From an uncultured Actinomycetes bacterium (GTDB taxonomy: Bacteria; Actinomycetota; Thermoleophilia; RBG-16-64-13), in the NCBI GenBank assembly GCA_963841735.1, contig CAWJDT010000001.1:1472001-1536000 (forward strand): a stretch of DNA of 64,000 nt. Direction: 5' to 3'. Positions 1 to 64,000 of this stretch are shown here, in pieces. The position numbers and the translations under genes are program-made. Position 1 is the stretch's first letter, and every line of letters begins with the position of its first letter. The notes under the pieces were generated by a model. That model was not told the DNA's origin. It saw only the letters and a list, made by a program, of their open reading frames with translations, and made no database searches.

Positions 1-1336
1 CTGTCTGCCAGTCCTCGCGGCCGATGACCTTGAAGCGTACTTCGAGGGTGCCTGGGTCGATGCGGACCCGCTCGATGGCGCCGGGGGCGGCCCGCATGCC
101 GAATTCTATATGCGACCCCTCCAGGGCCGGTCCGGTGGCGCAAGACGTGGAAAGCATCCGCCGCCGGTTACCCAGCACCAGTTCACCGTTGGTGCCGATA
201 TCGATGATCAGGATGACCTCGTCATGCAGGTAGGGCTCTTCGGCGATCAGCACCCCCACGTTGTCGGCCCCCACAAATCCGGCTTCCACCGGCAGAACAT
301 GCAGACGGCAGCCCGGGTGAAACGCAAGACCGACGGCGGAGGCCTGTATGTCGACCGGTCCGCGCACGGCGGGCACGAAGGGCGCGGCACCCAGGTAGCG
401 GGCGTCGATACCGAGGAAGAGGTGGTGCATGGCGGTGTTGCCGACCATGACCACATCGAAGATGTCGCCCAGGGCGGCACCACAGCTCCGCACGGCCTGT
501 TCCGCCAATCCGTTGACTTCGTCTGCCACCACGCGCTGCAATTCGGCAAGGCCGCTTTCGTTGTGGATAGTGTGATGCAACCGGGCGATCACGTCGTCTC
601 CGAAAGCCACTTGGGGGTTCATGGACGATTCTGTGGCAAGCACCTCTCCGCTCTGCAAATCAGTCAGGTAGGCAGCTATCGTGGTCGTGCCGATGTCCAC
701 AGCTAGTCCGAGGAGGCGGACGTCGGTGCCTGCAGCGCGCACGTCCACGACCACCCCCCCTGTCTCCCCGGGTTGCCACACCACGATGTCCAAGTCCCAT
801 TTGGCTCCACGCGCGATGCCCGGCAGGGTCTTAAGGATCTCGTAGTCTAGGGTCACTCCGGCAAGGCCGTGCTCTCGCTCCAGTGCAGCCACGATGCGTT
901 CGGTGTCGGCCAGAGGATCGTCCAGGGTGGGGGCGGTGAGCGTCACCCGGTAGCGCTTCACCGCGGGATCGACGGGTACGGTACGCGCTCCGGCCTCTTT
1001 GCGGACCACCGGCCGATTGCGGCGGCTCTCCTGGGGCACGAAGACCCGGACGTCGCTTCTCACCAGCGTCTGGCAGGCCAGCCGAGTGCCCGCGGCCAGG
1101 GCATCCCTATCCAAGGCCTGGCGTTCTATCTCCGTTGGAGGGGAAGTACCCTCGGCGGCCGACTCGATGAGCACCCGGCATTTCTTGCAGGTGCCCTTGC
1201 CACCGCAGGAACTCTCTATCTCCACCCCGAGGCTGCGGGCCGCGGACAGCAGATCTTGTCCGATCGCGGCCATGCCTCTTCTGCCCGAAGGCTGGAAGGT
1301 GAGCGTGGGATCTATCCCCTTGCCTGGCCCTGCCAC
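1..1336 (-). CDS. ASKHA-domain (DUF4445/RACo-type) corrinoid reductive activator with N-terminal 2Fe-2S ferredoxin; 3' end outside window
   Basis: Not in ORF track because it runs off the edge. Manual translation from GTG at 1336 (RBS GAGGAG) gives ...GVEIESSCGGKGTCKKCRV (2Fe-2S) and, in the same frame, IDIGTNGELVLG...SCATGPALEG...GMRAAPGAIERV. Confidence 0.85.
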   Translation of the reverse strand, partial: MAGPGKGIDPTLTFQPSGRRGMAAIGQDLLSAARSLGVEIESSCGGKGTCKKCRVLIESAAEGTSPPTEIERQALDRDALAAGTRLACQTLVRSDVRVFVPQESRRNRPVVRKEAGARTVPVDPAVKRYRVTLTAPTLDDPLADTERIVAALEREHGLAGVTLDYEILKTLPGIARGAKWDLDIVVWQPGETGGVVVDVRAAGTDVRLLGLAVDIGTTTIAAYLTDLQSGEVLATESSMNPQVAFGDDVIARLHHTIHNESGLAELQRVVADEVNGLAEQAVRSCGAALGDIFDVVMVGNTAMHHLFLGIDARYLGAAPFVPAVRGPVDIQASAVGLAFHPGCRLHVLPVEAGFVGADNVGVLIAEEPYLHDEVILIIDIGTNGELVLGNRRRMLSTSCATGPALEGSHIEFGMRAAPGAIERVRIDPGTLEVRFKVIGREDWQT

Positions 1337-1356
1337 AGGTTCTCCTCTCGCACGTG

Positions 1357-1950
1357 CTATTCGATGTCCAGTCGCGCTGCTTCTTCGGGCGCCTGCTGCT
1401 TGAGCAGCTCGAAATCGGCATACTGGGTGAGGATGTTGAAGCTTGCTAGGAGGTCGGCGAAATCCAGGTCGCCCCGGGAGTAATGGTCGTATAGGCTCAT
1501 GTAGTCTACGTACCAGGACTCTTCGGCAAGCTCCTCCATTCCAATGGACGTCAGGGAGCTCATCTCCTTCTGTTCGGCGGCGGTGAGCTCCGATCGCTGC
1601 CACCCGAACACCACTAGTCTCTGAATGTACTCTTCCTTGAGGTCTTCCACCTCGGTCCGGATCGCGTCCGGCTGCGGATTGTCTTCCAGCAGGCCGACGA
1701 GTCTCTGCATGAGTTCGGACCAAGTATCGATCGCCCCAGTGGCAACGGCGGCCGCGGTGACTCGGGGCTCGGCAGTAGTGGCGGCAGCCGCGGCAACGGG
1801 CGGCCGCATTGTCGAGGATCCGCCCGAGGGAATCGAGCCGCACCCGGTCACCAGCGGAACCATGGTGAGCAGCCCGCAGGCCAAGATAGCGCCGACTACC
1901 AGGGCGAGGCGCCGACGGTCAAGTGGCCGGGAGGGCTTGGATGTGATCAC
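1357..1950 (-). CDS. Hypothetical lipoprotein
   Basis: Basic N-terminus, hydrophobic stretch, lipobox-like VTGC, Ala/Thr linker; GTGA overlap with the upstream GH3 stop. Confidence 0.65.
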   Translation of the reverse strand: MITSKPSRPLDRRRLALVVGAILACGLLTMVPLVTGCGSIPSGGSSTMRPPVAAAAATTAEPRVTAAAVATGAIDTWSELMQRLVGLLEDNPQPDAIRTEVEDLKEEYIQRLVVFGWQRSELTAAEQKEMSSLTSIGMEELAEESWYVDYMSLYDHYSRGDLDFADLLASFNILTQYADFELLKQQAPEEAARLDIE

Positions 1951-3251
1951 CGGGTGACTCCATGGTCGGAGGGGACGCTCGTTCGACGAGACTGGTCCAT
2001 GGTATCAACCGATGCAACGATCTCGTGGCGGAGCTTCAGTTTCAGGACACGCTCCACAGCGTCGTCCAGCCGGGCTTGATCCAGATCCCCGGACTGTACG
2101 GCCGCCGTTATGGCGTCGATCAGGGCCAGATTCTGCTCCAGCGTTCCCGTGGATATAAGTAGGTCGCAGCCTGCCTTGAGCGCGGCCACGGCGAGTCCGC
2201 CTAGGCCGGTGTTCCCTGTGGCGCTGGTGCCCTTCGCCGCAGCCATGCTCAGGTCATCGGTGATCACTATCCCCGTGAACCCCAAATCTTGGCGGAGCAG
2301 ACCATCGACTACCAGCGTCGACAACGAGGCCGGTATGTCCGGGTCGTACGCGCCGGCGATGATATGGGCCACCATGACTCCCTCGACGCCGGCAGCGATG
2401 GCGGCTTGGAACGGGGGGAGGTGGATGGTGTCGAAAGCGGTCTTGTCCGCGTCTGAGACGACGGTCTCCCCGTGGGTGTTGCCGGTGGCGCTCCCGTGTC
2501 CAGGGAAGTGTTTGATCACCGCAATCAGTCCTTGCGCCTCGAAGGCCTCGGTGACGCCCCGGACGTAGTTGGAGACAAGGGTGGGGTCACCCCCGAAGGT
2601 CCGGTCGTAGAGGAACGAGTTTCGGTCGGATACCACGTCGGCCACGGGGGCAAGGTTCATGTTCACGCCCAAGCTAAGAAGTCCAAGAGCCGTCTCGGTG
2701 GCCAGCCGCTCCGTCTCCGCCACGGTGGATTCTTCGCCCAGGGTGCGGGCGGAGGGGAGATCCGGCACGCCCTCGTGGATGCGTTGCACCGATCCACCTT
2801 CCTGGTCGACAGCGATCAGGAGACCCACCGGTAACCCACCGGTCGCCGCCGCCCCCTGGAGAGCCGCGGTCAGCGCGCGCAGCTGGTCGGTTCCGTCCAC
2901 GTTATAACCCAGAAGGAGGAGCCCGCCCGGGGGCCCAGCTTTCAGCAGAGCGGAGGTCGACTCGGTCAAGGCGGTGCCGGAGAAGCCAAGAAGGAGTACT
3001 TGGGCGGCCTTCTGGCGGAGGGTCATGCCGGCCAGAATCTCTTTAGTGGGAGAAAGCGTTGTGGTGGTGGGGGCGATGGTCGTGGGCGCAGAAGTCACGG
3101 CCGTGGTGGCGGGGGCTGCCGCCGGGCGGTCGGTAGACGAAGGAGAGCACCCGGGTCCCGACATGGTCAAGAACAGCACCACTAGCGAGGCCACAAGCGC
3201 GCCTCCTAAGAGGCGGGTCTTGGTTTGACGACGATCCACGCTCAAGAGCAT
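1947..3251 (-). CDS. nagZ: Glycoside hydrolase family 3 beta-N-acetylhexosaminidase, exported or lipoprotein
   Basis: AVDQEGG, NMNLAPVADV, KHFPGHG and ITDDLSM motifs; N-terminal signal and Thr-rich linker. Confidence 0.85.
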   Translation of the reverse strand: MLLSVDRRQTKTRLLGGALVASLVVLFLTMSGPGCSPSSTDRPAAAPATTAVTSAPTTIAPTTTTLSPTKEILAGMTLRQKAAQVLLLGFSGTALTESTSALLKAGPPGGLLLLGYNVDGTDQLRALTAALQGAAATGGLPVGLLIAVDQEGGSVQRIHEGVPDLPSARTLGEESTVAETERLATETALGLLSLGVNMNLAPVADVVSDRNSFLYDRTFGGDPTLVSNYVRGVTEAFEAQGLIAVIKHFPGHGSATGNTHGETVVSDADKTAFDTIHLPPFQAAIAAGVEGVMVAHIIAGAYDPDIPASLSTLVVDGLLRQDLGFTGIVITDDLSMAAAKGTSATGNTGLGGLAVAALKAGCDLLISTGTLEQNLALIDAITAAVQSGDLDQARLDDAVERVLKLKLRHEIVASVDTMDQSRRTSVPSDHGVTR

Positions 3252-3269
3252 ACCGCGGAAGGGGGTTGC

Positions 3270-3761
3270 TCAGGGATCGAGAACCAGAGGGGTCAACCGG
3301 TCGCAGGTCCAGCCCACAAGCTCGGCGCAGTGGTCTCGCCGCTCTTCGCTATCGTGGAACAGCTTGCGCCCATTGGGAGTGCTGAGGTCGTGGCCGGTGA
3401 TGTCGCCGCAGCGGACGGCCTCAAACTGTTGGCCGAACCCGCGAATGAGCCCCTGCAGGCCTTCGGATAGGGGGGGCTTGTCCGGGTCCGGCGTGGGTTG
3501 GTTGGCGGCGGCGTGTCCCGTCCGCTCGTACTCGCACAGCCCGAGAGCCAGCGTCGCTCCCGTGAGTGCTCCGCAGGTCTCGCCCATAGTGACTAGGCCA
3601 CCTCCGAAGAACCGGCCCATTTTTGCCAACTCCGGATCGTATCCACGCACCAGCAGCGCATAGCGCGTGACTGCTTGGGCGCAGTTGATGTGGCCAGGGC
3701 CCTGGTCGGCGAAGCGGGCCAAGACGTCGGCCTTGGCTTCATCGGGTGGCATCTGGGTCAT
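3270..3761 (-). CDS. C-GCAxxG-C-C family putative redox protein
   Basis: NCAQAV...FGGG...ETCGALTG...VRCGDI...HCAELV cysteine pattern. Confidence 0.8.
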   Translation of the reverse strand: MTQMPPDEAKADVLARFADQGPGHINCAQAVTRYALLVRGYDPELAKMGRFFGGGLVTMGETCGALTGATLALGLCEYERTGHAAANQPTPDPDKPPLSEGLQGLIRGFGQQFEAVRCGDITGHDLSTPNGRKLFHDSEERRDHCAELVGWTCDRLTPLVLDP

Positions 3762-3763
3762 TA

Positions 3764-4969
3764 TCAGCAGCCCTCCTCCAGGTTGACCAGCAGGCGAAGC
3801 AGTAGGGCCGCGCTTGAGCCCACGGCGATTATGCAGCCGATGACGATGATACCCAGGCTAAAACTGGCTCGCTGACCCACGTAGCCGAGAACGGTCGGAA
3901 GAAGGCCCCCCCCGAACAGGAACGCCAACGGGGGACCCGTGGCGTTGGCCAAACTACGGTAGGTGGGTTGGACGATGCGCGACAGGGCCGCGAAAGCCGG
4001 CGGAAAGAAACAGACCGCCAGCCCGGCCATGAGGACCACGCTGACCTTCAGCCCAACTCCCGACAGGCTGCCCACGAGGATCATCGCCCCGCCGGTGAGA
4101 AACAAGAACAGTCCAATCGCCTTCTTCTCCCCGATGCGGGACGTGATCCACCCGGAGATGAACACGGTGACAAGCGGTGCGATGTTGGCCAGGCCTAGGA
4201 GGGTGTTGGCCCCATCGGGGGTCATGCCTCGCTCGTTGTGGAGGTACAGCGGCAACATTGTGTAGACGCCCACCTGCGCGCCCATGCCCAAGGCGAAGAG
4301 GAAGATCATCACGTAGAACGAGCGGGTGCGTATCACCGGCCCCAGGAATGCTCGGTTTGGCGGGTCACCCGGGAACGCTCCGACTCCACCGGTAAACAGC
4401 CAGAAGATCAGGCCTAGCAGGGCGCTCAGGCCCGCGATCCAGAGAAGAGCTGTGTTCCAGGCGAACCATTTGAGCAGGAGCACCGCGATGAGCGGTCCTG
4501 CCACCAGGCTCAGGGGCGGGCCCAATTGCTGGATGGAAAGGGCTTTGCCCCAGTCCTCCTTGCGGACCATGGCCGTGATGGTGGCTACCGATGATGGGAG
4601 GTGGAGCCCGGCGCTTATACCAAGGAAGACGAATACCACCAATAGCGCCCACAGTGAATTGGCGAAATATGCTCCCGCAAGAGAGGCGGCGGTTGCGAAT
4701 AGGGATATGACGATGGCCCCGCGATGCTTGACTCGGCTGGACACGAAGCCGGCGGCCAGTGAGCCGAACAGCGACCCGAAAGCGCCCGCCAGGAAGAGCG
4801 AGCCACCTTGGCTGGCGGTGAGAACGAAACGCGGGTCGGCCTCGATGGCGGGCATCAAGGGCGAGAAGATGAAGCGCGAGACAAAGGTCATCAGAAAGAG
4901 CACGGTCATAAACACGATGGTGCCTACTACCGTGCGAAGGGGTTGGGGAGTGGGACAGGCTTTGGCCAT
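3764..4969 (-). CDS. MFS transporter
   Basis: 401 aa with about 12 hydrophobic segments; GFVSSRVKHR and GWITSRIGEK loop motifs. Confidence 0.85.
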   Translation of the reverse strand: MAKACPTPQPLRTVVGTIVFMTVLFLMTFVSRFIFSPLMPAIEADPRFVLTASQGGSLFLAGAFGSLFGSLAAGFVSSRVKHRGAIVISLFATAASLAGAYFANSLWALLVVFVFLGISAGLHLPSSVATITAMVRKEDWGKALSIQQLGPPLSLVAGPLIAVLLLKWFAWNTALLWIAGLSALLGLIFWLFTGGVGAFPGDPPNRAFLGPVIRTRSFYVMIFLFALGMGAQVGVYTMLPLYLHNERGMTPDGANTLLGLANIAPLVTVFISGWITSRIGEKKAIGLFLFLTGGAMILVGSLSGVGLKVSVVLMAGLAVCFFPPAFAALSRIVQPTYRSLANATGPPLAFLFGGGLLPTVLGYVGQRASFSLGIIVIGCIIAVGSSAALLLRLLVNLEEGC

Positions 4970-4991
4970 GAACTCTCTCCTTATCGGTGCG

Positions 4992-5792
4992 TCACGTGTA
5001 GATGTCCCTCCGCGCGAAGGCCGTCACCGCGCCTGCGGCCAGCACGCACGCGCCGGTGAGCATCAGCAGCACGGCTGTCCAGGGGAAGCCTCCCTCCAGG
5101 GGGCTGCCCAGGTGGTGGAACAGGGAGAACACTCCGGCGGGTTCCATGACCTTGGTCGCCTTGGCCAGGCTGTCGATCACGTACATGGCCACCAGTATGG
5201 CGGCAGGTACGACCGTGGCCAGCACCGCCCGTCGTGCGAGCGTTGAGATCAGCAGGCCGAGGGTGCCAAAGAGGAGACAGAATGGCCACAGCGCGGCCAG
5301 ACCGACGGCCAGATGGCCGGGGCTCAGGTCTACTCCCGCGATGGGTACGGCTATCAAGGTGATCACCCATGTGATGGCCAACACTCCGGCCAGCGAGATC
5401 GCCATGGTCACGGCCGCTCCTACTATCACTCGCCAGCGTGGCAGCGGGTTGCTGAGAAGGAGGTCAAAGGTCTTGCGCTCCTCACTCCCGGCGACCGCTC
5501 GCGTGCCTATGGCTATGGCCATAAAGGGGAGGGCCACGGGGACGATGGCGTTCATAAGCTCGAGGTCCAGCCACCGCTCGACGGTGATAGGACCCTGGAG
5601 ATCGCCCAGGAATCCCAGAAGGTAGTCGGGCGCGTTCTTCACATAGTCGTCAAGGAGGGCGCCCATGCTGGGGAAGAGGGCGACGTAGAGCGCTCCCAGA
5701 GCGCCCAGCGCACACCCCCATATGAGAAGCCCGCGCCAGCGGTTGCGCAGCTCGTGGGAGACGATGGTCCACGTCCCTTTCACGCCTGCCAT
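4992..5792 (-). CDS. ABC-2 type transporter permease
   Basis: ATG at 5792 after AGGGAG; six TM segments, EERKTFDLLLSNPLPR, ends FARRDIYT. Confidence 0.8.
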   Translation of the reverse strand: MAGVKGTWTIVSHELRNRWRGLLIWGCALGALGALYVALFPSMGALLDDYVKNAPDYLLGFLGDLQGPITVERWLDLELMNAIVPVALPFMAIAIGTRAVAGSEERKTFDLLLSNPLPRWRVIVGAAVTMAISLAGVLAITWVITLIAVPIAGVDLSPGHLAVGLAALWPFCLLFGTLGLLISTLARRAVLATVVPAAILVAMYVIDSLAKATKVMEPAGVFSLFHHLGSPLEGGFPWTAVLLMLTGACVLAAGAVTAFARRDIYT

Positions 5793-6683
5793 TGCTCCCT
5801 CTTGTCGTAGTAGCCGAGGAAGACCTCGTCCAGACTGGGATTCTCTACGCTCATGTCCACGAGGGTATGTTTTGCCGCCAGTTTGATGACCGCGTCCATG
5901 CCGTCCAAGAGCCGCAGGGATATCGTCGCCCCGCGCGCCTCGACGTCGCTCACGCCTGGTAGACCGGCGAACGGCGCCGCGTCCACAGGAGCGGCGAAGA
6001 TCATGGTGACCTGCTTGCGGCGTTTCTCCAGCAGTGAAGAGGTGGTTTCGACCGCCGCCAGTCGGCTCGCCCGCACGATACGCCACCCGGTCGCACACGC
6101 GCTCCACCTCCGACAGCACGTGGGACGACAGGAACACCGTGCGCCCTTCGTCTCTGGCCTCGCGCACGATTTGCAGGAAGTTGTCCTGCACCAGGGGGTC
6201 CAACCCGGTGGTCGGCTCATCCAGGATGAGCAGCGCGGGTCGATGGAAGAGGGCCTGTATGAGGCCGATCTTCTGCCGGTTGCCCCGGCTCAGGCGTCCC
6301 ATGGGCAGGTCTAGGTCGAGATCGAGTCGGGCCGCCAGTTGCGGTGCCACCCCCAGATCGTCCACGCCGCGCAGCCGGCCGAAGTAGGACAGCAGCTCCC
6401 GACCGGTCATGCGCGGTTCGAGTCCGAACTCCCCGGGCAGGTAGCCGACAGCACGGCGCACCGCGACGCTGTCGCGGTGCGCGTGCATCCCCAGTATGTG
6501 AGCGGATCCACTGCTGGGATGCAGAAGGTCGAGCAGAAGCCGGATGGTAGTGGTCTTGCCGGCTCCGTTGGGCCCGATGAAGCCAAATACCTCGCCCGGC
6601 CGTACTTCCAGGTCGAGGCTTTCGATGCCCGGTCGGCGGCCGTATCTCTTGGTGAGGCTCTCTGTCAGCACCGCCGGGGGCAT
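5780..6683 (-). CDS. ABC transporter ATP-binding protein (apparent frameshift near 6085)
   Basis: GPNGAGKTT, LSRGNRQK, LILDEPT, SSHVL; the C-terminal part (SLDEVFLGYY) is in the 5780..6220 frame. Confidence 0.85.
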
Positions 6684-6698
6684 AGGCAGACCTTCGTC

Positions 6699-7570
6699 TC
6701 AGGTTGTTTCGTTGGGCAGCAGCGGCCGAAAGAATAGATTGTACTGGTGATCGCCGCTGGTCCACAAGGTGATCTGGGTGGCCTGCGCCAGGAGGGGCTG
6801 CAACTCGGTGAGATCGGCGCCGGAGACTACCACGGCTCTGTATCCCTCGGGCATGACCGGGGCGCCCAGAGTGCTCAGGTCGCCAAGCGGCCAGGTCAAC
6901 TCGTTCGGCTGGGACATCGCCGGGGTTCGAAGGGATGCTGGGGTCGACGGCGGCGCTGAAGACCTTCACCGCCGTGTAGGCGTACGGTTGCCACTTGATC
7001 TCGCCCGGTTCGTAGTCGGTGAGGACGCCCAACTTGCCCACCAGCTCGTTGATGGCGGCCCTGGCCTGTTGTTGTTCCATGGTGAGTCCGCCGGCGCCCA
7101 GCTCCGCGCCTAGGGCATAGATGCTGGTGCTAAAGGTCTGGCCATCGGCGCTGATCAGGACGGTGGTTGTGTTCATGTCGGTGATCCCGGGCTGGCCGTA
7201 GCCAACGCCATTTGCGAACAGACCGGCTTCTCTGGCTGCCGAGAGGATCTCCTGGATGGCGTCTTCAGAGATACGGGTGGTTTGCAGATTGGGCATGGCC
7301 GGCCCTGGATAGATCTCGATCATCGGTCCGGTGACGATGACCGTGCCATCGCCGTAGAGCGTGAACTGCGGCAAGGCAGTCAGATTGTATGAGATGGGGA
7401 CGAACCCACCTCCGGCCGAGACCTGGAGTACGATCTGGTCTTTGCCGGTGGGGTGCGGGGTCGAAGTCTCCCCCCGAACCGCCGCCACAGGCTCCGAGAG
7501 TGAGCAGGAGCGTTGTGAGCAGGACGGCCGTCGAAACGGCGCGGCCTGGTAAGGAAACTGAGCGGGACAT
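6699..7570 (-). CDS. Hypothetical lipoprotein (two apparent frameshifts)
   Basis: Signal and LGAC lipobox (7265..7588 frame), core GGFVP...PQFTLYGDGTVI (6217..7575 frame), C-terminus WPL...FRPLLPNE (6699..6917 frame). Confidence 0.65.
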
Positions 7571-7731
7571 CGCAAAACCCCCTGTCATTGGTTACCGTCG
7601 TCGATGCGACGTTTGTCCCCCGGGACGGCGTTCCGCAACCGGCCCTGGAGCGCATCTGGCCAGCCGGACTTGAAGACCGGCGTTTCTGCCCTTAGCATAG
7701 GCAATTCACGCACCACAACACAGGGGGCATC

Positions 7732-8897
7732 ATGCTCTACAGGGCTTTCGGATCGACAGGAGCGCAGACCTCCATCCTCGGCTTTGGCTGCATGCGGCTG
7801 CCGCTGCTCGACGCACAGACCAACCACATCGATGTTCCGTTGGCCACGCAGATGCTCCGATACGCCATCGACCAGGGAGTCAACTACGTAGACACGGCCT
7901 ATCCCTATCACTCCGCTTCGTTTGATGGCTCTCCCGGCGCCAGCGAAGGCTTTCTGGGCGAGGCGCTTCAGGGTGGATATCGGGAGAAAGTGTTGGTGGC
8001 CACCAAGCTGCCGGGCTGGCATGTGAAGTCTCGAGCCGACATGGACAGGATCCTCGCCGGCCAGCTGGAGCGACTGCGTTCGCGACTGCATCGACTGCTA
8101 CTTGATGCACGGCCTGAACGGCTCTGAGTTCGAGCGGCTGGTGGGACTTGGCGCCCTCGAGTTCCTCGACGCCGCCAAGGCGGCGGGCACGATCCGTTTC
8201 GCCGGCTTCTCCTTCCACGACGAGGCTCCGGCCTTCGCTCCCATCGTCGATGCCTACGATTGGGACTTCTGCCAGATCCAGTACAACTTCATGGACATGG
8301 AGTATCAGGCAGGAGCCGCTGGGCTTGCCCACGCGGCGGCGAAAGGGCTGGCCGTGGTGGTGATGGAGCCGCTCAAAGGCGGTCGGCTGGCGGGGACGGT
8401 GCCGGCCCCCATCCAGGCTGTGTGGGACGAAGCGTGCCGTCACAAGGACTCCGGCAGAGTGGGCACTCCGTTTTGTGTGGGACGACCCCCGGGTGAGCCT
8501 GTTGCTCAGTGGCATGTCGACCATGGAGCAGGTAGTCGAGAACGTGGAGATCGCCTCTCGAGCGCGTCCGCAAAGTCTTAGTCCGGCAGATCTTGAGCTT
8601 ATCGAGCGAGTGCGGCAGGCATACAAGGAGCGCACCGTGGTGGACTGCACCGGTTGCCGCTACTGCATGCCTTGTCCGCAAGGCATAGACATTCCCATGG
8701 TGTTCTCCTGCCTGAACAACGCATCACTGTTCGATGCCCCTGGCGAGGAGTTGCGCAACTACAACATAGAGGTCAAGATCGGGCATACGGCTCCGGCTTC
8801 GGCGTGCGCGGAGTGCGGCCAGTGTGAAGAGGCCTGTCCCCAGCAGATAGGGGTGAGCCAGGAGATGAAGAAGGTCGTGGAGATCTTCGAGGCCTAG
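7732..8897 (+). CDS. Aldo/keto reductase with C-terminal 4Fe-4S dicluster (frameshifted)
   Basis: LGFGCMRLP, NYVDTAYPY, GFSFHD, QIQYN, VMEPLKGG, CTGCRYCMPCP, CAECGQCEEACP spread over three frames. Confidence 0.85.
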
Positions 8898-8905
8898 GAG
8901 TCAGT

Positions 8906-9418
8906 GTGAGACGCGAGGTCAAGGGCTCTCAGAATGTCAGCCGGATGTGTTTGGTCTGCGGCGTGGAGAACGCAGCTGGTCTGAAGGCCCGCTTCTTCGA
9001 GGTGGACAACGGTGAATTGGTGGGGGTCTTTCGGCCCCTAGTCGAGCATCAAGGCTATCCTGGCCGCATGCACGGGGGATTGGTGTCGGCCATTCTTGAC
9101 GAGACCATCGGCCGTGCTGTCAGCATCAGCGAAGAGCAGACTTGGGGGGTGACAATCGAGTTCACCATCAAGTTCCGCAAGCCGGTGCCCCTGGATCGCG
9201 AAGTCAAGGCCGTCGGGCGGATCACCCGCGACTCGCGCCGCGTATTTGAGGGGACAGGTGAGATAGTGCTCGATGACGGCACCGTCGCGGCTGAGGCTCA
9301 GGGCAAGTACTTGAAGATGCCCATCGACGAGATCGCCTCCTTCGACTTCAGCGATAACGAATGGTTTGCGGATGTTCTTCCCTTGCCGGATAGCGTGGAC
9401 GTGGGTAGCGAGGGCTGA
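8906..9418 (+). CDS. PaaI family thioesterase (hotdog fold)
   Basis: CLVCG..N..GL, HQGYPGRMHGGLVSAILDE. Confidence 0.85.
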   Translation: MRREVKGSQNVSRMCLVCGVENAAGLKARFFEVDNGELVGVFRPLVEHQGYPGRMHGGLVSAILDETIGRAVSISEEQTWGVTIEFTIKFRKPVPLDREVKAVGRITRDSRRVFEGTGEIVLDDGTVAAEAQGKYLKMPIDEIASFDFSDNEWFADVLPLPDSVDVGSEG

Positions 9419-9483
9419 CGGGTTTCGGCCGGCGGGCTTGGGGCCGTGATACTGTAAATGAGTTAGGCCGGAGTCTTTCGCCG

Positions 9484-10645
9484 ATGTCTCCGGAGACGCT
9501 GACTCCGCACCGGGAGGTGGGTGACGTGGACACGGGCCATAGTTGGGTTCCGTTCGATCTGCTGGAAGCATTCATGGCGGACGTCTTCAAGGGCGTGGGT
9601 GTGCCCGACGAGGAGGCCCGTGTCTGCGCCGATGTGCTCATCGACGCCGACAAACGCGGCATCGACTCGCACGGCGTGGGCCGCCTCAAGACCATCTACT
9701 ACGACCGCATCGTCAAGGGCGGCATCCAGAAGCCGGTGACGCAGTTCGAGGTCGTGCGCGACCACAAGGCCACCGCGGTGGTCGACGGTCATGACGGCAT
9801 GGGGATGGTCATCGGCAAGCGCTGCATGCAGATGGCCATCGACAAGGCCCGGGACCACGGTCTGGGCATGGTGGTGGCCCGCAATTCCACCCACTACGGC
9901 TTCGCCGCCTACTACCCCCTGATGGCTGTCGACGCCGGCATGATCGGACTCACCGGCACCAACGCCCGTCCGTCTATCGCCCCCACCCATGGGGTGGAGA
10001 ACATGCTGGGCACCAACCCGCTGGTCTTCGCCATGCCCACCGACGAGCCGTTCCCGTTCACCAACGACTACGCCACCTCCGTCATCCAGCGGGGCAAGAT
10101 CGAGCAGTGGGCCCGGGAGGGCAAGGACTGCCCGGAGGGCCTGGTCATCAACGAGCGGGGCGAGTCGGCCACCGACTCCGTGCAGATCCTCAAGGATCTG
10201 GTCAAGGGCACCGCGGCCTTGGCTCCCATCGGCGGCCTCACCGAGGAGACCGGCGGCTACAAGGGCTACGGCTTTGCCACTGTGGTCGAGATCCTGTCGG
10301 CGGCCTTCTCGCAGGGAGCCTTCTTGAAGCAGCTCAGGCGGCAAGGATGCAGAAGGCAAGGACATCCCCATCCCCATCGGCCACTTCTTCCTGGCCATCG
10401 ACATCGAGTGCTTCACCGATCTCGCGGAGTTCAAGAAGACCACGGGCGACATCCTGCGCGCGCTGCGCGCCTCCACGAAGGCTCCGGGCAAGGAGCGCAT
10501 CTACACCTGCGGCGAGAAGGAGTATCTCGCCGGGCAGAAGCGCGAGGGCAAGGGCGTCCCGTTGGTGGCCGAGACCCAGCGAGAGCTGCTCACCATGCGC
10601 GACGAACTGGGCTTGGACTACGTGTTTCCGTTCGAGCGCGAGTAG
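9484..10645 (+). CDS. Ldh_2 family oxidoreductase (malate/L-lactate/ureidoglycolate dehydrogenase-like); frameshift near 10340
   Basis: ADKRGIDSHG, NSTHYG, LGTNPL, GGYKGYG; continues IGHFFLAID...IYTCGEKE in another frame to TAG at 10645. Confidence 0.85.
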
Positions 10646-10654
10646 CGCGTCGAG

Positions 10655-12038
10655 CTAGGCGGTCGGGTCGGTGACTCGGCCCAGGAACAAGAGCGCTCCG
10701 GTCGCGGGGTCGCGCAGAGCGAAAATGAACGGGCGGTCGATCTTGAGCGGCACCACTTCCACCGGGGCGGAGGTCAACCTCATGACGACGGCTGTGGCGG
10801 CGGCAGCCTCAGTGCCCTCTTCATCCACCGCGATGTAGGCTTCGTGGATGACGTCGCTGATATACAGCCTCTCCTGGGCGGTCATGCCCGAGAAATCGGC
10901 CGTGAGGGGGTCGAAGGCGCTGGTCATTCCCAGTGCTTTGAGGATGTCATTCAGGCCGGCCTGCGTGCGGAACTCGAACTTGGGCATGGTCAGATTGACT
11001 TGAGTGCCCTCGCTTAGCCCGTCTATGGCTTCGTCGATGAGTCCGGTGGCCAGGTTGCTCTCTACCTCGGCAAAGCGCCCGCTCATCGGGGACGATCAGC
11101 AGCATGGATAGTTCATCGCGTAGATAGGGGAGTTCGATCGCCTGCCAGCCGTTTCCGGTGGCATACGGAAACGAGGACTCCTGGTTCATCATGGGGGCGG
11201 TGACCTTCTGGCCGGCCAGAGTGGTGAACTGCCTGTCGGTCGTCAATCGGGGATCGAACTGGTTGGCCCAGGTGGCGTCCAGGTAGACGGCGTTTACCAG
11301 CACCAGCCGGGTGAGGGAGTCGAGCGTGCCCTCGGGGATGAGTTCCGGGATCTTGTCGTTGGTCTCACCGGCCACCCACTGGTTGATGGCTTTGCGGGCG
11401 GCCTCGGCGGCGGTCTTGTAGTCCACCAGGCGGACGCCGGCGCCGTAGTTGGCGGCCAGAGTGTCGAGGAAGAGCTGCTCGAAGACCAGGTCTTTCTGGG
11501 CCCAGAGGCTGTTGGCGGTCTTGACGAGCACGCCCTCATCGGCGCCCTCTGCGTTCTTGCCCTGCCAGCTCCTTGATTCGAGGGCGACGTCGAGGGAGTT
11601 GAAGGCTTGGTGCAGCGCGTCGCCGGCAAGGGTGAAGTGGAGTGTGGCCGCCATCTCGTCGGCGGTGGTCCCGGCAGCTCCCGCGTAGGTCATGGCTAGG
11701 GCCGTGACGACGCTGGCGGGTGAGAAGACGAGGTTTGCCGTTCGCCGACCTGGCCCGCGAGTACGCCGTACATGTCGGCGCCGAAGTTCTGGAGGCTTTG
11801 CGCCGCGGCTTCCACGTCGGTCTGCGAGGCCGAAGCCGCGAGACGAGATAGCGTCGGACATGGCCAGGAAGGTGCCGTCGGGCGCGGCCCCTACTGTGGA
11901 CGCGGTGGTGTCGGCGCCGCCCCCGCTCCCGCCGCCGCCAGGCTCACCGCCGCAGGAGACGGCGACCAAAGGAAGCGCCGCCAGCGACAGAGCGATGGCG
12001 AGCGTGATGGCGCGTGAGCGACGACTGGCGGTCTTCAT
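10655..12038 (-). CDS. Serpin family protease inhibitor, lipoprotein (frameshifted)
   Basis: NLVFSPASV, ANSLW, INQWV..TNDKIPEL, LVNAVY, MPKF, hinge/RCL DEEGTEAAAATAVVMRLTS, DRPFIF; lipobox AVSC. Confidence 0.9.
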
Positions 12039-12165
12039 GTTGCCCCCTATCGATGCCCCTATCCGTGACTCAGCTTGGACACCTTCGCAGACAGGACGGT
12101 TCCGGGCGCTAAGCTTCCTCTGGTGAAAGCCAGGCGGGCGCCTACGCGGCCGCACCCGCCGGGTC

Positions 12166-13214
12166 TCAGACGGCAGGTGCTGGAGTCGAACCGAGCTCCG
12201 CCGGTTCCGAGCCCATCCATGAACATTCCGAATGGACCTGGATTCTCCGTGATGGCCTTCTGTAGTTCGGTGAAAGGCAAGGGCGAGTCTGGAGCTTCGA
12301 TCGCAAGGGGCTGGTTGATGCTGTCGAGCCACATGCTTCCGCTGATATCGATGCCCAGAAGGCCGTCAGGGTCTTCTCCGGGCGGAGGGGAGACGTGGGC
12401 CGCGACCGCCATCTTCCGCACCTGAGAGTCATCGCAGCCCACCCAGAGGTCGATCGTGAGGCCCTGCAGCATGCTTTCTAACTGGGCCATGACCTCTTCG
12501 AATTCGGCCGGGGATGGCGCGAAGCCCGGGCTCATTTGGGAAGCCAGGGTCCCCGTGGGGTCGACGAGGCTAAGGAACTTCTTGTTCTGCATGAGTGCGA
12601 AAACGTCGACGAACATCTTCCTGAGGTCGGGAGAGCCGGCCATATGAACGGTTTTGACCCCGGCCAAGTCTTCCTCGCCGACTACGCTGAGGTCTTGGAA
12701 CCAGGTCACAGGATCGAACTCCAAATCAGTGAGCAGTTGCTCCATCTCCTTGGGGTCGACTGGAGCGGTCGAGCCTGCGAACATCTGCATGGCCTCGGAG
12801 GGCATCTCGTACCAACTGTCGGCGTAGCTCAGCCAGAAGCCGCTCTCTCGGAATCTCATGCCCATTTCCATGGGCAGTCCCTGCCAGGTCGAGCGAAACG
12901 GTGTACTCAGCAGCCATGGGGTCATCCGTATAGGCGAAGGTGCCGGAGACTGCCATCCCGTCAAGCAGCAGTTGCGCGATCTGCATGCCTTCCGCCGGGA
13001 TCTGGGACTCGTCGGCGTCGAACGTCAGCCCCAAGTCGAAGCCGCCGCTGGCAGCGGTCATGTTGTATGAGGCAGATAAGGCTGCTGCGAGGATGTCTTC
13101 GGGGGAGTCGCTGACTCTCGTGGCACGGCTGGAGGTGGTGCCGCAGGCGGCCGCGCTCAGGATAAGCGCAAAGGCAACAAGGACGGTGATGATGAGGGAA
13201 AGCCTGCTGCGCAT
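12166..13214 (-). CDS. Lipoprotein, possibly LppX/LprAFG-like lipid-carrier fold (frameshifted; stop uncertain, 12059-12166)
   Basis: MRSRLSL...AAAC lipobox; GEEDLAGVKTVH, DLWVG.DDSQVRK, INQPLAIEAP; paralogous to the next gene. Confidence 0.55.
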
Positions 13215-13312
13215 CGAGTCTCCTTTAGTGTCGGGCGACTTGGGGAAACGCATTCTCACACACGTATCCGCTGGCACGTGTGTTGATTATAGTGGTTGGC
13301 CCAGAAAGGCAA

Positions 13313-13345
13313 CGAGGCGCGGCGCCCGATCGGCGCCGCGCCTCG
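13313..13345 (-). terminator. Intrinsic terminator-like hairpin
   Basis: Perfect 14-bp stem CGAGGCGCGGCGCC / GGCGCCGCGCCTCG followed by TTGCCTTTCT on the minus strand, just after the 13378 stop. Confidence 0.7.
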
Positions 13346-13377
13346 CGCGTTGTGCTTGGTGGTCGGGTATTAGAAGC

Positions 13378-14741
13378 CTAGAAGCCGCCACCTAGGATCA
13401 TCCCGAGGAGCCCTGAGTCTGACGACAGCGCATCCTGCAGGTCGGCGTATGACAGGGGCGATTCGGGCGCTGTAATGGTGGGCGGCTGGCCGCTCGCCAG
13501 GGTGACCGACGCAGTGAGTGTGACGCTCTTGAACATCGAGGAGACGTCGCTCAGCGAGCTGCCCAAGTCACCGGACGCATCCGCGGCCGAGGGCACGATC
13601 TTCATAGTGATCGCGAGCTTGCGGAGCGAATTGTCCTCCTTTGACAGCCACAGGTCCACAGTGGCGTTCTGTAGCATGGCGTCCAGCTGGGTCTGTAGGT
13701 CTGGCGAGCTCCTCGGCGGTGGGTGCGGTGATGTCCAGGCCCGAACTGTCTCCCAGCGGACCCGGCAGCGTTCAGCAGGTTCTGGCCCTCCGGGCTCTGC
13801 ATGAGCACGGTGACGTCGGTGATCATCTTGACCAGGTCGGGGGTGCCGCTGAGATGGACCGAATTCACACCGTCGATCTTCTCACTGCCGACCTCCTTGA
13901 GGTCCTTGAGCCACGCAGAGGGATCAACTGCGAGATTGGTGAGAACATCCTTGATGGCGCCTACGTCCGGCACAGTGCCTGAGTCGGTCAAGCTCTGCAT
14001 CGTGTCGGGGTCGGTCTCATACCACTGGCCGCTGAAGAGAATATAGGGCTTGCCATCCAGAAGCCGGACACCTGCGTCGATACCCTGCCCGAACAGCGAG
14101 GCCGCGACAGTCAGGTCGACCGCAGTTGGTGACTGACTGGTCGCGAAAGTGCCCGAAGCAGTGATGGGGCCTGCAAAGAGCCCAGCCATCTGCTGGTCTT
14201 CGGCCGACATTGCACTTGTGTCGGTTTCGAGTGTGACGGCGATATCGTACGAGCCCGACGCGTTGGCGGCGTTCTCAGAGTTGGCCCAGGAAGCCGCGAG
14301 CCTCTCCTGTGCGTTGGCGTACGAACCGCCACCGCCATCGCCACCGCCGGACACCTGGTCCCAGAACACCACAAAGATCAAGATCGCTGCGATCGCGAGA
14401 ACTAGCACCGAGGCAGCTATGCCTATCCACAGGCCCTTACTACTCTTCTTGGGCGTCTGCCAGGCCGCATTCGGATAGCCACCGCCCGGGGCGTAGACCG
14501 GCTGCTGGTATCCCTGCGGGGGGTAGGTGGGCGGAGTAAACGCCTGGGGTGTAGCCGGTACCGGAGGCGGGGTCGCCGCCGGAGGTGTAGTCGGTACCGG
14601 GGGCGGGGTCGCCGCCGGAGGCTGGGTGCCCTCCGGGGGAGTGGCCGCTGCGGGAGCCGCCTGCTCCGCTACGGTGCCGCAGACACCGCAGAACTTCTGG
14701 GCATCACTTAGAGGGCTGCCGCACTTGCTGCACTGGGCCAT
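13378..14741 (-). CDS. Zinc-ribbon / Pro-rich / TM protein with LppX-like extracellular domain (frameshifted near 13700-13760)
   Basis: MAQCSKCG...FCGVCG, Pro-rich linker, TM KGLWIGIAASVLVLA, then GSEKIDGVNSVH and DLWLSKEDNSLRK; RBS AAGGAGG. Confidence 0.7.
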
Positions 14742-14848
14742 AAGAACCTCCTTACAAGCTTTGGGCGCCCTCCCTGTCGAGGCGCACAGACTCATAGAGT
14801 ATAGCTCCGGAGGTGCCTGTTCGACCAACCTTTGGGAGCGGGGCCGTG

Positions 14849-16075
14849 CTATTCTCGGGCCATTGCGGTCTCGATAGCCTCCACTGTCTTGGGGATGGCC
14901 GCCGTGAGCACCTCGGCCCCTTGGGGAGTGATGAGGATGTCGTCCTCGACGCGCACCCCCACACCCTGCTCGGGCAAATAGACGCCCGGCTCCACCGTGA
15001 GCACCATCCCTGTCGCAAGAGGGCCGTCCGGCGTGACGTCATGGACCTCCGCGCCGATGTGGTGACCGATGCCGTGGATAAAGTAGTCTCCATATCCTGC
15101 CCGGGTGATGACCTGATGCGCAGCGTTCTGCAGGTCGGTGAACGTAGCCCCAGGACGGGCGACGGCGATGGCGGCCAGGTTGGCCTCGAGGACCACCTGG
15201 TAGAGGCCTCTTTGCTCGGTGGTGAACTTGCCCCCGGCTGGAAGAGTGCGGGTGACATCGGAGACGTATCCGCCATAGGCGGCGGCATAGTCGATGACGA
15301 TCAACTCACCGTTTTCGACCACCTTGTCGTTGTCGACATAGTGCAATATGGTCCCGTTGACGCCGGAGCCGACTATGGGCTCGAAGGCGGCCTCTCCACC
15401 GTGAGCGCGGAACTCCGCTGTCATGGTCTCGGCGATTTCTCCCTCGGACACGCCTGGGCTTATAAGGCGTAGCGCGGTGTCGAAAGCCGCCTGCGAGATG
15501 GACACAGCCTGCTTGATGAGGTCAAGCTCGGCGGGGGATTTCACCGCGCGCATGCCCGGTAGTAGCTGGGTGCAGTCTTCGAGGGAGATGCCCGGTATCC
15601 GTTCGCAGACCTTCTTGAAGACGGCCAAGTCGGGGGAGACATCGGCCGGGTAGGCTGCGAAGGTGTGGAGGCAGGCCAGACGCTTGGTGCGCCGCGCGGC
15701 CTCGGTTAGGCGCGCCGGCAGGCGGGTCGAGCGGGTAATGCTGGTGAAGCCGGTCTTGGTCTTGAGGGCGGAGTCCAGGGCGGCTCGATCGCCGAACCAG
15801 CGCTCGCTCTCCGGATCGCGGGGCCGGAGGAAGAGGGTGATAGTGCTCTCGGGGTCCTCGGCGCTGGGGTCGAACAGCACGGCCGCGCCGCTTTCGCGCT
15901 CGATGCCGGTGAGGTGCCAGAAGGACCGGTCGGTCTTCCAGCGACCATGTAGTGAACCTGTGCCCACCTCGGTGCCGGCGAAGACTACCGCGGCCGCGCC
16001 CTCCAGAGCCCGCAGCACCGCGGCGCGTCGTTCGGCGTACTCAGCTACAGTGATGGCCGGGCCGGGGGTTTCCAT
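14849..16075 (-). CDS. pepP: Xaa-Pro aminopeptidase (M24B)
   Basis: RAVKSPAE, LHY, IDYAAAYGGYVSDVTRT, HGIGHHIGAEVHD, TVEPGVY, GVRVEDDI. Confidence 0.85.
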   Translation of the reverse strand: METPGPAITVAEYAERRAAVLRALEGAAAVVFAGTEVGTGSLHGRWKTDRSFWHLTGIERESGAAVLFDPSAEDPESTITLFLRPRDPESERWFGDRAALDSALKTKTGFTSITRSTRLPARLTEAARRTKRLACLHTFAAYPADVSPDLAVFKKVCERIPGISLEDCTQLLPGMRAVKSPAELDLIKQAVSISQAAFDTALRLISPGVSEGEIAETMTAEFRAHGGEAAFEPIVGSGVNGTILHYVDNDKVVENGELIVIDYAAAYGGYVSDVTRTLPAGGKFTTEQRGLYQVVLEANLAAIAVARPGATFTDLQNAAHQVITRAGYGDYFIHGIGHHIGAEVHDVTPDGPLATGMVLTVEPGVYLPEQGVGVRVEDDILITPQGAEVLTAAIPKTVEAIETAMARE

Positions 16076-16169
16076 TGCCCGATGTTAGCACTCCACTGGA
16101 TTATCATGGTCTTTGCAGGCCGTGCCAGCCAGCCAGCCAGCCAGACAGCCAGACAGACAGGGGACCCAC

Positions 16170-17330
16170 GTGCGCCAGCTTGATAGATCTATTGGGATGT
16201 TCTTTCTGAGGAGTCTGCGGGTGAGCCTCGCCAGACCGAGTCAGGCCCTGCAGTTCGCGCGCGTCCTGTGTTGGCAGGCTGGGGCCGCCAAGGTCAGGGC
16301 CGCTTGGCTTAGGCGCGGGGTGACCGTGCCGCCCATCATCATCTTCAGCATCACCCGGCAGTGCAATCTGAACTGCACCGGGTGTTACGCCTTCGCGCTG
16401 CCTCGGGCGGGTGAAGACGCCCCTTCCGGCCCGGCGGGGCATGAGGAACTGAGTGCCGCTAAGCTCGAGAGCATAGTGGCCGAGGCCGTCGAGCTAGGTG
16501 TCTCCTTCTTCGTGATCGCCGGGGGCGAACCCCTCATGCGCTCTGAGATGCTCGACATCGCTGGGCGCTTTCCGCGCGTCACGTTCCTTGTGTTCACAAA
16601 CGGCTTGCTTCTCGACGAGGTCATGGCGGCCAGACTAGCCCGGCTGAGGAACGTGGTCTGCCTCATCAGTCTCGAAGGAAACGCCGCGGAGACCGACGGC
16701 AGGCGGGGAGCGGGTACCCACGAACGGCTGATGCGAGCGATGTCGCTGCTTCAGGGCCGGCATCTCTTTTTTGGCTGCTCTGTGACTCTCACCCGCTCCA
16801 ATCTCGACACTGTGCTCGGTGACGACTTCATCCGGGGCCTGACCAAGGTCGGATGCCATCTATTCCTTCTTCCCGAGTACACCCCGGTGGACGAGACTAC
16901 CGACGACTGGGCGCTCTCCGAACCACAGCGCGAGCAGGTGGTCTCCCGCCTGCGCGGACTCCGCCGGCGTCACCGCGCGGCGGTGGTCGTGGCCGTGCCC
17001 TGGGACGAAGAGCTGGTGGGGGGGTGCCTGGCGGCGGGCCGGGGCTTCGTGCACGTCAACGCCCGTGGCGACGTAGAGCCATGCCCGTTTGCGCCCTACT
17101 CGGATGTAAATCTAAAGGGGTCGGCTCTGGTCGAAGCGCTGCGCTCGCCGTTTTTGGCCGGCCTTCGGGCCATGCCGGAAGCTTCTTCGGAGGCCGGCGG
17201 AGGATGCGCGCTTTGGAAGAACCGGGCGCAGGTGGAGGAGGTTCTCGGCGGTATACTTGATGGCGGCGGTGCGTACCTGCGCACAGAGTTGAAAGTGCCA
17301 ACAAGCCCGGAAGGAGAACCGAATGGCTAG
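16170..17330 (+). CDS. Radical SAM protein with SPASM/Twitch-like C-terminus
   Basis: CNLNCTGC, GGEP, FTNG, GCLAAGRGFVHVNARGDVEPCPF; start uncertain. Confidence 0.85.
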   Translation: MRQLDRSIGMFFLRSLRVSLARPSQALQFARVLCWQAGAAKVRAAWLRRGVTVPPIIIFSITRQCNLNCTGCYAFALPRAGEDAPSGPAGHEELSAAKLESIVAEAVELGVSFFVIAGGEPLMRSEMLDIAGRFPRVTFLVFTNGLLLDEVMAARLARLRNVVCLISLEGNAAETDGRRGAGTHERLMRAMSLLQGRHLFFGCSVTLTRSNLDTVLGDDFIRGLTKVGCHLFLLPEYTPVDETTDDWALSEPQREQVVSRLRGLRRRHRAAVVVAVPWDEELVGGCLAAGRGFVHVNARGDVEPCPFAPYSDVNLKGSALVEALRSPFLAGLRAMPEASSEAGGGCALWKNRAQVEEVLGGILDGGGAYLRTELKVPTSPEGEPNG

Positions 17331-18045
17331 CTGTACTAGTTGCGGTAGCCCTATCGCTGAAGGCCAAGCTTTCTGCGGTGCATGTGGACGGCCGGTGGGC
17401 GCCGGAGCAGTTGCGCCCGCGGCTCCTCCCGCACCCCCGTTGCCGCCGGCGGCCATGGCCGCTCCAGCGGTCCCGCCTCAGCCGCAATATCAGGCGCCGC
17501 CGGTACCCTATGGCCAGCCTGTCTACGGTCCTGGGCCGGGCTACCCACCTGGACCCTGGCAGCAGCCGCGCAAGAGCAATAAGGGCCTGTGGATAGGCAT
17601 AGCGGCCTCGGTGCTGGTTCTCGCGGTCGCGGCGGTCTTGGTCTTTGTGGTGTTCTGGGGCCAGATCTCCGGCGGCGGCGGACCGGAGCAGGTCGCGCAG
17701 AAGCTTCTTAGTGCCATGGAGGACAAGGACATCGACGCGTTCTTCGACGTCCTATCTCCGGGCGCCATCGAAGAGCTCACTGGCGGTTTCATCGGCGCGG
17801 ACTTAGCCAAGGAGATGTTCAAGGAGGAGCTCTTTACGTACGAATCGATGAAGTTCGAGGACGTGAAGATGGTGTCTGAGATCTCGGGCGATGAGGCCAC
17901 GGTCTCGGTTACCGGGGGCACTGTGACCATCACCGAAGACGGGGAGACCACCACCGAAGACGTGAGGTACTCGGATACTCCTGTGGAGTTCTATCTCATT
18001 CGACAGGACGGCAAGTGGTACCTAGATCCATCCACGTTCAACTAG
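17323..18045 (+). CDS. Zinc-ribbon / Pro-rich / TM protein with small extracellular domain (NTF2/DUF4878-like)
   Basis: CTSCG...FCGACG, TM segment, GPEQVAQKLL...YLIRQDGKWYL; RBS AAGGAG. Confidence 0.7.
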   Translation: MASCTSCGSPIAEGQAFCGACGRPVGAGAVAPAAPPAPPLPPAAMAAPAVPPQPQYQAPPVPYGQPVYGPGPGYPPGPWQQPRKSNKGLWIGIAASVLVLAVAAVLVFVVFWGQISGGGGPEQVAQKLLSAMEDKDIDAFFDVLSPGAIEELTGGFIGADLAKEMFKEELFTYESMKFEDVKMVSEISGDEATVSVTGGTVTITEDGETTTEDVRYSDTPVEFYLIRQDGKWYLDPSTFN

Positions 18046-18088
18046 ACGAGCTCGAGTAGACGGCATCTCTATACTCTGGAGCTGTCTG

Positions 18089-18118
18089 GGTCGGGCGGCT
18101 TGAAATGGCCGCCCGACC
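18089..18118. terminator. GC-rich hairpin after the 18045 stop
   Basis: 11-bp stem GGTCGGGCGGC / GCCGCCCGACC; no strong U-tract. Confidence 0.5.
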
Positions 18119-18123
18119 TACTC

Positions 18124-18151
18124 TTGACAAACCGGCCTTCATATTTATAAT
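18124..18151 (+). promoter_or_regulatory. Consensus sigma-70/SigA promoter of the RRM gene
   Basis: TTGACA (18124-18129), 16-nt spacer, TATAAT (18146-18151). Confidence 0.8.
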
Positions 18152-18275
18152 GCGCGCCAACATACGATAGGAATTTTCTTCAGGCGCAGCGCCGAGCTCC
18201 CCGATCTCCCCGCTCAGTCTCCAGTCTCTCCCTTTCGTTTGTGGGTTAGGTAACCTTTTGTTCTTGGAGGCTGCA

Positions 18276-18644
18276 GTGAGTTCTTCAAAACTGTACGTGG
18301 GCAACCTCAGCTACAGCACCACCGAAGCGAGCATCCGGGCTCTCTTTGAGGCCCAGGGCTCTGTGGTGTCAGTGAATCTCATCACCGACCGCGACTCGGG
18401 CCGTGCCAAAGGCTTTGGGTTCGTGGAGATGGGGTCGCCCGAGGAAGCTCAGAAGGCGAAGGATGCCCTCGACGGCACTGACCTCGACGGCCGCTCACTC
18501 AAGGTTGACACTGCCAAAGAGCAGGCGCCGCGTGCGCCGCGTTCCGGCGGCTACGGCGGTGGCGGCGGCTACGGCGGTGGCGGCGGCGGCTACGGTGGTG
18601 GTGGCGGTCGCGGCGGCTACAGCGGCGGCGGCAATCGCTGGTAG
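18276..18644 (+). CDS. RRM RNA-binding protein with glycine-rich tail
   Basis: RNP2 KLYVGNL, RNP1 KGFGFVEM, GGYGGGGG repeats; GTG after GGAGG. Confidence 0.92.
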   Translation: MSSSKLYVGNLSYSTTEASIRALFEAQGSVVSVNLITDRDSGRAKGFGFVEMGSPEEAQKAKDALDGTDLDGRSLKVDTAKEQAPRAPRSGGYGGGGGYGGGGGGYGGGGGRGGYSGGGNRW

Positions 18645-18670
18645 TACTCGTCTGACCTCGACGAAACGAG

Positions 18671-18703
18671 AGACGCCGGCCGCGGGGGGCCGGCGTCTTT
18701 TTT
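18671..18703 (+). terminator. Rho-independent terminator
   Basis: AGACGCCGGCC / GGCCGGCGTCT stem followed by a T-run. Confidence 0.85.
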
Positions 18704-18848
18704 GTTGCCGTATGCCTTCGGGAGAACGGGCCGGGGGGCCGTTAGGGCGGCGAGTCTTCTCGCTACAGCGCTTGGCCCTTAGAATGGGTGAGACGGCAAG
18801 GCGAAGTGGTGAAAGCCCAGGAGGCAGTTTTGACCCTACAGAGCACGA

Positions 18849-21064
18849 ATGGATAGCGATTTGGACAGCAGTGCTCTCGTGGCTCCAGTGCCCGAACTCC
18901 CCCGCGAGGACTATCCGGTGGAGTGGTGGTTCTTCCAGGGCGGGTTCACCAGGCCGGGTGGAGCCCAATACGAGTACATGGTCTCGTTCTTCCGCATCAC
19001 GGTATCGCGGGCGCATGAGCCGCAGCAAAACGGTCACAGCCTTCTAGTCACGCTGCTTGAGGTCGCGACCGGCAAGAACTACACGCTCAGCCGGGTGGAC
19101 GATCTCGTTGTGAGCGGCATGGTCAGACGCGTCGAGCTTCTGGACGACATCGGAGATCGACAGAGAACTGCAGCAAGTGCTCTACAGAGAGATCGAGAGG
19201 CACGGTCCTCCCCGGCCGATCAAGCTGGGCAAGGCTCCTGTGGAGATGCTCCAAGACCGGCTCAAGGTCTCTTGGGACGACTTTGCGCTTGAGCAGGTCG
19301 GCAGCACCTTCTTTGTCGACTTCGCCGTTCCCGACTGGGAGCTGCAGGTCTCTCTGTGTTTGGAGCCGGAATACCCGCGCATGCTCGTGCAAAGAGAAGA
19401 CGAGCCCGACTCTCTCACCGGGGGGCTTATGCTGGCCAGCTATCCGCGCATGGCCGTTAGCGGCCGAGTGAACGGGGAGGAGCTGGGAGGTACAGGCTGG
19501 TTTGACCACCAGTGGGGCGATTTCGGCTGGTTCGTCACCGGTCCTTTGACAAAGGACTACGTGGGTTGGGACTGGTTCGGCATCAACCTCGACGATGGCA
19601 CCGACATCATCATCTCAGCAGTCAAGCAGATGCGGGCGGATCGGGAGCTCAGGTCCCGGGCCTTCGTGCGTTCGCCCAGCGGGGACACGGCGGAGTATGA
19701 GGAACTACAGATCACCCCGCTTAGGTACTGGGAGAGCCCTCGCAGCCACACCCGCTACCCCATCGAGTGGCGTATCCAGATACCCGCGCTCGACTTGGAC
19801 GCCGTCTACAGGCCGCTCATAGACGACCAGGAGATAGCTCTGCTGGGGGTCGCGCGGGCGGTCTGGGAGGGGGCCGGAAGGCTTGCGGGCACCATGGGCG
19901 GCCGGGACATTTCGGGCCGCGCGAGAGGCGAGTTCTACGGATACGGGTACATCTTCGACTTCCAGGACTTCATCCAGCGGCTGGTGGACAAGGTGGACAA
20001 GCACCTGGATGAGTTTCTTCCCCGGCGATTCGACGAAGCCGACGTGGCCAAGTTCGTCGGTGAGCCCCATTGGCGGCACGAACCCGAGGCCTATACCGAA
20101 CTGCTGGCCACTCCCGTCTGGGACCTTATCTCGCGCAAGGGCAAGAGGTGGAGGCCGGTCTTCGGTATCCTCATGGGCGAGGCGCTTGGGGCCGCGACGG
20201 AGCACTACGAGAAGTCCACCTGTCTGGCGGAGTTTGTCCACTCGGGCGCTCTGATCATCGACGACATCCAGGATGATTCGCTGCTCCGCCGTGGGGAGCC
20301 GTGCATCCATCTCAAGTACGGGGTCGATGTGGCCATCAGCGCCGGCAACACCCTGTACTTTCTCCCCTCCATCGACCTGCTCCACCACCCGCACCTGGAC
20401 GATCTTCAGAAGCTGCGTGTCCACGAGATCATGATGGACACATACCTGCAGGCGCACTTCGGGCAGACCGTGGACATCTACTACTCGAAGTACCTGACCC
20501 GGGAGAACCTGGAATCGTGGCTTGAGGGGCCGCTAGAGGACAAGATCCTGCAGCTTTACGATTTCAAGACCGCCGCGATGCCTCGCGGGCTGGCGCAGAC
20601 CGCCGCGCTGGTGGCCAGGGCGGATGCTGAACGTGACCCAGGCGTGTGTCGACTTCTCCCGAGCGTTTGCCGTGTCCTTCCAGATCATCGACGACGTGCA
20701 CAACTTCAGCGACTCGCCCGAGTGGCGGAAGGTCCGCGGGGAGGACCTGGCCGGCGGCAAGTTGACCTACGCTATCGTCCGGGCGATCCGCCTGCTGGAG
20801 AATGCCGACGGGGGTGACGGCGCGAGACGGGATCGGTTGGTCGAGATCCTGTGCTCCCCCGAACTGCGCAAAGACCCGCGGGTGCTCCAAGAGGGCATCG
20901 CTTTGGTGAGGGAGTCAGGTGCGCTCGAAGAGTGTCGGGAGACGGCCAGGCAGATGAGCATGGAGGCCAACGAGCGCTTCGGCGACGCTATCCCCAGCTG
21001 CGAGCCCAAGATCATGCTCAGCATGCTCTGCGTCAAGATGCTCGACCTGGCCTTCGACACTTAG
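18849..21064 (+). CDS. CrtC/AttH-like lipocalin (hydratase/cyclase fold) fused to trans-prenyl (GGPP-type) diphosphate synthase; two apparent frameshifts (about 19150 and 20625)
   Basis: VEWWFFQG, GWFDHQWG, GWDWFGINLDDG, WESP...YPIEW, WEG, then in the same frame GKRWRP and LIIDDIQDDSLLRRG; FQIIDDVHN and EDLAGGKLT follow in the next frame. Confidence 0.8.
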
Positions 21065-21087
21065 GCCCCGGATCCAGGAGGTCTCAC

Positions 21088-21900
21088 ATGTCTCTTCAAG
21101 GTTTCAGCGTACCTCTGTCTCCGGAAGGCCGGGCCGCTCTCACGCCTGTGCCTCCCTGGCATTACGCCGGCGACCTGCTGCTGGTCGACTTCGCCGCCGA
21201 TCCCGCCGCCGTCGAGGCGGTGCTGCCCCGCGGTCTGGAGCTCGACCCCGCCGATCCCGGCGGGTGCGTGGCCTTGTTCGTCGCCTGGCAGTACACCAGC
21301 GAGACCGGGGAGGAGTATCTCGACCCGGCCCGCAGCCAGTACAACGAGTTCATCCTGCTGGTGAACGCTCTCTACCGCGGCGAAGCTGTCTGCACCTGCC
21401 CCTACATCTACGTGGACAAAGACAACGCCATGGCCCGCGGTTGGATCCAGGGCTGGCCCAAGAAGGGCGGCGAGATCCACACCACCCGGGCCTTCCCGCT
21501 GGCGGCCAAGGCTGCTCCTCGGGTGGAGCCGGGCGGCCGCTTCGGTGGCACTCTTTCGGTCAACGGCCGGCGTATCGCCGAGGCGGTAGTGGAGTTGGAG
21601 AAGGTCTCCGCCGATCCGGTGTACTTCGGTAAGCGCCCGGCGGTCAATCTGCGCTACTTCCCACAGCTGGCCGGAGCCGGCAAGGCGAAACCGCCCGTGT
21701 GTGAGTTGGTGAGGTCGCTACTGGGCGGGGCTCAGCGCACGGAAATATGGGAAGGGGCGGCTGATCTCAGATTCTTCGCCTCTCCCGACAACGAGCTCGA
21801 CGCCTTCCGGCCGGTCGCGGTGCGCCGCGGTTATCGCTACAGCATGACCATGACCATCGCCGACCTAGAGGTGCTGGAGGAGCTAAAGAGGGTCGGGTAG
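21088..21900 (+). CDS. Acetoacetate decarboxylase-like (ADC/MppR) family protein
   Basis: PLSPEG...PPWHYAG, YNEF, CPYIYVD, RGWIQGWPKK (Schiff-base Lys position); RBS AGGAGG. Confidence 0.8.
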   Translation: MSLQGFSVPLSPEGRAALTPVPPWHYAGDLLLVDFAADPAAVEAVLPRGLELDPADPGGCVALFVAWQYTSETGEEYLDPARSQYNEFILLVNALYRGEAVCTCPYIYVDKDNAMARGWIQGWPKKGGEIHTTRAFPLAAKAAPRVEPGGRFGGTLSVNGRRIAEAVVELEKVSADPVYFGKRPAVNLRYFPQLAGAGKAKPPVCELVRSLLGGAQRTEIWEGAADLRFFASPDNELDAFRPVAVRRGYRYSMTMTIADLEVLEELKRVG

Positions 21901-22078
21901 GGAGGCCTGGGTCTGCCCTGGTTGGCGTAGGTGGAGCTCGACGCCGGCTTCCGTAGTAACCGTTAGGTAGAGAGTAAGACAGTCCGGGATGTGGTTGGGG
22001 CCGGCAGGTGGTCTCGAGGCTGCTGGGGCGGTCTATACTAGGAATGGATTTCCTCAGGCGAAAGGCGGATGGCAACAC

Positions 22079-23131
22079 ATGCAGCGCATGATCCTTGGCA
22101 GGACCAATCTGGATGTCTGCCGTCTTGGGTTCGGAGGCATCCCGATCCAGAGGCTGAGCGAAGCGGAAGCGGTGGAGACCGTCGGCCATGCACTCGCGCA
22201 GGGGATCGACTTCATCGACACCTCCCGCGGCTACAGCACCAGCGAGCGGCGCATCGGCTTGGCCTTGAAGCAGGCCGGCATGGGCGCCGACGGCCGCGAC
22301 AGCGCCGGCGGCCGCTCCGTGGTGCTCGCCTCCAAGTCCCAATCCAAGACTGCGGACAAGATGCGGGCCGACCTGGAGACCAGCCTTGAGGAACTCCAGC
22401 GGCACTACATCGACATCTACAAATGCCACTTCGTGGCCAACCTCGCCGACTACCAGACGGTGACGTCTCCCGGGGGCGCGCTTGAGGCCCTGAGCAAGGC
22501 CAAGGACGAGGGCCTGATAGGTCACATCGGCATCACCAGTCACAGCCTGGACGTGCTTGATCGGGCTCTCGACGACGAACTTTTCGACGTCATCATGGTC
22601 TGCTTCAGCTTTCTCGAACCCAAGGCCAAGGAAGAGATCATCCCGAAAGCGCACCAGAAGAACGTCGGCGTGCTCGCCATGAAGCCGTTTTCCGGCGGAG
22701 TGATCGAAGACGCCCGGCTGGCCCTGAAGTACGCTCTCTCGGAGCCCGGAGTCCTGGTGCTCGCCGGAGTGGAGCATACGGATCTGCTGGACGAGAACTG
22801 GAGGGTGTTCCAGGAAGGCGCGTCGCTCACCGAGGGCGAGCAGCGGGAGATCGCCGCGCTGCAGCAGAGCTACGACAAGGTGTTCTGCCGCCGCTGTAAC
22901 TACTGCCAGCCCTGCTCGGAAGGCATCGCCATCCAGGCCGTCCTGGGCGTGCGGTCCATGATGAAACGCATGGGAAGAGACCTCTTGCTGAAGGGACGGT
23001 TCGGGGAAGACCTCGTCAAAGCCAGGAACTGCACGGAGTGCGGCGAGTGTATGACCCGCTGTCCCTACGAATTGTCCATCCCCGACCTTATCAGGGAGAA
23101 CCTGCGTTGGGTGGACGAGCAGGCGGAGTGA
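22079..23131 (+). CDS. Aldo/keto reductase with C-terminal Fe-S cluster
   Basis: LGFGGIPIQR, DFIDTSRGY, IGITSH, AMKPFSGG, CRRCNYCQPC, CTECGECMTRCP. Confidence 0.88.
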   Translation: MQRMILGRTNLDVCRLGFGGIPIQRLSEAEAVETVGHALAQGIDFIDTSRGYSTSERRIGLALKQAGMGADGRDSAGGRSVVLASKSQSKTADKMRADLETSLEELQRHYIDIYKCHFVANLADYQTVTSPGGALEALSKAKDEGLIGHIGITSHSLDVLDRALDDELFDVIMVCFSFLEPKAKEEIIPKAHQKNVGVLAMKPFSGGVIEDARLALKYALSEPGVLVLAGVEHTDLLDENWRVFQEGASLTEGEQREIAALQQSYDKVFCRRCNYCQPCSEGIAIQAVLGVRSMMKRMGRDLLLKGRFGEDLVKARNCTECGECMTRCPYELSIPDLIRENLRWVDEQAE

Positions 23132-23224
23132 GTCAGGAACCCGCCAACTGGCCAGCCCAAGACTGACCAGCCGGGGGAAGCGAGTCCACCCTCGGCGGCC
23201 TAGGCCTACGGATGAAGGCACGAA

Positions 23225-23650
23225 CTAGTCTCTACTCGAAGTCCAGAGTTCGCGAAGAAGCTCCAGCAGTCTCGCGGGCGGGTCGTTCCTACCCACGAAG
23301 TGGTCTGCTCCCGATCGCAAGGCCTGTTCTCGGGTCTCGGGGAGCCCGCTCATGGCTATCACCGTGCATCCGGAGAGGTGAGCTCTCATCTGGGGCAGCA
23401 CCCCCGCAGCGTCGAGGCCGGGGAGCTCCCAGTCGATGAGCATCACGTTGACATCCCGGTTCTTGAGGAGCACGAGGACCTCGGTGGCGTCCTCCGCCTC
23501 CAGGATGGTGCAAGGGGCGGTAGTCGCCATCTCGGGCGCGTCCTGCTCCGCCTCCCAGTGGTCGGAGACTTCCAGGAGCGCGATGCGCAGGGCCGCTCTG
23601 ATCTCCCTGTTGTCGTCGGCTACCAGGATGAGCACGTTCTCCTCCGTCAT
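23225..23650 (-). CDS. Stand-alone response regulator receiver
   Basis: ILVADDN, LIDWELPGLD, IAMSG; the conserved Lys position appears to be R. Confidence 0.75.
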   Translation of the reverse strand: MTEENVLILVADDNREIRAALRIALLEVSDHWEAEQDAPEMATTAPCTILEAEDATEVLVLLKNRDVNVMLIDWELPGLDAAGVLPQMRAHLSGCTVIAMSGLPETREQALRSGADHFVGRNDPPARLLELLRELWTSSRD

Positions 23651-23823
23651 TGAGCGGGCTTGCTCTTGTCTCTGGGCTTACTATGGCCTGACAAGGAGGA
23701 TGCGCCCACATGCAGGTGGATAGTCCCGACCTGGCCGGTTGGGGAGTCTTGACCGAAGGGTGCTGTGGTACCGAAGGGAGCCTGAGGGGAGGTGTCGGGC
23801 GCTCGCCGGGCTCTAGCCGGGCT

Positions 23824-26061
23824 CTAGCCGCGGTCGGTCGTGGGCGACCAGGTCACCATGACCTTTGTTCCTTGGGCCGGTGCGGATTGCACGGTGAGCG
23901 TGCCTCCGAACGACTCCGCCCGCTCGCGCATGATGCCGAGTCCCAACTGACCCGCTCCGCTGCTGGCCGGATCGAATCCTCTACCGTCGTCCTCGATGCT
24001 CAGATGGACTCCGGTGTCTGAGCAGGTGAGCTGCACGCGGGCTTTGCTGGCGCCCGAATGCTTGGCGACGTTGTTGAGCGCTTCTTGCGCTATGTAGTAA
24101 AGGGCCACGCGCGCCTCCGGCGGGATGGCCGAGCAGCCTTCGTCTGTCTCCACCTCCACCGGGATGCGAGCCCGGCCTACGGCGGCCTCTCCCAATTGCC
24201 TCAGCAGGTCGGGCAACTGGGCGTCGGCCAGTGCGGCCGGTCGCAACTCCAGCAACAGGGTGCGCATCTCGGCCAGAGCTCCCCGGGTGAGCACCCGCAG
24301 CTCTTCCAGTCGCCGTCTGCCATCGTCCGGGTTGCGCTCGTAGATGCGGGGCAGGACCTCGGCGATCAGGCTCACCGAGAACAGTGTCTGGCTGACGGCG
24401 TCGTGTAGATCGCGGGCCAGGCGCTGCCGCTCCCGGCCGGCGGCCGACTCGTCGGCCTGTTCGTAGAGACGGGAGTTCTCGATGGCGATGGCCAGCTGGT
24501 CGGCCAGGGTCTGGGCGGCGGATACGTCGTGTCCGTCGAGAGGTTGAGCGCTCCGGGCGGTGATGTCGAGGACTCCCACCAGGCTGTCCTTGATCCGGAT
24601 GGGGACCGCGATCTCCGCGTAGCGGCCGGTCTCGCCTGGCACGCCCAGGAGTGAATGCTCACCGGTAGATGCCACCGCGCTGATGGCCGGCAGACAGACC
24701 GGCTCTCTCAAATCGACCGCCGTCGGCTCACCGCACTCAGCGTCTTCCTCACAGGTTAGGAGGTCACCGCGGAGGTCTCCGGTGTTGCCGGTGAGCAGAA
24801 GCACCCGTACGCTCTGGTAGTCGAAGGTGGACACCAGCGATCGGGCCACGTAGGGCACCAGTTGCTTCAGGTCGAGAATGGCGCTGATGTGTCGCCCGGC
24901 TTCGTTGATGGCGCGCAGGTGGTCGGTGCGGCGCTCGAGGTTTCTCACCAAGTCGCGCAGGCGCGCGGTCATGCGGTTGAAGGCTCCGGCCAGGGTGCCG
25001 ATCTCGTCGTGTTGGCCTACGTCGGCCTCGAGGTCGAGCTCTCCCGCCGCGATGCGGCCGGCTGTGTTCCCCAACTGGGCCAGGGGACGGACGATGCGCC
25101 GGGTAAGGGCGATCCCCGCCAGGATGGCCAGTATGGCCGCCAAGATAGCGACCCCGCTGGTTATGGTCAACGCGATCCGGGTGGGCCCCAGGGCCTCCGC
25201 CTGCTCCTGCTCGGCGATCAGGGCGACCTTGAGCCCGGGGATCCAGTCATACACGCCGATGACCGAGTCTCCCGCGTAGCCCCGGTAGGTGGCGGAGCCA
25301 TCCCGGCCACGTCCTATGGCGGCATCGGTGCCTTCAGTGCGGATGTAGGTGTCGGGTATGGAGTAGCCCGGCTGGCGGAGATAGGTGAGCAGCCGGTAGT
25401 TGGATCCCACCAGGTAAGTCTCGCCGGTCTCCCCGAGTCCGGCGCGCTCGATCATGATCGCGTTGAGACCACTCAGGTCCGCGCGCCCGGCGATGACTCC
25501 GATGGTCTCCCCGCCTTCCAGCACAGGCGCGCTGGCTACGATGGTCATCTTGCCCAGGGAGAGCGAGTACGAGGGCTCCTGCAGGTACTTGCCCTTGAGC
25601 CCTTGGACGAAGTAGTCGTTCAGTCCGACGCGCTGACCCTCGTGGCTTTGGTCCGTAGAGATGAGCACCACGCCGTCCTTGTCCATGAAGAACACTTCCT
25701 CGAACAGCCCCATGCGGATAACCGCCCAGAGGAAGCGCTCCTGTACCTGGTTGTAGGTTCCCCCACGGCGCGATTCTTCCGGAACCCCAAGGGTGAGCGC
25801 GCGGAGGTCGCGGGGGATCTCGGTGAACGAGAGCACGATATCCAGACTAAGCCTGAGACCGTCGGTCCAGGTCAAGATCTCCTGCATCTTGAGCGTAGCC
25901 ACCGATTTCAGCTGGCCCACCACGCGATTGTGGGCGTCGCGAGATCCCACGACCGATGTGACAATGCTGATGGCGAGCGCGGTGAGCACCACGCTCATAG
26001 TGAGGAAAAGCAGCAGCCTGCTCCGGATGCTGAGTGAGCGGGGGAGGGAGAGGCGCTTCAC
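23824..26061 (-). CDS. Sensor histidine kinase (TM-dCache-TM-HAMP-GAF-HisKA_3-HATPase)
   Basis: RPLAQL...DEIGTLAGAFNRM (HAMP), GAF, ERQRLARDLHDAVSQ, QEALNNVAKH, DDGRGF, GLGIMRER. Confidence 0.9.
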   Translation of the reverse strand: MKRLSLPRSLSIRSRLLLFLTMSVVLTALAISIVTSVVGSRDAHNRVVGQLKSVATLKMQEILTWTDGLRLSLDIVLSFTEIPRDLRALTLGVPEESRRGGTYNQVQERFLWAVIRMGLFEEVFFMDKDGVVLISTDQSHEGQRVGLNDYFVQGLKGKYLQEPSYSLSLGKMTIVASAPVLEGGETIGVIAGRADLSGLNAIMIERAGLGETGETYLVGSNYRLLTYLRQPGYSIPDTYIRTEGTDAAIGRGRDGSATYRGYAGDSVIGVYDWIPGLKVALIAEQEQAEALGPTRIALTITSGVAILAAILAILAGIALTRRIVRPLAQLGNTAGRIAAGELDLEADVGQHDEIGTLAGAFNRMTARLRDLVRNLERRTDHLRAINEAGRHISAILDLKQLVPYVARSLVSTFDYQSVRVLLLTGNTGDLRGDLLTCEEDAECGEPTAVDLREPVCLPAISAVASTGEHSLLGVPGETGRYAEIAVPIRIKDSLVGVLDITARSAQPLDGHDVSAAQTLADQLAIAIENSRLYEQADESAAGRERQRLARDLHDAVSQTLFSVSLIAEVLPRIYERNPDDGRRRLEELRVLTRGALAEMRTLLLELRPAALADAQLPDLLRQLGEAAVGRARIPVEVETDEGCSAIPPEARVALYYIAQEALNNVAKHSGASKARVQLTCSDTGVHLSIEDDGRGFDPASSGAGQLGLGIMRERAESFGGTLTVQSAPAQGTKVMVTWSPTTDRG

Positions 26062-26084
26062 ATCACGAGGGAGGCTGCGGTCTT

Positions 26085-27075
26085 CTACGGCTCGACCGGG
26101 CTGAACTGCATGGTGTAGCCGGGTCGTTCGGCGTTGAAGGCATCCACCATGAGTTGCTGCCAGCGAGCAGCATCGATCCATCCTACCGGGACTTGGGGGG
26201 TATCAATGAGAGGCGCGACCGCGTGAACGGCCAGTTGCTGGAACTCGAACCCGTTGTTCGGGCGCCCAGGTCTCGAGTATCTCGGCGGCCTCATTCTGGT
26301 GCTCGAGGGCGTACCGCCAACCGTCATAGCTCGCCTGGACGAAGCGCTTCACCAGGGTCGGTTGCTGGGAGACGGTGCTATCGAGTGTGATGAGCAGGCC
26401 CTCATAGCCACCGATGCCGTAGTCGGACGGGAAGATGTTGTCCACGGGATAGCCGGCCACCTCGGCCCTGATGGGCTCGTCCTGAGCGTAGCCCAGCCAC
26501 GCATCCACAGTGCCGTCGTATAGCAGCGACATCTGGTCGGGCGTGACGTCCACGGTGGTGACCGAGGCGGGATCCACTCCGGCTGCCGTGAGGGTTTCGC
26601 GCAGAATGTTCTTCCAGTAGGTGGTGGTGGTGCCTACCCGTTTGCCCGCCAGGTCGACGGGTTTTCGGATATCCGAGCCGGCAAGAGAGAAGATCACCAG
26701 GGGAGGTATCTGGAACGCGGACATGACCGCCACAGCCGGTTGCCCGGCCATGACCAGGTCGCGTTGTTCGGCGAATGAGCAGATGGCGAAGGTGGCGGCA
26801 CCGTTCAGTAGCTGCTCCCGGGCGGGCGCGCTCGGGGGTCCGCCCTCTAGGATGGTAACGTCGAGGCCTTGGTCTTCGTAGAAGCCTTTGGCCGCGGCCA
26901 CGTAGTAGCCCACGAACTCGGCCTCGTGGTACCAGTTGAGTTGCAGGGTCACGTCGGCGGCGGGTTGCGCTTCGCCACAGCCGGCCGCGACGCCTGCGAC
27001 CAGCGCCAGGCCGATAGCCAGGGCCAAAATGAGGGCGGGGACTCTGGCCGTGAGGGTGGTGGCGTTACGCCTCAT
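26085..27075 (-). CDS. NMT1/THI5-like substrate-binding lipoprotein (frameshift near 26260)
   Basis: AAGC lipobox; VTLQLNWYHEAEFVGYYVAAAKGFYEDQGLDV, DLAGKRVG, FVQASYDGWRYA. Confidence 0.8.
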
Positions 27076-27710
27076 TTCACCAGTCCTTCGTGGATGGCCA
27101 TCGACACCGCCTCGGTGCGGCCGGACGCGCCGAGCTTCATTAGGATGTTGCTCACGTGGAACTTCACAGTCGAACGGCTGACGAAGAGCTTTGTGGCCAT
27201 CTCCGGATTGCTCAGCCCATCGACCATGAGTCTTAGGATCTCGAGTTCTCGGTCGGTGAGGCCATGGTCGGTCTGCTCTGGGTTTGTGGCGGCCTTGATG
27301 AGCACCTGGGCTGCTTCGGGCGCCAGCGTGGGCCGGCCGGCATGGGCGGCATGTATGGCCCGGGCCAGCTCGTCGGCCGAGACGTTCTTGAGCAGGTAGC
27401 TGATGGCTCCGGCCTTGAGGGCCGCCTGCACCAGGTCCTCCTCCTTGTAGCTGGTGAGCGCGATGACCTGCACGTGCGGACATTGTTCGCGGATGAGCTT
27501 GGTGGTCTGGGCGCCGTCGAGGTCGGGCATCATCAGGTCCATGAGCACCACGTCAGGGGCGAAGTCCCGGCACTTGGCCACTGCCTCGGTGCCGCCGCCG
27601 GCTTCGCCGACGAACTCCAGGTCGTCGTACGCCATCAAGAAGGCGGAAAGCCCGCTGCGCACCACGGCGTGGTCGTCAACGATCATCACACGCACCGGTT
27701 GCTGATCCAT
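27072..27710 (-). CDS. NarL/LuxR family response regulator
   Basis: VDDHAVVRSG, DVVLMDL, LTDRELEIL...LSNPEMA...TVKFHVSNILMKL. Confidence 0.93.
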   Translation of the reverse strand: MDQQPVRVMIVDDHAVVRSGLSAFLMAYDDLEFVGEAGGGTEAVAKCRDFAPDVVLMDLMMPDLDGAQTTKLIREQCPHVQVIALTSYKEEDLVQAALKAGAISYLLKNVSADELARAIHAAHAGRPTLAPEAAQVLIKAATNPEQTDHGLTDRELEILRLMVDGLSNPEMATKLFVSRSTVKFHVSNILMKLGASGRTEAVSMAIHEGLVK

Positions 27711-27794
27711 TGTCCTCCCTGCGCCCTATTGTCCAAGAATGCCGTCGCTCAAGAATACATTGCGGCAGCTTCGGCCGCTACGGGGTGCGACTCG

Positions 27795-27872
27795 GCAGGG
27801 CCTACCGACGCACTTGGGGTCCCGCTGGCTCCGCAGGGCCTACCGACGCACTTGGGGTCCCGCTGGCTCCGC
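27795..27872. repeat. Exact 38-bp tandem duplication
   Basis: GCAGGGCCTACCGACGCACTTGGGGTCCCGCTGGCTCC at 27795-27832 and 27833-27870. Confidence 0.9.
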
Positions 27873-28015
27873 CTCACGGCAACCAGGGCTCCCCAACTGG
27901 CCAGGCTGAATACCCTCCGGCCGGTCAGACAAATACCCCCCTCCTGCCTGATTCGGCGCGGCTTCCGAGTGACGAAACTTAGAGGCAGCAAAACGCACCG
28001 TCTGGAGGGACGACA

Positions 28016-29181
28016 ATGAGCACGTTCAGGAACATCTTTCGCAGAAAGCTTCGTGCCTTTCTCACCATCTTCGGCATCACCATCGGGGTGTTCGCGCTGG
28101 TGGTCATGGGCGGGATGGCCGAGAAGATCAACCTCATGATCAGTGGCGGCACCCAGTACTACAGCGACAAGGTCTTGGTCGAAGACGCCTCCAACATGAC
28201 CGGCAGTCTCAGCAGCACCCCGGTCTCGGTGGACCGCATCGGCGACATCGAGGCCGTGGCCGGCGTGGCCCGGGCTTCGGCCGGCATCTGGATGACCCTC
28301 GACCCGGACGCGGGCATGAGCATGGCGATGCCCCAAGGCCATCACGGGCAGCGATGGGCGCGAGATCGGCTACGAGACCTTTCCCCTCAAGATGGCTGAA
28401 GGCCGCGACCTGAACGGGCGACGACCGGGGCAAGGCCGTGTTGGGCTGCGATGTCGCCAAGGCCATGGGGGCCGGGGTGGGCAAGACCGTCGAGATCCGT
28501 GGACGGCAGTTCGAAGTGGTCGGCATCTATGACAAGACCCTGACCGCTCCCGACAGCACGGTCACGGTCACGCTGGCAGACGCGCAGGAGATGTTCTTCG
28601 CTCAACTGCCGGCCATGATCCAGACCCAGATCCGGCCTGAGCAGTTGGCCACTCAGATCACCGTGTACCCGGAGCCCGGCATAGACGCCGACCAGCTGGC
28701 TTCGACCATCCAGGACGCGGTGGCCGGCGTGAAGGCAACCGGTCCGCAGGCTTTCATCGACATGTTCAAGAGCGCGACCAAGATCTTCAACGGCATCATC
28801 TTCGGAGTGGCCCTCATCTCTCTCTTCGTTGGCGGCCTCTCGGTGGTCAACACCATGACCATGTCGGTGTACGAGCGCACCCGCGAGATCGGCATCCGCA
28901 AGGCCATCGGCGCCTCGCACCGGCAGATCGTGGGGCAGTTCCTGGGCGAGTCGGCCCTCATCGGGTTCCTAGGCGGAGCGACCGGCCTTGTGCTGGGGTG
29001 GGTCACCACCCTGGCGGTGAATGCAGTCACGAGCGGCAGCGGCACGGTGCTCTTCCTGGTCACCCCGCGCCTGGCGATCGGCTCGTTGGTCTTCGCGGTG
29101 GTGCTCGGAGTGGGCAGTGGCTTCTATCCCTCGCTGCACGCGGCCCGGCTGAAGCCGGTCATGGCCCTGCGCTACGAGTGA
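28016..29181 (+). CDS. MacB/FtsX-type ABC permease (frameshifted about 28340-28420)
   Basis: RNIFRRKLRAFLTIFGITIGV; VNTMTMSVYERTREIGIRKAIGA; AARLKPVMALRYE. Confidence 0.85.
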
Positions 29182-29192
29182 GGCGCACGGCA

Positions 29193-30015
29193 ATGCATGC
29201 CAAAGAAACAGCACAAGACTTTGAGAGATTCGGATCGACCAAAGACTCGACTGAAGGGATGGCGACGATGAAAAGCATGGTGAGCGCAACCGGACTGGCC
29301 AAGCGCTATGAGTTGGGCAAAGAGAACTACGTGGATGCCCTGCAGGGGCGTGGCGGTGGATATCAAAGCGGGCGAGATGGTGGCCATCATGGGGCCATCG
29401 GGATGCGGCAAGTCCACACTGCTGCACGTGCTCGGCTGCCTGGACAACGCCGATGCGGGCGAGATCTGGCTGAACGGGCGCAGGATCGACGACATGGGCG
29501 CCGGCGCCATCACCAAGCTGCTGCGCGACGAGATCGGCTTCATCTTCCAGGGATTCAACCTGGTGCAAGGCATGACGGCCCTGGAGAACGTGGCCCTGGC
29601 CGCCGAGTACGCGGGCAAGAAGCGGCGTGAAGCTCAGAATGCCGCCCGCGAGGCCCTGGAGCGCGTGGGGCTGGGCGACCGCGTGGACCACCGGCCCAAC
29701 GAGCTCTCGGGCGGCCAGCAGCAACGGGTGGCCATCGCCCGGGCGCTGGTGAACGATCCGCTGGTGATCTTCGGCGACGAGCCCACCGGCAACCTCGACA
29801 GTGCCAGCTCGGCCGAAGTCATCGACATGATGCGCGAGATCAACCTGACCACGGGGCGGACCTTCATCCTGGTGACGCACGATGCCGGCGTGGCCGAGGC
29901 CTGCGACCGGGTGATCCACATGCGCGACGGCCTGGTGATCGGAGACGAGACGGACGTACCGGACTGGGAGATGGTCGCCAGCCTCGCCGGGACGGCCGAG
30001 CCGGTCGCCGCGTAG
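29193..30015 (+). CDS. ABC transporter ATP-binding protein, LolD/MacB-like (frameshift near 29345; start uncertain)
   Basis: [36 protein letters not shown]. Confidence 0.88.
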
Positions 30016-30219
30016 GCGCAAGGAGCGCACCCGCACCAGCATCCCGTATGCGCCCCAGGTCGAGGACTGGGTTCTCCCCAGTGAAGAGCGCATACGGGAT
30101 GACGTCAGGCTCTTGGTGGAGTAGCGGCGGGGCCGCTCTCGTCGAGCTGTCTCTCGACTGTGGCTCCCCTGGTAGTATTCTGGCGACTAGGGGATAGCTA
30201 GAGATAGTGGAGGAAAAGG

Positions 30220-31305
30220 ATGTATCGCATCGACCTGCGCAAGCCGGATGGGCGGCGGCTGATGCTCTATTCCCGCTCTCCGATCGCCGAGGGCTTGATT
30301 GCACCGAGTCCGAGCGCTGAGAGGGTCATGCCCAACCCGCACATGCGCTGGCATCCCTTGCGCGGGGAGTGGGTGGCATATGCCGCTCACCGGCAAGCGC
30401 GGACCTTCTTACCGCCTCCGGATTTCGATCCCCTCAGTCCCACTGTGGATCCGGCTCAGCCCACGGAAGTGCCCGCCGGTGAGTACGATGTGGCGGTCTT
30501 CGAGAACCTCTTTCCCACCTTCGCCGAGAGCGCTCACGATGCCCCCAGCTCCATGCTACCCACGGCGCCGGCCCGGGGCGCATGCGAGGTGGTGGTCTAC
30601 ACCCAGGACCCGAGCGAGTCGCTGGGCTCCCTTCCCCTGGATCACGTCGCTCTGTTGGTGGACGTTTGGGCCGATCGCACCACGGAGCTCGGCTCGCGAG
30701 AGGACGTGAAGTATGTGTTCCCGTTTGAGAACCGGGGCGTGGAGGTGGGGGTGACCCTGCATCATCCCCATGGGCAGATCTACGCCTATCCGTTCGTGCC
30801 GCCGGTGATGGCGAAGGAGCTCTCGTGCCAGCAGGCGTTCTATGCGGAGCACGGCAAGGGCCTGCTGGCCGAGCATACCCGGCAGGAACTCGAAGAAGGC
30901 AGGCGGATCCTCTATCACGGGCCGCACTGCGTTGCTTACGTACCGGCGTGTTCGCGCGGGGCCTACGAGATCTGGGTGGTGCCCGTGTCCGGGGCGCCGT
31001 TCCTAGCCGATCTTGCCCCTGAGGAACGGCTGGACCTGGCAAGGGCGCTCAAGACGGCGCTGCTGAAGCTCGATGGCCTGTGGGGCCGGCCGATGCCGCT
31101 CATCATGGCCTTTCATCAGGCGCCCACCGACGGGGCGGCGTATCCGGAGGCGCACGCTCATATCCAGATCTATCCGTGGATGCGGATGGAGGGTCGGGTC
31201 AAGTACCTGGCCGGCAGCGAGATCGGCGCGGGCGTCTTCACGGCCGATACTTTGCCCGAGGACAAAGCGGCCGAACTCCAAGCCGTGCAGGTGGACATTG
31301 GCTGA
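30220..31305 (+). CDS. galT: Galactose-1-phosphate uridylyltransferase
   Basis: RWHPLRGEWV...HRQAR, FENLFP, FENRG...GVTLHHPHGQ. Confidence 0.92.
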   Translation: MYRIDLRKPDGRRLMLYSRSPIAEGLIAPSPSAERVMPNPHMRWHPLRGEWVAYAAHRQARTFLPPPDFDPLSPTVDPAQPTEVPAGEYDVAVFENLFPTFAESAHDAPSSMLPTAPARGACEVVVYTQDPSESLGSLPLDHVALLVDVWADRTTELGSREDVKYVFPFENRGVEVGVTLHHPHGQIYAYPFVPPVMAKELSCQQAFYAEHGKGLLAEHTRQELEEGRRILYHGPHCVAYVPACSRGAYEIWVVPVSGAPFLADLAPEERLDLARALKTALLKLDGLWGRPMPLIMAFHQAPTDGAAYPEAHAHIQIYPWMRMEGRVKYLAGSEIGAGVFTADTLPEDKAAELQAVQVDIG

Positions 31306-32503
31306 GGAAGACCGCGTGGGCGCCGGGTCACACGCGGGAGCAGATGCCGGGGCGTATCCAGGAGTAGGTACTGGGGTGCAGGCCGGGGCGCGGGCCGGCT
31401 CCTTCGACCAGGTCTTCGGACGTTCGCCCGACGCGGTCGCGGAAGCGCCCGGCCGGGTGAATCTCATAGGCGAGCACACCGACTACAACGAAGGCTTCGT
31501 GCTTCCGACTCCCATTCCGCAGAAGACCCAGGCCGAAGTGGCCAGGCGGCGTGGAAGTGTGGGCAAGCCGGATCGGCGGGGCGACATTGTGACGGTGGCG
31601 AGTGTCACACTGGGGGAGACGGAGAGCTACGTATTGGGCGCCGAACGGCCGACCGGTAGGTGGATCGACTATGTGCAGGGGCTGACCCGGGCGCTGCGTG
31701 AGACGGGCCACCGCCTGACCGGGTTCGACCTTCGGCTGGCTTCGGACGTGCCTGTGGGCAGTGGACTTTCGTCGAGTGCGGCACTGGAGGTCTCGGTGCT
31801 GCGGGCTCTGCGCGAGGCCTTCTCTCTGTCGATAGATGACGTCCTGCTGGCTCGCTTGGGACAGAAGGCGGAAAACGACCACGTGGGGGCGCCCGTGGGG
31901 CTGATGGATCAGCTGGTCTCGAGTTTGGGTCGGGAGGGCGAGGCGCTTCTAATGGACATGCGCAGTCTGGCGGTGGAGCCGGTGCCGCTGCCCCTGTCGG
32001 TGGAGCTGGTGGTCATCGACTCGGGGATCCGGCATAGCAATGTGGGAGGCGGGTATGGGGAGCGGCGGGCGGAATGCCGCCGCGCCGCGGATCTCCTCGG
32101 CGTGCCTCAACTCCGTGACGCCGACCCGGCCATGCTCGAGCGCGCCGGGTTGCCGGTCCCGTTGGACCGCCGGGCGCGCCACGTGGTTACCGAGAACCTG
32201 CGCGTCATAGAGACGGTCGCCGCCCTGCGCGGCGGCGACCTCGAGACCGTCGCCGCCGCGTTCGCCGCCTCACACGCATCCATGCGCGACGACTTCGAGA
32301 CCTCAGTGGCCGAGGTGGACCTGCTGGTCTCTCTGGCCGCAGCGGAGCCGCGGGTGCACGGGGCGCGACTGACGGGGGGCGGCTTTGGGGGTGCCATCGT
32401 GGCCCTGGCCGAGCGGGGCACGGGCGCGGAGGTGGCGGCCAGGGTCGGCGCGGAGTATGAGGCGCGGACTCACCGGCGGGCGAGGGTGCTACTACCGGTT
32501 TGA
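31298..32503 (+). CDS. galK: Galactokinase
   Basis: APGRVNLIGEHTDYNEG, VPVGSGLSSSAA, GLMDQ, GARLTGGGFGG; TTG start overlapping the galT stop. Confidence 0.92.
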   Translation: MAEEDRVGAGSHAGADAGAYPGVGTGVQAGARAGSFDQVFGRSPDAVAEAPGRVNLIGEHTDYNEGFVLPTPIPQKTQAEVARRRGSVGKPDRRGDIVTVASVTLGETESYVLGAERPTGRWIDYVQGLTRALRETGHRLTGFDLRLASDVPVGSGLSSSAALEVSVLRALREAFSLSIDDVLLARLGQKAENDHVGAPVGLMDQLVSSLGREGEALLMDMRSLAVEPVPLPLSVELVVIDSGIRHSNVGGGYGERRAECRRAADLLGVPQLRDADPAMLERAGLPVPLDRRARHVVTENLRVIETVAALRGGDLETVAAAFAASHASMRDDFETSVAEVDLLVSLAAAEPRVHGARLTGGGFGGAIVALAERGTGAEVAARVGAEYEARTHRRARVLLPV

Positions 32504-32599
32504 GCTGAGGGCGGCGCCGCTGTCGGGCCGCCGGCGCGTCCACCCGCCATCTGTGAGAGCATTGCTGGGCGCTGTCGTATCTCTAAAGCCGAGGTGTAG

Positions 32600-33190
32600 A
32601 TGTACTCATTGTTCCGGGCGATATCCTGGGTGCTTCTTCGCGTCTTCTTCAGGATGAAGGTCGAGGGACGGGAGAACATCCCCGCTCAGGGCCCGCTTGT
32701 AGTCGCGGCCAATCACGAGAGCTTTCTCGATGGCTTCGCGGTGGGCAGTGTCCTCATGAAGAGGCAGGCTACCTTTCTTGCAGCCCCCTGGCTGTACTCC
32801 ACTCCTGTGGTGGGGGCGTTTGTGCGGGCCATCGGGGCCATACCCGCGTACGGTGAGGGAGCCGAGGTGGCCTCGCTGCGAGAGTCCATCCGTATCCTTC
32901 AAAAGGGCGGGACGATGGCCATCTTTCCCCAGGGTGGTATCGCCCGTGACCAGATCTCCGGCGGGGCTGTCTTCATGGCCATCAAGGCGCCGGCGCCGAT
33001 CGTCCCCATGCGCATCAGGGGCGCGGGCAAGGCTCTTCCGCTGGGCCGCTGGTGGCCCTCTCTGTTCACCCGCATCACGGTGAGCGTAGGACCGCCGCTC
33101 GCGGCCTCGGAGCTGCGTCCACCGGGCGCGTCCACCAGCGTGGCCGTCGACCAGGGCCGGGAGCTGCTCATGCGGGCGCTGATGTCGTAG
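32600..33190 (+). CDS. 1-acyl-sn-glycerol-3-phosphate acyltransferase (PlsC family)
   Basis: ANHESFLD, IFPQG, PIVP. Confidence 0.85.
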   Translation: MYSLFRAISWVLLRVFFRMKVEGRENIPAQGPLVVAANHESFLDGFAVGSVLMKRQATFLAAPWLYSTPVVGAFVRAIGAIPAYGEGAEVASLRESIRILQKGGTMAIFPQGGIARDQISGGAVFMAIKAPAPIVPMRIRGAGKALPLGRWWPSLFTRITVSVGPPLAASELRPPGASTSVAVDQGRELLMRALMS

Positions 33191-33454
33191 CCGACGCGGG
33201 CCGCGACGCTGCTCCGGGCGACGGGCCACTGAGTCACCGCCGCCTGGTCGTCGCCGTTTCACAGGCCCGCGGCCGGCCGGGGCCGGACTTGAACCTGTTC
33301 TACTGGCCAGGTGAAAGCCTGTCCTGCAGCGCAGTCCATATTCCCGACTCTTGCCCGGTGTGCATTGGCGCCACCGGCCCTAACCTGATAGCAGGCGTGC
33401 GGCGCCGCGAGGTGGCGGGCCGCGAGGACGAAAGCGACGAGAATGGGGTGTTTG

Positions 33455-35794
33455 ATGAGGAAGTTCGGACTTGAATGGATCGCCCGGGTTTGCGCCCGTC
33501 ATCCCTGGAGGACAATGGCAGTCTGGGCCCTCGTCCTCCTCTGTGCCGGCGCGGTGACCGCTCTCTATCTGGGCGGAGCCCTGACCAACGAGGACGGCTT
33601 CACCAACGACCCGGAATCCTTCCAGGCCATGGCGCTCATAGATGAGGCCTTCCCCGACAACAACCAGTCGCCCGAGTTGGTCATCTTGAAGTCGGCCGAT
33701 CTGACCGTCGACGACCAGGAGTTCCGTGAGCAGGTGCAGGCCGTGAGCGCAGGTGTGTTGGCCCTTGGCCCGGAAGTCGTGCAATCGGGCATGGACTACA
33801 CCACCAGCCCCTCGCCGGCGCTCGTCTCCTCCGACCGGCACGGCGCCCTGCTGATCTTCAACCTGACCGATTCCTCCGGCGCTGCCGTCGACGACGCTGA
33901 GGCGCTGGCCGCCGCGGCCCGCGGCGCGGCGGCCTCCTCGGGCTTCGAGGTGCTGGTGACCGGGGCGGCGAGTATCAACGCCGACTTCGGAGCCACCGCA
34001 GAGAAGGACCTGCGCACCGGCGAGATCTTCGGCGTGGGGATCGCGCTGATCATCCTTGTGCTGGTGTTCGGAGCCGTGGTCACAGCCGTCGTGCCGCTGA
34101 TAATGGCGATCGCGTCCATCCTCTTGGCCATGGGCATCACCGCCGTCCTAGGGCGGTTCATGGATCTCTCCTTCTTCATCACCAACATGATCACCATGAT
34201 CGGACTGGCGATGGGCATCGACTACTCGCTGTTCGTGGTCTCCCGGTACAGGGAGGAGAGAACGGCCGGTCTGACCAAGATCGACGCTATCGCCCGTGCA
34301 GCTTCCACGGCCAGCCGCGCGGTGCTCTTCAGCGCTATCGCGGTCATTCTTGCCCTGGGCGGCCTGTATCTGGTGCCGTCCACCTTGTTCCACAGCATGG
34401 CCATGGGGGCGATCATCGCGGTCTTCACAGCCCTGCTGGCCGCGCTTACCCTGCTGCCTGCTCTACTGGGCGCTATGGGCGACAAGGTCAACGCGTTGCG
34501 GGTGCCCTTCATACACAAGTCCGCGGGCGGCGCCGGCCGTACCGGCGGCTTCTGGGATCGACTGAGCCACGGCGTCATGCGCCGCCCGGTCACCAGCCTG
34601 GTCATGGCAGTCGCGGTACTGGGGGCCGTCGCCGGGCTCTATTTCTCCATCGACCTGGGCTCGGCGGGCGTGGACACCTTGCCGGCCTCCATGGAGTCCC
34701 GCCAGGGCTTCGAAGTCCTGCAGAAGGAGTTTCCCGGCGCCTCCATCCAGCCGGTGGAGGTCACCATAGCTGGTGACCCCGCCTCCGCGGCCGTGGTCCA
34801 GGGCAGCGAAAACCTGCGCGCCGCACTGGACGGCGATCCGGCGCTTGTCTGGACCGGAGACACCCGCACGAGCCCCGACGGCGGGCTCACCGTGCTCTCC
34901 CTGGTCGTCCTGGGCGATCCGAACGGTGAGACGGCGCAAGCGGCGGTGAGGACCCTACGTTCCGACTACCTGCCCACAGCCTTCGCCGGGACCGGACTGG
35001 TGGCGGGCATCGACGTACTCACTACCGGCCAGAGCGCGCTCGTGGTGGATTACCTGGACACCATCAGCGGAGCCACCGCTTGGGTGTTCCTGTTTGTCCT
35101 GGGCCTGTCGTTCGTGCTGCTGACGGTGATCTTCCGCTCGCTGATCGTGCCGCTCAAGGCCATCGTCATGAACCTGCTCTCGGTGGGGGCCGCCTACGGT
35201 CTCATGGTGGCGGTGTTCCAAAAGGGATGGGGAGCGGACCTTCTTGGATTGCAGAAGGTGGACTTCATCGAAGCCTGGGTGCCCCTCTTCCTGTTCGCGA
35301 TCCTGTTCGGCACCTCCATGGACTACCACGTGTTCCTGCTCAGCCGCATCCGTGAGCGCTTCGATCAGACCGGCGACAACCGCGAGTCGGTGGCCTTCGG
35401 TCTGCGCCAGACCGGCGGGATCATCACCGGGGCGGCGTTGATCATGGTCGCCGTGTTCGGTGGCTTCGCGGCCGGCGACCTGGTGATGTTCCAGCAACTC
35501 GGCTTCGGGCTGGCGGTTGCGGTGTTCCTCGATGCCACCATCGTGAGGTCGGTCCTGGTGCCCGCGGCCATGCGCCTGCTGGGAACGGCCAACTGGTGGT
35601 TCCCTCGGTGGCTGAGCTGGCTGCCGGACGTGCGGGTGGAGGCGGGTAGATCGGTCGGCGCCGGCACGGCGACCGGTGAGGGCGGGGCTCCGGGCACGGA
35701 GTCTATGCCGCAACCGGTCGGCGGCGCGGGGTGGTCGGTGCCGGCGCCGGCTGAGGCTAGGGCTAGGGTCGTCAACCGCCGCCCCGGCGAGTGA
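33455..35794 (+). CDS. MMPL family (RND) transporter
   Basis: Two TM modules; GIDYSLFVVSRYREE and SMDYHVFLLSRIRE, DATIVR. Confidence 0.92.
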   Translation: MRKFGLEWIARVCARHPWRTMAVWALVLLCAGAVTALYLGGALTNEDGFTNDPESFQAMALIDEAFPDNNQSPELVILKSADLTVDDQEFREQVQAVSAGVLALGPEVVQSGMDYTTSPSPALVSSDRHGALLIFNLTDSSGAAVDDAEALAAAARGAAASSGFEVLVTGAASINADFGATAEKDLRTGEIFGVGIALIILVLVFGAVVTAVVPLIMAIASILLAMGITAVLGRFMDLSFFITNMITMIGLAMGIDYSLFVVSRYREERTAGLTKIDAIARAASTASRAVLFSAIAVILALGGLYLVPSTLFHSMAMGAIIAVFTALLAALTLLPALLGAMGDKVNALRVPFIHKSAGGAGRTGGFWDRLSHGVMRRPVTSLVMAVAVLGAVAGLYFSIDLGSAGVDTLPASMESRQGFEVLQKEFPGASIQPVEVTIAGDPASAAVVQGSENLRAALDGDPALVWTGDTRTSPDGGLTVLSLVVLGDPNGETAQAAVRTLRSDYLPTAFAGTGLVAGIDVLTTGQSALVVDYLDTISGATAWVFLFVLGLSFVLLTVIFRSLIVPLKAIVMNLLSVGAAYGLMVAVFQKGWGADLLGLQKVDFIEAWVPLFLFAILFGTSMDYHVFLLSRIRERFDQTGDNRESVAFGLRQTGGIITGAALIMVAVFGGFAAGDLVMFQQLGFGLAVAVFLDATIVRSVLVPAAMRLLGTANWWFPRWLSWLPDVRVEAGRSVGAGTATGEGGAPGTESMPQPVGGAGWSVPAPAEARARVVNRRPGE

Positions 35795-35836
35795 CCGGGA
35801 CCCGCGGCGGCCGATGGGGTTAGATCCTAGCTCTGT

Positions 35837-38572
35837 TCAAGGAGTGCGACTGCTGTCCAGCGACTTCCTGATCGCGTGAACCAATTCCACGGGCGTGAAT
35901 GGTTTCTCGATGAGACAGAGGCCTTCGTCCAGTCGGCCGTCATGGACTATGGAGTCATACGAGTAGCCCGACATGTAGAGTACGGGTAAGCCGGGGACGA
36001 GGGTCTTCACAGCCTGGGCGAGCTCGGCGCCCTGCACGGTTCCGGGGAGAACCACATCGGTGAGCAGGAGCTGCGGAGGCCGGTTGAGAGTTTTCACCAG
36101 TTCGAGGGCCTCGTCCGCCGCACCGGCGGAATGTACCTGGTAGCCGGCATGCGCGAGTACTCTTGTCACCAGCGCACGGAGCTCGACTTCGTCCTCCACC
36201 ACAAGCACCGTTTCCGAACCGGTATGAGCGGATAATTCGCTTGGAGGTGCGTTTCGGTCGTCGGCGATCAGCGCCGACCGTGGGAAATAGATTGAGACGG
36301 TCGTGCCACTGCCAAGCTCGCTCGCCACAGAGATGTGTCCCTGGCTCTGTCTGACCACGCCGTAGACCACCGACAGACCAAGCCCCGTTCCTTTTCCTAT
36401 CGCCTTGGTGGTGAAAAAGGGCTCGAAGATATGCTCCCGAGTGTCTGAGTCCATCCCCAGGCCGCTGTCGGAGACGGTCAGCAGAACGTACTCTCCGGGG
36501 CCCATGGGGGGCTGGGCGGTCGAATCAGAGCGGCCCCCCTCCTCTATGCGGACGTTGGCGGTGCGGATGTGGAGGCGGCCGCCCGCGGTCATTGCGTCCC
36601 GAGAGTTGAGAGCAAGGTTTATGATCACTTGCTGGAGCTGGTTCGGGTCGGTCTCAACCGGCGCGAGGTCGGGATCGAACTCCATTTGAAGCTCGATGTC
36701 CTCGCCGAGTGTTCGCTTGAGCAGGGGCTCGATTCCGGCGATCGCCTTGTTCAGTGACACCACCGTCGGACGTAGTGCCTGGCGCCTGGAAAAGGCGAGT
36801 ATCTGCCCGGTGAGGGCGCCGGCTCGTTCGGCCGCCTGCTTGACCTGCACCAGATCCTCCCGAGCTGAGGACTCAGCAAAGGTGGGGTTGGCAAGCAGAA
36901 GCTCCGTGTAGCCCAGGATGATGCCCAGGATATTGTTGAAGTCGTGCGCGATGCCTCCGGCCAACTGGCCTATGGCTTCCATCTTCTGGCTCTGGCGGAG
37001 TTGCTCCTCGCTTTGTCGCAGCGCTTCCTCAGTCTCTCGCTGCGAAGTGATGTTGCGGAAGTAGCCGATGACACCGCTCGGTACTCCTTGCTTGTCCAAC
37101 CGGGGCATAAGGACGCCCTGGAAACATTCAGTGTCGCCTTCTCGGTTGAATAGCGACGTCTCAAGCTCATAGTGCTCTCCGGTATCGATGACCTGGCGCT
37201 TTATTGCGGAAAGCCTCTCGGCGTCTTGTGGTTGGAGAAAGTCCAGGTCGGTCTTGCCGATCATGTCGGCCTCTGTGAGACCAAGCTGAGGGTTGACCAC
37301 CAACTCGTACCGCAGATCCCGATCCTGCACGATGATGTGGTCGGGGGTGTGCAACGTGACGGCGCGGAATCTCTCCTCGCTCTCTCGAAGTGCGGCCTCC
37401 ACTCGTTTCTGCTCGGTGATATCGACGAACATGCAGGCGAACTGCTTCGGAGTCGGCTGGAAGGCCGTCACGTGGAAATGTTTGTCGAGATCGGCCGAGT
37501 AGCTCTCGAAGGTCGCCGGTTCCCCGGTGAGGGCCACTGTCCCGTAGGTGTCGATCCAATACCGCTCGGTATTGGGCAGCACCTCAAGCACCGTGCGGCC
37601 TACGATATCCTCCGACTTGAGTCCGGTCATAGCTTCGAAGGCCGGGTTGGCGACGAGAAAGCGGTAGTCGACGGGGTTGCCGCCTTCGTCGCAGATGATC
37701 TCGTGCACCGCGAAGCCGTCTCGCATCTTCTCAAAGAGAGTGGCGTACTCCCTCTCGGTCCTCCGGAGTGCGGTGATGTCTTGCACGGTTCCCTGAAGGC
37801 CGATGATCGTGCCGTCAGGAGCCCGTCTGGCGGCTCCCCTAGCCACGGTTCGACGGATCTCACCGTCGGTGCGGATCTGATCAAGTTCGAGTTCGTAGGG
37901 CTCTCCCTGTGTGAGGGCCCCGGAGGAAGCTACGTTAAGGCGCTCCCAGCTATCGGGGGTATAGAAGCACGCCATTTCGGCGAAGTGGGGAGCGGGTAGC
38001 TGGAGGTCGTACCCGATGATGAGGCGAAATCCCTCCGACCACTCGACGGTGTCTGTGGCCCAATCCCACGTCCAAAGGCCCATCTCTGCTAGGCGCTCCG
38101 CCTCCTGTAGGCGCGCTTCCTTCTCGCGTAGTGCCGTCTCCGCCCGCATGAGTTCGGAGATGGCCTCCGCCTGACGATCTTCGCCCGTCAGCTCGGAGAT
38201 CTCCTGGACGACGGCAAGAACAGAGGGCTCTTCGCTGCCCTCCGCCGCGAGGCGTACGACGAACCCCTCAAAAGTGGGGTTGGGTCTGTTGCCGGTGGGA
38301 GCGAGATATCGCTCGAGCACCCAGGGCTCGCCGGTGTTTAGAACGCTAAGAAGGGCCTCTTCCGCCCCATTCGCCGCTGCCTCAGGAAAGACTTCGCGGT
38401 AGGGCCGGCCGATCATGGGGACATCGGGGGCGATCGCCTGGTAGGCCGGGTTGACGTACGCGTAGACGAGTTCTTGCCCCTTGAGCACCGCGATGCACGC
38501 CAAGGCTCTCTCCATGCCCTCGAAGAGGTCGGCCCCGCGACCCTTGTCGTACTTGGTGCGGCCCATGCTCAT
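35837..38572 (-). CDS. Multi-PAS hybrid histidine kinase with receiver domain
   Basis: Four PAS-like segments, [54 protein letters not shown]...LTDVVLP...KPF; start taken as MSMGRTK. Confidence 0.88.
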
Positions 38573-38776
38573 GAGGCTCCGTGTTGGCGCTTGTGAGCAA
38601 GTCAGAAGGTCAACATAGCACCGGCTCAGATGACTGACAACGATTTCTCCTAGCGCCTCAGGCACGAAAGAGCGGTTGCCGGACATACAGGAATAAGGCC
38701 AGGCATCGTTCGTCTTCGCATTCGCAAAGGGGCAGGTGCGGGGCCGGAGTGTCTCGCTGATGTCTAGGAGGATGAG

Positions 38777-39238
38777 TTGGGGATCGAAGAGCTGCAGGTC
38801 GTGGCTGAGCCGGCGTTTTATCGTCTTCTGGGGATGGAGCCCCGCGAACTCTACGAGGAGCTTGGGGCTCGGGCCGCGGCGGTGCGCGCCGTTCCCGAAA
38901 CTGGCGATGAGTTCGACCTCATGATCAATCGCATGGCTCTGAGGGAGCGTCCGGAGACCCTTCGAAAGTCTGGAGAGCGCCTGTTCAATCGTCTTTCGCA
39001 CGTGGCCTACCAGATGCTGTGTGGCGAGAGCGCCGACAACAATGACGCGCGCAAGACGGTATTCGACGTTCTGGGACTGGGCGAGATGGCAACCGTAACG
39101 GTTGTCGCCAGTGTCCTGGTTCAAGATCTTGAGATGGTCCCTGCCTTTGCCGCAGTGGTGGCGGTGCTGCTGTTCAGGCTCGTCTTCGAGGTTTTCGGAG
39201 CCGCGGTCTGCTCTGTTTGGAGGGAGCAGCTGGTGTAG
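38777..39238 (+). CDS. Hypothetical protein with C-terminal hydrophobic hairpin
   Basis: TTG start after AGGAGG; helical composition; no motif recognised. Confidence 0.6.
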   Translation: MGIEELQVVAEPAFYRLLGMEPRELYEELGARAAAVRAVPETGDEFDLMINRMALRERPETLRKSGERLFNRLSHVAYQMLCGESADNNDARKTVFDVLGLGEMATVTVVASVLVQDLEMVPAFAAVVAVLLFRLVFEVFGAAVCSVWREQLV

Positions 39239-39340
39239 TAGCCGCCCGCCATGCTCGTCCCAGAGACCCCGAAGGACGCCGGTTGTGGACTTCCCGTATA
39301 ATCGCGACCGATGGTTATCTGGCAGCAATCGGATGCGCGT

Positions 39341-41254
39341 ATGGTCGCGCGCTTCTCCGACAGGCGGCGGTTCCTCTTCCGCCATGTCATTGCACTCCTC
39401 TGTGTGGCGCTTGTTGCTGCGCTCGTTGCCGTTTTCGCACTCGCGATGTTGCCGGCCGGCCCGGAGGTGGCGGCGGCTGCCGAAGGCGGCGCAGGTGCTC
39501 CTCAGGGCGGCGGTTATGCGGAGCCACAGGTTTCGATCTCCGGCCAATTCCGCGACTTCACCACGGGCCGACCCATCGGCGGCGCTCGCATCACGATTCG
39601 TAGTCAGGACGGCATCAGCGCGGGTAGGGTGCTGGCCACGGCCGTCGCCGACGCGGCCGGTGAGTTCGCCCTGACTGCCGGCGTCGCGACAGGGGTCCAA
39701 CTGACGGCTGTGTACGAAGCCGCCGGTTACCTGCGGGAGGAGTCGGTCATGAGAGCGACGGAGCCTCTGCTGAAACTCAGTCCGCTGCTCACGCCTCGGG
39801 GAGTCAAGGAGGCCGTTCTCTATTCGCTGCCTAAGTCAGGCCTGGTGCGGCAGCCGATCGCCACCGTTTCCACCGCCTTGGCTGCCAACTACAGCCTAGT
39901 CGCGTCGACGCTGTCGCCGCCGGCGACAATCCGGGTCTATCGCAACTCGCTCGGTATCGTCCAGGTGGTCGACTTCAAGTTCTACGTCAAGCACGTGCTG
40001 GTCTGCGAATGGCTGCCTCAGTGGCCGGCCGAGTCGCTCCGAGCCGGGGCGATAGCGGTCAAGGAATACGCTTGGTACTACATAGGCAGAGGGGGCAAAT
40101 ACCCCTCTCTGGGCGCCGATGTCACCGACGGTAGCGCCGATCAGTGGTACGACCCCAACCGCTCCGATGCACGCACCGACAAAGCGGTGGATGACACCTG
40201 GAGCAGCTATTTGCTCAAGAATGGCGCTCTCTTCTTTCTTGAGTACTGTGGGCATTCCGCCCTAAATGCCGCCTACCGCTGTCCGAGCCAGCCCACCCGC
40301 ATGCCGCAATGGGGCACCTACTACCTGGCCCGCGACAAGGGTTGGACCTGGCAGCAGATCATCCACTACTACTGGGATCCTGTCACCATCGTCGGCGAAT
40401 CGGCGAGCGGATCGACCCGTATCCAACAAAACGACACTCGGCTTGCCTACTACCGCACTTGGTTGGGCAACGCCAATGCGCCGCTTGCCTCCGGTGGCAG
40501 CTTCCGCTATGTGAACACTTCGGGGGCTTCGGTCACTGTCAAGTTCACCGGCACTTATGTGGCTTGGATAACTAAAAAGAGCTCCGTGTACGGCAAGGCC
40601 AGAGTCACACTCGATGGGGTGGACAAGGGCACGGTGGATCTCTACAGCGCCAAGGAGATATGGCAGCAGAGGGTCTGGGAGACCAGCTTCGCCACGTCCG
40701 GTACTCATACGCTCACCATCACCTGGACCGGCACCAAGAACCCGGCCGCCGCCGCCACCAACATCGGTGTGGACGCCTTCGTGGTCACCGGCACAGTACT
40801 CCAGGCCACCGCGGTCGCACCGGCGCCGGCACCGGCACCCGCACCGGCCGGCCGTATCGATCGCTATCAGCAGAATTTCTGGCGGGTCGCCTATCGCGGC
40901 ACCTGGTACGGTAACGCCAACGCCCCACTGGCCTCCGGGGGTAGCTTCCGCTACGTCAACACCTCCGGGGCTTCTGTCACGGTCAAGTTCACCGGCACCT
41001 ACATTGCCTGGATCACCAAGAAGAGCCCCTACTACGGCAGGGCCAAGGTGATCCTGGACGGGGTGAACCTCGGCACAGTGGACCTCTACAGTGCCAAGGA
41101 GGTGTGGCAGCAGAAGGTCTGGTCGAAGACCTTCGCCACGTCGGGCGCCCACACGCTTGTCATAAGCTGGACCGGCCAGAAGAACCCCTTGGCCAAGGCC
41201 ACCAACATCGGGGCCGACGCCTTCGACGTCATCGGTAGGCTGACAGGTCCCTGA
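39341..41254 (+). CDS. Exported SpoIID/LytB-domain cell-wall hydrolase with N-terminal carboxypeptidase-regulatory-like domain and two C-terminal beta-sandwich repeats
   Basis: Signal peptide; YVKHVLVCEW...ESLRAGAIAVKEYA, DQWY, MPQWG, WQQIIHYYW. Confidence 0.75.
   Translation: MVARFSDRRRFLFRHVIALLCVALVAALVAVFALAMLPAGPEVAAAAEGGAGAPQGGGYAEPQVSISGQFRDFTTGRPIGGARITIRSQDGISAGRVLATAVADAAGEFALTAGVATGVQLTAVYEAAGYLREESVMRATEPLLKLSPLLTPRGVKEAVLYSLPKSGLVRQPIATVSTALAANYSLVASTLSPPATIRVYRNSLGIVQVVDFKFYVKHVLVCEWLPQWPAESLRAGAIAVKEYAWYYIGRGGKYPSLGADVTDGSADQWYDPNRSDARTDKAVDDTWSSYLLKNGALFFLEYCGHSALNAAYRCPSQPTRMPQWGTYYLARDKGWTWQQIIHYYWDPVTIVGESASGSTRIQQNDTRLAYYRTWLGNANAPLASGGSFRYVNTSGASVTVKFTGTYVAWITKKSSVYGKARVTLDGVDKGTVDLYSAKEIWQQRVWETSFATSGTHTLTITWTGTKNPAAAATNIGVDAFVVTGTVLQATAVAPAPAPAPAPAGRIDRYQQNFWRVAYRGTWYGNANAPLASGGSFRYVNTSGASVTVKFTGTYIAWITKKSPYYGRAKVILDGVNLGTVDLYSAKEVWQQKVWSKTFATSGAHTLVISWTGQKNPLAKATNIGADAFDVIGRLTGP
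40418..41236 (+). repeat. Intragenic tandem duplication of a ~125-aa domain
   Basis: GNANAPLASGGSFRYVNTSGASVTVKFTGTY...GTVDLYSAKE.WQQ...NIG.DAF at about 40418-40792 and 40862-41236, joined by a (PA)n linker. Confidence 0.9.
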
Positions 41255-41327
41255 TAGGGCTCCGATTGTCGAGATCGGTCCTGTGAGCGGTGGTCCTTCC
41301 GAGCGAGTGTGCGGTAAGGTAGACGGC

Positions 41328-41621
41328 ATGGCCGATGATGAAACAGAATTCGTGCAGCTCGCGCTGGATGCCACCGTCACCGGGCCGGGAATGCGGACCG
41401 AGGACCCCTACGAGCCGGGGACCCAACTCAAGATCAAGGGTGAGCGGGGAATCTACAAGTACAAGTACGCCAGCCTTAGTCGGGCCGGACAGGTGAGCCT
41501 ACATCTGTTGGGCGATTATGTGTCGCGAGCCGTGCGGCCCGACCAGGTGACTCTGGTGAAGAGCAACCGGAGGCCGAAGTGGGCAAGGGCTGAGAGTCTC
41601 TTCGACTCAGACACCGACTAA
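41328..41621 (+). CDS. Small hypothetical protein, possibly an SH3-like beta barrel
   Basis: 97 aa, PGTQLKIKGERGIYKY...RAVRPDQV; no confident family. Confidence 0.6.
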   Translation: MADDETEFVQLALDATVTGPGMRTEDPYEPGTQLKIKGERGIYKYKYASLSRAGQVSLHLLGDYVSRAVRPDQVTLVKSNRRPKWARAESLFDSDTD

Positions 41622-41641
41622 GTAGCCGGCCGGCGAGCTCT

Positions 41642-43594
41642 TCACCCGCCCAGCTCCTCCAGTAGCTCCCACCGCGCGTACGTCTCGGCGAGCTCCAACT
41701 CCAGCGCCGCCAACCTGGCATTGGTAGCAGCCACCTGGGCGGAGTCGCTCGCGGCGTAGAACTCCGACGAGCCAAGCGTGGCGATGATCCCGGATCGCTC
41801 CTCTTCCAAGGCCTCGATCTTCTGGGGCAGCGCCTCCAGCTCTTTGGTCTCTTTGAAGGAGAGCCTGCGTTTGGTCAGCGGGCGCCGCTCCGGCGCCTGC
41901 GCTCCAAGCGGCCGTGCCTCCGGCTCCGGCGCCTCGGCGGGCTGCGCCGCGCCCTTCGCCGCGCTCTGCGCGCGCGCCCCGGCCACCGGCGCCTTACGCG
42001 CCTTGCGCTGGCGCAGCCAGTCATCATATCCGCCAACGTATTCCCTCAGTCGCCCGTCGTCCTCGAAGACCAGGGTGGAGGTGACCACGTTGTTGAGAAA
42101 GGCCCTGTCGTGGCTGACCAACAGGATGGTGCCGCTGTAGGTCAGCAGCCGCTCCTCCAGAAGGCCGAGGGTCTCGGTGTCGAGGTCGTTGGTGGGTTCG
42201 TCGAGCACCAGAACGTTCGACGGCACGCTGAAGAGCTTGGCCAGCAGCAGGCGGTTGCGCTCGCCGCCGGAGAGCAGCCGGACGGGCGCCTGGATCTGCT
42301 CCGGGGAGAAGAGGAAATCCTGCAGGTACCCCACCACGTGCCGCGACTTCCCTTCCACCGAGACGGTGTCGCCGCCGTCGGCGATGCTTTCCCTCAGCGT
42401 GCGGTCGTCGTCGAGTTGCGCCCGCAGTTGGTCGAAGTAGGCGATCTTGAGCCCGGCTCCCAGGCGGACCCGGCCTTTCTGGGGTTGCAGCTCTCCCAAC
42501 AGGATCTTGAGCAGAGTGGTCTTACCCGACCCGTTGGGGCCTAGGACGCCCACCCTGTCCCCGCGGATGATGGCGGTGGAGAAGTTGTCGACTATCTTCT
42601 TGCCGTCAAAGGCAAACGATATCTTCTCGGCCTCGGCTACTAACCGACCGCTGCGATTTGCCTCCACGATGGCGATCTGGGCGTTACCCATCCGTTCCCG
42701 GCGTTGGTCGCGTTCCAGTCGGAGCTGCTCCAGCGCCCGCACCCTGCCTTCGTTGCGCGTGCGGCGGGCCTTGATGCCCTGCCTGATCCAGACCTCTTCC
42801 TTGGCCAGCTTCTTGTCGAAGTCCTGCCAGGCCTTCTCTTCGGCATCCAGCATGCCCTGCCGGCGCTCCAGGTAGGTGGCGTAGTCGCAGTCGAAGGCCA
42901 GCAGGCGGCCCCGGTCGATCTCGACGATCCTGGTGGCGATGCGCTGCAGGAAGGCGCGGTCGTGGGTGACAAAGACGAGAGTCTTGTTGAATCTAAGAAG
43001 GAATTCCTCCAGCCAGAGGATGGCAGAGATGTCCAGGTGGTTGGTGGGCTCGTCCAGCAGAAGCACGTCGGGCTCGTGGGCGAGGGCCCTGGCCAGCAAG
43101 ACCCGGCGCTTCAGGCCCGCGGAGAGTGTCCCGAACTCCGCGTTCTCGTCCAGGCTGGTGAGCGAGATCACCTGTTCTACCCGCTGGTGAAAATCCCAGG
43201 CGCCCGACGTCTCCAGCCGGTGCTGCACGTGCTCGAGCTTCTTGAGAAGACTCGCGTCGCCCCCGTGGGACAGTTGCATGGTCAGCTCGTGATATTGGTG
43301 CAGCACGTCGAGATGTCCCTGGCCGCCGGAGGCGACGATGTCATAGGCCGTCCCTGGCAGAGCCTCAGGGACCTCCTGGGGGAGGAGCGAGACACGCACC
43401 TCGGCGCCTTGGACGATCTCTCCCGAATCCGGGGGGATATCGCCATGGAGCATGTTCAGAAGCGTCGACTTGCCGGCCCCGTTGCGGCCCAGCAGGCCGA
43501 TGCGTTCGCCCGCCTCGATGGCGAGCGACGCCCCGTCGAGCAAAAGCGGCCCGCCGAGATTGACCGAGACGTTGTTGATCCATATCTGTGCCAT
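41642..43594 (-). CDS. uup: ABC-F family ATPase (Uup-like)
   Basis: Two NBDs (GRNGAGKST, GPNGSGKTT; LDEPTNHLD, LDEPTNDLD), EEVWIRQGIKARRTRNEGR linker, C-terminal coiled coil ending YARWELLE. Confidence 0.88.
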   Translation of the reverse strand: MAQIWINNVSVNLGGPLLLDGASLAIEAGERIGLLGRNGAGKSTLLNMLHGDIPPDSGEIVQGAEVRVSLLPQEVPEALPGTAYDIVASGGQGHLDVLHQYHELTMQLSHGGDASLLKKLEHVQHRLETSGAWDFHQRVEQVISLTSLDENAEFGTLSAGLKRRVLLARALAHEPDVLLLDEPTNHLDISAILWLEEFLLRFNKTLVFVTHDRAFLQRIATRIVEIDRGRLLAFDCDYATYLERRQGMLDAEEKAWQDFDKKLAKEEVWIRQGIKARRTRNEGRVRALEQLRLERDQRRERMGNAQIAIVEANRSGRLVAEAEKISFAFDGKKIVDNFSTAIIRGDRVGVLGPNGSGKTTLLKILLGELQPQKGRVRLGAGLKIAYFDQLRAQLDDDRTLRESIADGGDTVSVEGKSRHVVGYLQDFLFSPEQIQAPVRLLSGGERNRLLLAKLFSVPSNVLVLDEPTNDLDTETLGLLEERLLTYSGTILLVSHDRAFLNNVVTSTLVFEDDGRLREYVGGYDDWLRQRKARKAPVAGARAQSAAKGAAQPAEAPEPEARPLGAQAPERRPLTKRRLSFKETKELEALPQKIEALEEERSGIIATLGSSEFYAASDSAQVAATNARLAALELELAETYARWELLEELGG

Positions 43595-43648
43595 CAGGAG
43601 AGGGAGTATAGGGCCAAGGACAAATGGTGGTGCTGTCGGGGCGGGCCG

Positions 43649-45148
43649 CTAGCCCCTCCGGTGGCGCCAATAGGCCAGTGCGCCGACGACGACGCCCGCG
43701 GATAAGAGGATCTTGCCGTTGGATTCCCCGCGGGCCAGTTCGACGGCGCCCACCACGACCATGACGCCGGCGACGAGAGCCATAGTGAAGAGGCGCCTTC
43801 TCGAGGACACATCCGTCTGCTTGCGCGGCGCTCCGCGCCCTGGCTGTCCGCGCCCTACCGACTCGCCCACTGTCCGCCCGGTCGCTTCGGACTCGGCCGC
43901 CGGTAGTGTCGGCGCTCCGCGGGTGGACCAGGCCCCGGCCAGCCGGCTCCAGGTGAGTGCGCGCGACGACAGGAGGTTCTCAGCGCGGAAGAGCCGTCCG
44001 GCCAGGAGTGCGCAGAGATATGAGGACACTCCCAAGGCAAGCAGCCCGGCCAGCGACTGCCACCAGGGGACGATGGTCGCTCCCATTCTAGCCACCATGG
44101 CTATGGGTGCCGTCAAGGGAACGAGACTGAGGGTAGTGGCAAGGACCCCGTTGGGGGCGTCCGAGAAGGTGCCGCTGAGGAGCAGGGGGACGATCAGCGG
44201 AATGATGGCGACGAACACGAACTGATTGGCGTCCCGGGCAGTGGGCGCGAGCACGCCGAGCACGGCATAGACCGACGCGTACATCAGGTAGCCAAGCAGG
44301 AAATAGCCAAGCGTCCAGGGGATCGCCTGGGCTGCGATCGCGCCGCCGACGTTGAGGTCGACACCGCCTATGCTTCCTCGCCCGAGCACCACGCCGAAGA
44401 AGACTGCCAACCAGACCACCACCTGCAGCAACCCCACCGCGGAGAGACCGGCGATCTTGCCAAGCATGAGGTCGCGCGGTTTCACGCTCACGAGGAGTAT
44501 CTCGGCCGTGCGGTTCTCCTTCTCCTTGGAGACGCTCTGGAGCATGAAGCCGCTGGTCATCGCCAGCGCCATGTAGAGGATGAACATGAGCATGTAGGGC
44601 AGAAAGTAGCTCGCCGCCGGACTGTCAGGAGCTTGGGCGCCGGTGGGGGCCAGGGCCAGCGACTCCAATCTGGGGGTGGGGTCCAGGAGCAGCCCGGCAA
44701 GCCTCTCGTCGCCGGTGAGGCCGGTGTTGATGACGTACGCCATCAGGTCGGTGCCCTCCAGGGCCCGCAAGGGCTGATATCGAGTCTCGACCACGGTCAA
44801 GCGGCCTGAGGCCACGTAGTCTTGGGGGATGAGGTAGTAGCGGTCGATCTCGGCGCGCGCCAAGGACGCCTGAGCCTGTTGCTCGTCCCCGTAGCTCCGT
44901 ACAAGGCCCCGCGGAAGGCCGGCGGGCGCCGTGCGCAGCAGGCCGCCCGAGTCGACGTACCCCATCGGCTTCATTCCCTCATCAAGGCCGGGTATCGTCG
45001 TCTGCGACCCTTCGCCGGGCGTGAGCAGCTGAGTTAGCAGCACGAGAAGCAGGATCGCGGCCGGCAGGAGGAAGGTGGTGAACCAGAACGACTTCCGCAC
45101 CAACGTAGTGTGTGCCTCGTACTTGGCTGTCAGCCACACGTCGCGCAT
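43649..45148 (-). CDS. ABC permease (NatB/YhaP-like)
   Basis: SVSKEKENRTAEILLVSV...GKIAG, PLTAPIAMVAR; extra C-terminal TM pair. Confidence 0.85.
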   Translation of the reverse strand: MRDVWLTAKYEAHTTLVRKSFWFTTFLLPAAILLLVLLTQLLTPGEGSQTTIPGLDEGMKPMGYVDSGGLLRTAPAGLPRGLVRSYGDEQQAQASLARAEIDRYYLIPQDYVASGRLTVVETRYQPLRALEGTDLMAYVINTGLTGDERLAGLLLDPTPRLESLALAPTGAQAPDSPAASYFLPYMLMFILYMALAMTSGFMLQSVSKEKENRTAEILLVSVKPRDLMLGKIAGLSAVGLLQVVVWLAVFFGVVLGRGSIGGVDLNVGGAIAAQAIPWTLGYFLLGYLMYASVYAVLGVLAPTARDANQFVFVAIIPLIVPLLLSGTFSDAPNGVLATTLSLVPLTAPIAMVARMGATIVPWWQSLAGLLALGVSSYLCALLAGRLFRAENLLSSRALTWSRLAGAWSTRGAPTLPAAESEATGRTVGESVGRGQPGRGAPRKQTDVSSRRRLFTMALVAGVMVVVGAVELARGESNGKILLSAGVVVGALAYWRHRRG

Positions 45149-45155
45149 GGCGCGA

Positions 45156-46335
45156 TCACCCCCGAGCCCGGACGGCGTCGAGGATGTTCCGCAGGGTCAT
45201 CCGACGTCCGTATCGCAACATGCCGCGGCGAAATACCCTAGGCGCGGCCCAGATGCCGAGGCCCGCACACCCGGCCAGGATCGCCCAGCCAGAGATGAGC
45301 TGCCAAAGGGGCACGATGGTAGCGCCCCAGCGAAGGGCCACCGTGAGTAGCGAGGTGGTGGGAAAGAGGGTGAGCACGACCATCAACGTCCCGTCGGGAT
45401 TGCTACCGAGCAGAGAGGAGAAGAACAAAGGGATAAGGAAAAGGAAGCTTATCAATCCCACGAACTGCTGGCCCTGGCGGGTGTCGGTGACCGCGACGCC
45501 AAGAGTGACCACCATCGCGGCCGCCAGTGTGAACAAGGGCACGAAGTAGGCCGCCAGCACCCCGACCAGACTCCAGGAGACTTCCAGCCCGCCTAGAGAG
45601 TCCGTGAAACTGGCGGCCACCGCGAGCCCTCCCACCACCACCAGTGCCCACAGGAGCACCTGGGTCAGCGCCACCCCCACGAGGCCCGCCGCCTTGCCTG
45701 CGATGAGCTGCCCGGGCGAGACCGAGGTGGTCATGATCTCTATGGTCCGGTTCTCCTTTTCGTCGCTGATCGCTCGCAAGAGGTAGCCGCTCGCGCTCAT
45801 GAGGGCGAACGAGATGAAAAGGCCGAGGGCGAAGGGCAGGATGATCGTGACCATGCCGCGACTGTCCATCTGCCGGCTGGCGTCGGCGGAGCGGACCACG
45901 AAGTCGCTCGGGCCGCTGAGGGTGCGCGCGGCCAAGTCGGGGGGCAGTTCGGCCACCAGGTTGGCCTTGAGAAACGAATCGAAGCGCTCCTGGAGCTGGA
46001 CTGCGGGCGGCCGTTCCCAATAGAAGAGCTGCGTCTTTCCAGAGGTCGGGTAGTCGGGGGAGATGACGTAGAAACCGCGGATCTCGCCGGTCTCCAGGGA
46101 GGCTCTTGCGGCGTCTATGGTCAGGAACGAGCGAAATCCCGGATCATCCCGTGCCGCTGCCAACAATCCGCTCTGGTCAACGTAGCCCAGGGTGGGCGCG
46201 TCTCCGCCGCGCCCGTTTGCCAGTGCGCTCACGGCTATCAAGGCGATGATCAGCAAAGGCATGCCGAAGGTGGCCAACAGGAAGCTGCGCCGGCGGACAT
46301 TCTTCAGATACTCGCTCTGGGCTATGAGGCGGAAC

Positions 46336-46343
<8 letters not shown>
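45156..46343 (-). CDS. ABC permease (NatB/YhaP-like)
   Basis: EYLKNVRRRSF, EKENRTIEIMTTSV, GKAAG; GTG start assumed. Confidence 0.85.
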
Positions 46344-47286
<943 letters not shown>

Positions 47287-47533
47287 GGCCGTGGCTCCTC
47301 CTGGATGCGGACTGCTGGGACCGTCACATTATAATCGGTGGTCAGCGTCGGAGCGCCGCGGCTCCGGCATGGCGGCCATGCAGCAATTGATACAGCACCA
47401 GAGACAGCGCCGCGACGCCGGCCATGACCCCGTCCGGTAGCCTATCCAAGGGATCACGCTTACGCTCACCTTATCCCTAGTAACTAGGATGGAGGGCGAG
47501 CAAACAGGGATTGGCATTGAGCATGGAGGTGTC

Positions 47534-48778
47534 ATGGCAAAGACCAAACGCTTCAGGACGAGGCGTAGCCGGGTGACTTTGGCAGTCGTCGCGATCGCGG
47601 TACTCGCGCTGGTTGCGTGGTTGGTCTATCGGGGGATGGCCGGTGACGCCGTAGCCACGGTGACCTATACCACCGGGACCGTGCAGAAGACCACGCTCGT
47701 GTCTTCGATAGACGGCACCGGCAACATCGAACTGCCGGACACGGCCTCCGTGGCACCCACCGTATCCGGCGAGGTCTCCGATCTCCAGGTGAAAATGGGG
47801 GACACGGTGGAGAAGGAGCAAGTCCTCTTCACTCTGATCAACCCGCAACTGGACGTGGCGGTGGCCGAAGCGCAGAACGCCTACGACAAGGCGGTGCTTG
47901 CCGTCGACTCGGCCCGATTTGACCTCACCTCGGCGCAGACCAGCCTGGCCAGTTCTTACAACTCCGGCTCCACCGCGCTCACGATAAGGCAGTCGAAGGC
48001 CAGTGTCACCAGCGCCGAACTCGCGATCACAGCGGCGCAGACCGCGGTGACTTCGGCTCAAATAGCGCTTGACCAGGCCAAGGACGACGCAGCCGCACGC
48101 ACCGTGACCGCTCCCCTGGCGGGGGTGATCACGGCCCTTTCGGTCGAGGACGGCAGCACGGCCGGTGGTTCCGGCGGGAGCGCCGCCGTGACTATCACCG
48201 ACCCAGACGTCTACCAGGCCACCATCACTCTCGCCGAGTCGGACATCAGCACGGTGGAGGTAGGCCAGAGGGCCATGCTCACGTTCGACGCGCTCCCCGA
48301 CCTCAACTTGATCGGCCAGGTGACAAGGGTAGACACCACCGGGGCCAACGAATCGGGAGTGGTCTCGTACGGCGTGGTCATCACCCCCGAGGTGATGGAT
48401 GCGTCCATCAAGGGCGGTATGACGGTGTCGGTGAGCATCATCACTGCCACGGCGCAGGATGTGCTCGCGGTGCCCAGCGCGGCGGTCAAATCGTCGGCGG
48501 CCGGCAAGTATGTGCAGATCCTGGAGAACGGGCAGCCGGTCAAGGTTACCGTCGAGGTGGGGATGTCCAACGACGCCTACACGGAGATTACCAGCGGATT
48601 GACCGAGGGCCAGGAGATCATAGTGGCGACCACGTCGAGCGGCAGCACCGTTACCACCGAGAGCCAGCGCCAGGGGAACATGCTGGGGCAGGGCGGTTTC
48701 ATCATCGACGGCAACGGCCCGCCGGCCGGCGGCTTCCCGTCGGGCGGCGGAAGCTTCCCCGCCCCTCAGGGACAATGA
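47534..48778 (+). CDS. Efflux membrane-fusion / periplasmic adaptor (MacA-like)
   Basis: N-terminal TM, lipoyl half-motifs (VKMGDTVEKEQVL; APLAGVI), helical hairpin, EITSGLTEGQ. Confidence 0.88.
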   Translation: MAKTKRFRTRRSRVTLAVVAIAVLALVAWLVYRGMAGDAVATVTYTTGTVQKTTLVSSIDGTGNIELPDTASVAPTVSGEVSDLQVKMGDTVEKEQVLFTLINPQLDVAVAEAQNAYDKAVLAVDSARFDLTSAQTSLASSYNSGSTALTIRQSKASVTSAELAITAAQTAVTSAQIALDQAKDDAAARTVTAPLAGVITALSVEDGSTAGGSGGSAAVTITDPDVYQATITLAESDISTVEVGQRAMLTFDALPDLNLIGQVTRVDTTGANESGVVSYGVVITPEVMDASIKGGMTVSVSIITATAQDVLAVPSAAVKSSAAGKYVQILENGQPVKVTVEVGMSNDAYTEITSGLTEGQEIIVATTSSGSTVTTESQRQGNMLGQGGFIIDGNGPPAGGFPSGGGSFPAPQGQ

Positions 48779-49507
48779 TGGCGACGACGGCCGAGCCCGG
48801 CATGAACGGTCATATGATCGAGTGCCGCGACCTGACCAAGACCTATGTCTCGGGCACTGCTGAGACGCCGGCCCTCAGAGGCGTGAGTCTCACCATCGAC
48901 CCCGGCGAGTACCTGGCCATCATGGGTCCGTCGGGTTCCGGCAAATCGACGCTCATGCACATACTTGGCGCGCTCGACACGCCCACTAGTGGGCAGTACT
49001 TCTTCGAGGGTCAGGACGTATCGGAGTTGACCGATGACGAGTTGGCCGACATGCGGCGGACGCGCATCGGCTTTGTGTTCCAGTCGTTCAACCTGCTGCC
49101 CCGGGCCACGGTAATCCGCAACACCGTCCTGCCCTTGGTATACGCCGGTGTACCGCGCGCGGAGCGTCAGGAGCGGGCGGAAGCGGCGTTGCGCAAGGCG
49201 GGCCTGGAGGAGTCGCACTGGAACCATCTCTCCAACGAGCTGTCCGGCGGCCAGATCCAGCGGGTGGCGATCGCCCGCGCGCTTATCAACGAACCCGCGC
49301 TCATCCTTGCGGACGAGCCCACCGGCAATCTGGATACCCAGACGGGCGAGATCATCCTGGGCACGTTCGACGGAACTCAACGAGCGCGGTCATACCATCG
49401 TCCTCATCACCCACGAGCCGGCCATCGCCGAGAGGGCGAAGCGGGCCGTCAGGATCCAGGACGGACTGATAGTGAGTGATAAGCAGAACGGGGGGGTGGC
49501 GGCATGA
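48775..49507 (+). CDS. ABC ATP-binding protein (MacB NBD-like; frameshift near 49370)
   Basis: [33 protein letters not shown]; HTIVLITHE in the next frame. Confidence 0.88.
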
Positions 49508-50736
49508 AGATGATGGACGTCCTCGAAGAGTCGGTCATCGCCATCTCCACCAACAAGATCCGCTCCGGTCTCACCGTCCTCGGCATCGTCATCGGCATCG
49601 CCTCGGTCATCGCTCTCACCGCCGTCGGCCAGGGCAGCCAGGCTTCGATAACGGATAGCATCCAAGCGGCGGGAGCCAACCTTCTGACGGTATCGCCTGG
49701 TGCGTCTACAGGTTCCGGCATGGTGCGAGGGGCGTTTGGTGACGCGAAGACCCTCAAAGTCACCGATGCCGACGCCATAGCTCAATTGCCGCTGGCCGCA
49801 GCCTCGGCCCAGCAGGTGACCGGCCGCTACCAAGTGGTGACCACCACCGGCAACAGCAACGTGCAGGTCATCGCTACGACCACCCAATATCAACAAGTGC
49901 GCAACGTGGAGATAGCGAGCGGCACCTTCTTTTCCGACCAGCAGGTGGACGATTCCTCCAAGGTGGCGGTCCTCGGGTCGCAGGTGGCCACCGATCTCTT
50001 CGGTGACCCCGCCGCCGGCGGCACCGATCCCATCGGCACGACCGTCCGTATCAAAAGCGCTAAGTTCACGGTCATCGGGGTGGCGGCCTCCAAAGGAGGT
50101 ATGGGACCCGACACCGCCGACAACGCCATCTACGTGCCGCTCACCACGGGCCAGAAACTGCTGGCAGGTCAGAGCAAGTATCTGTCGCAGGTCAGCATAG
50201 AAGCGGTCGACGCGAGAAGCATGACGCAATTGGAGACGGATATCACCAGTCTGCTGCTCCAACTGCACGGCATCGCCGACGCGGACTCGGCCGACTTCCG
50301 CGTGATCAACCAAGCCGACCTCACCGCCACTATGACCTCCACCTCCCGCACGCTCACGCTGCTCCTGGCCGCCATCGCAGGGATCTCCCTGGTGGTCGGC
50401 GGAATCGGCATTATGAACATGATGCTCAGCACCGTCACCGAGCGGACTCGGGAGATAGGTCTGCGCAAGGCCATAGGAGCCAACCGTAGGGACGTGAGCA
50501 GCCAGTTTCTGGTAGAAGCCGTGATCCTGACCTTCATCAGCGGCATCATCGGTGTGGTGCTGGGCTGGTTGGTCTCGCTGGGCATCAGGCACTGGGGCGG
50601 GCTGGACACTGTGATAACCGCGCGGTGGGTGGTCATCGCCTTCGGACTGTCGGCGCTTATTGGCATCGTCTTCGGCTTCTACCCGGCGCGCCGGGCGGCC
50701 GGGCTCAATCCCATCGAAGCACTCAGATATGAATAG
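49504..50736 (+). CDS. MacB-type ABC permease
   Basis: [54 protein letters not shown]. Confidence 0.92.
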
Positions 50737-50739
50737 CCA

Positions 50740-51576
50740 ATGGAGGGCAAGGTAATGGCGAAAGGTCAGAAGCAGACACCTACGGGACGGCGCGCGACAT
50801 CCGACTGTCTCGGGAGACGCTCGCCAAGAAGAAGGGCCAGCTGGGGGCTGCTGGGTGTCGCCCTGCTCCTCATGGCGATGATCGCCGCCTCCGTCGCGGC
50901 CTGTGGCTCCGACACGGGGGCCGCCTCGGGCACCACGACGACGAGCGCTGTGGCCGACGCCACCGGCCAGACTGGGCCCCGGGGGCAGTTCCCTGGCGGC
51001 GCTGGGGGACCGATGATGCAGGGTGGCCTCCTCGCCACCACGGACGTCACCACCAGCACCACGCTCGCCCAGACCACCACCAGCACTCCGGCGCCGACGA
51101 CCACGACCACGCTGGCGGAAGGCAGCTACTCCGACGGCATCTATCTGGTGGGTACCGACATCAGCTCGGGCCTCTACAAGGGGACTGTGGATGACGGCGC
51201 CGGCCACTGGGAGATCTCGACCGACGCCAACGGAGAAAGGTTCGTCGCGAGCGGTGACCCGGCAGGCCAGTTCTACGTGAAGGCCACCAGCGGCTACTAC
51301 CTCCGGCTGACCGGAGTCACCATAGCGAAGGCGAGCACCACAGCTGCCGACCCGCTCCCGTCGAGCAACATCGGCGACGGCACCTATCGCGTGGGCTATG
51401 ACATCGCCGCCGGTTGGTATCAGGGGGCGGTGGACGACTCCATGGGCTACTGGGAGGTGACGAGCGACGCAAACGCCCAGAGCCTGGTAGCGAACGACTA
51501 CCCGTTGGCGCCGTTCACGGTGAAGGTGAAGAGTGGGCAGTACATCACGCTGCGGGGGGTGAGCATAGGGCAGTAG
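50740..51576 (+). CDS. Lipoprotein with two tandem DGxYxVGxDIxxGxY repeats
   Basis: VAAC lipobox, Thr-rich linker, repeats at about 51127-51324 and 51370-51567. Confidence 0.75.
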   Translation: MEGKVMAKGQKQTPTGRRATSDCLGRRSPRRRASWGLLGVALLLMAMIAASVAACGSDTGAASGTTTTSAVADATGQTGPRGQFPGGAGGPMMQGGLLATTDVTTSTTLAQTTTSTPAPTTTTTLAEGSYSDGIYLVGTDISSGLYKGTVDDGAGHWEISTDANGERFVASGDPAGQFYVKATSGYYLRLTGVTIAKASTTAADPLPSSNIGDGTYRVGYDIAAGWYQGAVDDSMGYWEVTSDANAQSLVANDYPLAPFTVKVKSGQYITLRGVSIGQ

Positions 51577-51584
51577 TCCAAGGT

Positions 51585-51630
51585 CTGGCGCTGTTGGGAC
51601 GGGGCGGAGCGGGAGCCAGGGGGTGAGTCT
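51585..51630 (+). repeat. Motif A copy 1
   Basis: CTGGCGCTGTTGGGACGGGGCGGAGCGGGAGCCAGGGGGTGAGTCT. Confidence 0.85.
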
Positions 51631-51652
51631 GAGACCGGACTGCGTGGGACGC

Positions 51653-52570
51653 CTAGGTCCAGGGCCCTCCAGGACTCCAAGTTCCTGTGGACCCGTTCTG
51701 GGCGGCCGCGCCTTCGAGAGCCGGCCACAAGAACGTCCTGATCGCGAGCACGACCTCCCCGAGTTCACGACCGGGGAGTCCGGATCGTTTGAGGAATCCC
51801 TCCCACTGCGCTCGCTTTGTTGCATCCTCGGCAAAGGCGTCGGTCAACCCTGTGGGGACATCCCTGGGGAGAACCGTATCTCTCCGGGCGAACGTGGCTC
51901 TAAGGGCTTCGACAAGAAGCGCACCCCGGAACGTGAACGAGCGTGCCATATCGGCGAGATCGTAGTAGTCCTTCATCCGACTGTTGACCATCCCCAGCTT
52001 CACTATGGTCTGGATCTTCTCCGCGGCGGCCGTTTCTTTGGGATAGCCGAGCAGGCGGGCGGGCCTGAGTCCAAGACCGGGGAGGAGCGCCGGGTAATCG
52101 ATCAGGTTGGCCGCCGGCGTGACGGCGTCGCCCACACCGATGTCTATCTGCACTTGCAGCCGGGCTTTGGTCAGGCTTCCAGAGAGCCTTACCCTGACGC
52201 CCCCATACTCAGTGTCCTCTCGGATCTCTTCGGCCGACACCGACGCGGGTTCAAAGACGATGCCGTCCTCTTCATCATCCAGCGCACAGACTGCTCGGAA
52301 GATGTCCGAGGCCGCCCCGACATTCATCGGCCCAAAGCCCAACAGATCGATGTCCTTGGTCGGCCGGTGGGGTTCCTCGGTCCATACGTAGAACAGCGAA
52401 GCTCCCTTGAGAACGAAACGGTGTCCGTGTTCGGTCCGAGACAGTCGGGATAGTAGGCGCTCTCGGGCATAGCGCTGGAAAACCGCCTCAGGGGTTTCGC
52501 CTCGCGTCCTCGCGATCTTAGTGAGCATCTGCCTGATCGATGCCGCCCGCTCTGAGGTCGCTTCTCCCAC
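51653..52570 (-). CDS. abiEii: AbiEii-family nucleotidyltransferase toxin (type IV TA / abortive infection)
   Basis: YARERLLSRL, FVLKGASL, RPTKDIDLL, QIDIGVGD, AEKIQT, SRMKDYYDL. Confidence 0.9.
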   Translation of the reverse strand: MGEATSERAASIRQMLTKIARTRGETPEAVFQRYARERLLSRLSRTEHGHRFVLKGASLFYVWTEEPHRPTKDIDLLGFGPMNVGAASDIFRAVCALDDEEDGIVFEPASVSAEEIREDTEYGGVRVRLSGSLTKARLQVQIDIGVGDAVTPAANLIDYPALLPGLGLRPARLLGYPKETAAAEKIQTIVKLGMVNSRMKDYYDLADMARSFTFRGALLVEALRATFARRDTVLPRDVPTGLTDAFAEDATKRAQWEGFLKRSGLPGRELGEVVLAIRTFLWPALEGAAAQNGSTGTWSPGGPWT

Positions 52571-52577
52571 GATGCTC

Positions 52578-53180
52578 CTACAGCAGCGATTCGAGATAGG
52601 GACGCATGACGTTCTGAACGCGGCAGACACAGGCGAAGCGCCAGAGATCGTCCATAGAGCACTTCTTCTGCCGCCAGCAGTCACGCAGGGCCTCAAGGGC
52701 GACATCGAGGCCGAGCTTGTTGCGATACTTGAAGCAGTCGGCAACAGTCTTGGCTGGTGAGTAGATGCGTACGGTCACTCCGTCGATGACGTGCTCCTCG
52801 ACGCCCTCCGCGTACGCTATCCCCGAGAAACGGACCACCTTGAGCGGTATGCGCCCTTCGCTAGCGGGCCAATCGGTGGGTTGGAGGGCGATCCATACGA
52901 GGTGGGGGACCTGGGTGGTTAGCTCGTGGTACTGCAGCGCCGAGAGCAGGCAGATCACACCTCGAGGCACCAGAGCGGCCGCCTCGGCGAGACTGGCGTG
53001 CTCCGACCGCGAAAGGTCGCTTCGGACGTAGAGGCCCCGAGCCGGTTGCTCCAGCAGGCCAGCGTCGCGTAGACGCGGAAGCTCACGTCGCGATAGGCCG
53101 ATAGCCTCCACGTCACGCGGCCTTAGGACGCCTCTTCGGGCGGCCAGTTCGAGGATACTGTCGACGACCTGTTGCTTCAC
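52578..53180 (-). CDS. abiEi: AbiEi-family antitoxin / transcriptional regulator
   Basis: N-terminal wHTH (RGLY), CLLSALQYHELTTQVP, YSPAKTVADCFKYRNKLG; GTG after GAGGAG. Confidence 0.88.
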   Translation of the reverse strand: MKQQVVDSILELAARRGVLRPRDVEAIGLSRRELPRLRDAGLLEQPARGLYVRSDLSRSEHASLAEAAALVPRGVICLLSALQYHELTTQVPHLVWIALQPTDWPASEGRIPLKVVRFSGIAYAEGVEEHVIDGVTVRIYSPAKTVADCFKYRNKLGLDVALEALRDCWRQKKCSMDDLWRFACVCRVQNVMRPYLESLL

Positions 53181-53220
53181 GTCGCTCCTCAGCGAAAGGT
53201 GACTCGTACCAGTTCGTTGC

Positions 53221-53249
53221 ATTCTGCCCATTTCCTATGTACTTGTCAA
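53221..53249 (-). promoter_or_regulatory. Promoter of abiEi-abiEii
   Basis: Minus strand TTGACA-17 nt-CAGAAT; the -35 overlaps an inverted repeat GTACTTG (53239-53245) / CAAGTAC (53269-53275). Confidence 0.6.
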
Positions 53250-53321
53250 TATCTATCAATGAATGGGGCAAGTACGCTCTCACCGTGGTGAGTCGGGGCT
53301 TACGTTCACGCCACTGACTTG

Positions 53322-53486
53322 TCAAAGACCCCGCAGTTCGCTTCGACCGCACGACGAAGCCTACGCCGCCAGGCTCGGTAGTGATGTGCGACTTTGGGTG
53401 GAGGTTGGCGCGCTGGGGTCAGTCCGAGCAACCGAGCGCAAGCTGGTCCGGAGTCCAGAGGGTCAAGCGGAGGGTTGGGGCCTCAA
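53322..53486 (+). repeat. Motif B copy 1
   Basis: Aligns by eye to 56616-56759: 38/47 identical in the left block and 27/33 in the right block. Confidence 0.75.
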
Positions 53487-53645
53487 AATCTTCCCTTGAA
53501 AGCAAAAGGCCCCGGCGCATTCGCCGAGACCCATCGCCGACCGAGAATCCCCAGTCCGTAGCCGGAGCATAGGTCGTGCCGTTGCGAGAGTCAACGCCTG
53601 GTTCGTGAGACTTTGGGTGCGTGTCGGCGCGCGCCCCGGTGCGCC

Positions 53646-54561
53646 TCACTCCAGCCCGAGCCCCGCCCGGATCCACCCGCCAGCCTCCCGCCCCCGCTCG
53701 TCCAGAGGCACCAGCTCCACCTCCGCTGCCGACGCTCGCTCCCACCCCCAGCTCCGCCGCCCGGCGAATCTGGTCCTGCTCGAAGACCGGCTTCTTCATC
53801 AGGCTCGACGCCCCGAACTCCCGCAGGAGCGCCACTCCCGCGGCATCCAGGGCCACCCGGTCGGCGCTCGCGAGCATGAGGCCCGGCTCGACCTCCGTCC
53901 CCTTGTCCGGTCCCCCGTCGACGAACGCCTTGGCCGCGTCCACGATCACGAAGTCCACGGGGTAGGAGGCGTTGATCTCGGCGATCATGAGCCGCTGGAA
54001 CGGAGAGCCATGGAGCTCATACATGTAATCGTAGAGACCGCCGGGCATCTTCTTGGCCACCAAGCCCACCGAGTTCTTGAGCGACATGGTGAAATGCCCC
54101 CCGAACCTGTGCGTCTTGAGGCAGCAGGTCTGGATGACGACGTCCGCCTCGAGCACCACCTTCGCCAGGTAGAAGCCCCTCAGCCAATGGGTGCCGCTCC
54201 GCTCGATGTGGACCCACCGCTCCTCGGGCTCCTCGTTCAGCACGACCACCTTGAAGCCCAGCTCCCCGGCGAGGGCGAAGATGCCCAGCTTCTCCAGGAC
54301 TTCGCGCGTATCGCCCATGCCGCTTCTCTCGGCCAGAGTGATCTCGCGCGCCCCGGCCTCCTTGAGGAGCTGGACGATGGCCCGGAGAGTGTCCGGGTGA
54401 GTGGAGGCCGGAAAGGCATCGGCGCTGTTGAAGTTGGCCTTGAGGGCCACGGTCTTGCCGGAGAGGTCGCCCAAGCCGCCATGCTCGAACAGGCTCCTGA
54501 CGGCCGCGTCTCTGTCCGAGGAGTCGATCAGAAAGACTGGGGAAGTGCCTTCGGGACTCAT
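53646..54561 (-). CDS. DUF362 domain protein (frameshift near 53733)
   Basis: VALKANFNS, STHP, AERSG, LKTHRFGGHFTMSLKNSVG, DRVALDA, QIRRAAELG; alternative frame ends ...GLGLE* at 53646. Confidence 0.85.
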
Positions 54562-54708
54562 GGGATCTACGCTCCCTTCTTGCCACCGTGCGACGCCGAC
54601 AGCCAGAGGCCGTTCTGTGAATGGTGGTACCCGGGGCGGTGGCCGGGTAGTCACCGGGGGGGGCACGGGCAGCGGGTCACCGCAGGAGGGACGGGCCTAG
54701 GGCAAATC

Positions 54709-54755
54709 CTGGTGCTGTTGGGACGGGGCGGTGACCGGGCGCCGGGGGTGAGTCT
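54709..54755 (+). repeat. Motif A copy 2
   Basis: CTGGTGCTGTTGGGACGGGGCGGTGACCGGGCGCCGGGGGTGAGTCT. Confidence 0.88.
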
Positions 54756-54873
54756 AGGCGCGGGGTGGGCGGGATACATATGAACGGCACCGTCTCGTCG
54801 TCATCATGTGGCATGTTCTTTGTCGAGAGTGTGGTGTGCACAGCAGGTGCGGCCGCGCCGGCCGACAAAACGC

Positions 54874-54921
54874 TTGCTATGACTGTCTGAAACGGTCATA
54901 ATGACCGTGTCACGTGGTCAT
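54874..54921 (+). promoter_or_regulatory. Promoter with two tandem palindromic operators
   Basis: TTGCTA-17 nt-CATAAT overlapped by ATGACT-N9-GGTCAT (54879-54899) and ATGACC-N9-GGTCAT (54901-54921). Confidence 0.8.
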
Positions 54922-54932
54922 CGGAGGGAGTT

Positions 54933-55544
54933 ATGTTCGACACGGGCGATACCATAAGGGAGGCTTTCTCCCTCCTCGGCGCCGCACTTGAGTCGCGCGA
55001 GTCCGGGCCCTACGAGATCGTGGTGGTCGGAGGCGCGGCATTGAGTGTCATCGGGGTTGGGGTCCGGGCCACGAAGGACATTGATGTCTTGGCACTGCGC
55101 AGTCATTCCCCAGGTTCACCAGCAACCGGACTCTTCAAGCACAAGCCGCTGCCCAGTGCGTTGCTGGAGGCAGCGGAGGCTGTCGAGCATGCGTTGGGCT
55201 TGGACCATGATTGGCTGAATGCAGGCCCGGCCGACTTGCTTGACCAGGGGATGCCCGAAGGCTTCGAGAGCCGGCTGACCTCGCAGCGCTACGGCTCGCA
55301 TCTCACCGTGTGGTTCCCGTCACGGGAGGATCTCATCTGTCTCAAGACCTACGCGGCGGCTGATACTGGCATCGGTCGTCACACTGAGGATCTGCGGGCT
55401 CTGGGGGCATCGTGCGATGAACTTCTGGTTGGGGCGCTCTGGGCTCGTTCCCAAGACCCCTCCGAGGCCTTTCGAGAGATGTTGACCGGTCTTCTGCGCC
55501 ACTTCAACTGTGACGAGGCCGCCAAGGAGATCGCAGGTGAATAG
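54933..55544 (+). CDS. DUF6036-like minimal nucleotidyltransferase (Pol-beta superfamily), putative toxin or antitoxin
   Basis: IVVVGGAAL...RATKDIDVL, DWLNAGP, DLICLKTYAA..D...RHTEDL. Confidence 0.78.
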   Translation: MFDTGDTIREAFSLLGAALESRESGPYEIVVVGGAALSVIGVGVRATKDIDVLALRSHSPGSPATGLFKHKPLPSALLEAAEAVEHALGLDHDWLNAGPADLLDQGMPEGFESRLTSQRYGSHLTVWFPSREDLICLKTYAAADTGIGRHTEDLRALGASCDELLVGALWARSQDPSEAFREMLTGLLRHFNCDEAAKEIAGE

Positions 55545-56553
55545 CATCACTTTGATTCAAGAGAATCTGCGTGACAGGGTACTTGATCTTGCGTGGCGGC
55601 AGTGGAGTTCCATAGGGCTCGCTGGGACGAGAGAGGTGTCTCGGACCCTCGTCGACCCCGAAGCACTGCTGGTTGCGTCAATGACTCTGGGGCGTCGCGA
55701 CGCGCGCCTGTTCGATGAGATCCTAGATTGGCTCGTCAAGAATGCATCGCTTCTGGACCTTGCGCGGCTGCGCAGAATCGCCCGCCGGGCTACCTGTGAG
55801 GAGCGAAGACTGCTGACTGCCGCGACGCACTATGCGGCAGAAAGCGGAGGCGCGGCCAACCTTGCCCGGCTTCTTGATGGCCTAGACGCTCAGGCCGGTG
55901 AGCGCGAGATAGGCGAAGAACCTTTGTTTCTGTCCGAGGGAGAACCTGGGAGAAGCTGGACTGAGCCTGATGCGGCATTTGCCGCCATGGGCTTCTTGCG
56001 TTCCCGGGTAGAGCTGCGGGGGATGTCCACGAAACCTCATTTCTCCAATCCTGCCTGCCTGCGTTTCAAGGCGCGTGCTCTCGCGGGTCAGGGGTCCCGG
56101 GCCGAAGTGCTCACCTACCTGCTCACCCACGACTGGACTCACGGCAGACTCATCGCCGAGAGGATCGCCTACGGACAGGCGCCGGTCGCGGCCTATCTCT
56201 CCTCCCTTCAAGAGGCAGGCTTGGCCGATCGCCGAGAAGAAGGTAAGAAGGCGCTGTACCGGCTGGCCGGGGGATTGCGGGCCGGCTTCCCCGACCTGCC
56301 GTTATTTGTAGACTGGGTCCAGCTTTGGTCCACGCTTGTGACCATACTGACGGATCTGGAGCATGCTGAGGCGCCCGAGCAAGTGGTATGGATGCGACTC
56401 GCCGAATCGCTAGAGAAGCACCGCTCCGGACTTCGAGCCGAAGGGTTTGAAGTAGAGGTCGGCGAGCTACGTGGTTGGGCTCGGCAGGGTCCGGAAGTCC
56501 TTGCGTCGGCTGTGGAAAGACTGACGGCCAAGGTGGCGGATCTTGCCGAGTAG
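55537..56553 (+). CDS. Hypothetical protein with C-terminal winged HTH, partner of the NTase
   Basis: GTG overlaps the NTase stop; WRQWSSIG, DPEALL, RLFDEILDWL; wHTH-like EVLTYLL...LIAERI...LSSLQEAGL...YRL. Confidence 0.7.
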   Translation: MNSITLIQENLRDRVLDLAWRQWSSIGLAGTREVSRTLVDPEALLVASMTLGRRDARLFDEILDWLVKNASLLDLARLRRIARRATCEERRLLTAATHYAAESGGAANLARLLDGLDAQAGEREIGEEPLFLSEGEPGRSWTEPDAAFAAMGFLRSRVELRGMSTKPHFSNPACLRFKARALAGQGSRAEVLTYLLTHDWTHGRLIAERIAYGQAPVAAYLSSLQEAGLADRREEGKKALYRLAGGLRAGFPDLPLFVDWVQLWSTLVTILTDLEHAEAPEQVVWMRLAESLEKHRSGLRAEGFEVEVGELRGWARQGPEVLASAVERLTAKVADLAE

Positions 56554-56615
56554 CAGCGTCGGGGTGCCGCCCTTCGCTTGATGCCGGCTTGGCGCCGGGT
56601 ACACCGCTTCGGTTT

Positions 56616-56759
56616 TCAAGGGGCCCGCGGATCGCGTCGACCGCACACGGAGTCTACGCCGAGCCGTCGCATGCGGCCCTAGGTCCTTGGTTTGACCTTG
56701 GCGCACTGCACGAGGCCTGTTCGCGATCCAGAAGGTCGATTGGAGGGTCGGAGCCTCAA
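56616..56759 (+). repeat. Motif B copy 2
   Basis: TCAAGGGGCCCGCGGATCGCGTCGACCGCACACGGAGTCTACGCCG...TCCAGAAGGTCGATTGGAGGGTCGGAGCCTCAA. Confidence 0.75.
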
Positions 56760-56787
56760 GGCCGCCAGACGGCGCGACCGCCCGAGA

Positions 56788-57160
56788 GGGTGCCGCTCCG
56801 CTCGATGTGGACCCACCGCTCCGCGGGCTCCTCGTTCAGCACGACCACCTTGAAGCCCAGCTCCCCGGCGAGGGCGAAGATGCCCAGCTTCTCCAGGACT
56901 TCGCGCGTATCGCCCATGCCGCTTCTTTCGGCCAGAGTGATCTCACGCGCCCCGGCCTCCTTGAGCAGCGTCACGATGGCCTGGAGACTGTCCGGGTGAG
57001 TGGAGGCCGGAAAGGCATCGGCGCTGTTGAAGTTGGCCTTGAGGGCCACGGTCTTCCCGGAGAGGCCGCCCAAGCCGGCCTTCTCGAACAGGCTCCTGAC
57101 GGCCGCGTCCCTGTCCGAGGAGTCGATCAGAAAGACCTGGGAAGTGCCTTCGGGACTCAT
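56788..57160 (-). pseudogene. 3'-truncated second copy of DUF362
   Basis: About the first 124 codons only; homology ends abruptly after HIERSGT. Confidence 0.88.
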
Positions 57161-57306
57161 GGGACCTCGCTCCCTTCATGCGACCGTGCGGCACCGGCGG
57201 CCAGAGGCCGTTCTGTGGATGGTGGTACCCGGTGCGGTGGCAGGGTAGTCACGGGGGCGAGGCGGCCGGCGGCCCGTCGCAGGGCGTACGGAGCCAAGGG
57301 CAAATC

Positions 57307-57353
57307 CTGGTGCTGTTGGGACGGGGCCGTGAGCGCGCGCCGGGGGTGAGTCT
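57307..57353 (+). repeat. Motif A copy 3
   Basis: CTGGTGCTGTTGGGACGGGGCCGTGAGCGCGCGCCGGGGGTGAGTCT. Confidence 0.88.
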
Positions 57354-57434
57354 TGGCGCCAGCCTCTCGGGAAACCACGAGGGAGCGCCTTCTCCCCTTC
57401 TCTAGGGCGCCGGTGGCGATTCGCCAGGCTGAGT

Positions 57435-57851
57435 TCAGTGAATCTCGTGAAGCGTTTCGCAGATCCGGTCTAGCGATGCGGATATCCTTGTTGGGGTGCA
57501 CTCGCAGGCCCAGAGCATGACCACGGTCCATCCGGCTGCTCTCAACCTGGCATCGTTGTCCCGGTCCCTCGCAATGTTCGCCGCGATCTTGGGCGCCCAG
57601 TAGTCCTCCCGAGATTTTGGAATGTGGCCGTCGTAGCACGTGTGCCCATGCCAGAAGCAGCCGCGGACCTGAACGGCCGTCTTGTACTTCGGGAAGACCA
57701 GATCAGGCTTTCCAGGAAGATCTGCGACGTGCAATCTGTATCTAAGACCCCTGGCAAAAAGACCTCGTCGGACAGCCATCTCCGGTACCGTGTCTTTGGA
57801 GCGTATCGCTCTCATTACCTCAGATCGCTTCTTCTGCGAGAAGACGTCCAT
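57435..57851 (-). CDS. vsr: Very-short-patch repair endonuclease
   Basis: MDVFS..KRSEVMRAIRSKDTVPE, LPGKPDLVF, GCFWHGH, YWAPKI..N..RD, GWTV..LW.CE. Confidence 0.92.
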   Translation of the reverse strand: MDVFSQKKRSEVMRAIRSKDTVPEMAVRRGLFARGLRYRLHVADLPGKPDLVFPKYKTAVQVRGCFWHGHTCYDGHIPKSREDYWAPKIAANIARDRDNDARLRAAGWTVVMLWACECTPTRISASLDRICETLHEIH

Positions 57852-57855
57852 GTGG

Positions 57856-59010
57856 CTAGAGCCCGAGGGCCCGCCGGATCGCGCAGGCGAGATGCCAGGC
57901 CAAACGGGGAGGGACGGCATCACTCACAAGACGGATTTGGGCACTCATGTTGCCTGTCAAGCGGTAGTGTTCCGGGAAGGACTGCAGACGCATGGCCTCA
58001 TAGATGCTGAGGCGTCGCTGGCCGCTGGGATGTACGTGCACTTCTCTGTGGCCGTATGCAACCGTCCAGCTTGGCCTATCCCAGGCGAGTGTTCGGAAGC
58101 TTCTACCCCACGCTTGACCTTCGACCAACGAATCTTTCGACGCGAATTTGGAGGACCTTGGCACCAGGCACCAGTGGTTTGGGTGAATCGGAAACGTTTC
58201 CGGGTCAAGGCCTGGGGCATTGAGGCGAGGCTCCGGCAGACCGCCGATTGCGTCGCGAACCGTACGGGTGGTGTGCTCTGGCTCAGGCCACTGGAAGTCC
58301 GCGGTGGGGTGCAACTCCTTATTGACCCCCACTATCAGGATTCTCGGTCTCTCCTGGGCGACCCCGTAGTCCGCGGCGTTCAGAAGCCTGTCTTTGACTT
58401 CGAAACCGGCGTCGGCGAACAATTCCTTGAAGCGCTCATATCGCGCGGCATGCTTCCTGCCTAAGAGCCCCGCGACGTTCTCAAAGACGAAGAACGAGAT
58501 CGGACGTCTTCGATTCAGCGCGGTCAGGAGTGCCGCGTAAGCTTCGGGCAGACTGTGTCGGGGATCGTCGTCGCGCTGATGAACATTTGAGACGCTGAAG
58601 CCTTGGCACGGAGGCCCGCCCAGGACGCCAACTGGCTCCATGCGGCGCCCTAGCAGCTCGTCCAGATCTTGCACAGCTAGGTCACTGATGTCTCGCCTCC
58701 ACGCCTTCGCTCCGGGATGGTTGAGAAGAAAAGTGTTGATCGCCTCTTGCTCAACGTCTAAGGCAAGTGCCGTGGAGAATCCTGCCTGTCGGAATCCCTC
58801 ATCCAGTCCGCCCGCGCCGCAAAACAGGCTGAGCACCTTCAGAGATCCGTCTGCATTCGCTACCCGTGGGAATGAATAATCTTGCGCGGCTCGAAGGAGC
58901 TCCATTCTTGCCCAAGCAGCAGTGGTGAGTCCGCGTGTTGCGGCGACTCCATCGAGAAGCTGCTTCTCCTCCTCGTCTGCGCGAATCATAATCTTGTGAT
59001 CTCTGGCCAC
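57856..59010 (-). CDS. dcm: C5 cytosine DNA methyltransferase with N-terminal ribbon-helix-helix-like extension
   Basis: Motif I LSLFCGAGG, IV GGPPCQGFS, VI FENV, VIII QERPR, IX/X RRLSIYEAMRLQSFP...AVPP. Confidence 0.92.
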   Translation of the reverse strand: MARDHKIMIRADEEEKQLLDGVAATRGLTTAAWARMELLRAAQDYSFPRVANADGSLKVLSLFCGAGGLDEGFRQAGFSTALALDVEQEAINTFLLNHPGAKAWRRDISDLAVQDLDELLGRRMEPVGVLGGPPCQGFSVSNVHQRDDDPRHSLPEAYAALLTALNRRRPISFFVFENVAGLLGRKHAARYERFKELFADAGFEVKDRLLNAADYGVAQERPRILIVGVNKELHPTADFQWPEPEHTTRTVRDAIGGLPEPRLNAPGLDPETFPIHPNHWCLVPRSSKFASKDSLVEGQAWGRSFRTLAWDRPSWTVAYGHREVHVHPSGQRRLSIYEAMRLQSFPEHYRLTGNMSAQIRLVSDAVPPRLAWHLACAIRRALGL

Positions 59011-59148
59011 CTTGGCTCGCTTTCAGGCTGGCGTATAGCATTGCTACCCGGCTCGCCATCACCATACAAGCCAGCTCAACACTGGTCAAGCGGTCTCCGC
59101 CGTAGTTTGATAGGGTGTTAGACACTCGGGTTGAGGGAAAGGCTAGCC

Positions 59149-59946
59149 ATGCAGGGGAAACACCCAGGCAGCGCCGCAGAGAGTATTCTTGCTGTCCTGC
59201 GAGACTACCCTGAGGGGCTGGACATACACCAGATCATGGACTTGTGCCCTGAAGAGGGGAACCAGGCTCATTTCACCCGGCGGCTCCGAGAGCTCTATCC
59301 CTTCCACAGAATAGCCCGGTCCCATGAAGGTCGTCGGTTTGTGTACCGGTACCTGGGGCCAAAAGCGGAGAATGAATGGGACCGGGGAGAGATCTCGGCC
59401 CGAGTCCGGGCGCAGGTTCTTCACCAGGCGGGCGGCAAGTGCCGGATGTGTGGCCGGAGTATTGCTGATGACGGCGTCAAGCTAGTTGTCGACCACAAGA
59501 TTCCGAGATCCTGGGGCGGGCTGGGCGTGGCCGATAATCTTTGGGGTATTTGTGAGGAGTGCAACGCCGGTAAGAAGAACTACTTTGCCAGCTATGACTC
59601 CCTCACAATGAAGACGGTGCTGGCCATACCGTCGGTTCACGAGCGGATTCTTCTGCTGTTGGCTCTCCAGCAAGGGGCTTGGGTAAGCAGCGATCTCATC
59701 GAGTTTGTTGCGAATTTCGACGACTGGCAACAAGACTGGCAGAAACGTCTGAGGGAACTACGCTATTTCGGGCTTGATATCGCTTCGAAGAGGCATAAGG
59801 TCGGAAAGCGTTTCGTGTCGATGTATAGGCTAGATGAGCTGGTTGACAAGCTCCCGCCAGATCTGTCTCATGCCGCTCGCGAGTATGAGCGTACTCGAGC
59901 GGCTATCAACGCACTGGGGGGAGCGGAGGATGGCGGGGCCGGATAG
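59149..59946 (+). CDS. HNH endonuclease flanked by two wHTH-like domains (putative cognate restriction enzyme)
   Basis: CRMCG...VDHKIP..WGG....NLWGICEECNAGK; repeated RRLREL / KRLRELR helices; divergent from dcm. Confidence 0.82.
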   Translation: MQGKHPGSAAESILAVLRDYPEGLDIHQIMDLCPEEGNQAHFTRRLRELYPFHRIARSHEGRRFVYRYLGPKAENEWDRGEISARVRAQVLHQAGGKCRMCGRSIADDGVKLVVDHKIPRSWGGLGVADNLWGICEECNAGKKNYFASYDSLTMKTVLAIPSVHERILLLLALQQGAWVSSDLIEFVANFDDWQQDWQKRLRELRYFGLDIASKRHKVGKRFVSMYRLDELVDKLPPDLSHAAREYERTRAAINALGGAEDGGAG

Positions 59947-60644
59947 GACCTCGGGCGGTCGCAGCCCTGCATCTGGCCCGACGGCCACGAGCGAAGGTTC
60001 GTGTCGGCTTACCAATCTGGCGAAGTTGTCAGGCAGAGAGAAACCCTCTACGCGCGTGGTTTCCGCGCGCGCGGGTGCGGGGCGCGATAGGGTTGGCCCT
60101 TGTGTGGAGCAACGCCAGAGTCGTCGAGCAATGACCATGGCGGCATTCTGGCTCCTCGGCTTGCTGAGTGGCCAATGTCGAGCAGAGCGGCGAATCTCTG
60201 CCTGGCCCGGGGAGGACAGGCATCAACTCAGATACTTCGACGCTCCTGAGTCACCGGGGAAACTTGGGCCCATCTACCATGCCCCTCTTGCGTAGCTCAC
60301 GGCCCCGATGATACAAAAGCGACAAGTCATGTTTGTGGGTGGTCATAAGCGGGTGGGGATCCGAGCGGGAGGCATATTGGGGGGATCGCGAGAAGGGAAG
60401 TCCAGCAGGGCTTTGGCCGATGTCGGCTGCTGCCATCAGCACCGCTGAGCGGCTCCGAGCCCGCAGGCCGAGCGGATGACAGCTCCGGACGGCTCCGAGA
60501 AGAGACGCAGACCCTTGTGCTGTCCCTTCTGGCAATGGTGGTAGCCTCGAACCATGCCGATTGCGCCATGCGGGATGGCTCAGGACTAGATTACTGGATG
60601 CCTAGCAGATGGTTGCCCAGTTGTCGTTCATAGGAAGGTTGTCC

Positions 60645-61901
60645 ATGCTGAACGAAGATGAGCCCCTCAGTGACTTGGCCGGATGGTCCGCGCTTACCGA
60701 ATTGGAGCGTGGGCAGTTGATGCAGCGTGTCGTAAGCCAGTTCGGTCAAACCAATGATCCCGCCGCCACCGCCGCGCTTGCGATCGCTCTGGCGGGCTCT
60801 GGAGACCATTGGCGCTGGCCCACCGAATGGGTAACGAGTGATGTGCCCTCGACTGGAGGGGCGGGCTCTCTAGTCACGCTGGTCTGCCCGCCCATCCTTG
60901 CCTCCTGCGGAGCCAAAGTACCGAAGCTAGGTGTCCCAGGTGCCACCGCGGGCGCCCTCGATGTTCTGGCCCTTCTCGGAGGCTACCGTGTTGAATTGAC
61001 CTATGGGGAAGCCAGGCTGGCGCTGGAGGACTCCGGCGTCGTAAACTGCGCAGGGACAGATGCACTCTGTCCCGCCGATCGGGACCTTTTCAGGTACAGG
61101 GTGCAGGTTGGTATGAAGTCATCCCCGTCTCTCGTGGCGGCTAGTCTTCTGTCTAAGAAGCTTGCCGTTGGATGTCTCTCCGCCGCCCTAGAGGTTCGCT
61201 GCGGCATGTCCGGCAATGTGGGGCATGGACTTTCGTCTTGCCTAGAGTTTGCAGACCTGTTTCGCTCCTCCGCCAGGCTTGTGGGAGTCAAATGCGGCTG
61301 CGTTATAACGCGGACTGACCCTCCCGCAACTCCGCTCTTTGGGAGACTCGAGAGTCTTCAAGGAGCCGTGAGTCTACTGCGGGGTGATACCACTGACGAG
61401 TGGAATTCGGCTCACGCTGACAATTGCCTGATGTGCTCTGCGGTTGCGCTGCTTGCCGCAGGTCTCGCAGATTCTCAGCGCGAAGCGAATCTGCGCGTGC
61501 GGGAGGCCTATGAATCCGGACGAGCGTACGACACGTTTCTGAGGAACTTGAGGATCCAAGGTTCATCCGAAAAGGAGCTTGGCGCATACCTCAATGCACC
61601 GGTCCGGCATGTTGAGATCGCCGCTTCTTGCGCTGGCTACGCGCATTACTCTGCGATTGTTCTTCGAGAGATGTTGACAAGGGCCAACGGAGTGCACGTC
61701 GATGCCTTCGGACTCCGGGCTGTTGTGATGCCAGATCAGTGGGTGGAGAATGGCGATATCCTGGCGCGGATGCGATATCGGCCGGAGGCATCCTCGACCG
61801 AGGTCGAATCGGCCGTCGACCGGCTCCGACGTTCAATGCTTGTCATGCCTGAGCCAGCCGGGGTCGAAGAAAAATATAGCGCCGTCGTGGTGCGGCCCTA
61901 G
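60645..61901 (+). CDS. Divergent thymidine/pyrimidine-nucleoside phosphorylase-like protein
   Basis: DVPSTGGAG, VPKLG, LCPADRDLFRYR, SLVAASLLSKKLAVG, LEVRCG, C-terminal VENGDILA domain; ATG after AGGAAGG (alternative start 60609). Confidence 0.8.
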   Translation: MLNEDEPLSDLAGWSALTELERGQLMQRVVSQFGQTNDPAATAALAIALAGSGDHWRWPTEWVTSDVPSTGGAGSLVTLVCPPILASCGAKVPKLGVPGATAGALDVLALLGGYRVELTYGEARLALEDSGVVNCAGTDALCPADRDLFRYRVQVGMKSSPSLVAASLLSKKLAVGCLSAALEVRCGMSGNVGHGLSSCLEFADLFRSSARLVGVKCGCVITRTDPPATPLFGRLESLQGAVSLLRGDTTDEWNSAHADNCLMCSAVALLAAGLADSQREANLRVREAYESGRAYDTFLRNLRIQGSSEKELGAYLNAPVRHVEIAASCAGYAHYSAIVLREMLTRANGVHVDAFGLRAVVMPDQWVENGDILARMRYRPEASSTEVESAVDRLRRSMLVMPEPAGVEEKYSAVVVRP

Positions 61902-61918
61902 GATAGGGGGTACGGGTA

Positions 61919-64000
61919 ATGAGTGAGTACGCTTGCTTCTGGCACCCCCAGCAGAAGGGTCCCTCACTGGATGACCGGTGCCCGCTTTGCGAGAGGCCGT
62001 ATCGTCGGCCTATTGAGACGCGATATCTCCCAGAATCAATAAATGGATTCATGGTTGAGAGCGGCTTGGGTCGCGGCTTCTACAGTGCGGTCTTCGGCGT
62101 GCGCCGTGCCAATCGTTCAACCCGGTTTGCCATGAAGGTGATTCCTGTGGACTTCTACCGGCCGCGCTCCGAAGGAGGGATAAAGCCTGACGGAAAGAGC
62201 ATTGAGCAAGAGATAGAGATCCACGAACAGCTGTCAAAACTCCCAGCTGTTGCTAGCTATGTGGATGATGGGGTTGGCACGATTGAGTTCGATGGCGTTC
62301 CAATCGAATGCTACTGGATTCAGATGGAACTTGCTGAAGGGCCTACCCTGGGTGAGTTGCTAGAAGACGCGCCATCATCCGCGAAGCAGGTCGCACAGAT
62401 CGGATTGGATCTGCTGTCAATCCTGTCGATGCTAAATGACTTGGGCGAACATCATAATGACCTTCATCCGGGCAACATCATCGTGACGTCTTTGGGGCAG
62501 GCAAGAAGATTCGGGGCTATCGAGCCCGATACCCAGGTGAAAGTGCTCGACTGGGGGTCAAGTGCGGATGTCTCACGGTCAGATAACGAGCCCGACAATC
62601 CCGGGGACGTGCGGCAAGTCTCGGCGCACATATTGGATCTGCTGGACGCCCTCGCGAGATCAGGGCTCCGTGAAGACACACAGCAGTTGAACTCCGACTA
62701 TCGTTTTGCCTCTAGCCTCTACAGCCTCTTCTTGTCGTACGGCCGCAAGGACTTGATGCACCCGCTGAGCGCCGAAGACGTGCAAGAAGACATGCAGATT
62801 GCCTATCAGCGCTCGAAGAACCCAGGGTTCACTCCGCAGGGCTTGTCCTCAGTTGCTTCCCACTACAATGCGACCACTCTGGATGCGGCACTCGTTCAAA
62901 GGTTGCTGGTCGATCCGGGGGGAGAATGGGAGCGAGTGACGAGCGATCCCGGACCGCTTGTCATCACTGGCATGCGGGGGTGCGGTAAGACTCATCTTCT
63001 CAAGTCCTTCTGGTGGAAGGCACGGCTTCAGGCCTTGACGCCCAGGGCGCGGCACCAGTTGATCTCCCGGAGCGCCTCCTGAAAGATCCATTCGTCGGAT
63101 TCTACGTGACTTGCGACTTTCTGAGCCGCGCGAGAAGCACATCGAGGCTGAGCTTGCTCGTTTTGGCGTATGCGTACGATGCTCTGGAGGCCTTGGATTG
63201 GACCACCGCCCTCGGGGATTCGCACATCGACTACGGACAACTTGGTGGATTGGTGGACACGCTGGTCCGACTCATACCATGGTATGAACCACCACGTCGG
63301 CGTGAGTCAGTTACGGCGATACTGGATAGCATCAAGCGGGCGATATATGTGAGTCCGGCGGATTCGAAAACTGATGTTGACAGGGGAGCTTTTGAGCAAC
63401 TGGCTGCCGCCGTTACGCCACTTGTTGACTTTTGGAACAACAAGAGGGTTTTGTTCTTGTTGGATGATGTATCACGTCATCTAACCCCGACTGAGACCTT
63501 CGAGCTATTCGACCAAGCGCTTGTGCCACATGCGATGTACGCCTTCAAAGTCTCAGCAGAGACTCTGACTATGGAGATACACTCGCCAGGAGGTCCGCCG
63601 GCCTTGAGCGGGCGAGACTATCGCGTATTCGACCTGGGTCAGCTCGTCCTGGACAAGCTCGGTGGTTCTCAAGGGGTTGAGTTCGTTGACACCGTGCTGT
63701 ACGTCCGCGCGACATGCGTTGATGGACCCCAAGAGAGACCACGATACGTTCTGGGCACTAACCCGCTTGTGTCGATTGCGCGTCGTATTGGTGATCCCGC
63801 TGGTAGCCACGACGACATTTACTGGGGTATCAACGCTCTGGCCGCCATGTGCTGCGGGGACATCGGAGACATCATCCTACTGTACTCACGGATCACCAAT
63901 CCAAGGTCAATGGACAAGGCCCCTGAATTGCCGCTTGAGTCCAGGCACCAGCACAAGGTGATCGTCGAGTTTGCCAAGGCCAAGCTGAAGAACCTTTATT
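61919..64000 (+). CDS. Ser/Thr-kinase-like domain fused to ORC/CDC6-like P-loop ATPase (frameshift near 63050; runs off window)
   Basis: LGRGFYSAV, FAMKV, HNDLHPGN, VLDWG; Walker A GMRGCGKT; manual translation from 63061 stays open to the edge with FVGFYV, Walker B VLFLLDD, FKVSAE, GRDY..FDLG, YWG...CGDIGDII. Confidence 0.82.

Follow-up and report, generated by a model that had tools for sequence, protein, structure and literature searches.

Defence islands turn over fast, and how modules enter and leave them without mobility genes is poorly understood. This question is raised by a 64,000-nt stretch of an uncultured soil actinomycete genome (the window), in which unrelated defence modules stand one behind another between copies of a repeat. 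The initial annotation had described tandem, repeat-delimited units with unrelated cargo, and repeat search, blastn, nhmmer and Pfam/PADLOC all confirmed this layout. The lineage offers a readable record of such turnover, in the form of an oriented border repeat, duplicated pieces of flanking genes (DUF362, PyrK-like and dnaE) and two related genomes that share a frame but differ in cargo.

Cargo and frames of the locus

Three copies of a junction element, named A, lie on the plus strand as direct repeats of one orientation: A1 (51573–51649, E 2.5e-13, also placed by junction alignment), A2 (54696–54774, E 7.3e-13) and A3 (57290–57372, E 4.1e-14). The E-values were obtained after one nhmmer iteration and are far beyond chance. 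The boxes of A1 are CAAGGTCTGGCGCTGTTGGGAC and GAGTCT, and a GGGA that ends at 51649 is followed by the cargo. The copies divide AbiEi/AbiEii, a DUF6036 nucleotidyltransferase (NTase) pair and a Vsr/Dcm/HNH block. The left flank (47489–51576, plus strand, Pfam) encodes an HlyD-like protein, an ABC ATPase, a MacB/FtsX permease and a 278-aa protein.

In the first unit, the AbiEii toxin, a nucleotidyltransferase (51653–52744, minus strand; Pfam 3.9e-40, PADLOC 2.9e-97), overlaps the AbiEi antitoxin/regulator (52578–53231, minus strand; Pfam AbiEi_4 8.5e-12, PADLOC 5e-82), and together they represent both genes of a predicted AbiE type IV toxin–antitoxin (TA) and abortive-infection operon. AbiEii probably starts downstream of its ORF start, since similarity to the family sets in only at residue 65 in the PADLOC match and at residue 96 in the Pfam match. 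A promoter scan placed a sigma-70-like promoter of AbiEi at 53249–53221. The second unit carries an AbiEii-like DUF6036 NTase (54933–55544, plus strand, Pfam 9e-10) with a promoter-like site at 54874–54902 in the same scan, and a 347-aa partner (55510–56553, plus strand). The partner is a possible wHTH protein (TrmB E 0.0051, below the cut-off) without a match in the PADLOC search. This pair recurs at 75% identity on contig C3 of genome G002, without A.

The third unit begins with R-M-like cargo (57435–59946, Pfam), comprising Vsr and a Dcm C5-methylase on the minus strand and an HNH nuclease on the plus strand. Of the components of a candidate type II R-M system with Vsr, Vsr (PADLOC 2.6e-29) and Dcm (MTase_II 1.7e-78) are clear, and the HNH protein matches REase_II models only weakly (4.6e-05). 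The unit continues on the plus strand with a 430-aa protein with a glycosyl-transferase-family-3-like domain (60609–61901, Pfam 3.6e-12, no PADLOC match) and a Ser/Thr-kinase-AAA defence-type gene (61919–64000 and past the window end, PADLOC CARF_STK_AAA), which is split at 63013–63082 into two overlapping ORFs covering model positions 1–374 and 370–693. This unit had been described as lacking the second border repeat, B. B is indeed absent, but extension to the right, as had been suggested, showed that the unit ends with an A in inverted orientation, ~2 kb past the window (window-equivalent 66018–66082).

The units also share pieces of a DUF362 gene. The full-domain copy (53419–54666, minus strand) covers positions 1–199 of the 200-position Pfam profile (6.5e-45); its true start is probably near 54567, by alignment to a 343-aa ORF at the corresponding locus (L001) of the congeneric metagenome-assembled genome (MAG) G004, and its homology to relatives stops at 53638. 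The second copy (56756–57160, minus strand, profile 1–81 of 200) had been called truncated. It is incomplete, but its junction sequences reveal an internal deletion, in which the 5′ 480 nt are followed by an 11-nt filler and the 3′ flank. Repeat search and blastn found a 574-nt direct repeat (54189–54761 and 56788–57359, 91.6% identity) that spans A, the DUF362 upstream region and the 5′ 480 nt of the gene; A2 belongs to the first copy. A third copy of its distal 39–48 nt lies at 51585–51630 (77–87% identity). B is a 34-mer at 79% identity within a 150–170 nt similarity (53319–53486 and 56613–56759; 65%, E 1e-09 in a small search), and a genome-wide search found no further copy in the source genome. 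B is the native, diverged 3′ flank of DUF362 and not, as first described, a cassette border motif.

Cargo turnover at the locus was seen by comparison with G004. Both flanks have orthologous counterparts there. On the left (47459–51582), 4.1 kb align with 84.5% identity up to exactly A1; on the right, identity is 92–97% past window-equivalent 65992. G004 also carries the A–DUF362 frame, and its deleted DUF362 has the identical breakpoint and 11-nt filler and adjoins an intact copy. In place of the Vsr/Dcm/HNH/STK-AAA cargo, G004 has an MT-A70/BglII-like R-M system; its AbiE lies in a different slot, and HicA and NYN genes are also present. Because the two genomes share flanks and frame and carry different cargo, the slot is truly hypervariable. 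The initial suggestion that a single defence slot had its contents stacked in tandem is thus supported. No single event reconstructs the history linking the two arrangements.

Element A beyond the locus

A is a discrete, non-coding element of about 70–90 nt, in which a CAAnATCTGGTGCTGTTTGGAC box and a GAGTCT box, both nearly invariant, are separated by a variable spacer of ~27 nt. A profile search found 21 copies in the source genome, and A was present in 17 of the 61 relatives searched. By kinship, it occurs in 10 of 15 congeners, in 6 of 21 genomes from other genera of the family and in 0 of 24 from other families; in this sample it is limited to the family of the source organism and frequent mainly in its genus. 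Because A is genome-wide and genus-wide, the frame extends beyond this locus. The initial annotation had also considered that A and B might be dispersed repeats unrelated to cargo borders; A is dispersed and B is not, and A nonetheless lies at cargo borders.

Most matches are clustered, with 69 of 101 having a neighbour within 10 kb, and the clusters form at least four islands that abound in defence or TA genes and in fragments of genes. Besides such fragments, the cargo adjoining A includes AbiE, HicA/HicB-like, BrnT, PIN/MazE, TIR, OLD-TOPRIM, Mrr, methylases and a deaminase. A disordered loop of dnaE holds one copy in frame, and such copies were found at 7 of 17 dnaE loop loci tested (genera g1, g9, g12, g17 and g18). 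A separate dispersed repeat of 160 nt is active in the same genomes.

No match to A was found by an Rfam search of positions 50000–64000 at E up to 1, and RNAalifold gave no consensus structure on either strand, which argues against a structured RNA. Eight copies folded as DNA on both strands (16 folds) showed no hairpin (z −1.66 to +0.99), and in 17 copies the best 11-nt dyad with a 4–10 nt spacer averaged 7.00/11 versus 7.25 in shuffles, in agreement with the original remark that attC and dif signatures are lacking. A full A was found neither on the 3 viral contigs nor on the other non-actinomycete loci that carry the exact core pattern.

In four comparisons with a conserved 5′ side, the cargo junctions fall 4–45 nt beyond the 3′ box of A, at no single fixed nucleotide. 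In two genomes, one AbiE module follows directly after A, and the A subtype differs between them. A variable segment at another A site measures 115 nt in the source genome versus 2.8 kb in G004, and at position 435667 of contig C1 the variable side lies 5′ of A, not 3′. No clean pair of empty and filled A sites was found among the sites compared, and neither terminal inverted repeats nor target-site duplications were seen at A copies.

The window had been reported to hold no recombinase, and PF00589, PF00239, PF01548 and PF01797 profiles indeed gave no match inside it; the PF04986 profile was without a match in every control genome. In the source genome and five congeners, no PF00589 or PF00239 gene was found near the A arrays, and all PF00589 matches are distant from them. 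The single serine recombinase gene is adjoined by only a half-length A match, of which the other half was not found. Together with the missing dyad and hairpin and the scattered junctions, these searches leave site-specific integration at A, one of the routes envisaged at first, unsupported.

How the modules may have been stacked

At a probability of about 0.5, we favour the reading that the region is a hypervariable defence/TA island between conserved flanks, stacked by homologous, Campbell-type recombination through shared frames, and that A would serve as a portable junction element of putative activity. The first frame would be long and gene-derived, consisting of the DUF362 upstream region and first 480 nt plus the 3′ flank of the gene (B). 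Incoming DNA with a copy of this frame beside foreign cargo would recombine with the resident frame, either as a circle through one Campbell-type crossover or by unequal crossing-over. Two direct frame copies would then enclose the new cargo, and one DUF362 would stay intact as the other decays. The second frame would be A, found at module borders in several islands with one orientation per array; its conserved boxes suggest a putative protein-recognised site that may favour or direct joining.

We infer homologous recombination as the stacking process from several observations, among them the 574-bp direct repeat that brackets the NTase cargo. The cargo turnover between orthologous flanks, the dispersal, clustering and co-orientation of A, and the failure to find a recombinase near arrays in the six genomes also agree with the favoured reading. 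Recombination through the DUF362 5′ region, as initially proposed, is the simplest source of this repeat, and similar stacking occurs at two other genes. Partial copies of a PyrK-like gene are stacked with cargo between them (two in the source genome, five in G010 and four in G014), and at the 3′ end of dnaE the main copy is accompanied by fragments of aa 846–1382, 1222–1410 and 1222–1470, again with cargo between. In the 34 kb around the five PyrK pieces of G010 only one A copy was detected, so pieces can be stacked with hardly any A, or none, between them. Homologous recombination alone leaves unexplained why A is so discrete, with two near-invariant boxes and a free spacer, and why variable DNA starts 4–45 nt from its 3′ box; a 70-nt element at 75–90% identity is also a poor RecA substrate. 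The variable side 5′ of A on contig C1 likewise speaks against the favoured reading, as does the failure to derive the two arrangements, in the source genome and G004, from one event. If A is not an enzyme target, the locus would be a clear case of homologous-recombination-driven stacking of defence alleles.

In a second, less probable reading, A would be the asymmetric, two-box, hairpin-free attachment site of an undescribed cassette system with integron-like logic in this uncultured Actinomycetota family. A recombinase encoded elsewhere would act in trans and insert circular cargo beside A, building defence arrays at several loci and leaving one site in frame in dnaE; the DUF362, PyrK and dnaE duplications would be side effects. 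With one A left per inserted cassette, arrays would grow as co-oriented strings of A and cargo, and 37 of 41 neighbouring A pairs within 6 kb do point the same way. Dense arrays in G012, with 0.8–1.2 kb spacing and small TA cargo, the discrete two-box form of A, the clustering of junctions just 3′ of the GAGTCT box and identical cargo behind different A subtypes are consistent with such a system. Cargo modules also occur elsewhere without A, which makes A a part of the site rather than of the cargo. Integron arrays without a nearby integrase (CALINs) are known as well. The cassette system is nonetheless made doubtful by the lack of PF00589 and PF00239 genes near the arrays in the six genomes checked, by the dyad score and the 16 folds, by junctions that vary by tens of nucleotides, by the single A around five PyrK pieces and by the failure to find a full A on the viral and other non-actinomycete loci. 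If A is an enzyme target, it would define a new cassette-capture system, distinct from integrons, from Xer sites and from the att sites of tyrosine or serine integrases.

An unlikely alternative is a MITE- or RPE-like origin, in which A would be a small non-autonomous repeat, mobile now or in the past, that lands in tolerant DNA, builds up in islands because insertions are harmless there and marks borders only because repeats promote rearrangement. The in-frame copies in the dnaE loop, unit boundaries identical in coding and intergenic copies, copy numbers of 0 to 21 among relatives and the activity of the 160-nt repeat would fit this origin. The 37 co-oriented pairs are, however, not expected from random insertion, and the failure to find terminal inverted repeats, target-site duplications, a clean empty site or a Y1 (RAYT-type) transposase also disagrees with it.

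Less probable still, a host protein could bind A as a cis-regulatory or insulating site that heads or separates newly acquired modules, and A would then owe its conservation to the control of expression and not to recombination. Protein binding is suggested by the two conserved boxes and their variable spacer, seven copies have a co-oriented gene start 102–195 nt downstream, and a divergently transcribed gene (DUF362, ROK or PanD) often has A on its upstream side. However, sense and antisense cargo are about equally frequent relative to A, two G012 copies have no gene between them, A is missing upstream of DUF362 in 5 of 9 copies compared, one copy is inside a coding region, and the promoter scan predicted sigma-70-like sites for the cargo but none within A. 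Mis-joining of strain haplotypes of one slot, conceivable in a MAG, is very improbable, because the independent G004 shares the DUF362 breakpoint and filler beside an intact copy, the repeat copies differ by 8% and have unique flanks, and the 2.8-Mb source genome lies in just 8 contigs.

Comparison with known systems

Integron arrays and CALINs resemble the A arrays in their co-oriented short sites between small, exchangeable modules in which defence and TA genes abound, also where an integrase is not nearby. In contrast, attC is an imperfect palindrome that forms a single-strand hairpin, and A is neither; no IntI-like gene was found near any A array examined. The modules here are also transcribed from promoters of their own, can comprise more than one gene and are found in both directions. 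Integrons are reported to be essentially absent from Actinomycetota. REP/BIME/REPIN and in-frame Rickettsia palindromic elements are lineage-specific short dispersed repeats, and A shares with REP/REPIN and the Rickettsia elements its restriction to a lineage and a copy tolerated in frame within a protein. Unlike these elements, A is not palindromic, is clustered in islands and is co-oriented, and PF01797, the profile of the RAYT (Y1) transposase, had no match anywhere in the source genome.

The pdif sites are 28-bp, dyad-like and of alternating orientation, whereas A is ~75 nt, asymmetric and co-oriented; the two inverted 11-bp arms around a 6–8 bp spacer, as in Xer dif modules and IMEX, were not found in A. 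On Acinetobacter plasmids, pdif modules mobilised by XerC/XerD are reported as 1–5 kb units of TA and accessory genes that are bounded by short sites and need no module-borne recombinase (PMC6449649, PMC13141974). The modules here are comparable in these respects.

Tandem accretion of integrative elements and cis-mobilisable elements (CIMEs) is reported to place direct att-like repeats around stacked integrase-less cargo (PMC5704250), and A1–A3 and the 574-bp repeat bracketing the NTase cargo are comparable. A, however, lies at many chromosomal sites and not at one attB, and no integrase-bearing element using A was found near the arrays in the six genomes, nor a full A on viral contigs.

Core-gene-flanked defence hotspots and the minimal mobile elements of Neisseria are reported to be exchanged by homologous recombination (PMC10250203, PMC3787668). 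They share with the A region conserved flanking genes, strain-specific cargo and a slot free of mobility genes. The A region differs from them in its tandem stacking of alternative contents, in the duplication of parts of the flanking gene and in the dedicated repeat between the modules.

Tandem units in the window and a related genome

The source genome G000 is a 2.8-Mb MAG in 8 contigs, with the window at C1:1472001–1536000, and the relatives of its DUF362 protein come from uncultured Actinomycetes/Actinomycetota MAGs. Repeat search and blastn identified a 574-nt direct repeat in the window (54189–54761 versus 56788–57359, 91.6% identity), its distal end recurring a third time, in shorter form, at 51585–51630. 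The left flank contains an HlyD/ABC/FtsX exporter and a 278-aa gene. It is followed by AbiEi and AbiEii and a full DUF362 gene, all on the minus strand, and by a DUF6036 nucleotidyltransferase (NTase) with a 347-aa partner on the plus strand, the wHTH of the partner being a sub-threshold match. The window also carries a DUF362 fragment (profile positions 1–81 of 200), a Vsr, C5-methylase and HNH nuclease group, a glycosyl-transferase-3-like protein, and a kinase-AAA gene of defence type that is broken into two ORFs. Three co-oriented copies of element A are found at 51573–51649 (A1), 54696–54774 (A2) and 57290–57372 (A3). The tandem units proposed in the initial annotation are real, and the congeneric MAG G004 has the same frame.

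The core DNA of G004 (locus L001) is 92–97% identical to that of G000 over the aligned parts, and the island flanks are orthologous on both sides. The left flank (47459–51582) matches G004 at 84.5% and the match stops exactly at A1, while the right flank starts at window-equivalent position 65992, just outside an inverted A. In the DUF362 direction, the G004 slot opens with an inverted A, an MT-A70 methylase and a BglII-like nuclease in split form. After the next A come the deleted DUF362 copy also seen in G000 and AbiEi/AbiEii. A further A precedes an intact 343-aa DUF362, HicA, an AbiEi-like gene, a 3' fragment of DUF362 and an NYN gene, and another A stands before a third copy of DUF362 and more genes. 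The two genomes thus have the flanks and the frame in common but differ in cargo.

Motif B had been taken for a second border motif, which was not borne out. The B similarity (53319–53486 versus 56613–56759) extends over 150–170 nt at 65% identity, the motif being its best 34 nt. An HMM of B found only two copies in G000, an orthologous copy in G004 and a weak match just downstream of DUF362 at locus L002. B is therefore the 3' flank of DUF362 itself. The DUF362 copy described as truncated is indeed shortened, but not by simple truncation: it is a whole unit with an internal deletion, in which the 5' 480 nt are joined through an 11-nt filler to the 3' end and flank. In a third genome, G009, a DUF362 5' fragment (L109 18945–19426) is truncated about 25–30 nt from the G000/G004 breakpoint, and the 3' end of an A copy lies about 60 nt away.

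Some details of individual modules were also observed. Homology of the NTase/partner module (54873–56564) to its copy in G002 begins at 54873, and a sigma-70-like promoter lies at 54874–54902; the exact coincidence indicates that the module carries its own promoter when it travels. The NTase pair of G002 is 75% identical and sits among ordinary genes without A. The two ORFs of the kinase-AAA gene (61919–64000, PADLOC model CARF_STK_AAA) overlap at 63013–63082, and the split reflects a frameshift or else an error in sequencing. In G004, the MT-A70 methylase and the BglII-family nuclease, the latter in two ORFs, occupy L001 5207–6692. AbiEii of G004 (L001 8841–9883) was matched by tblastn as two pieces in different frames, which means a frameshift in the toxin gene in G000 or G004.

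Stacked pieces of flanking genes

Stacking of flank-gene pieces is general, since it also occurs at a PyrK-like oxidoreductase gene and at dnaE. The PyrK-like gene adjoins the array at C1:417–436 kb of G000 and is duplicated inside it. Five PyrK-like pieces are present in G010 and four in G014, with 2–6 kb of cargo in between, and a single A copy was detected in the 34 kb examined around the G010 stack. At C1:1565476–1582770 of G000, the main dnaE copy is followed by fragments of residues 846–1382, 1222–1410 and 1222–1470, with cargo between each. When DNA that bears part of a target gene integrates by a Campbell-type single crossover, stacked partial copies are left, as they are after unequal crossing-over. 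The DUF362, PyrK and dnaE stacks may have been made in one of these ways, and the 574-bp repeat and the analogous PyrK and dnaE stacks would then be direct marks of recombination through the frames.

The duplicated PyrK-like gene is interrupted at C1:429843–430005, outside the window, by another dispersed repeat, about 160 nt long and distinct from A; it has many copies in G000, G005, G010 and G014 and looks MITE-like.

Copies of A that are read through by a long ORF number four, all in dnaE. In the 1471-aa DnaE of G012, A is in frame at residues 1121–1140, within a proline-/glycine-rich insertion between the finger and HhH domains. This disordered insertion (about 120–150 aa; dnaE at C1:1565476–1582770 of G000 and at L100 774–5189) is family-wide and missing in G025. 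The A-coded segment was found in 7 of 17 dnaE loop loci tested (genera g1, g9, g12, g17 and g18), and at that position in 2 of 10 aligned DnaE proteins, both from g1. The unit limits of A are identical in the dnaE and intergenic copies, indicating that A is an old, discrete, insertable unit.

Element A at cargo borders

The initial annotation regarded A as a border of the units at this locus. It does lie at cargo borders, yet it is genome-wide and not confined to the locus. One iteration of nhmmer gave 21 copies in G000 at E ≤1e-3: three in the window, ten co-oriented at C1:386–436 kb, three at C1:1558–1564 kb, two inside dnaE-derived ORFs, one at C1:303 kb, a half-length match on contig C5, and one inverted copy at C1:1538018–1538082. 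The last lies about 2 kb past the window end, on the side where further units were to be sought. The slots at C1:417–436 kb hold a HicB-like gene, DUF2007 and TIR, a Kelch-GYF protein with an XRE regulator, a DUF4143 ATPase, an Eco57I-type methylase fragment, a deaminase-HATPase protein, the duplicated PyrK-like gene, an ABC ATPase, Mrr and HicA. Those at C1:1558–1564 kb hold BrnT, an NYN fragment, DUF4352 and an OLD-type TOPRIM protein. In G012, six co-oriented copies spaced by 0.8–1.2 kb reach a core aminotransferase and enclose a Dcm/HNH block, MazG and Schlafen-helicase fragments, DUF3800 and a PIN/MazE pair. Relative to A, cargo occurs in both directions.

A sequence-only covariance model was searched against 61 genomes including G000, and matched 17 of them, G000 counted. 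Matches occurred in 10 of 15 congeners, 6 of 21 genomes from other genera within the family and 0 of 24 from seven other families in the class. Each of the five unmatched congeners is an assembly of 150–370 contigs, so real absence is not demonstrated there. Among the 101 listed matches, 69 have another within 10 kb. Neighbouring copies within 6 kb are co-oriented in 37 of 41 pairs (13 of 13 in G000). An exact-pattern scan with one 20-letter form of the box, covering 185,579 species genomes and IMG/VR, gave 41 loci. Only three had the full A, all in uncultured Actinomycetes MAGs, and it was absent from the three viral contigs among the loci. A is read as a layer distinct from the stacked frames, a junction element that is restricted to the family and frequent chiefly in this genus.

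In the alignment, A consists of the boxes CAAnATCTGGTGCTGTTTGGAC and GAGTCT, between which lie about 27 nt of spacer that vary freely. The AbiE module stands behind an A2-type element in G004 and an A1-type element in the window, joined directly after GGGA, 19 nt past GAGTCT. At three other A sites divergence begins 4–6, 6 and about 45 nt past GAGTCT, and at C1:435667 the variable DNA is on the 5' side of A. An empty-site test at panD gave no clean comparison, panD alone being conserved in relatives. AGATCT, the BglII site, is present in many A copies; its occurrence alongside the BglII-family nuclease in the G004 slot is probably a coincidence.

Several identities of A were ruled out. A structured RNA or riboswitch was rejected by the lack of an Rfam match and of a consensus fold on either strand, an attC-like hairpin by single-strand DNA folds no better than shuffles (16 folds, z −1.66 to +0.99), and a dif-like dyad by a symmetry of 7.00 of 11 against 7.25 in shuffles. 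A tRNA- or tmRNA-derived att site was excluded since the window contains no tRNA, the 12 A positions checked have none within 15 kb, and the tmRNA gene is on another contig. Some copies have SD and GTG, but indels between copies break the frame of any small ORF. G-tracts are not kept in several copies of the alignment, which excludes a G-quadruplex. A is not the native DUF362 promoter, being absent from 5 of 9 upstream regions compared; the four with A are all in G000 and G004.

Origin of the stacks

The initial annotation offered homologous recombination or site-specific integration at A as the cause of stacking. Recombination through shared frames is the best explanation of the tandem units, and stacking by homologous recombination, in which A is an accessory junction element, has about an even chance of being correct (roughly 0.5). 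Integration at A was not favoured, as classical site-specific recombination there is supported by neither an enzyme nor symmetry nor a fixed crossover point.

That A belongs to a true trans-acting cassette system is a less likely alternative. The box conservation, discreteness and co-orientation of A argue that it may be recognised by a protein. The reported absence of a recombinase from the window holds, however: all 8 PF00589 matches in G000 lie elsewhere (the only one on C1 at 810 kb), as does the single PF00239 match on C5. No integrase or resolvase was found near the A arrays of G012, G004, G001, G014 and G009, and no Y1 transposase in G000. The search for IS91-type (Y2) transposases gave no match, but none in control genomes either. 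The end of the only serine recombinase gene (C5:265839–267593) and a tRNA-Val-like 3' fragment are 20 nt apart, and the half-length A match comes after that fragment (C5:265839–267662 overall). This match covers model positions 29–79, its 5' counterpart was not found on that contig, and the link of A to this recombinase is weak.

The remaining probability is shared by a MITE-like repeat, a regulatory role of A and an artefact. No sigma-70-like promoter is predicted in A, whereas one is predicted for AbiEi and one for the NTase gene. None of the six IS110-family copies in G000 is in the window or adjoins A, one sitting between two A copies at 12–14 kb from each. Five of the IS110-family copies (1.6 kb; C1:403272, 810717 and 1356160, C5:150986, C6:30990) are >99% identical, and three of these adjoin tyrosine-integrase genes or fragments.

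At the level of abstracts, no description of A was found in the literature on integron-like defence cassettes with repeats, nor in that on cis-mobilisable accretion, pdif modules, minimal mobile elements and defence hotspots. The A arrays may be compared with integron/CALIN arrays, Xer-dependent dif modules and tandem accretion with CIMEs, and further with core-gene-flanked hotspots and the minimal mobile elements of Neisseria.
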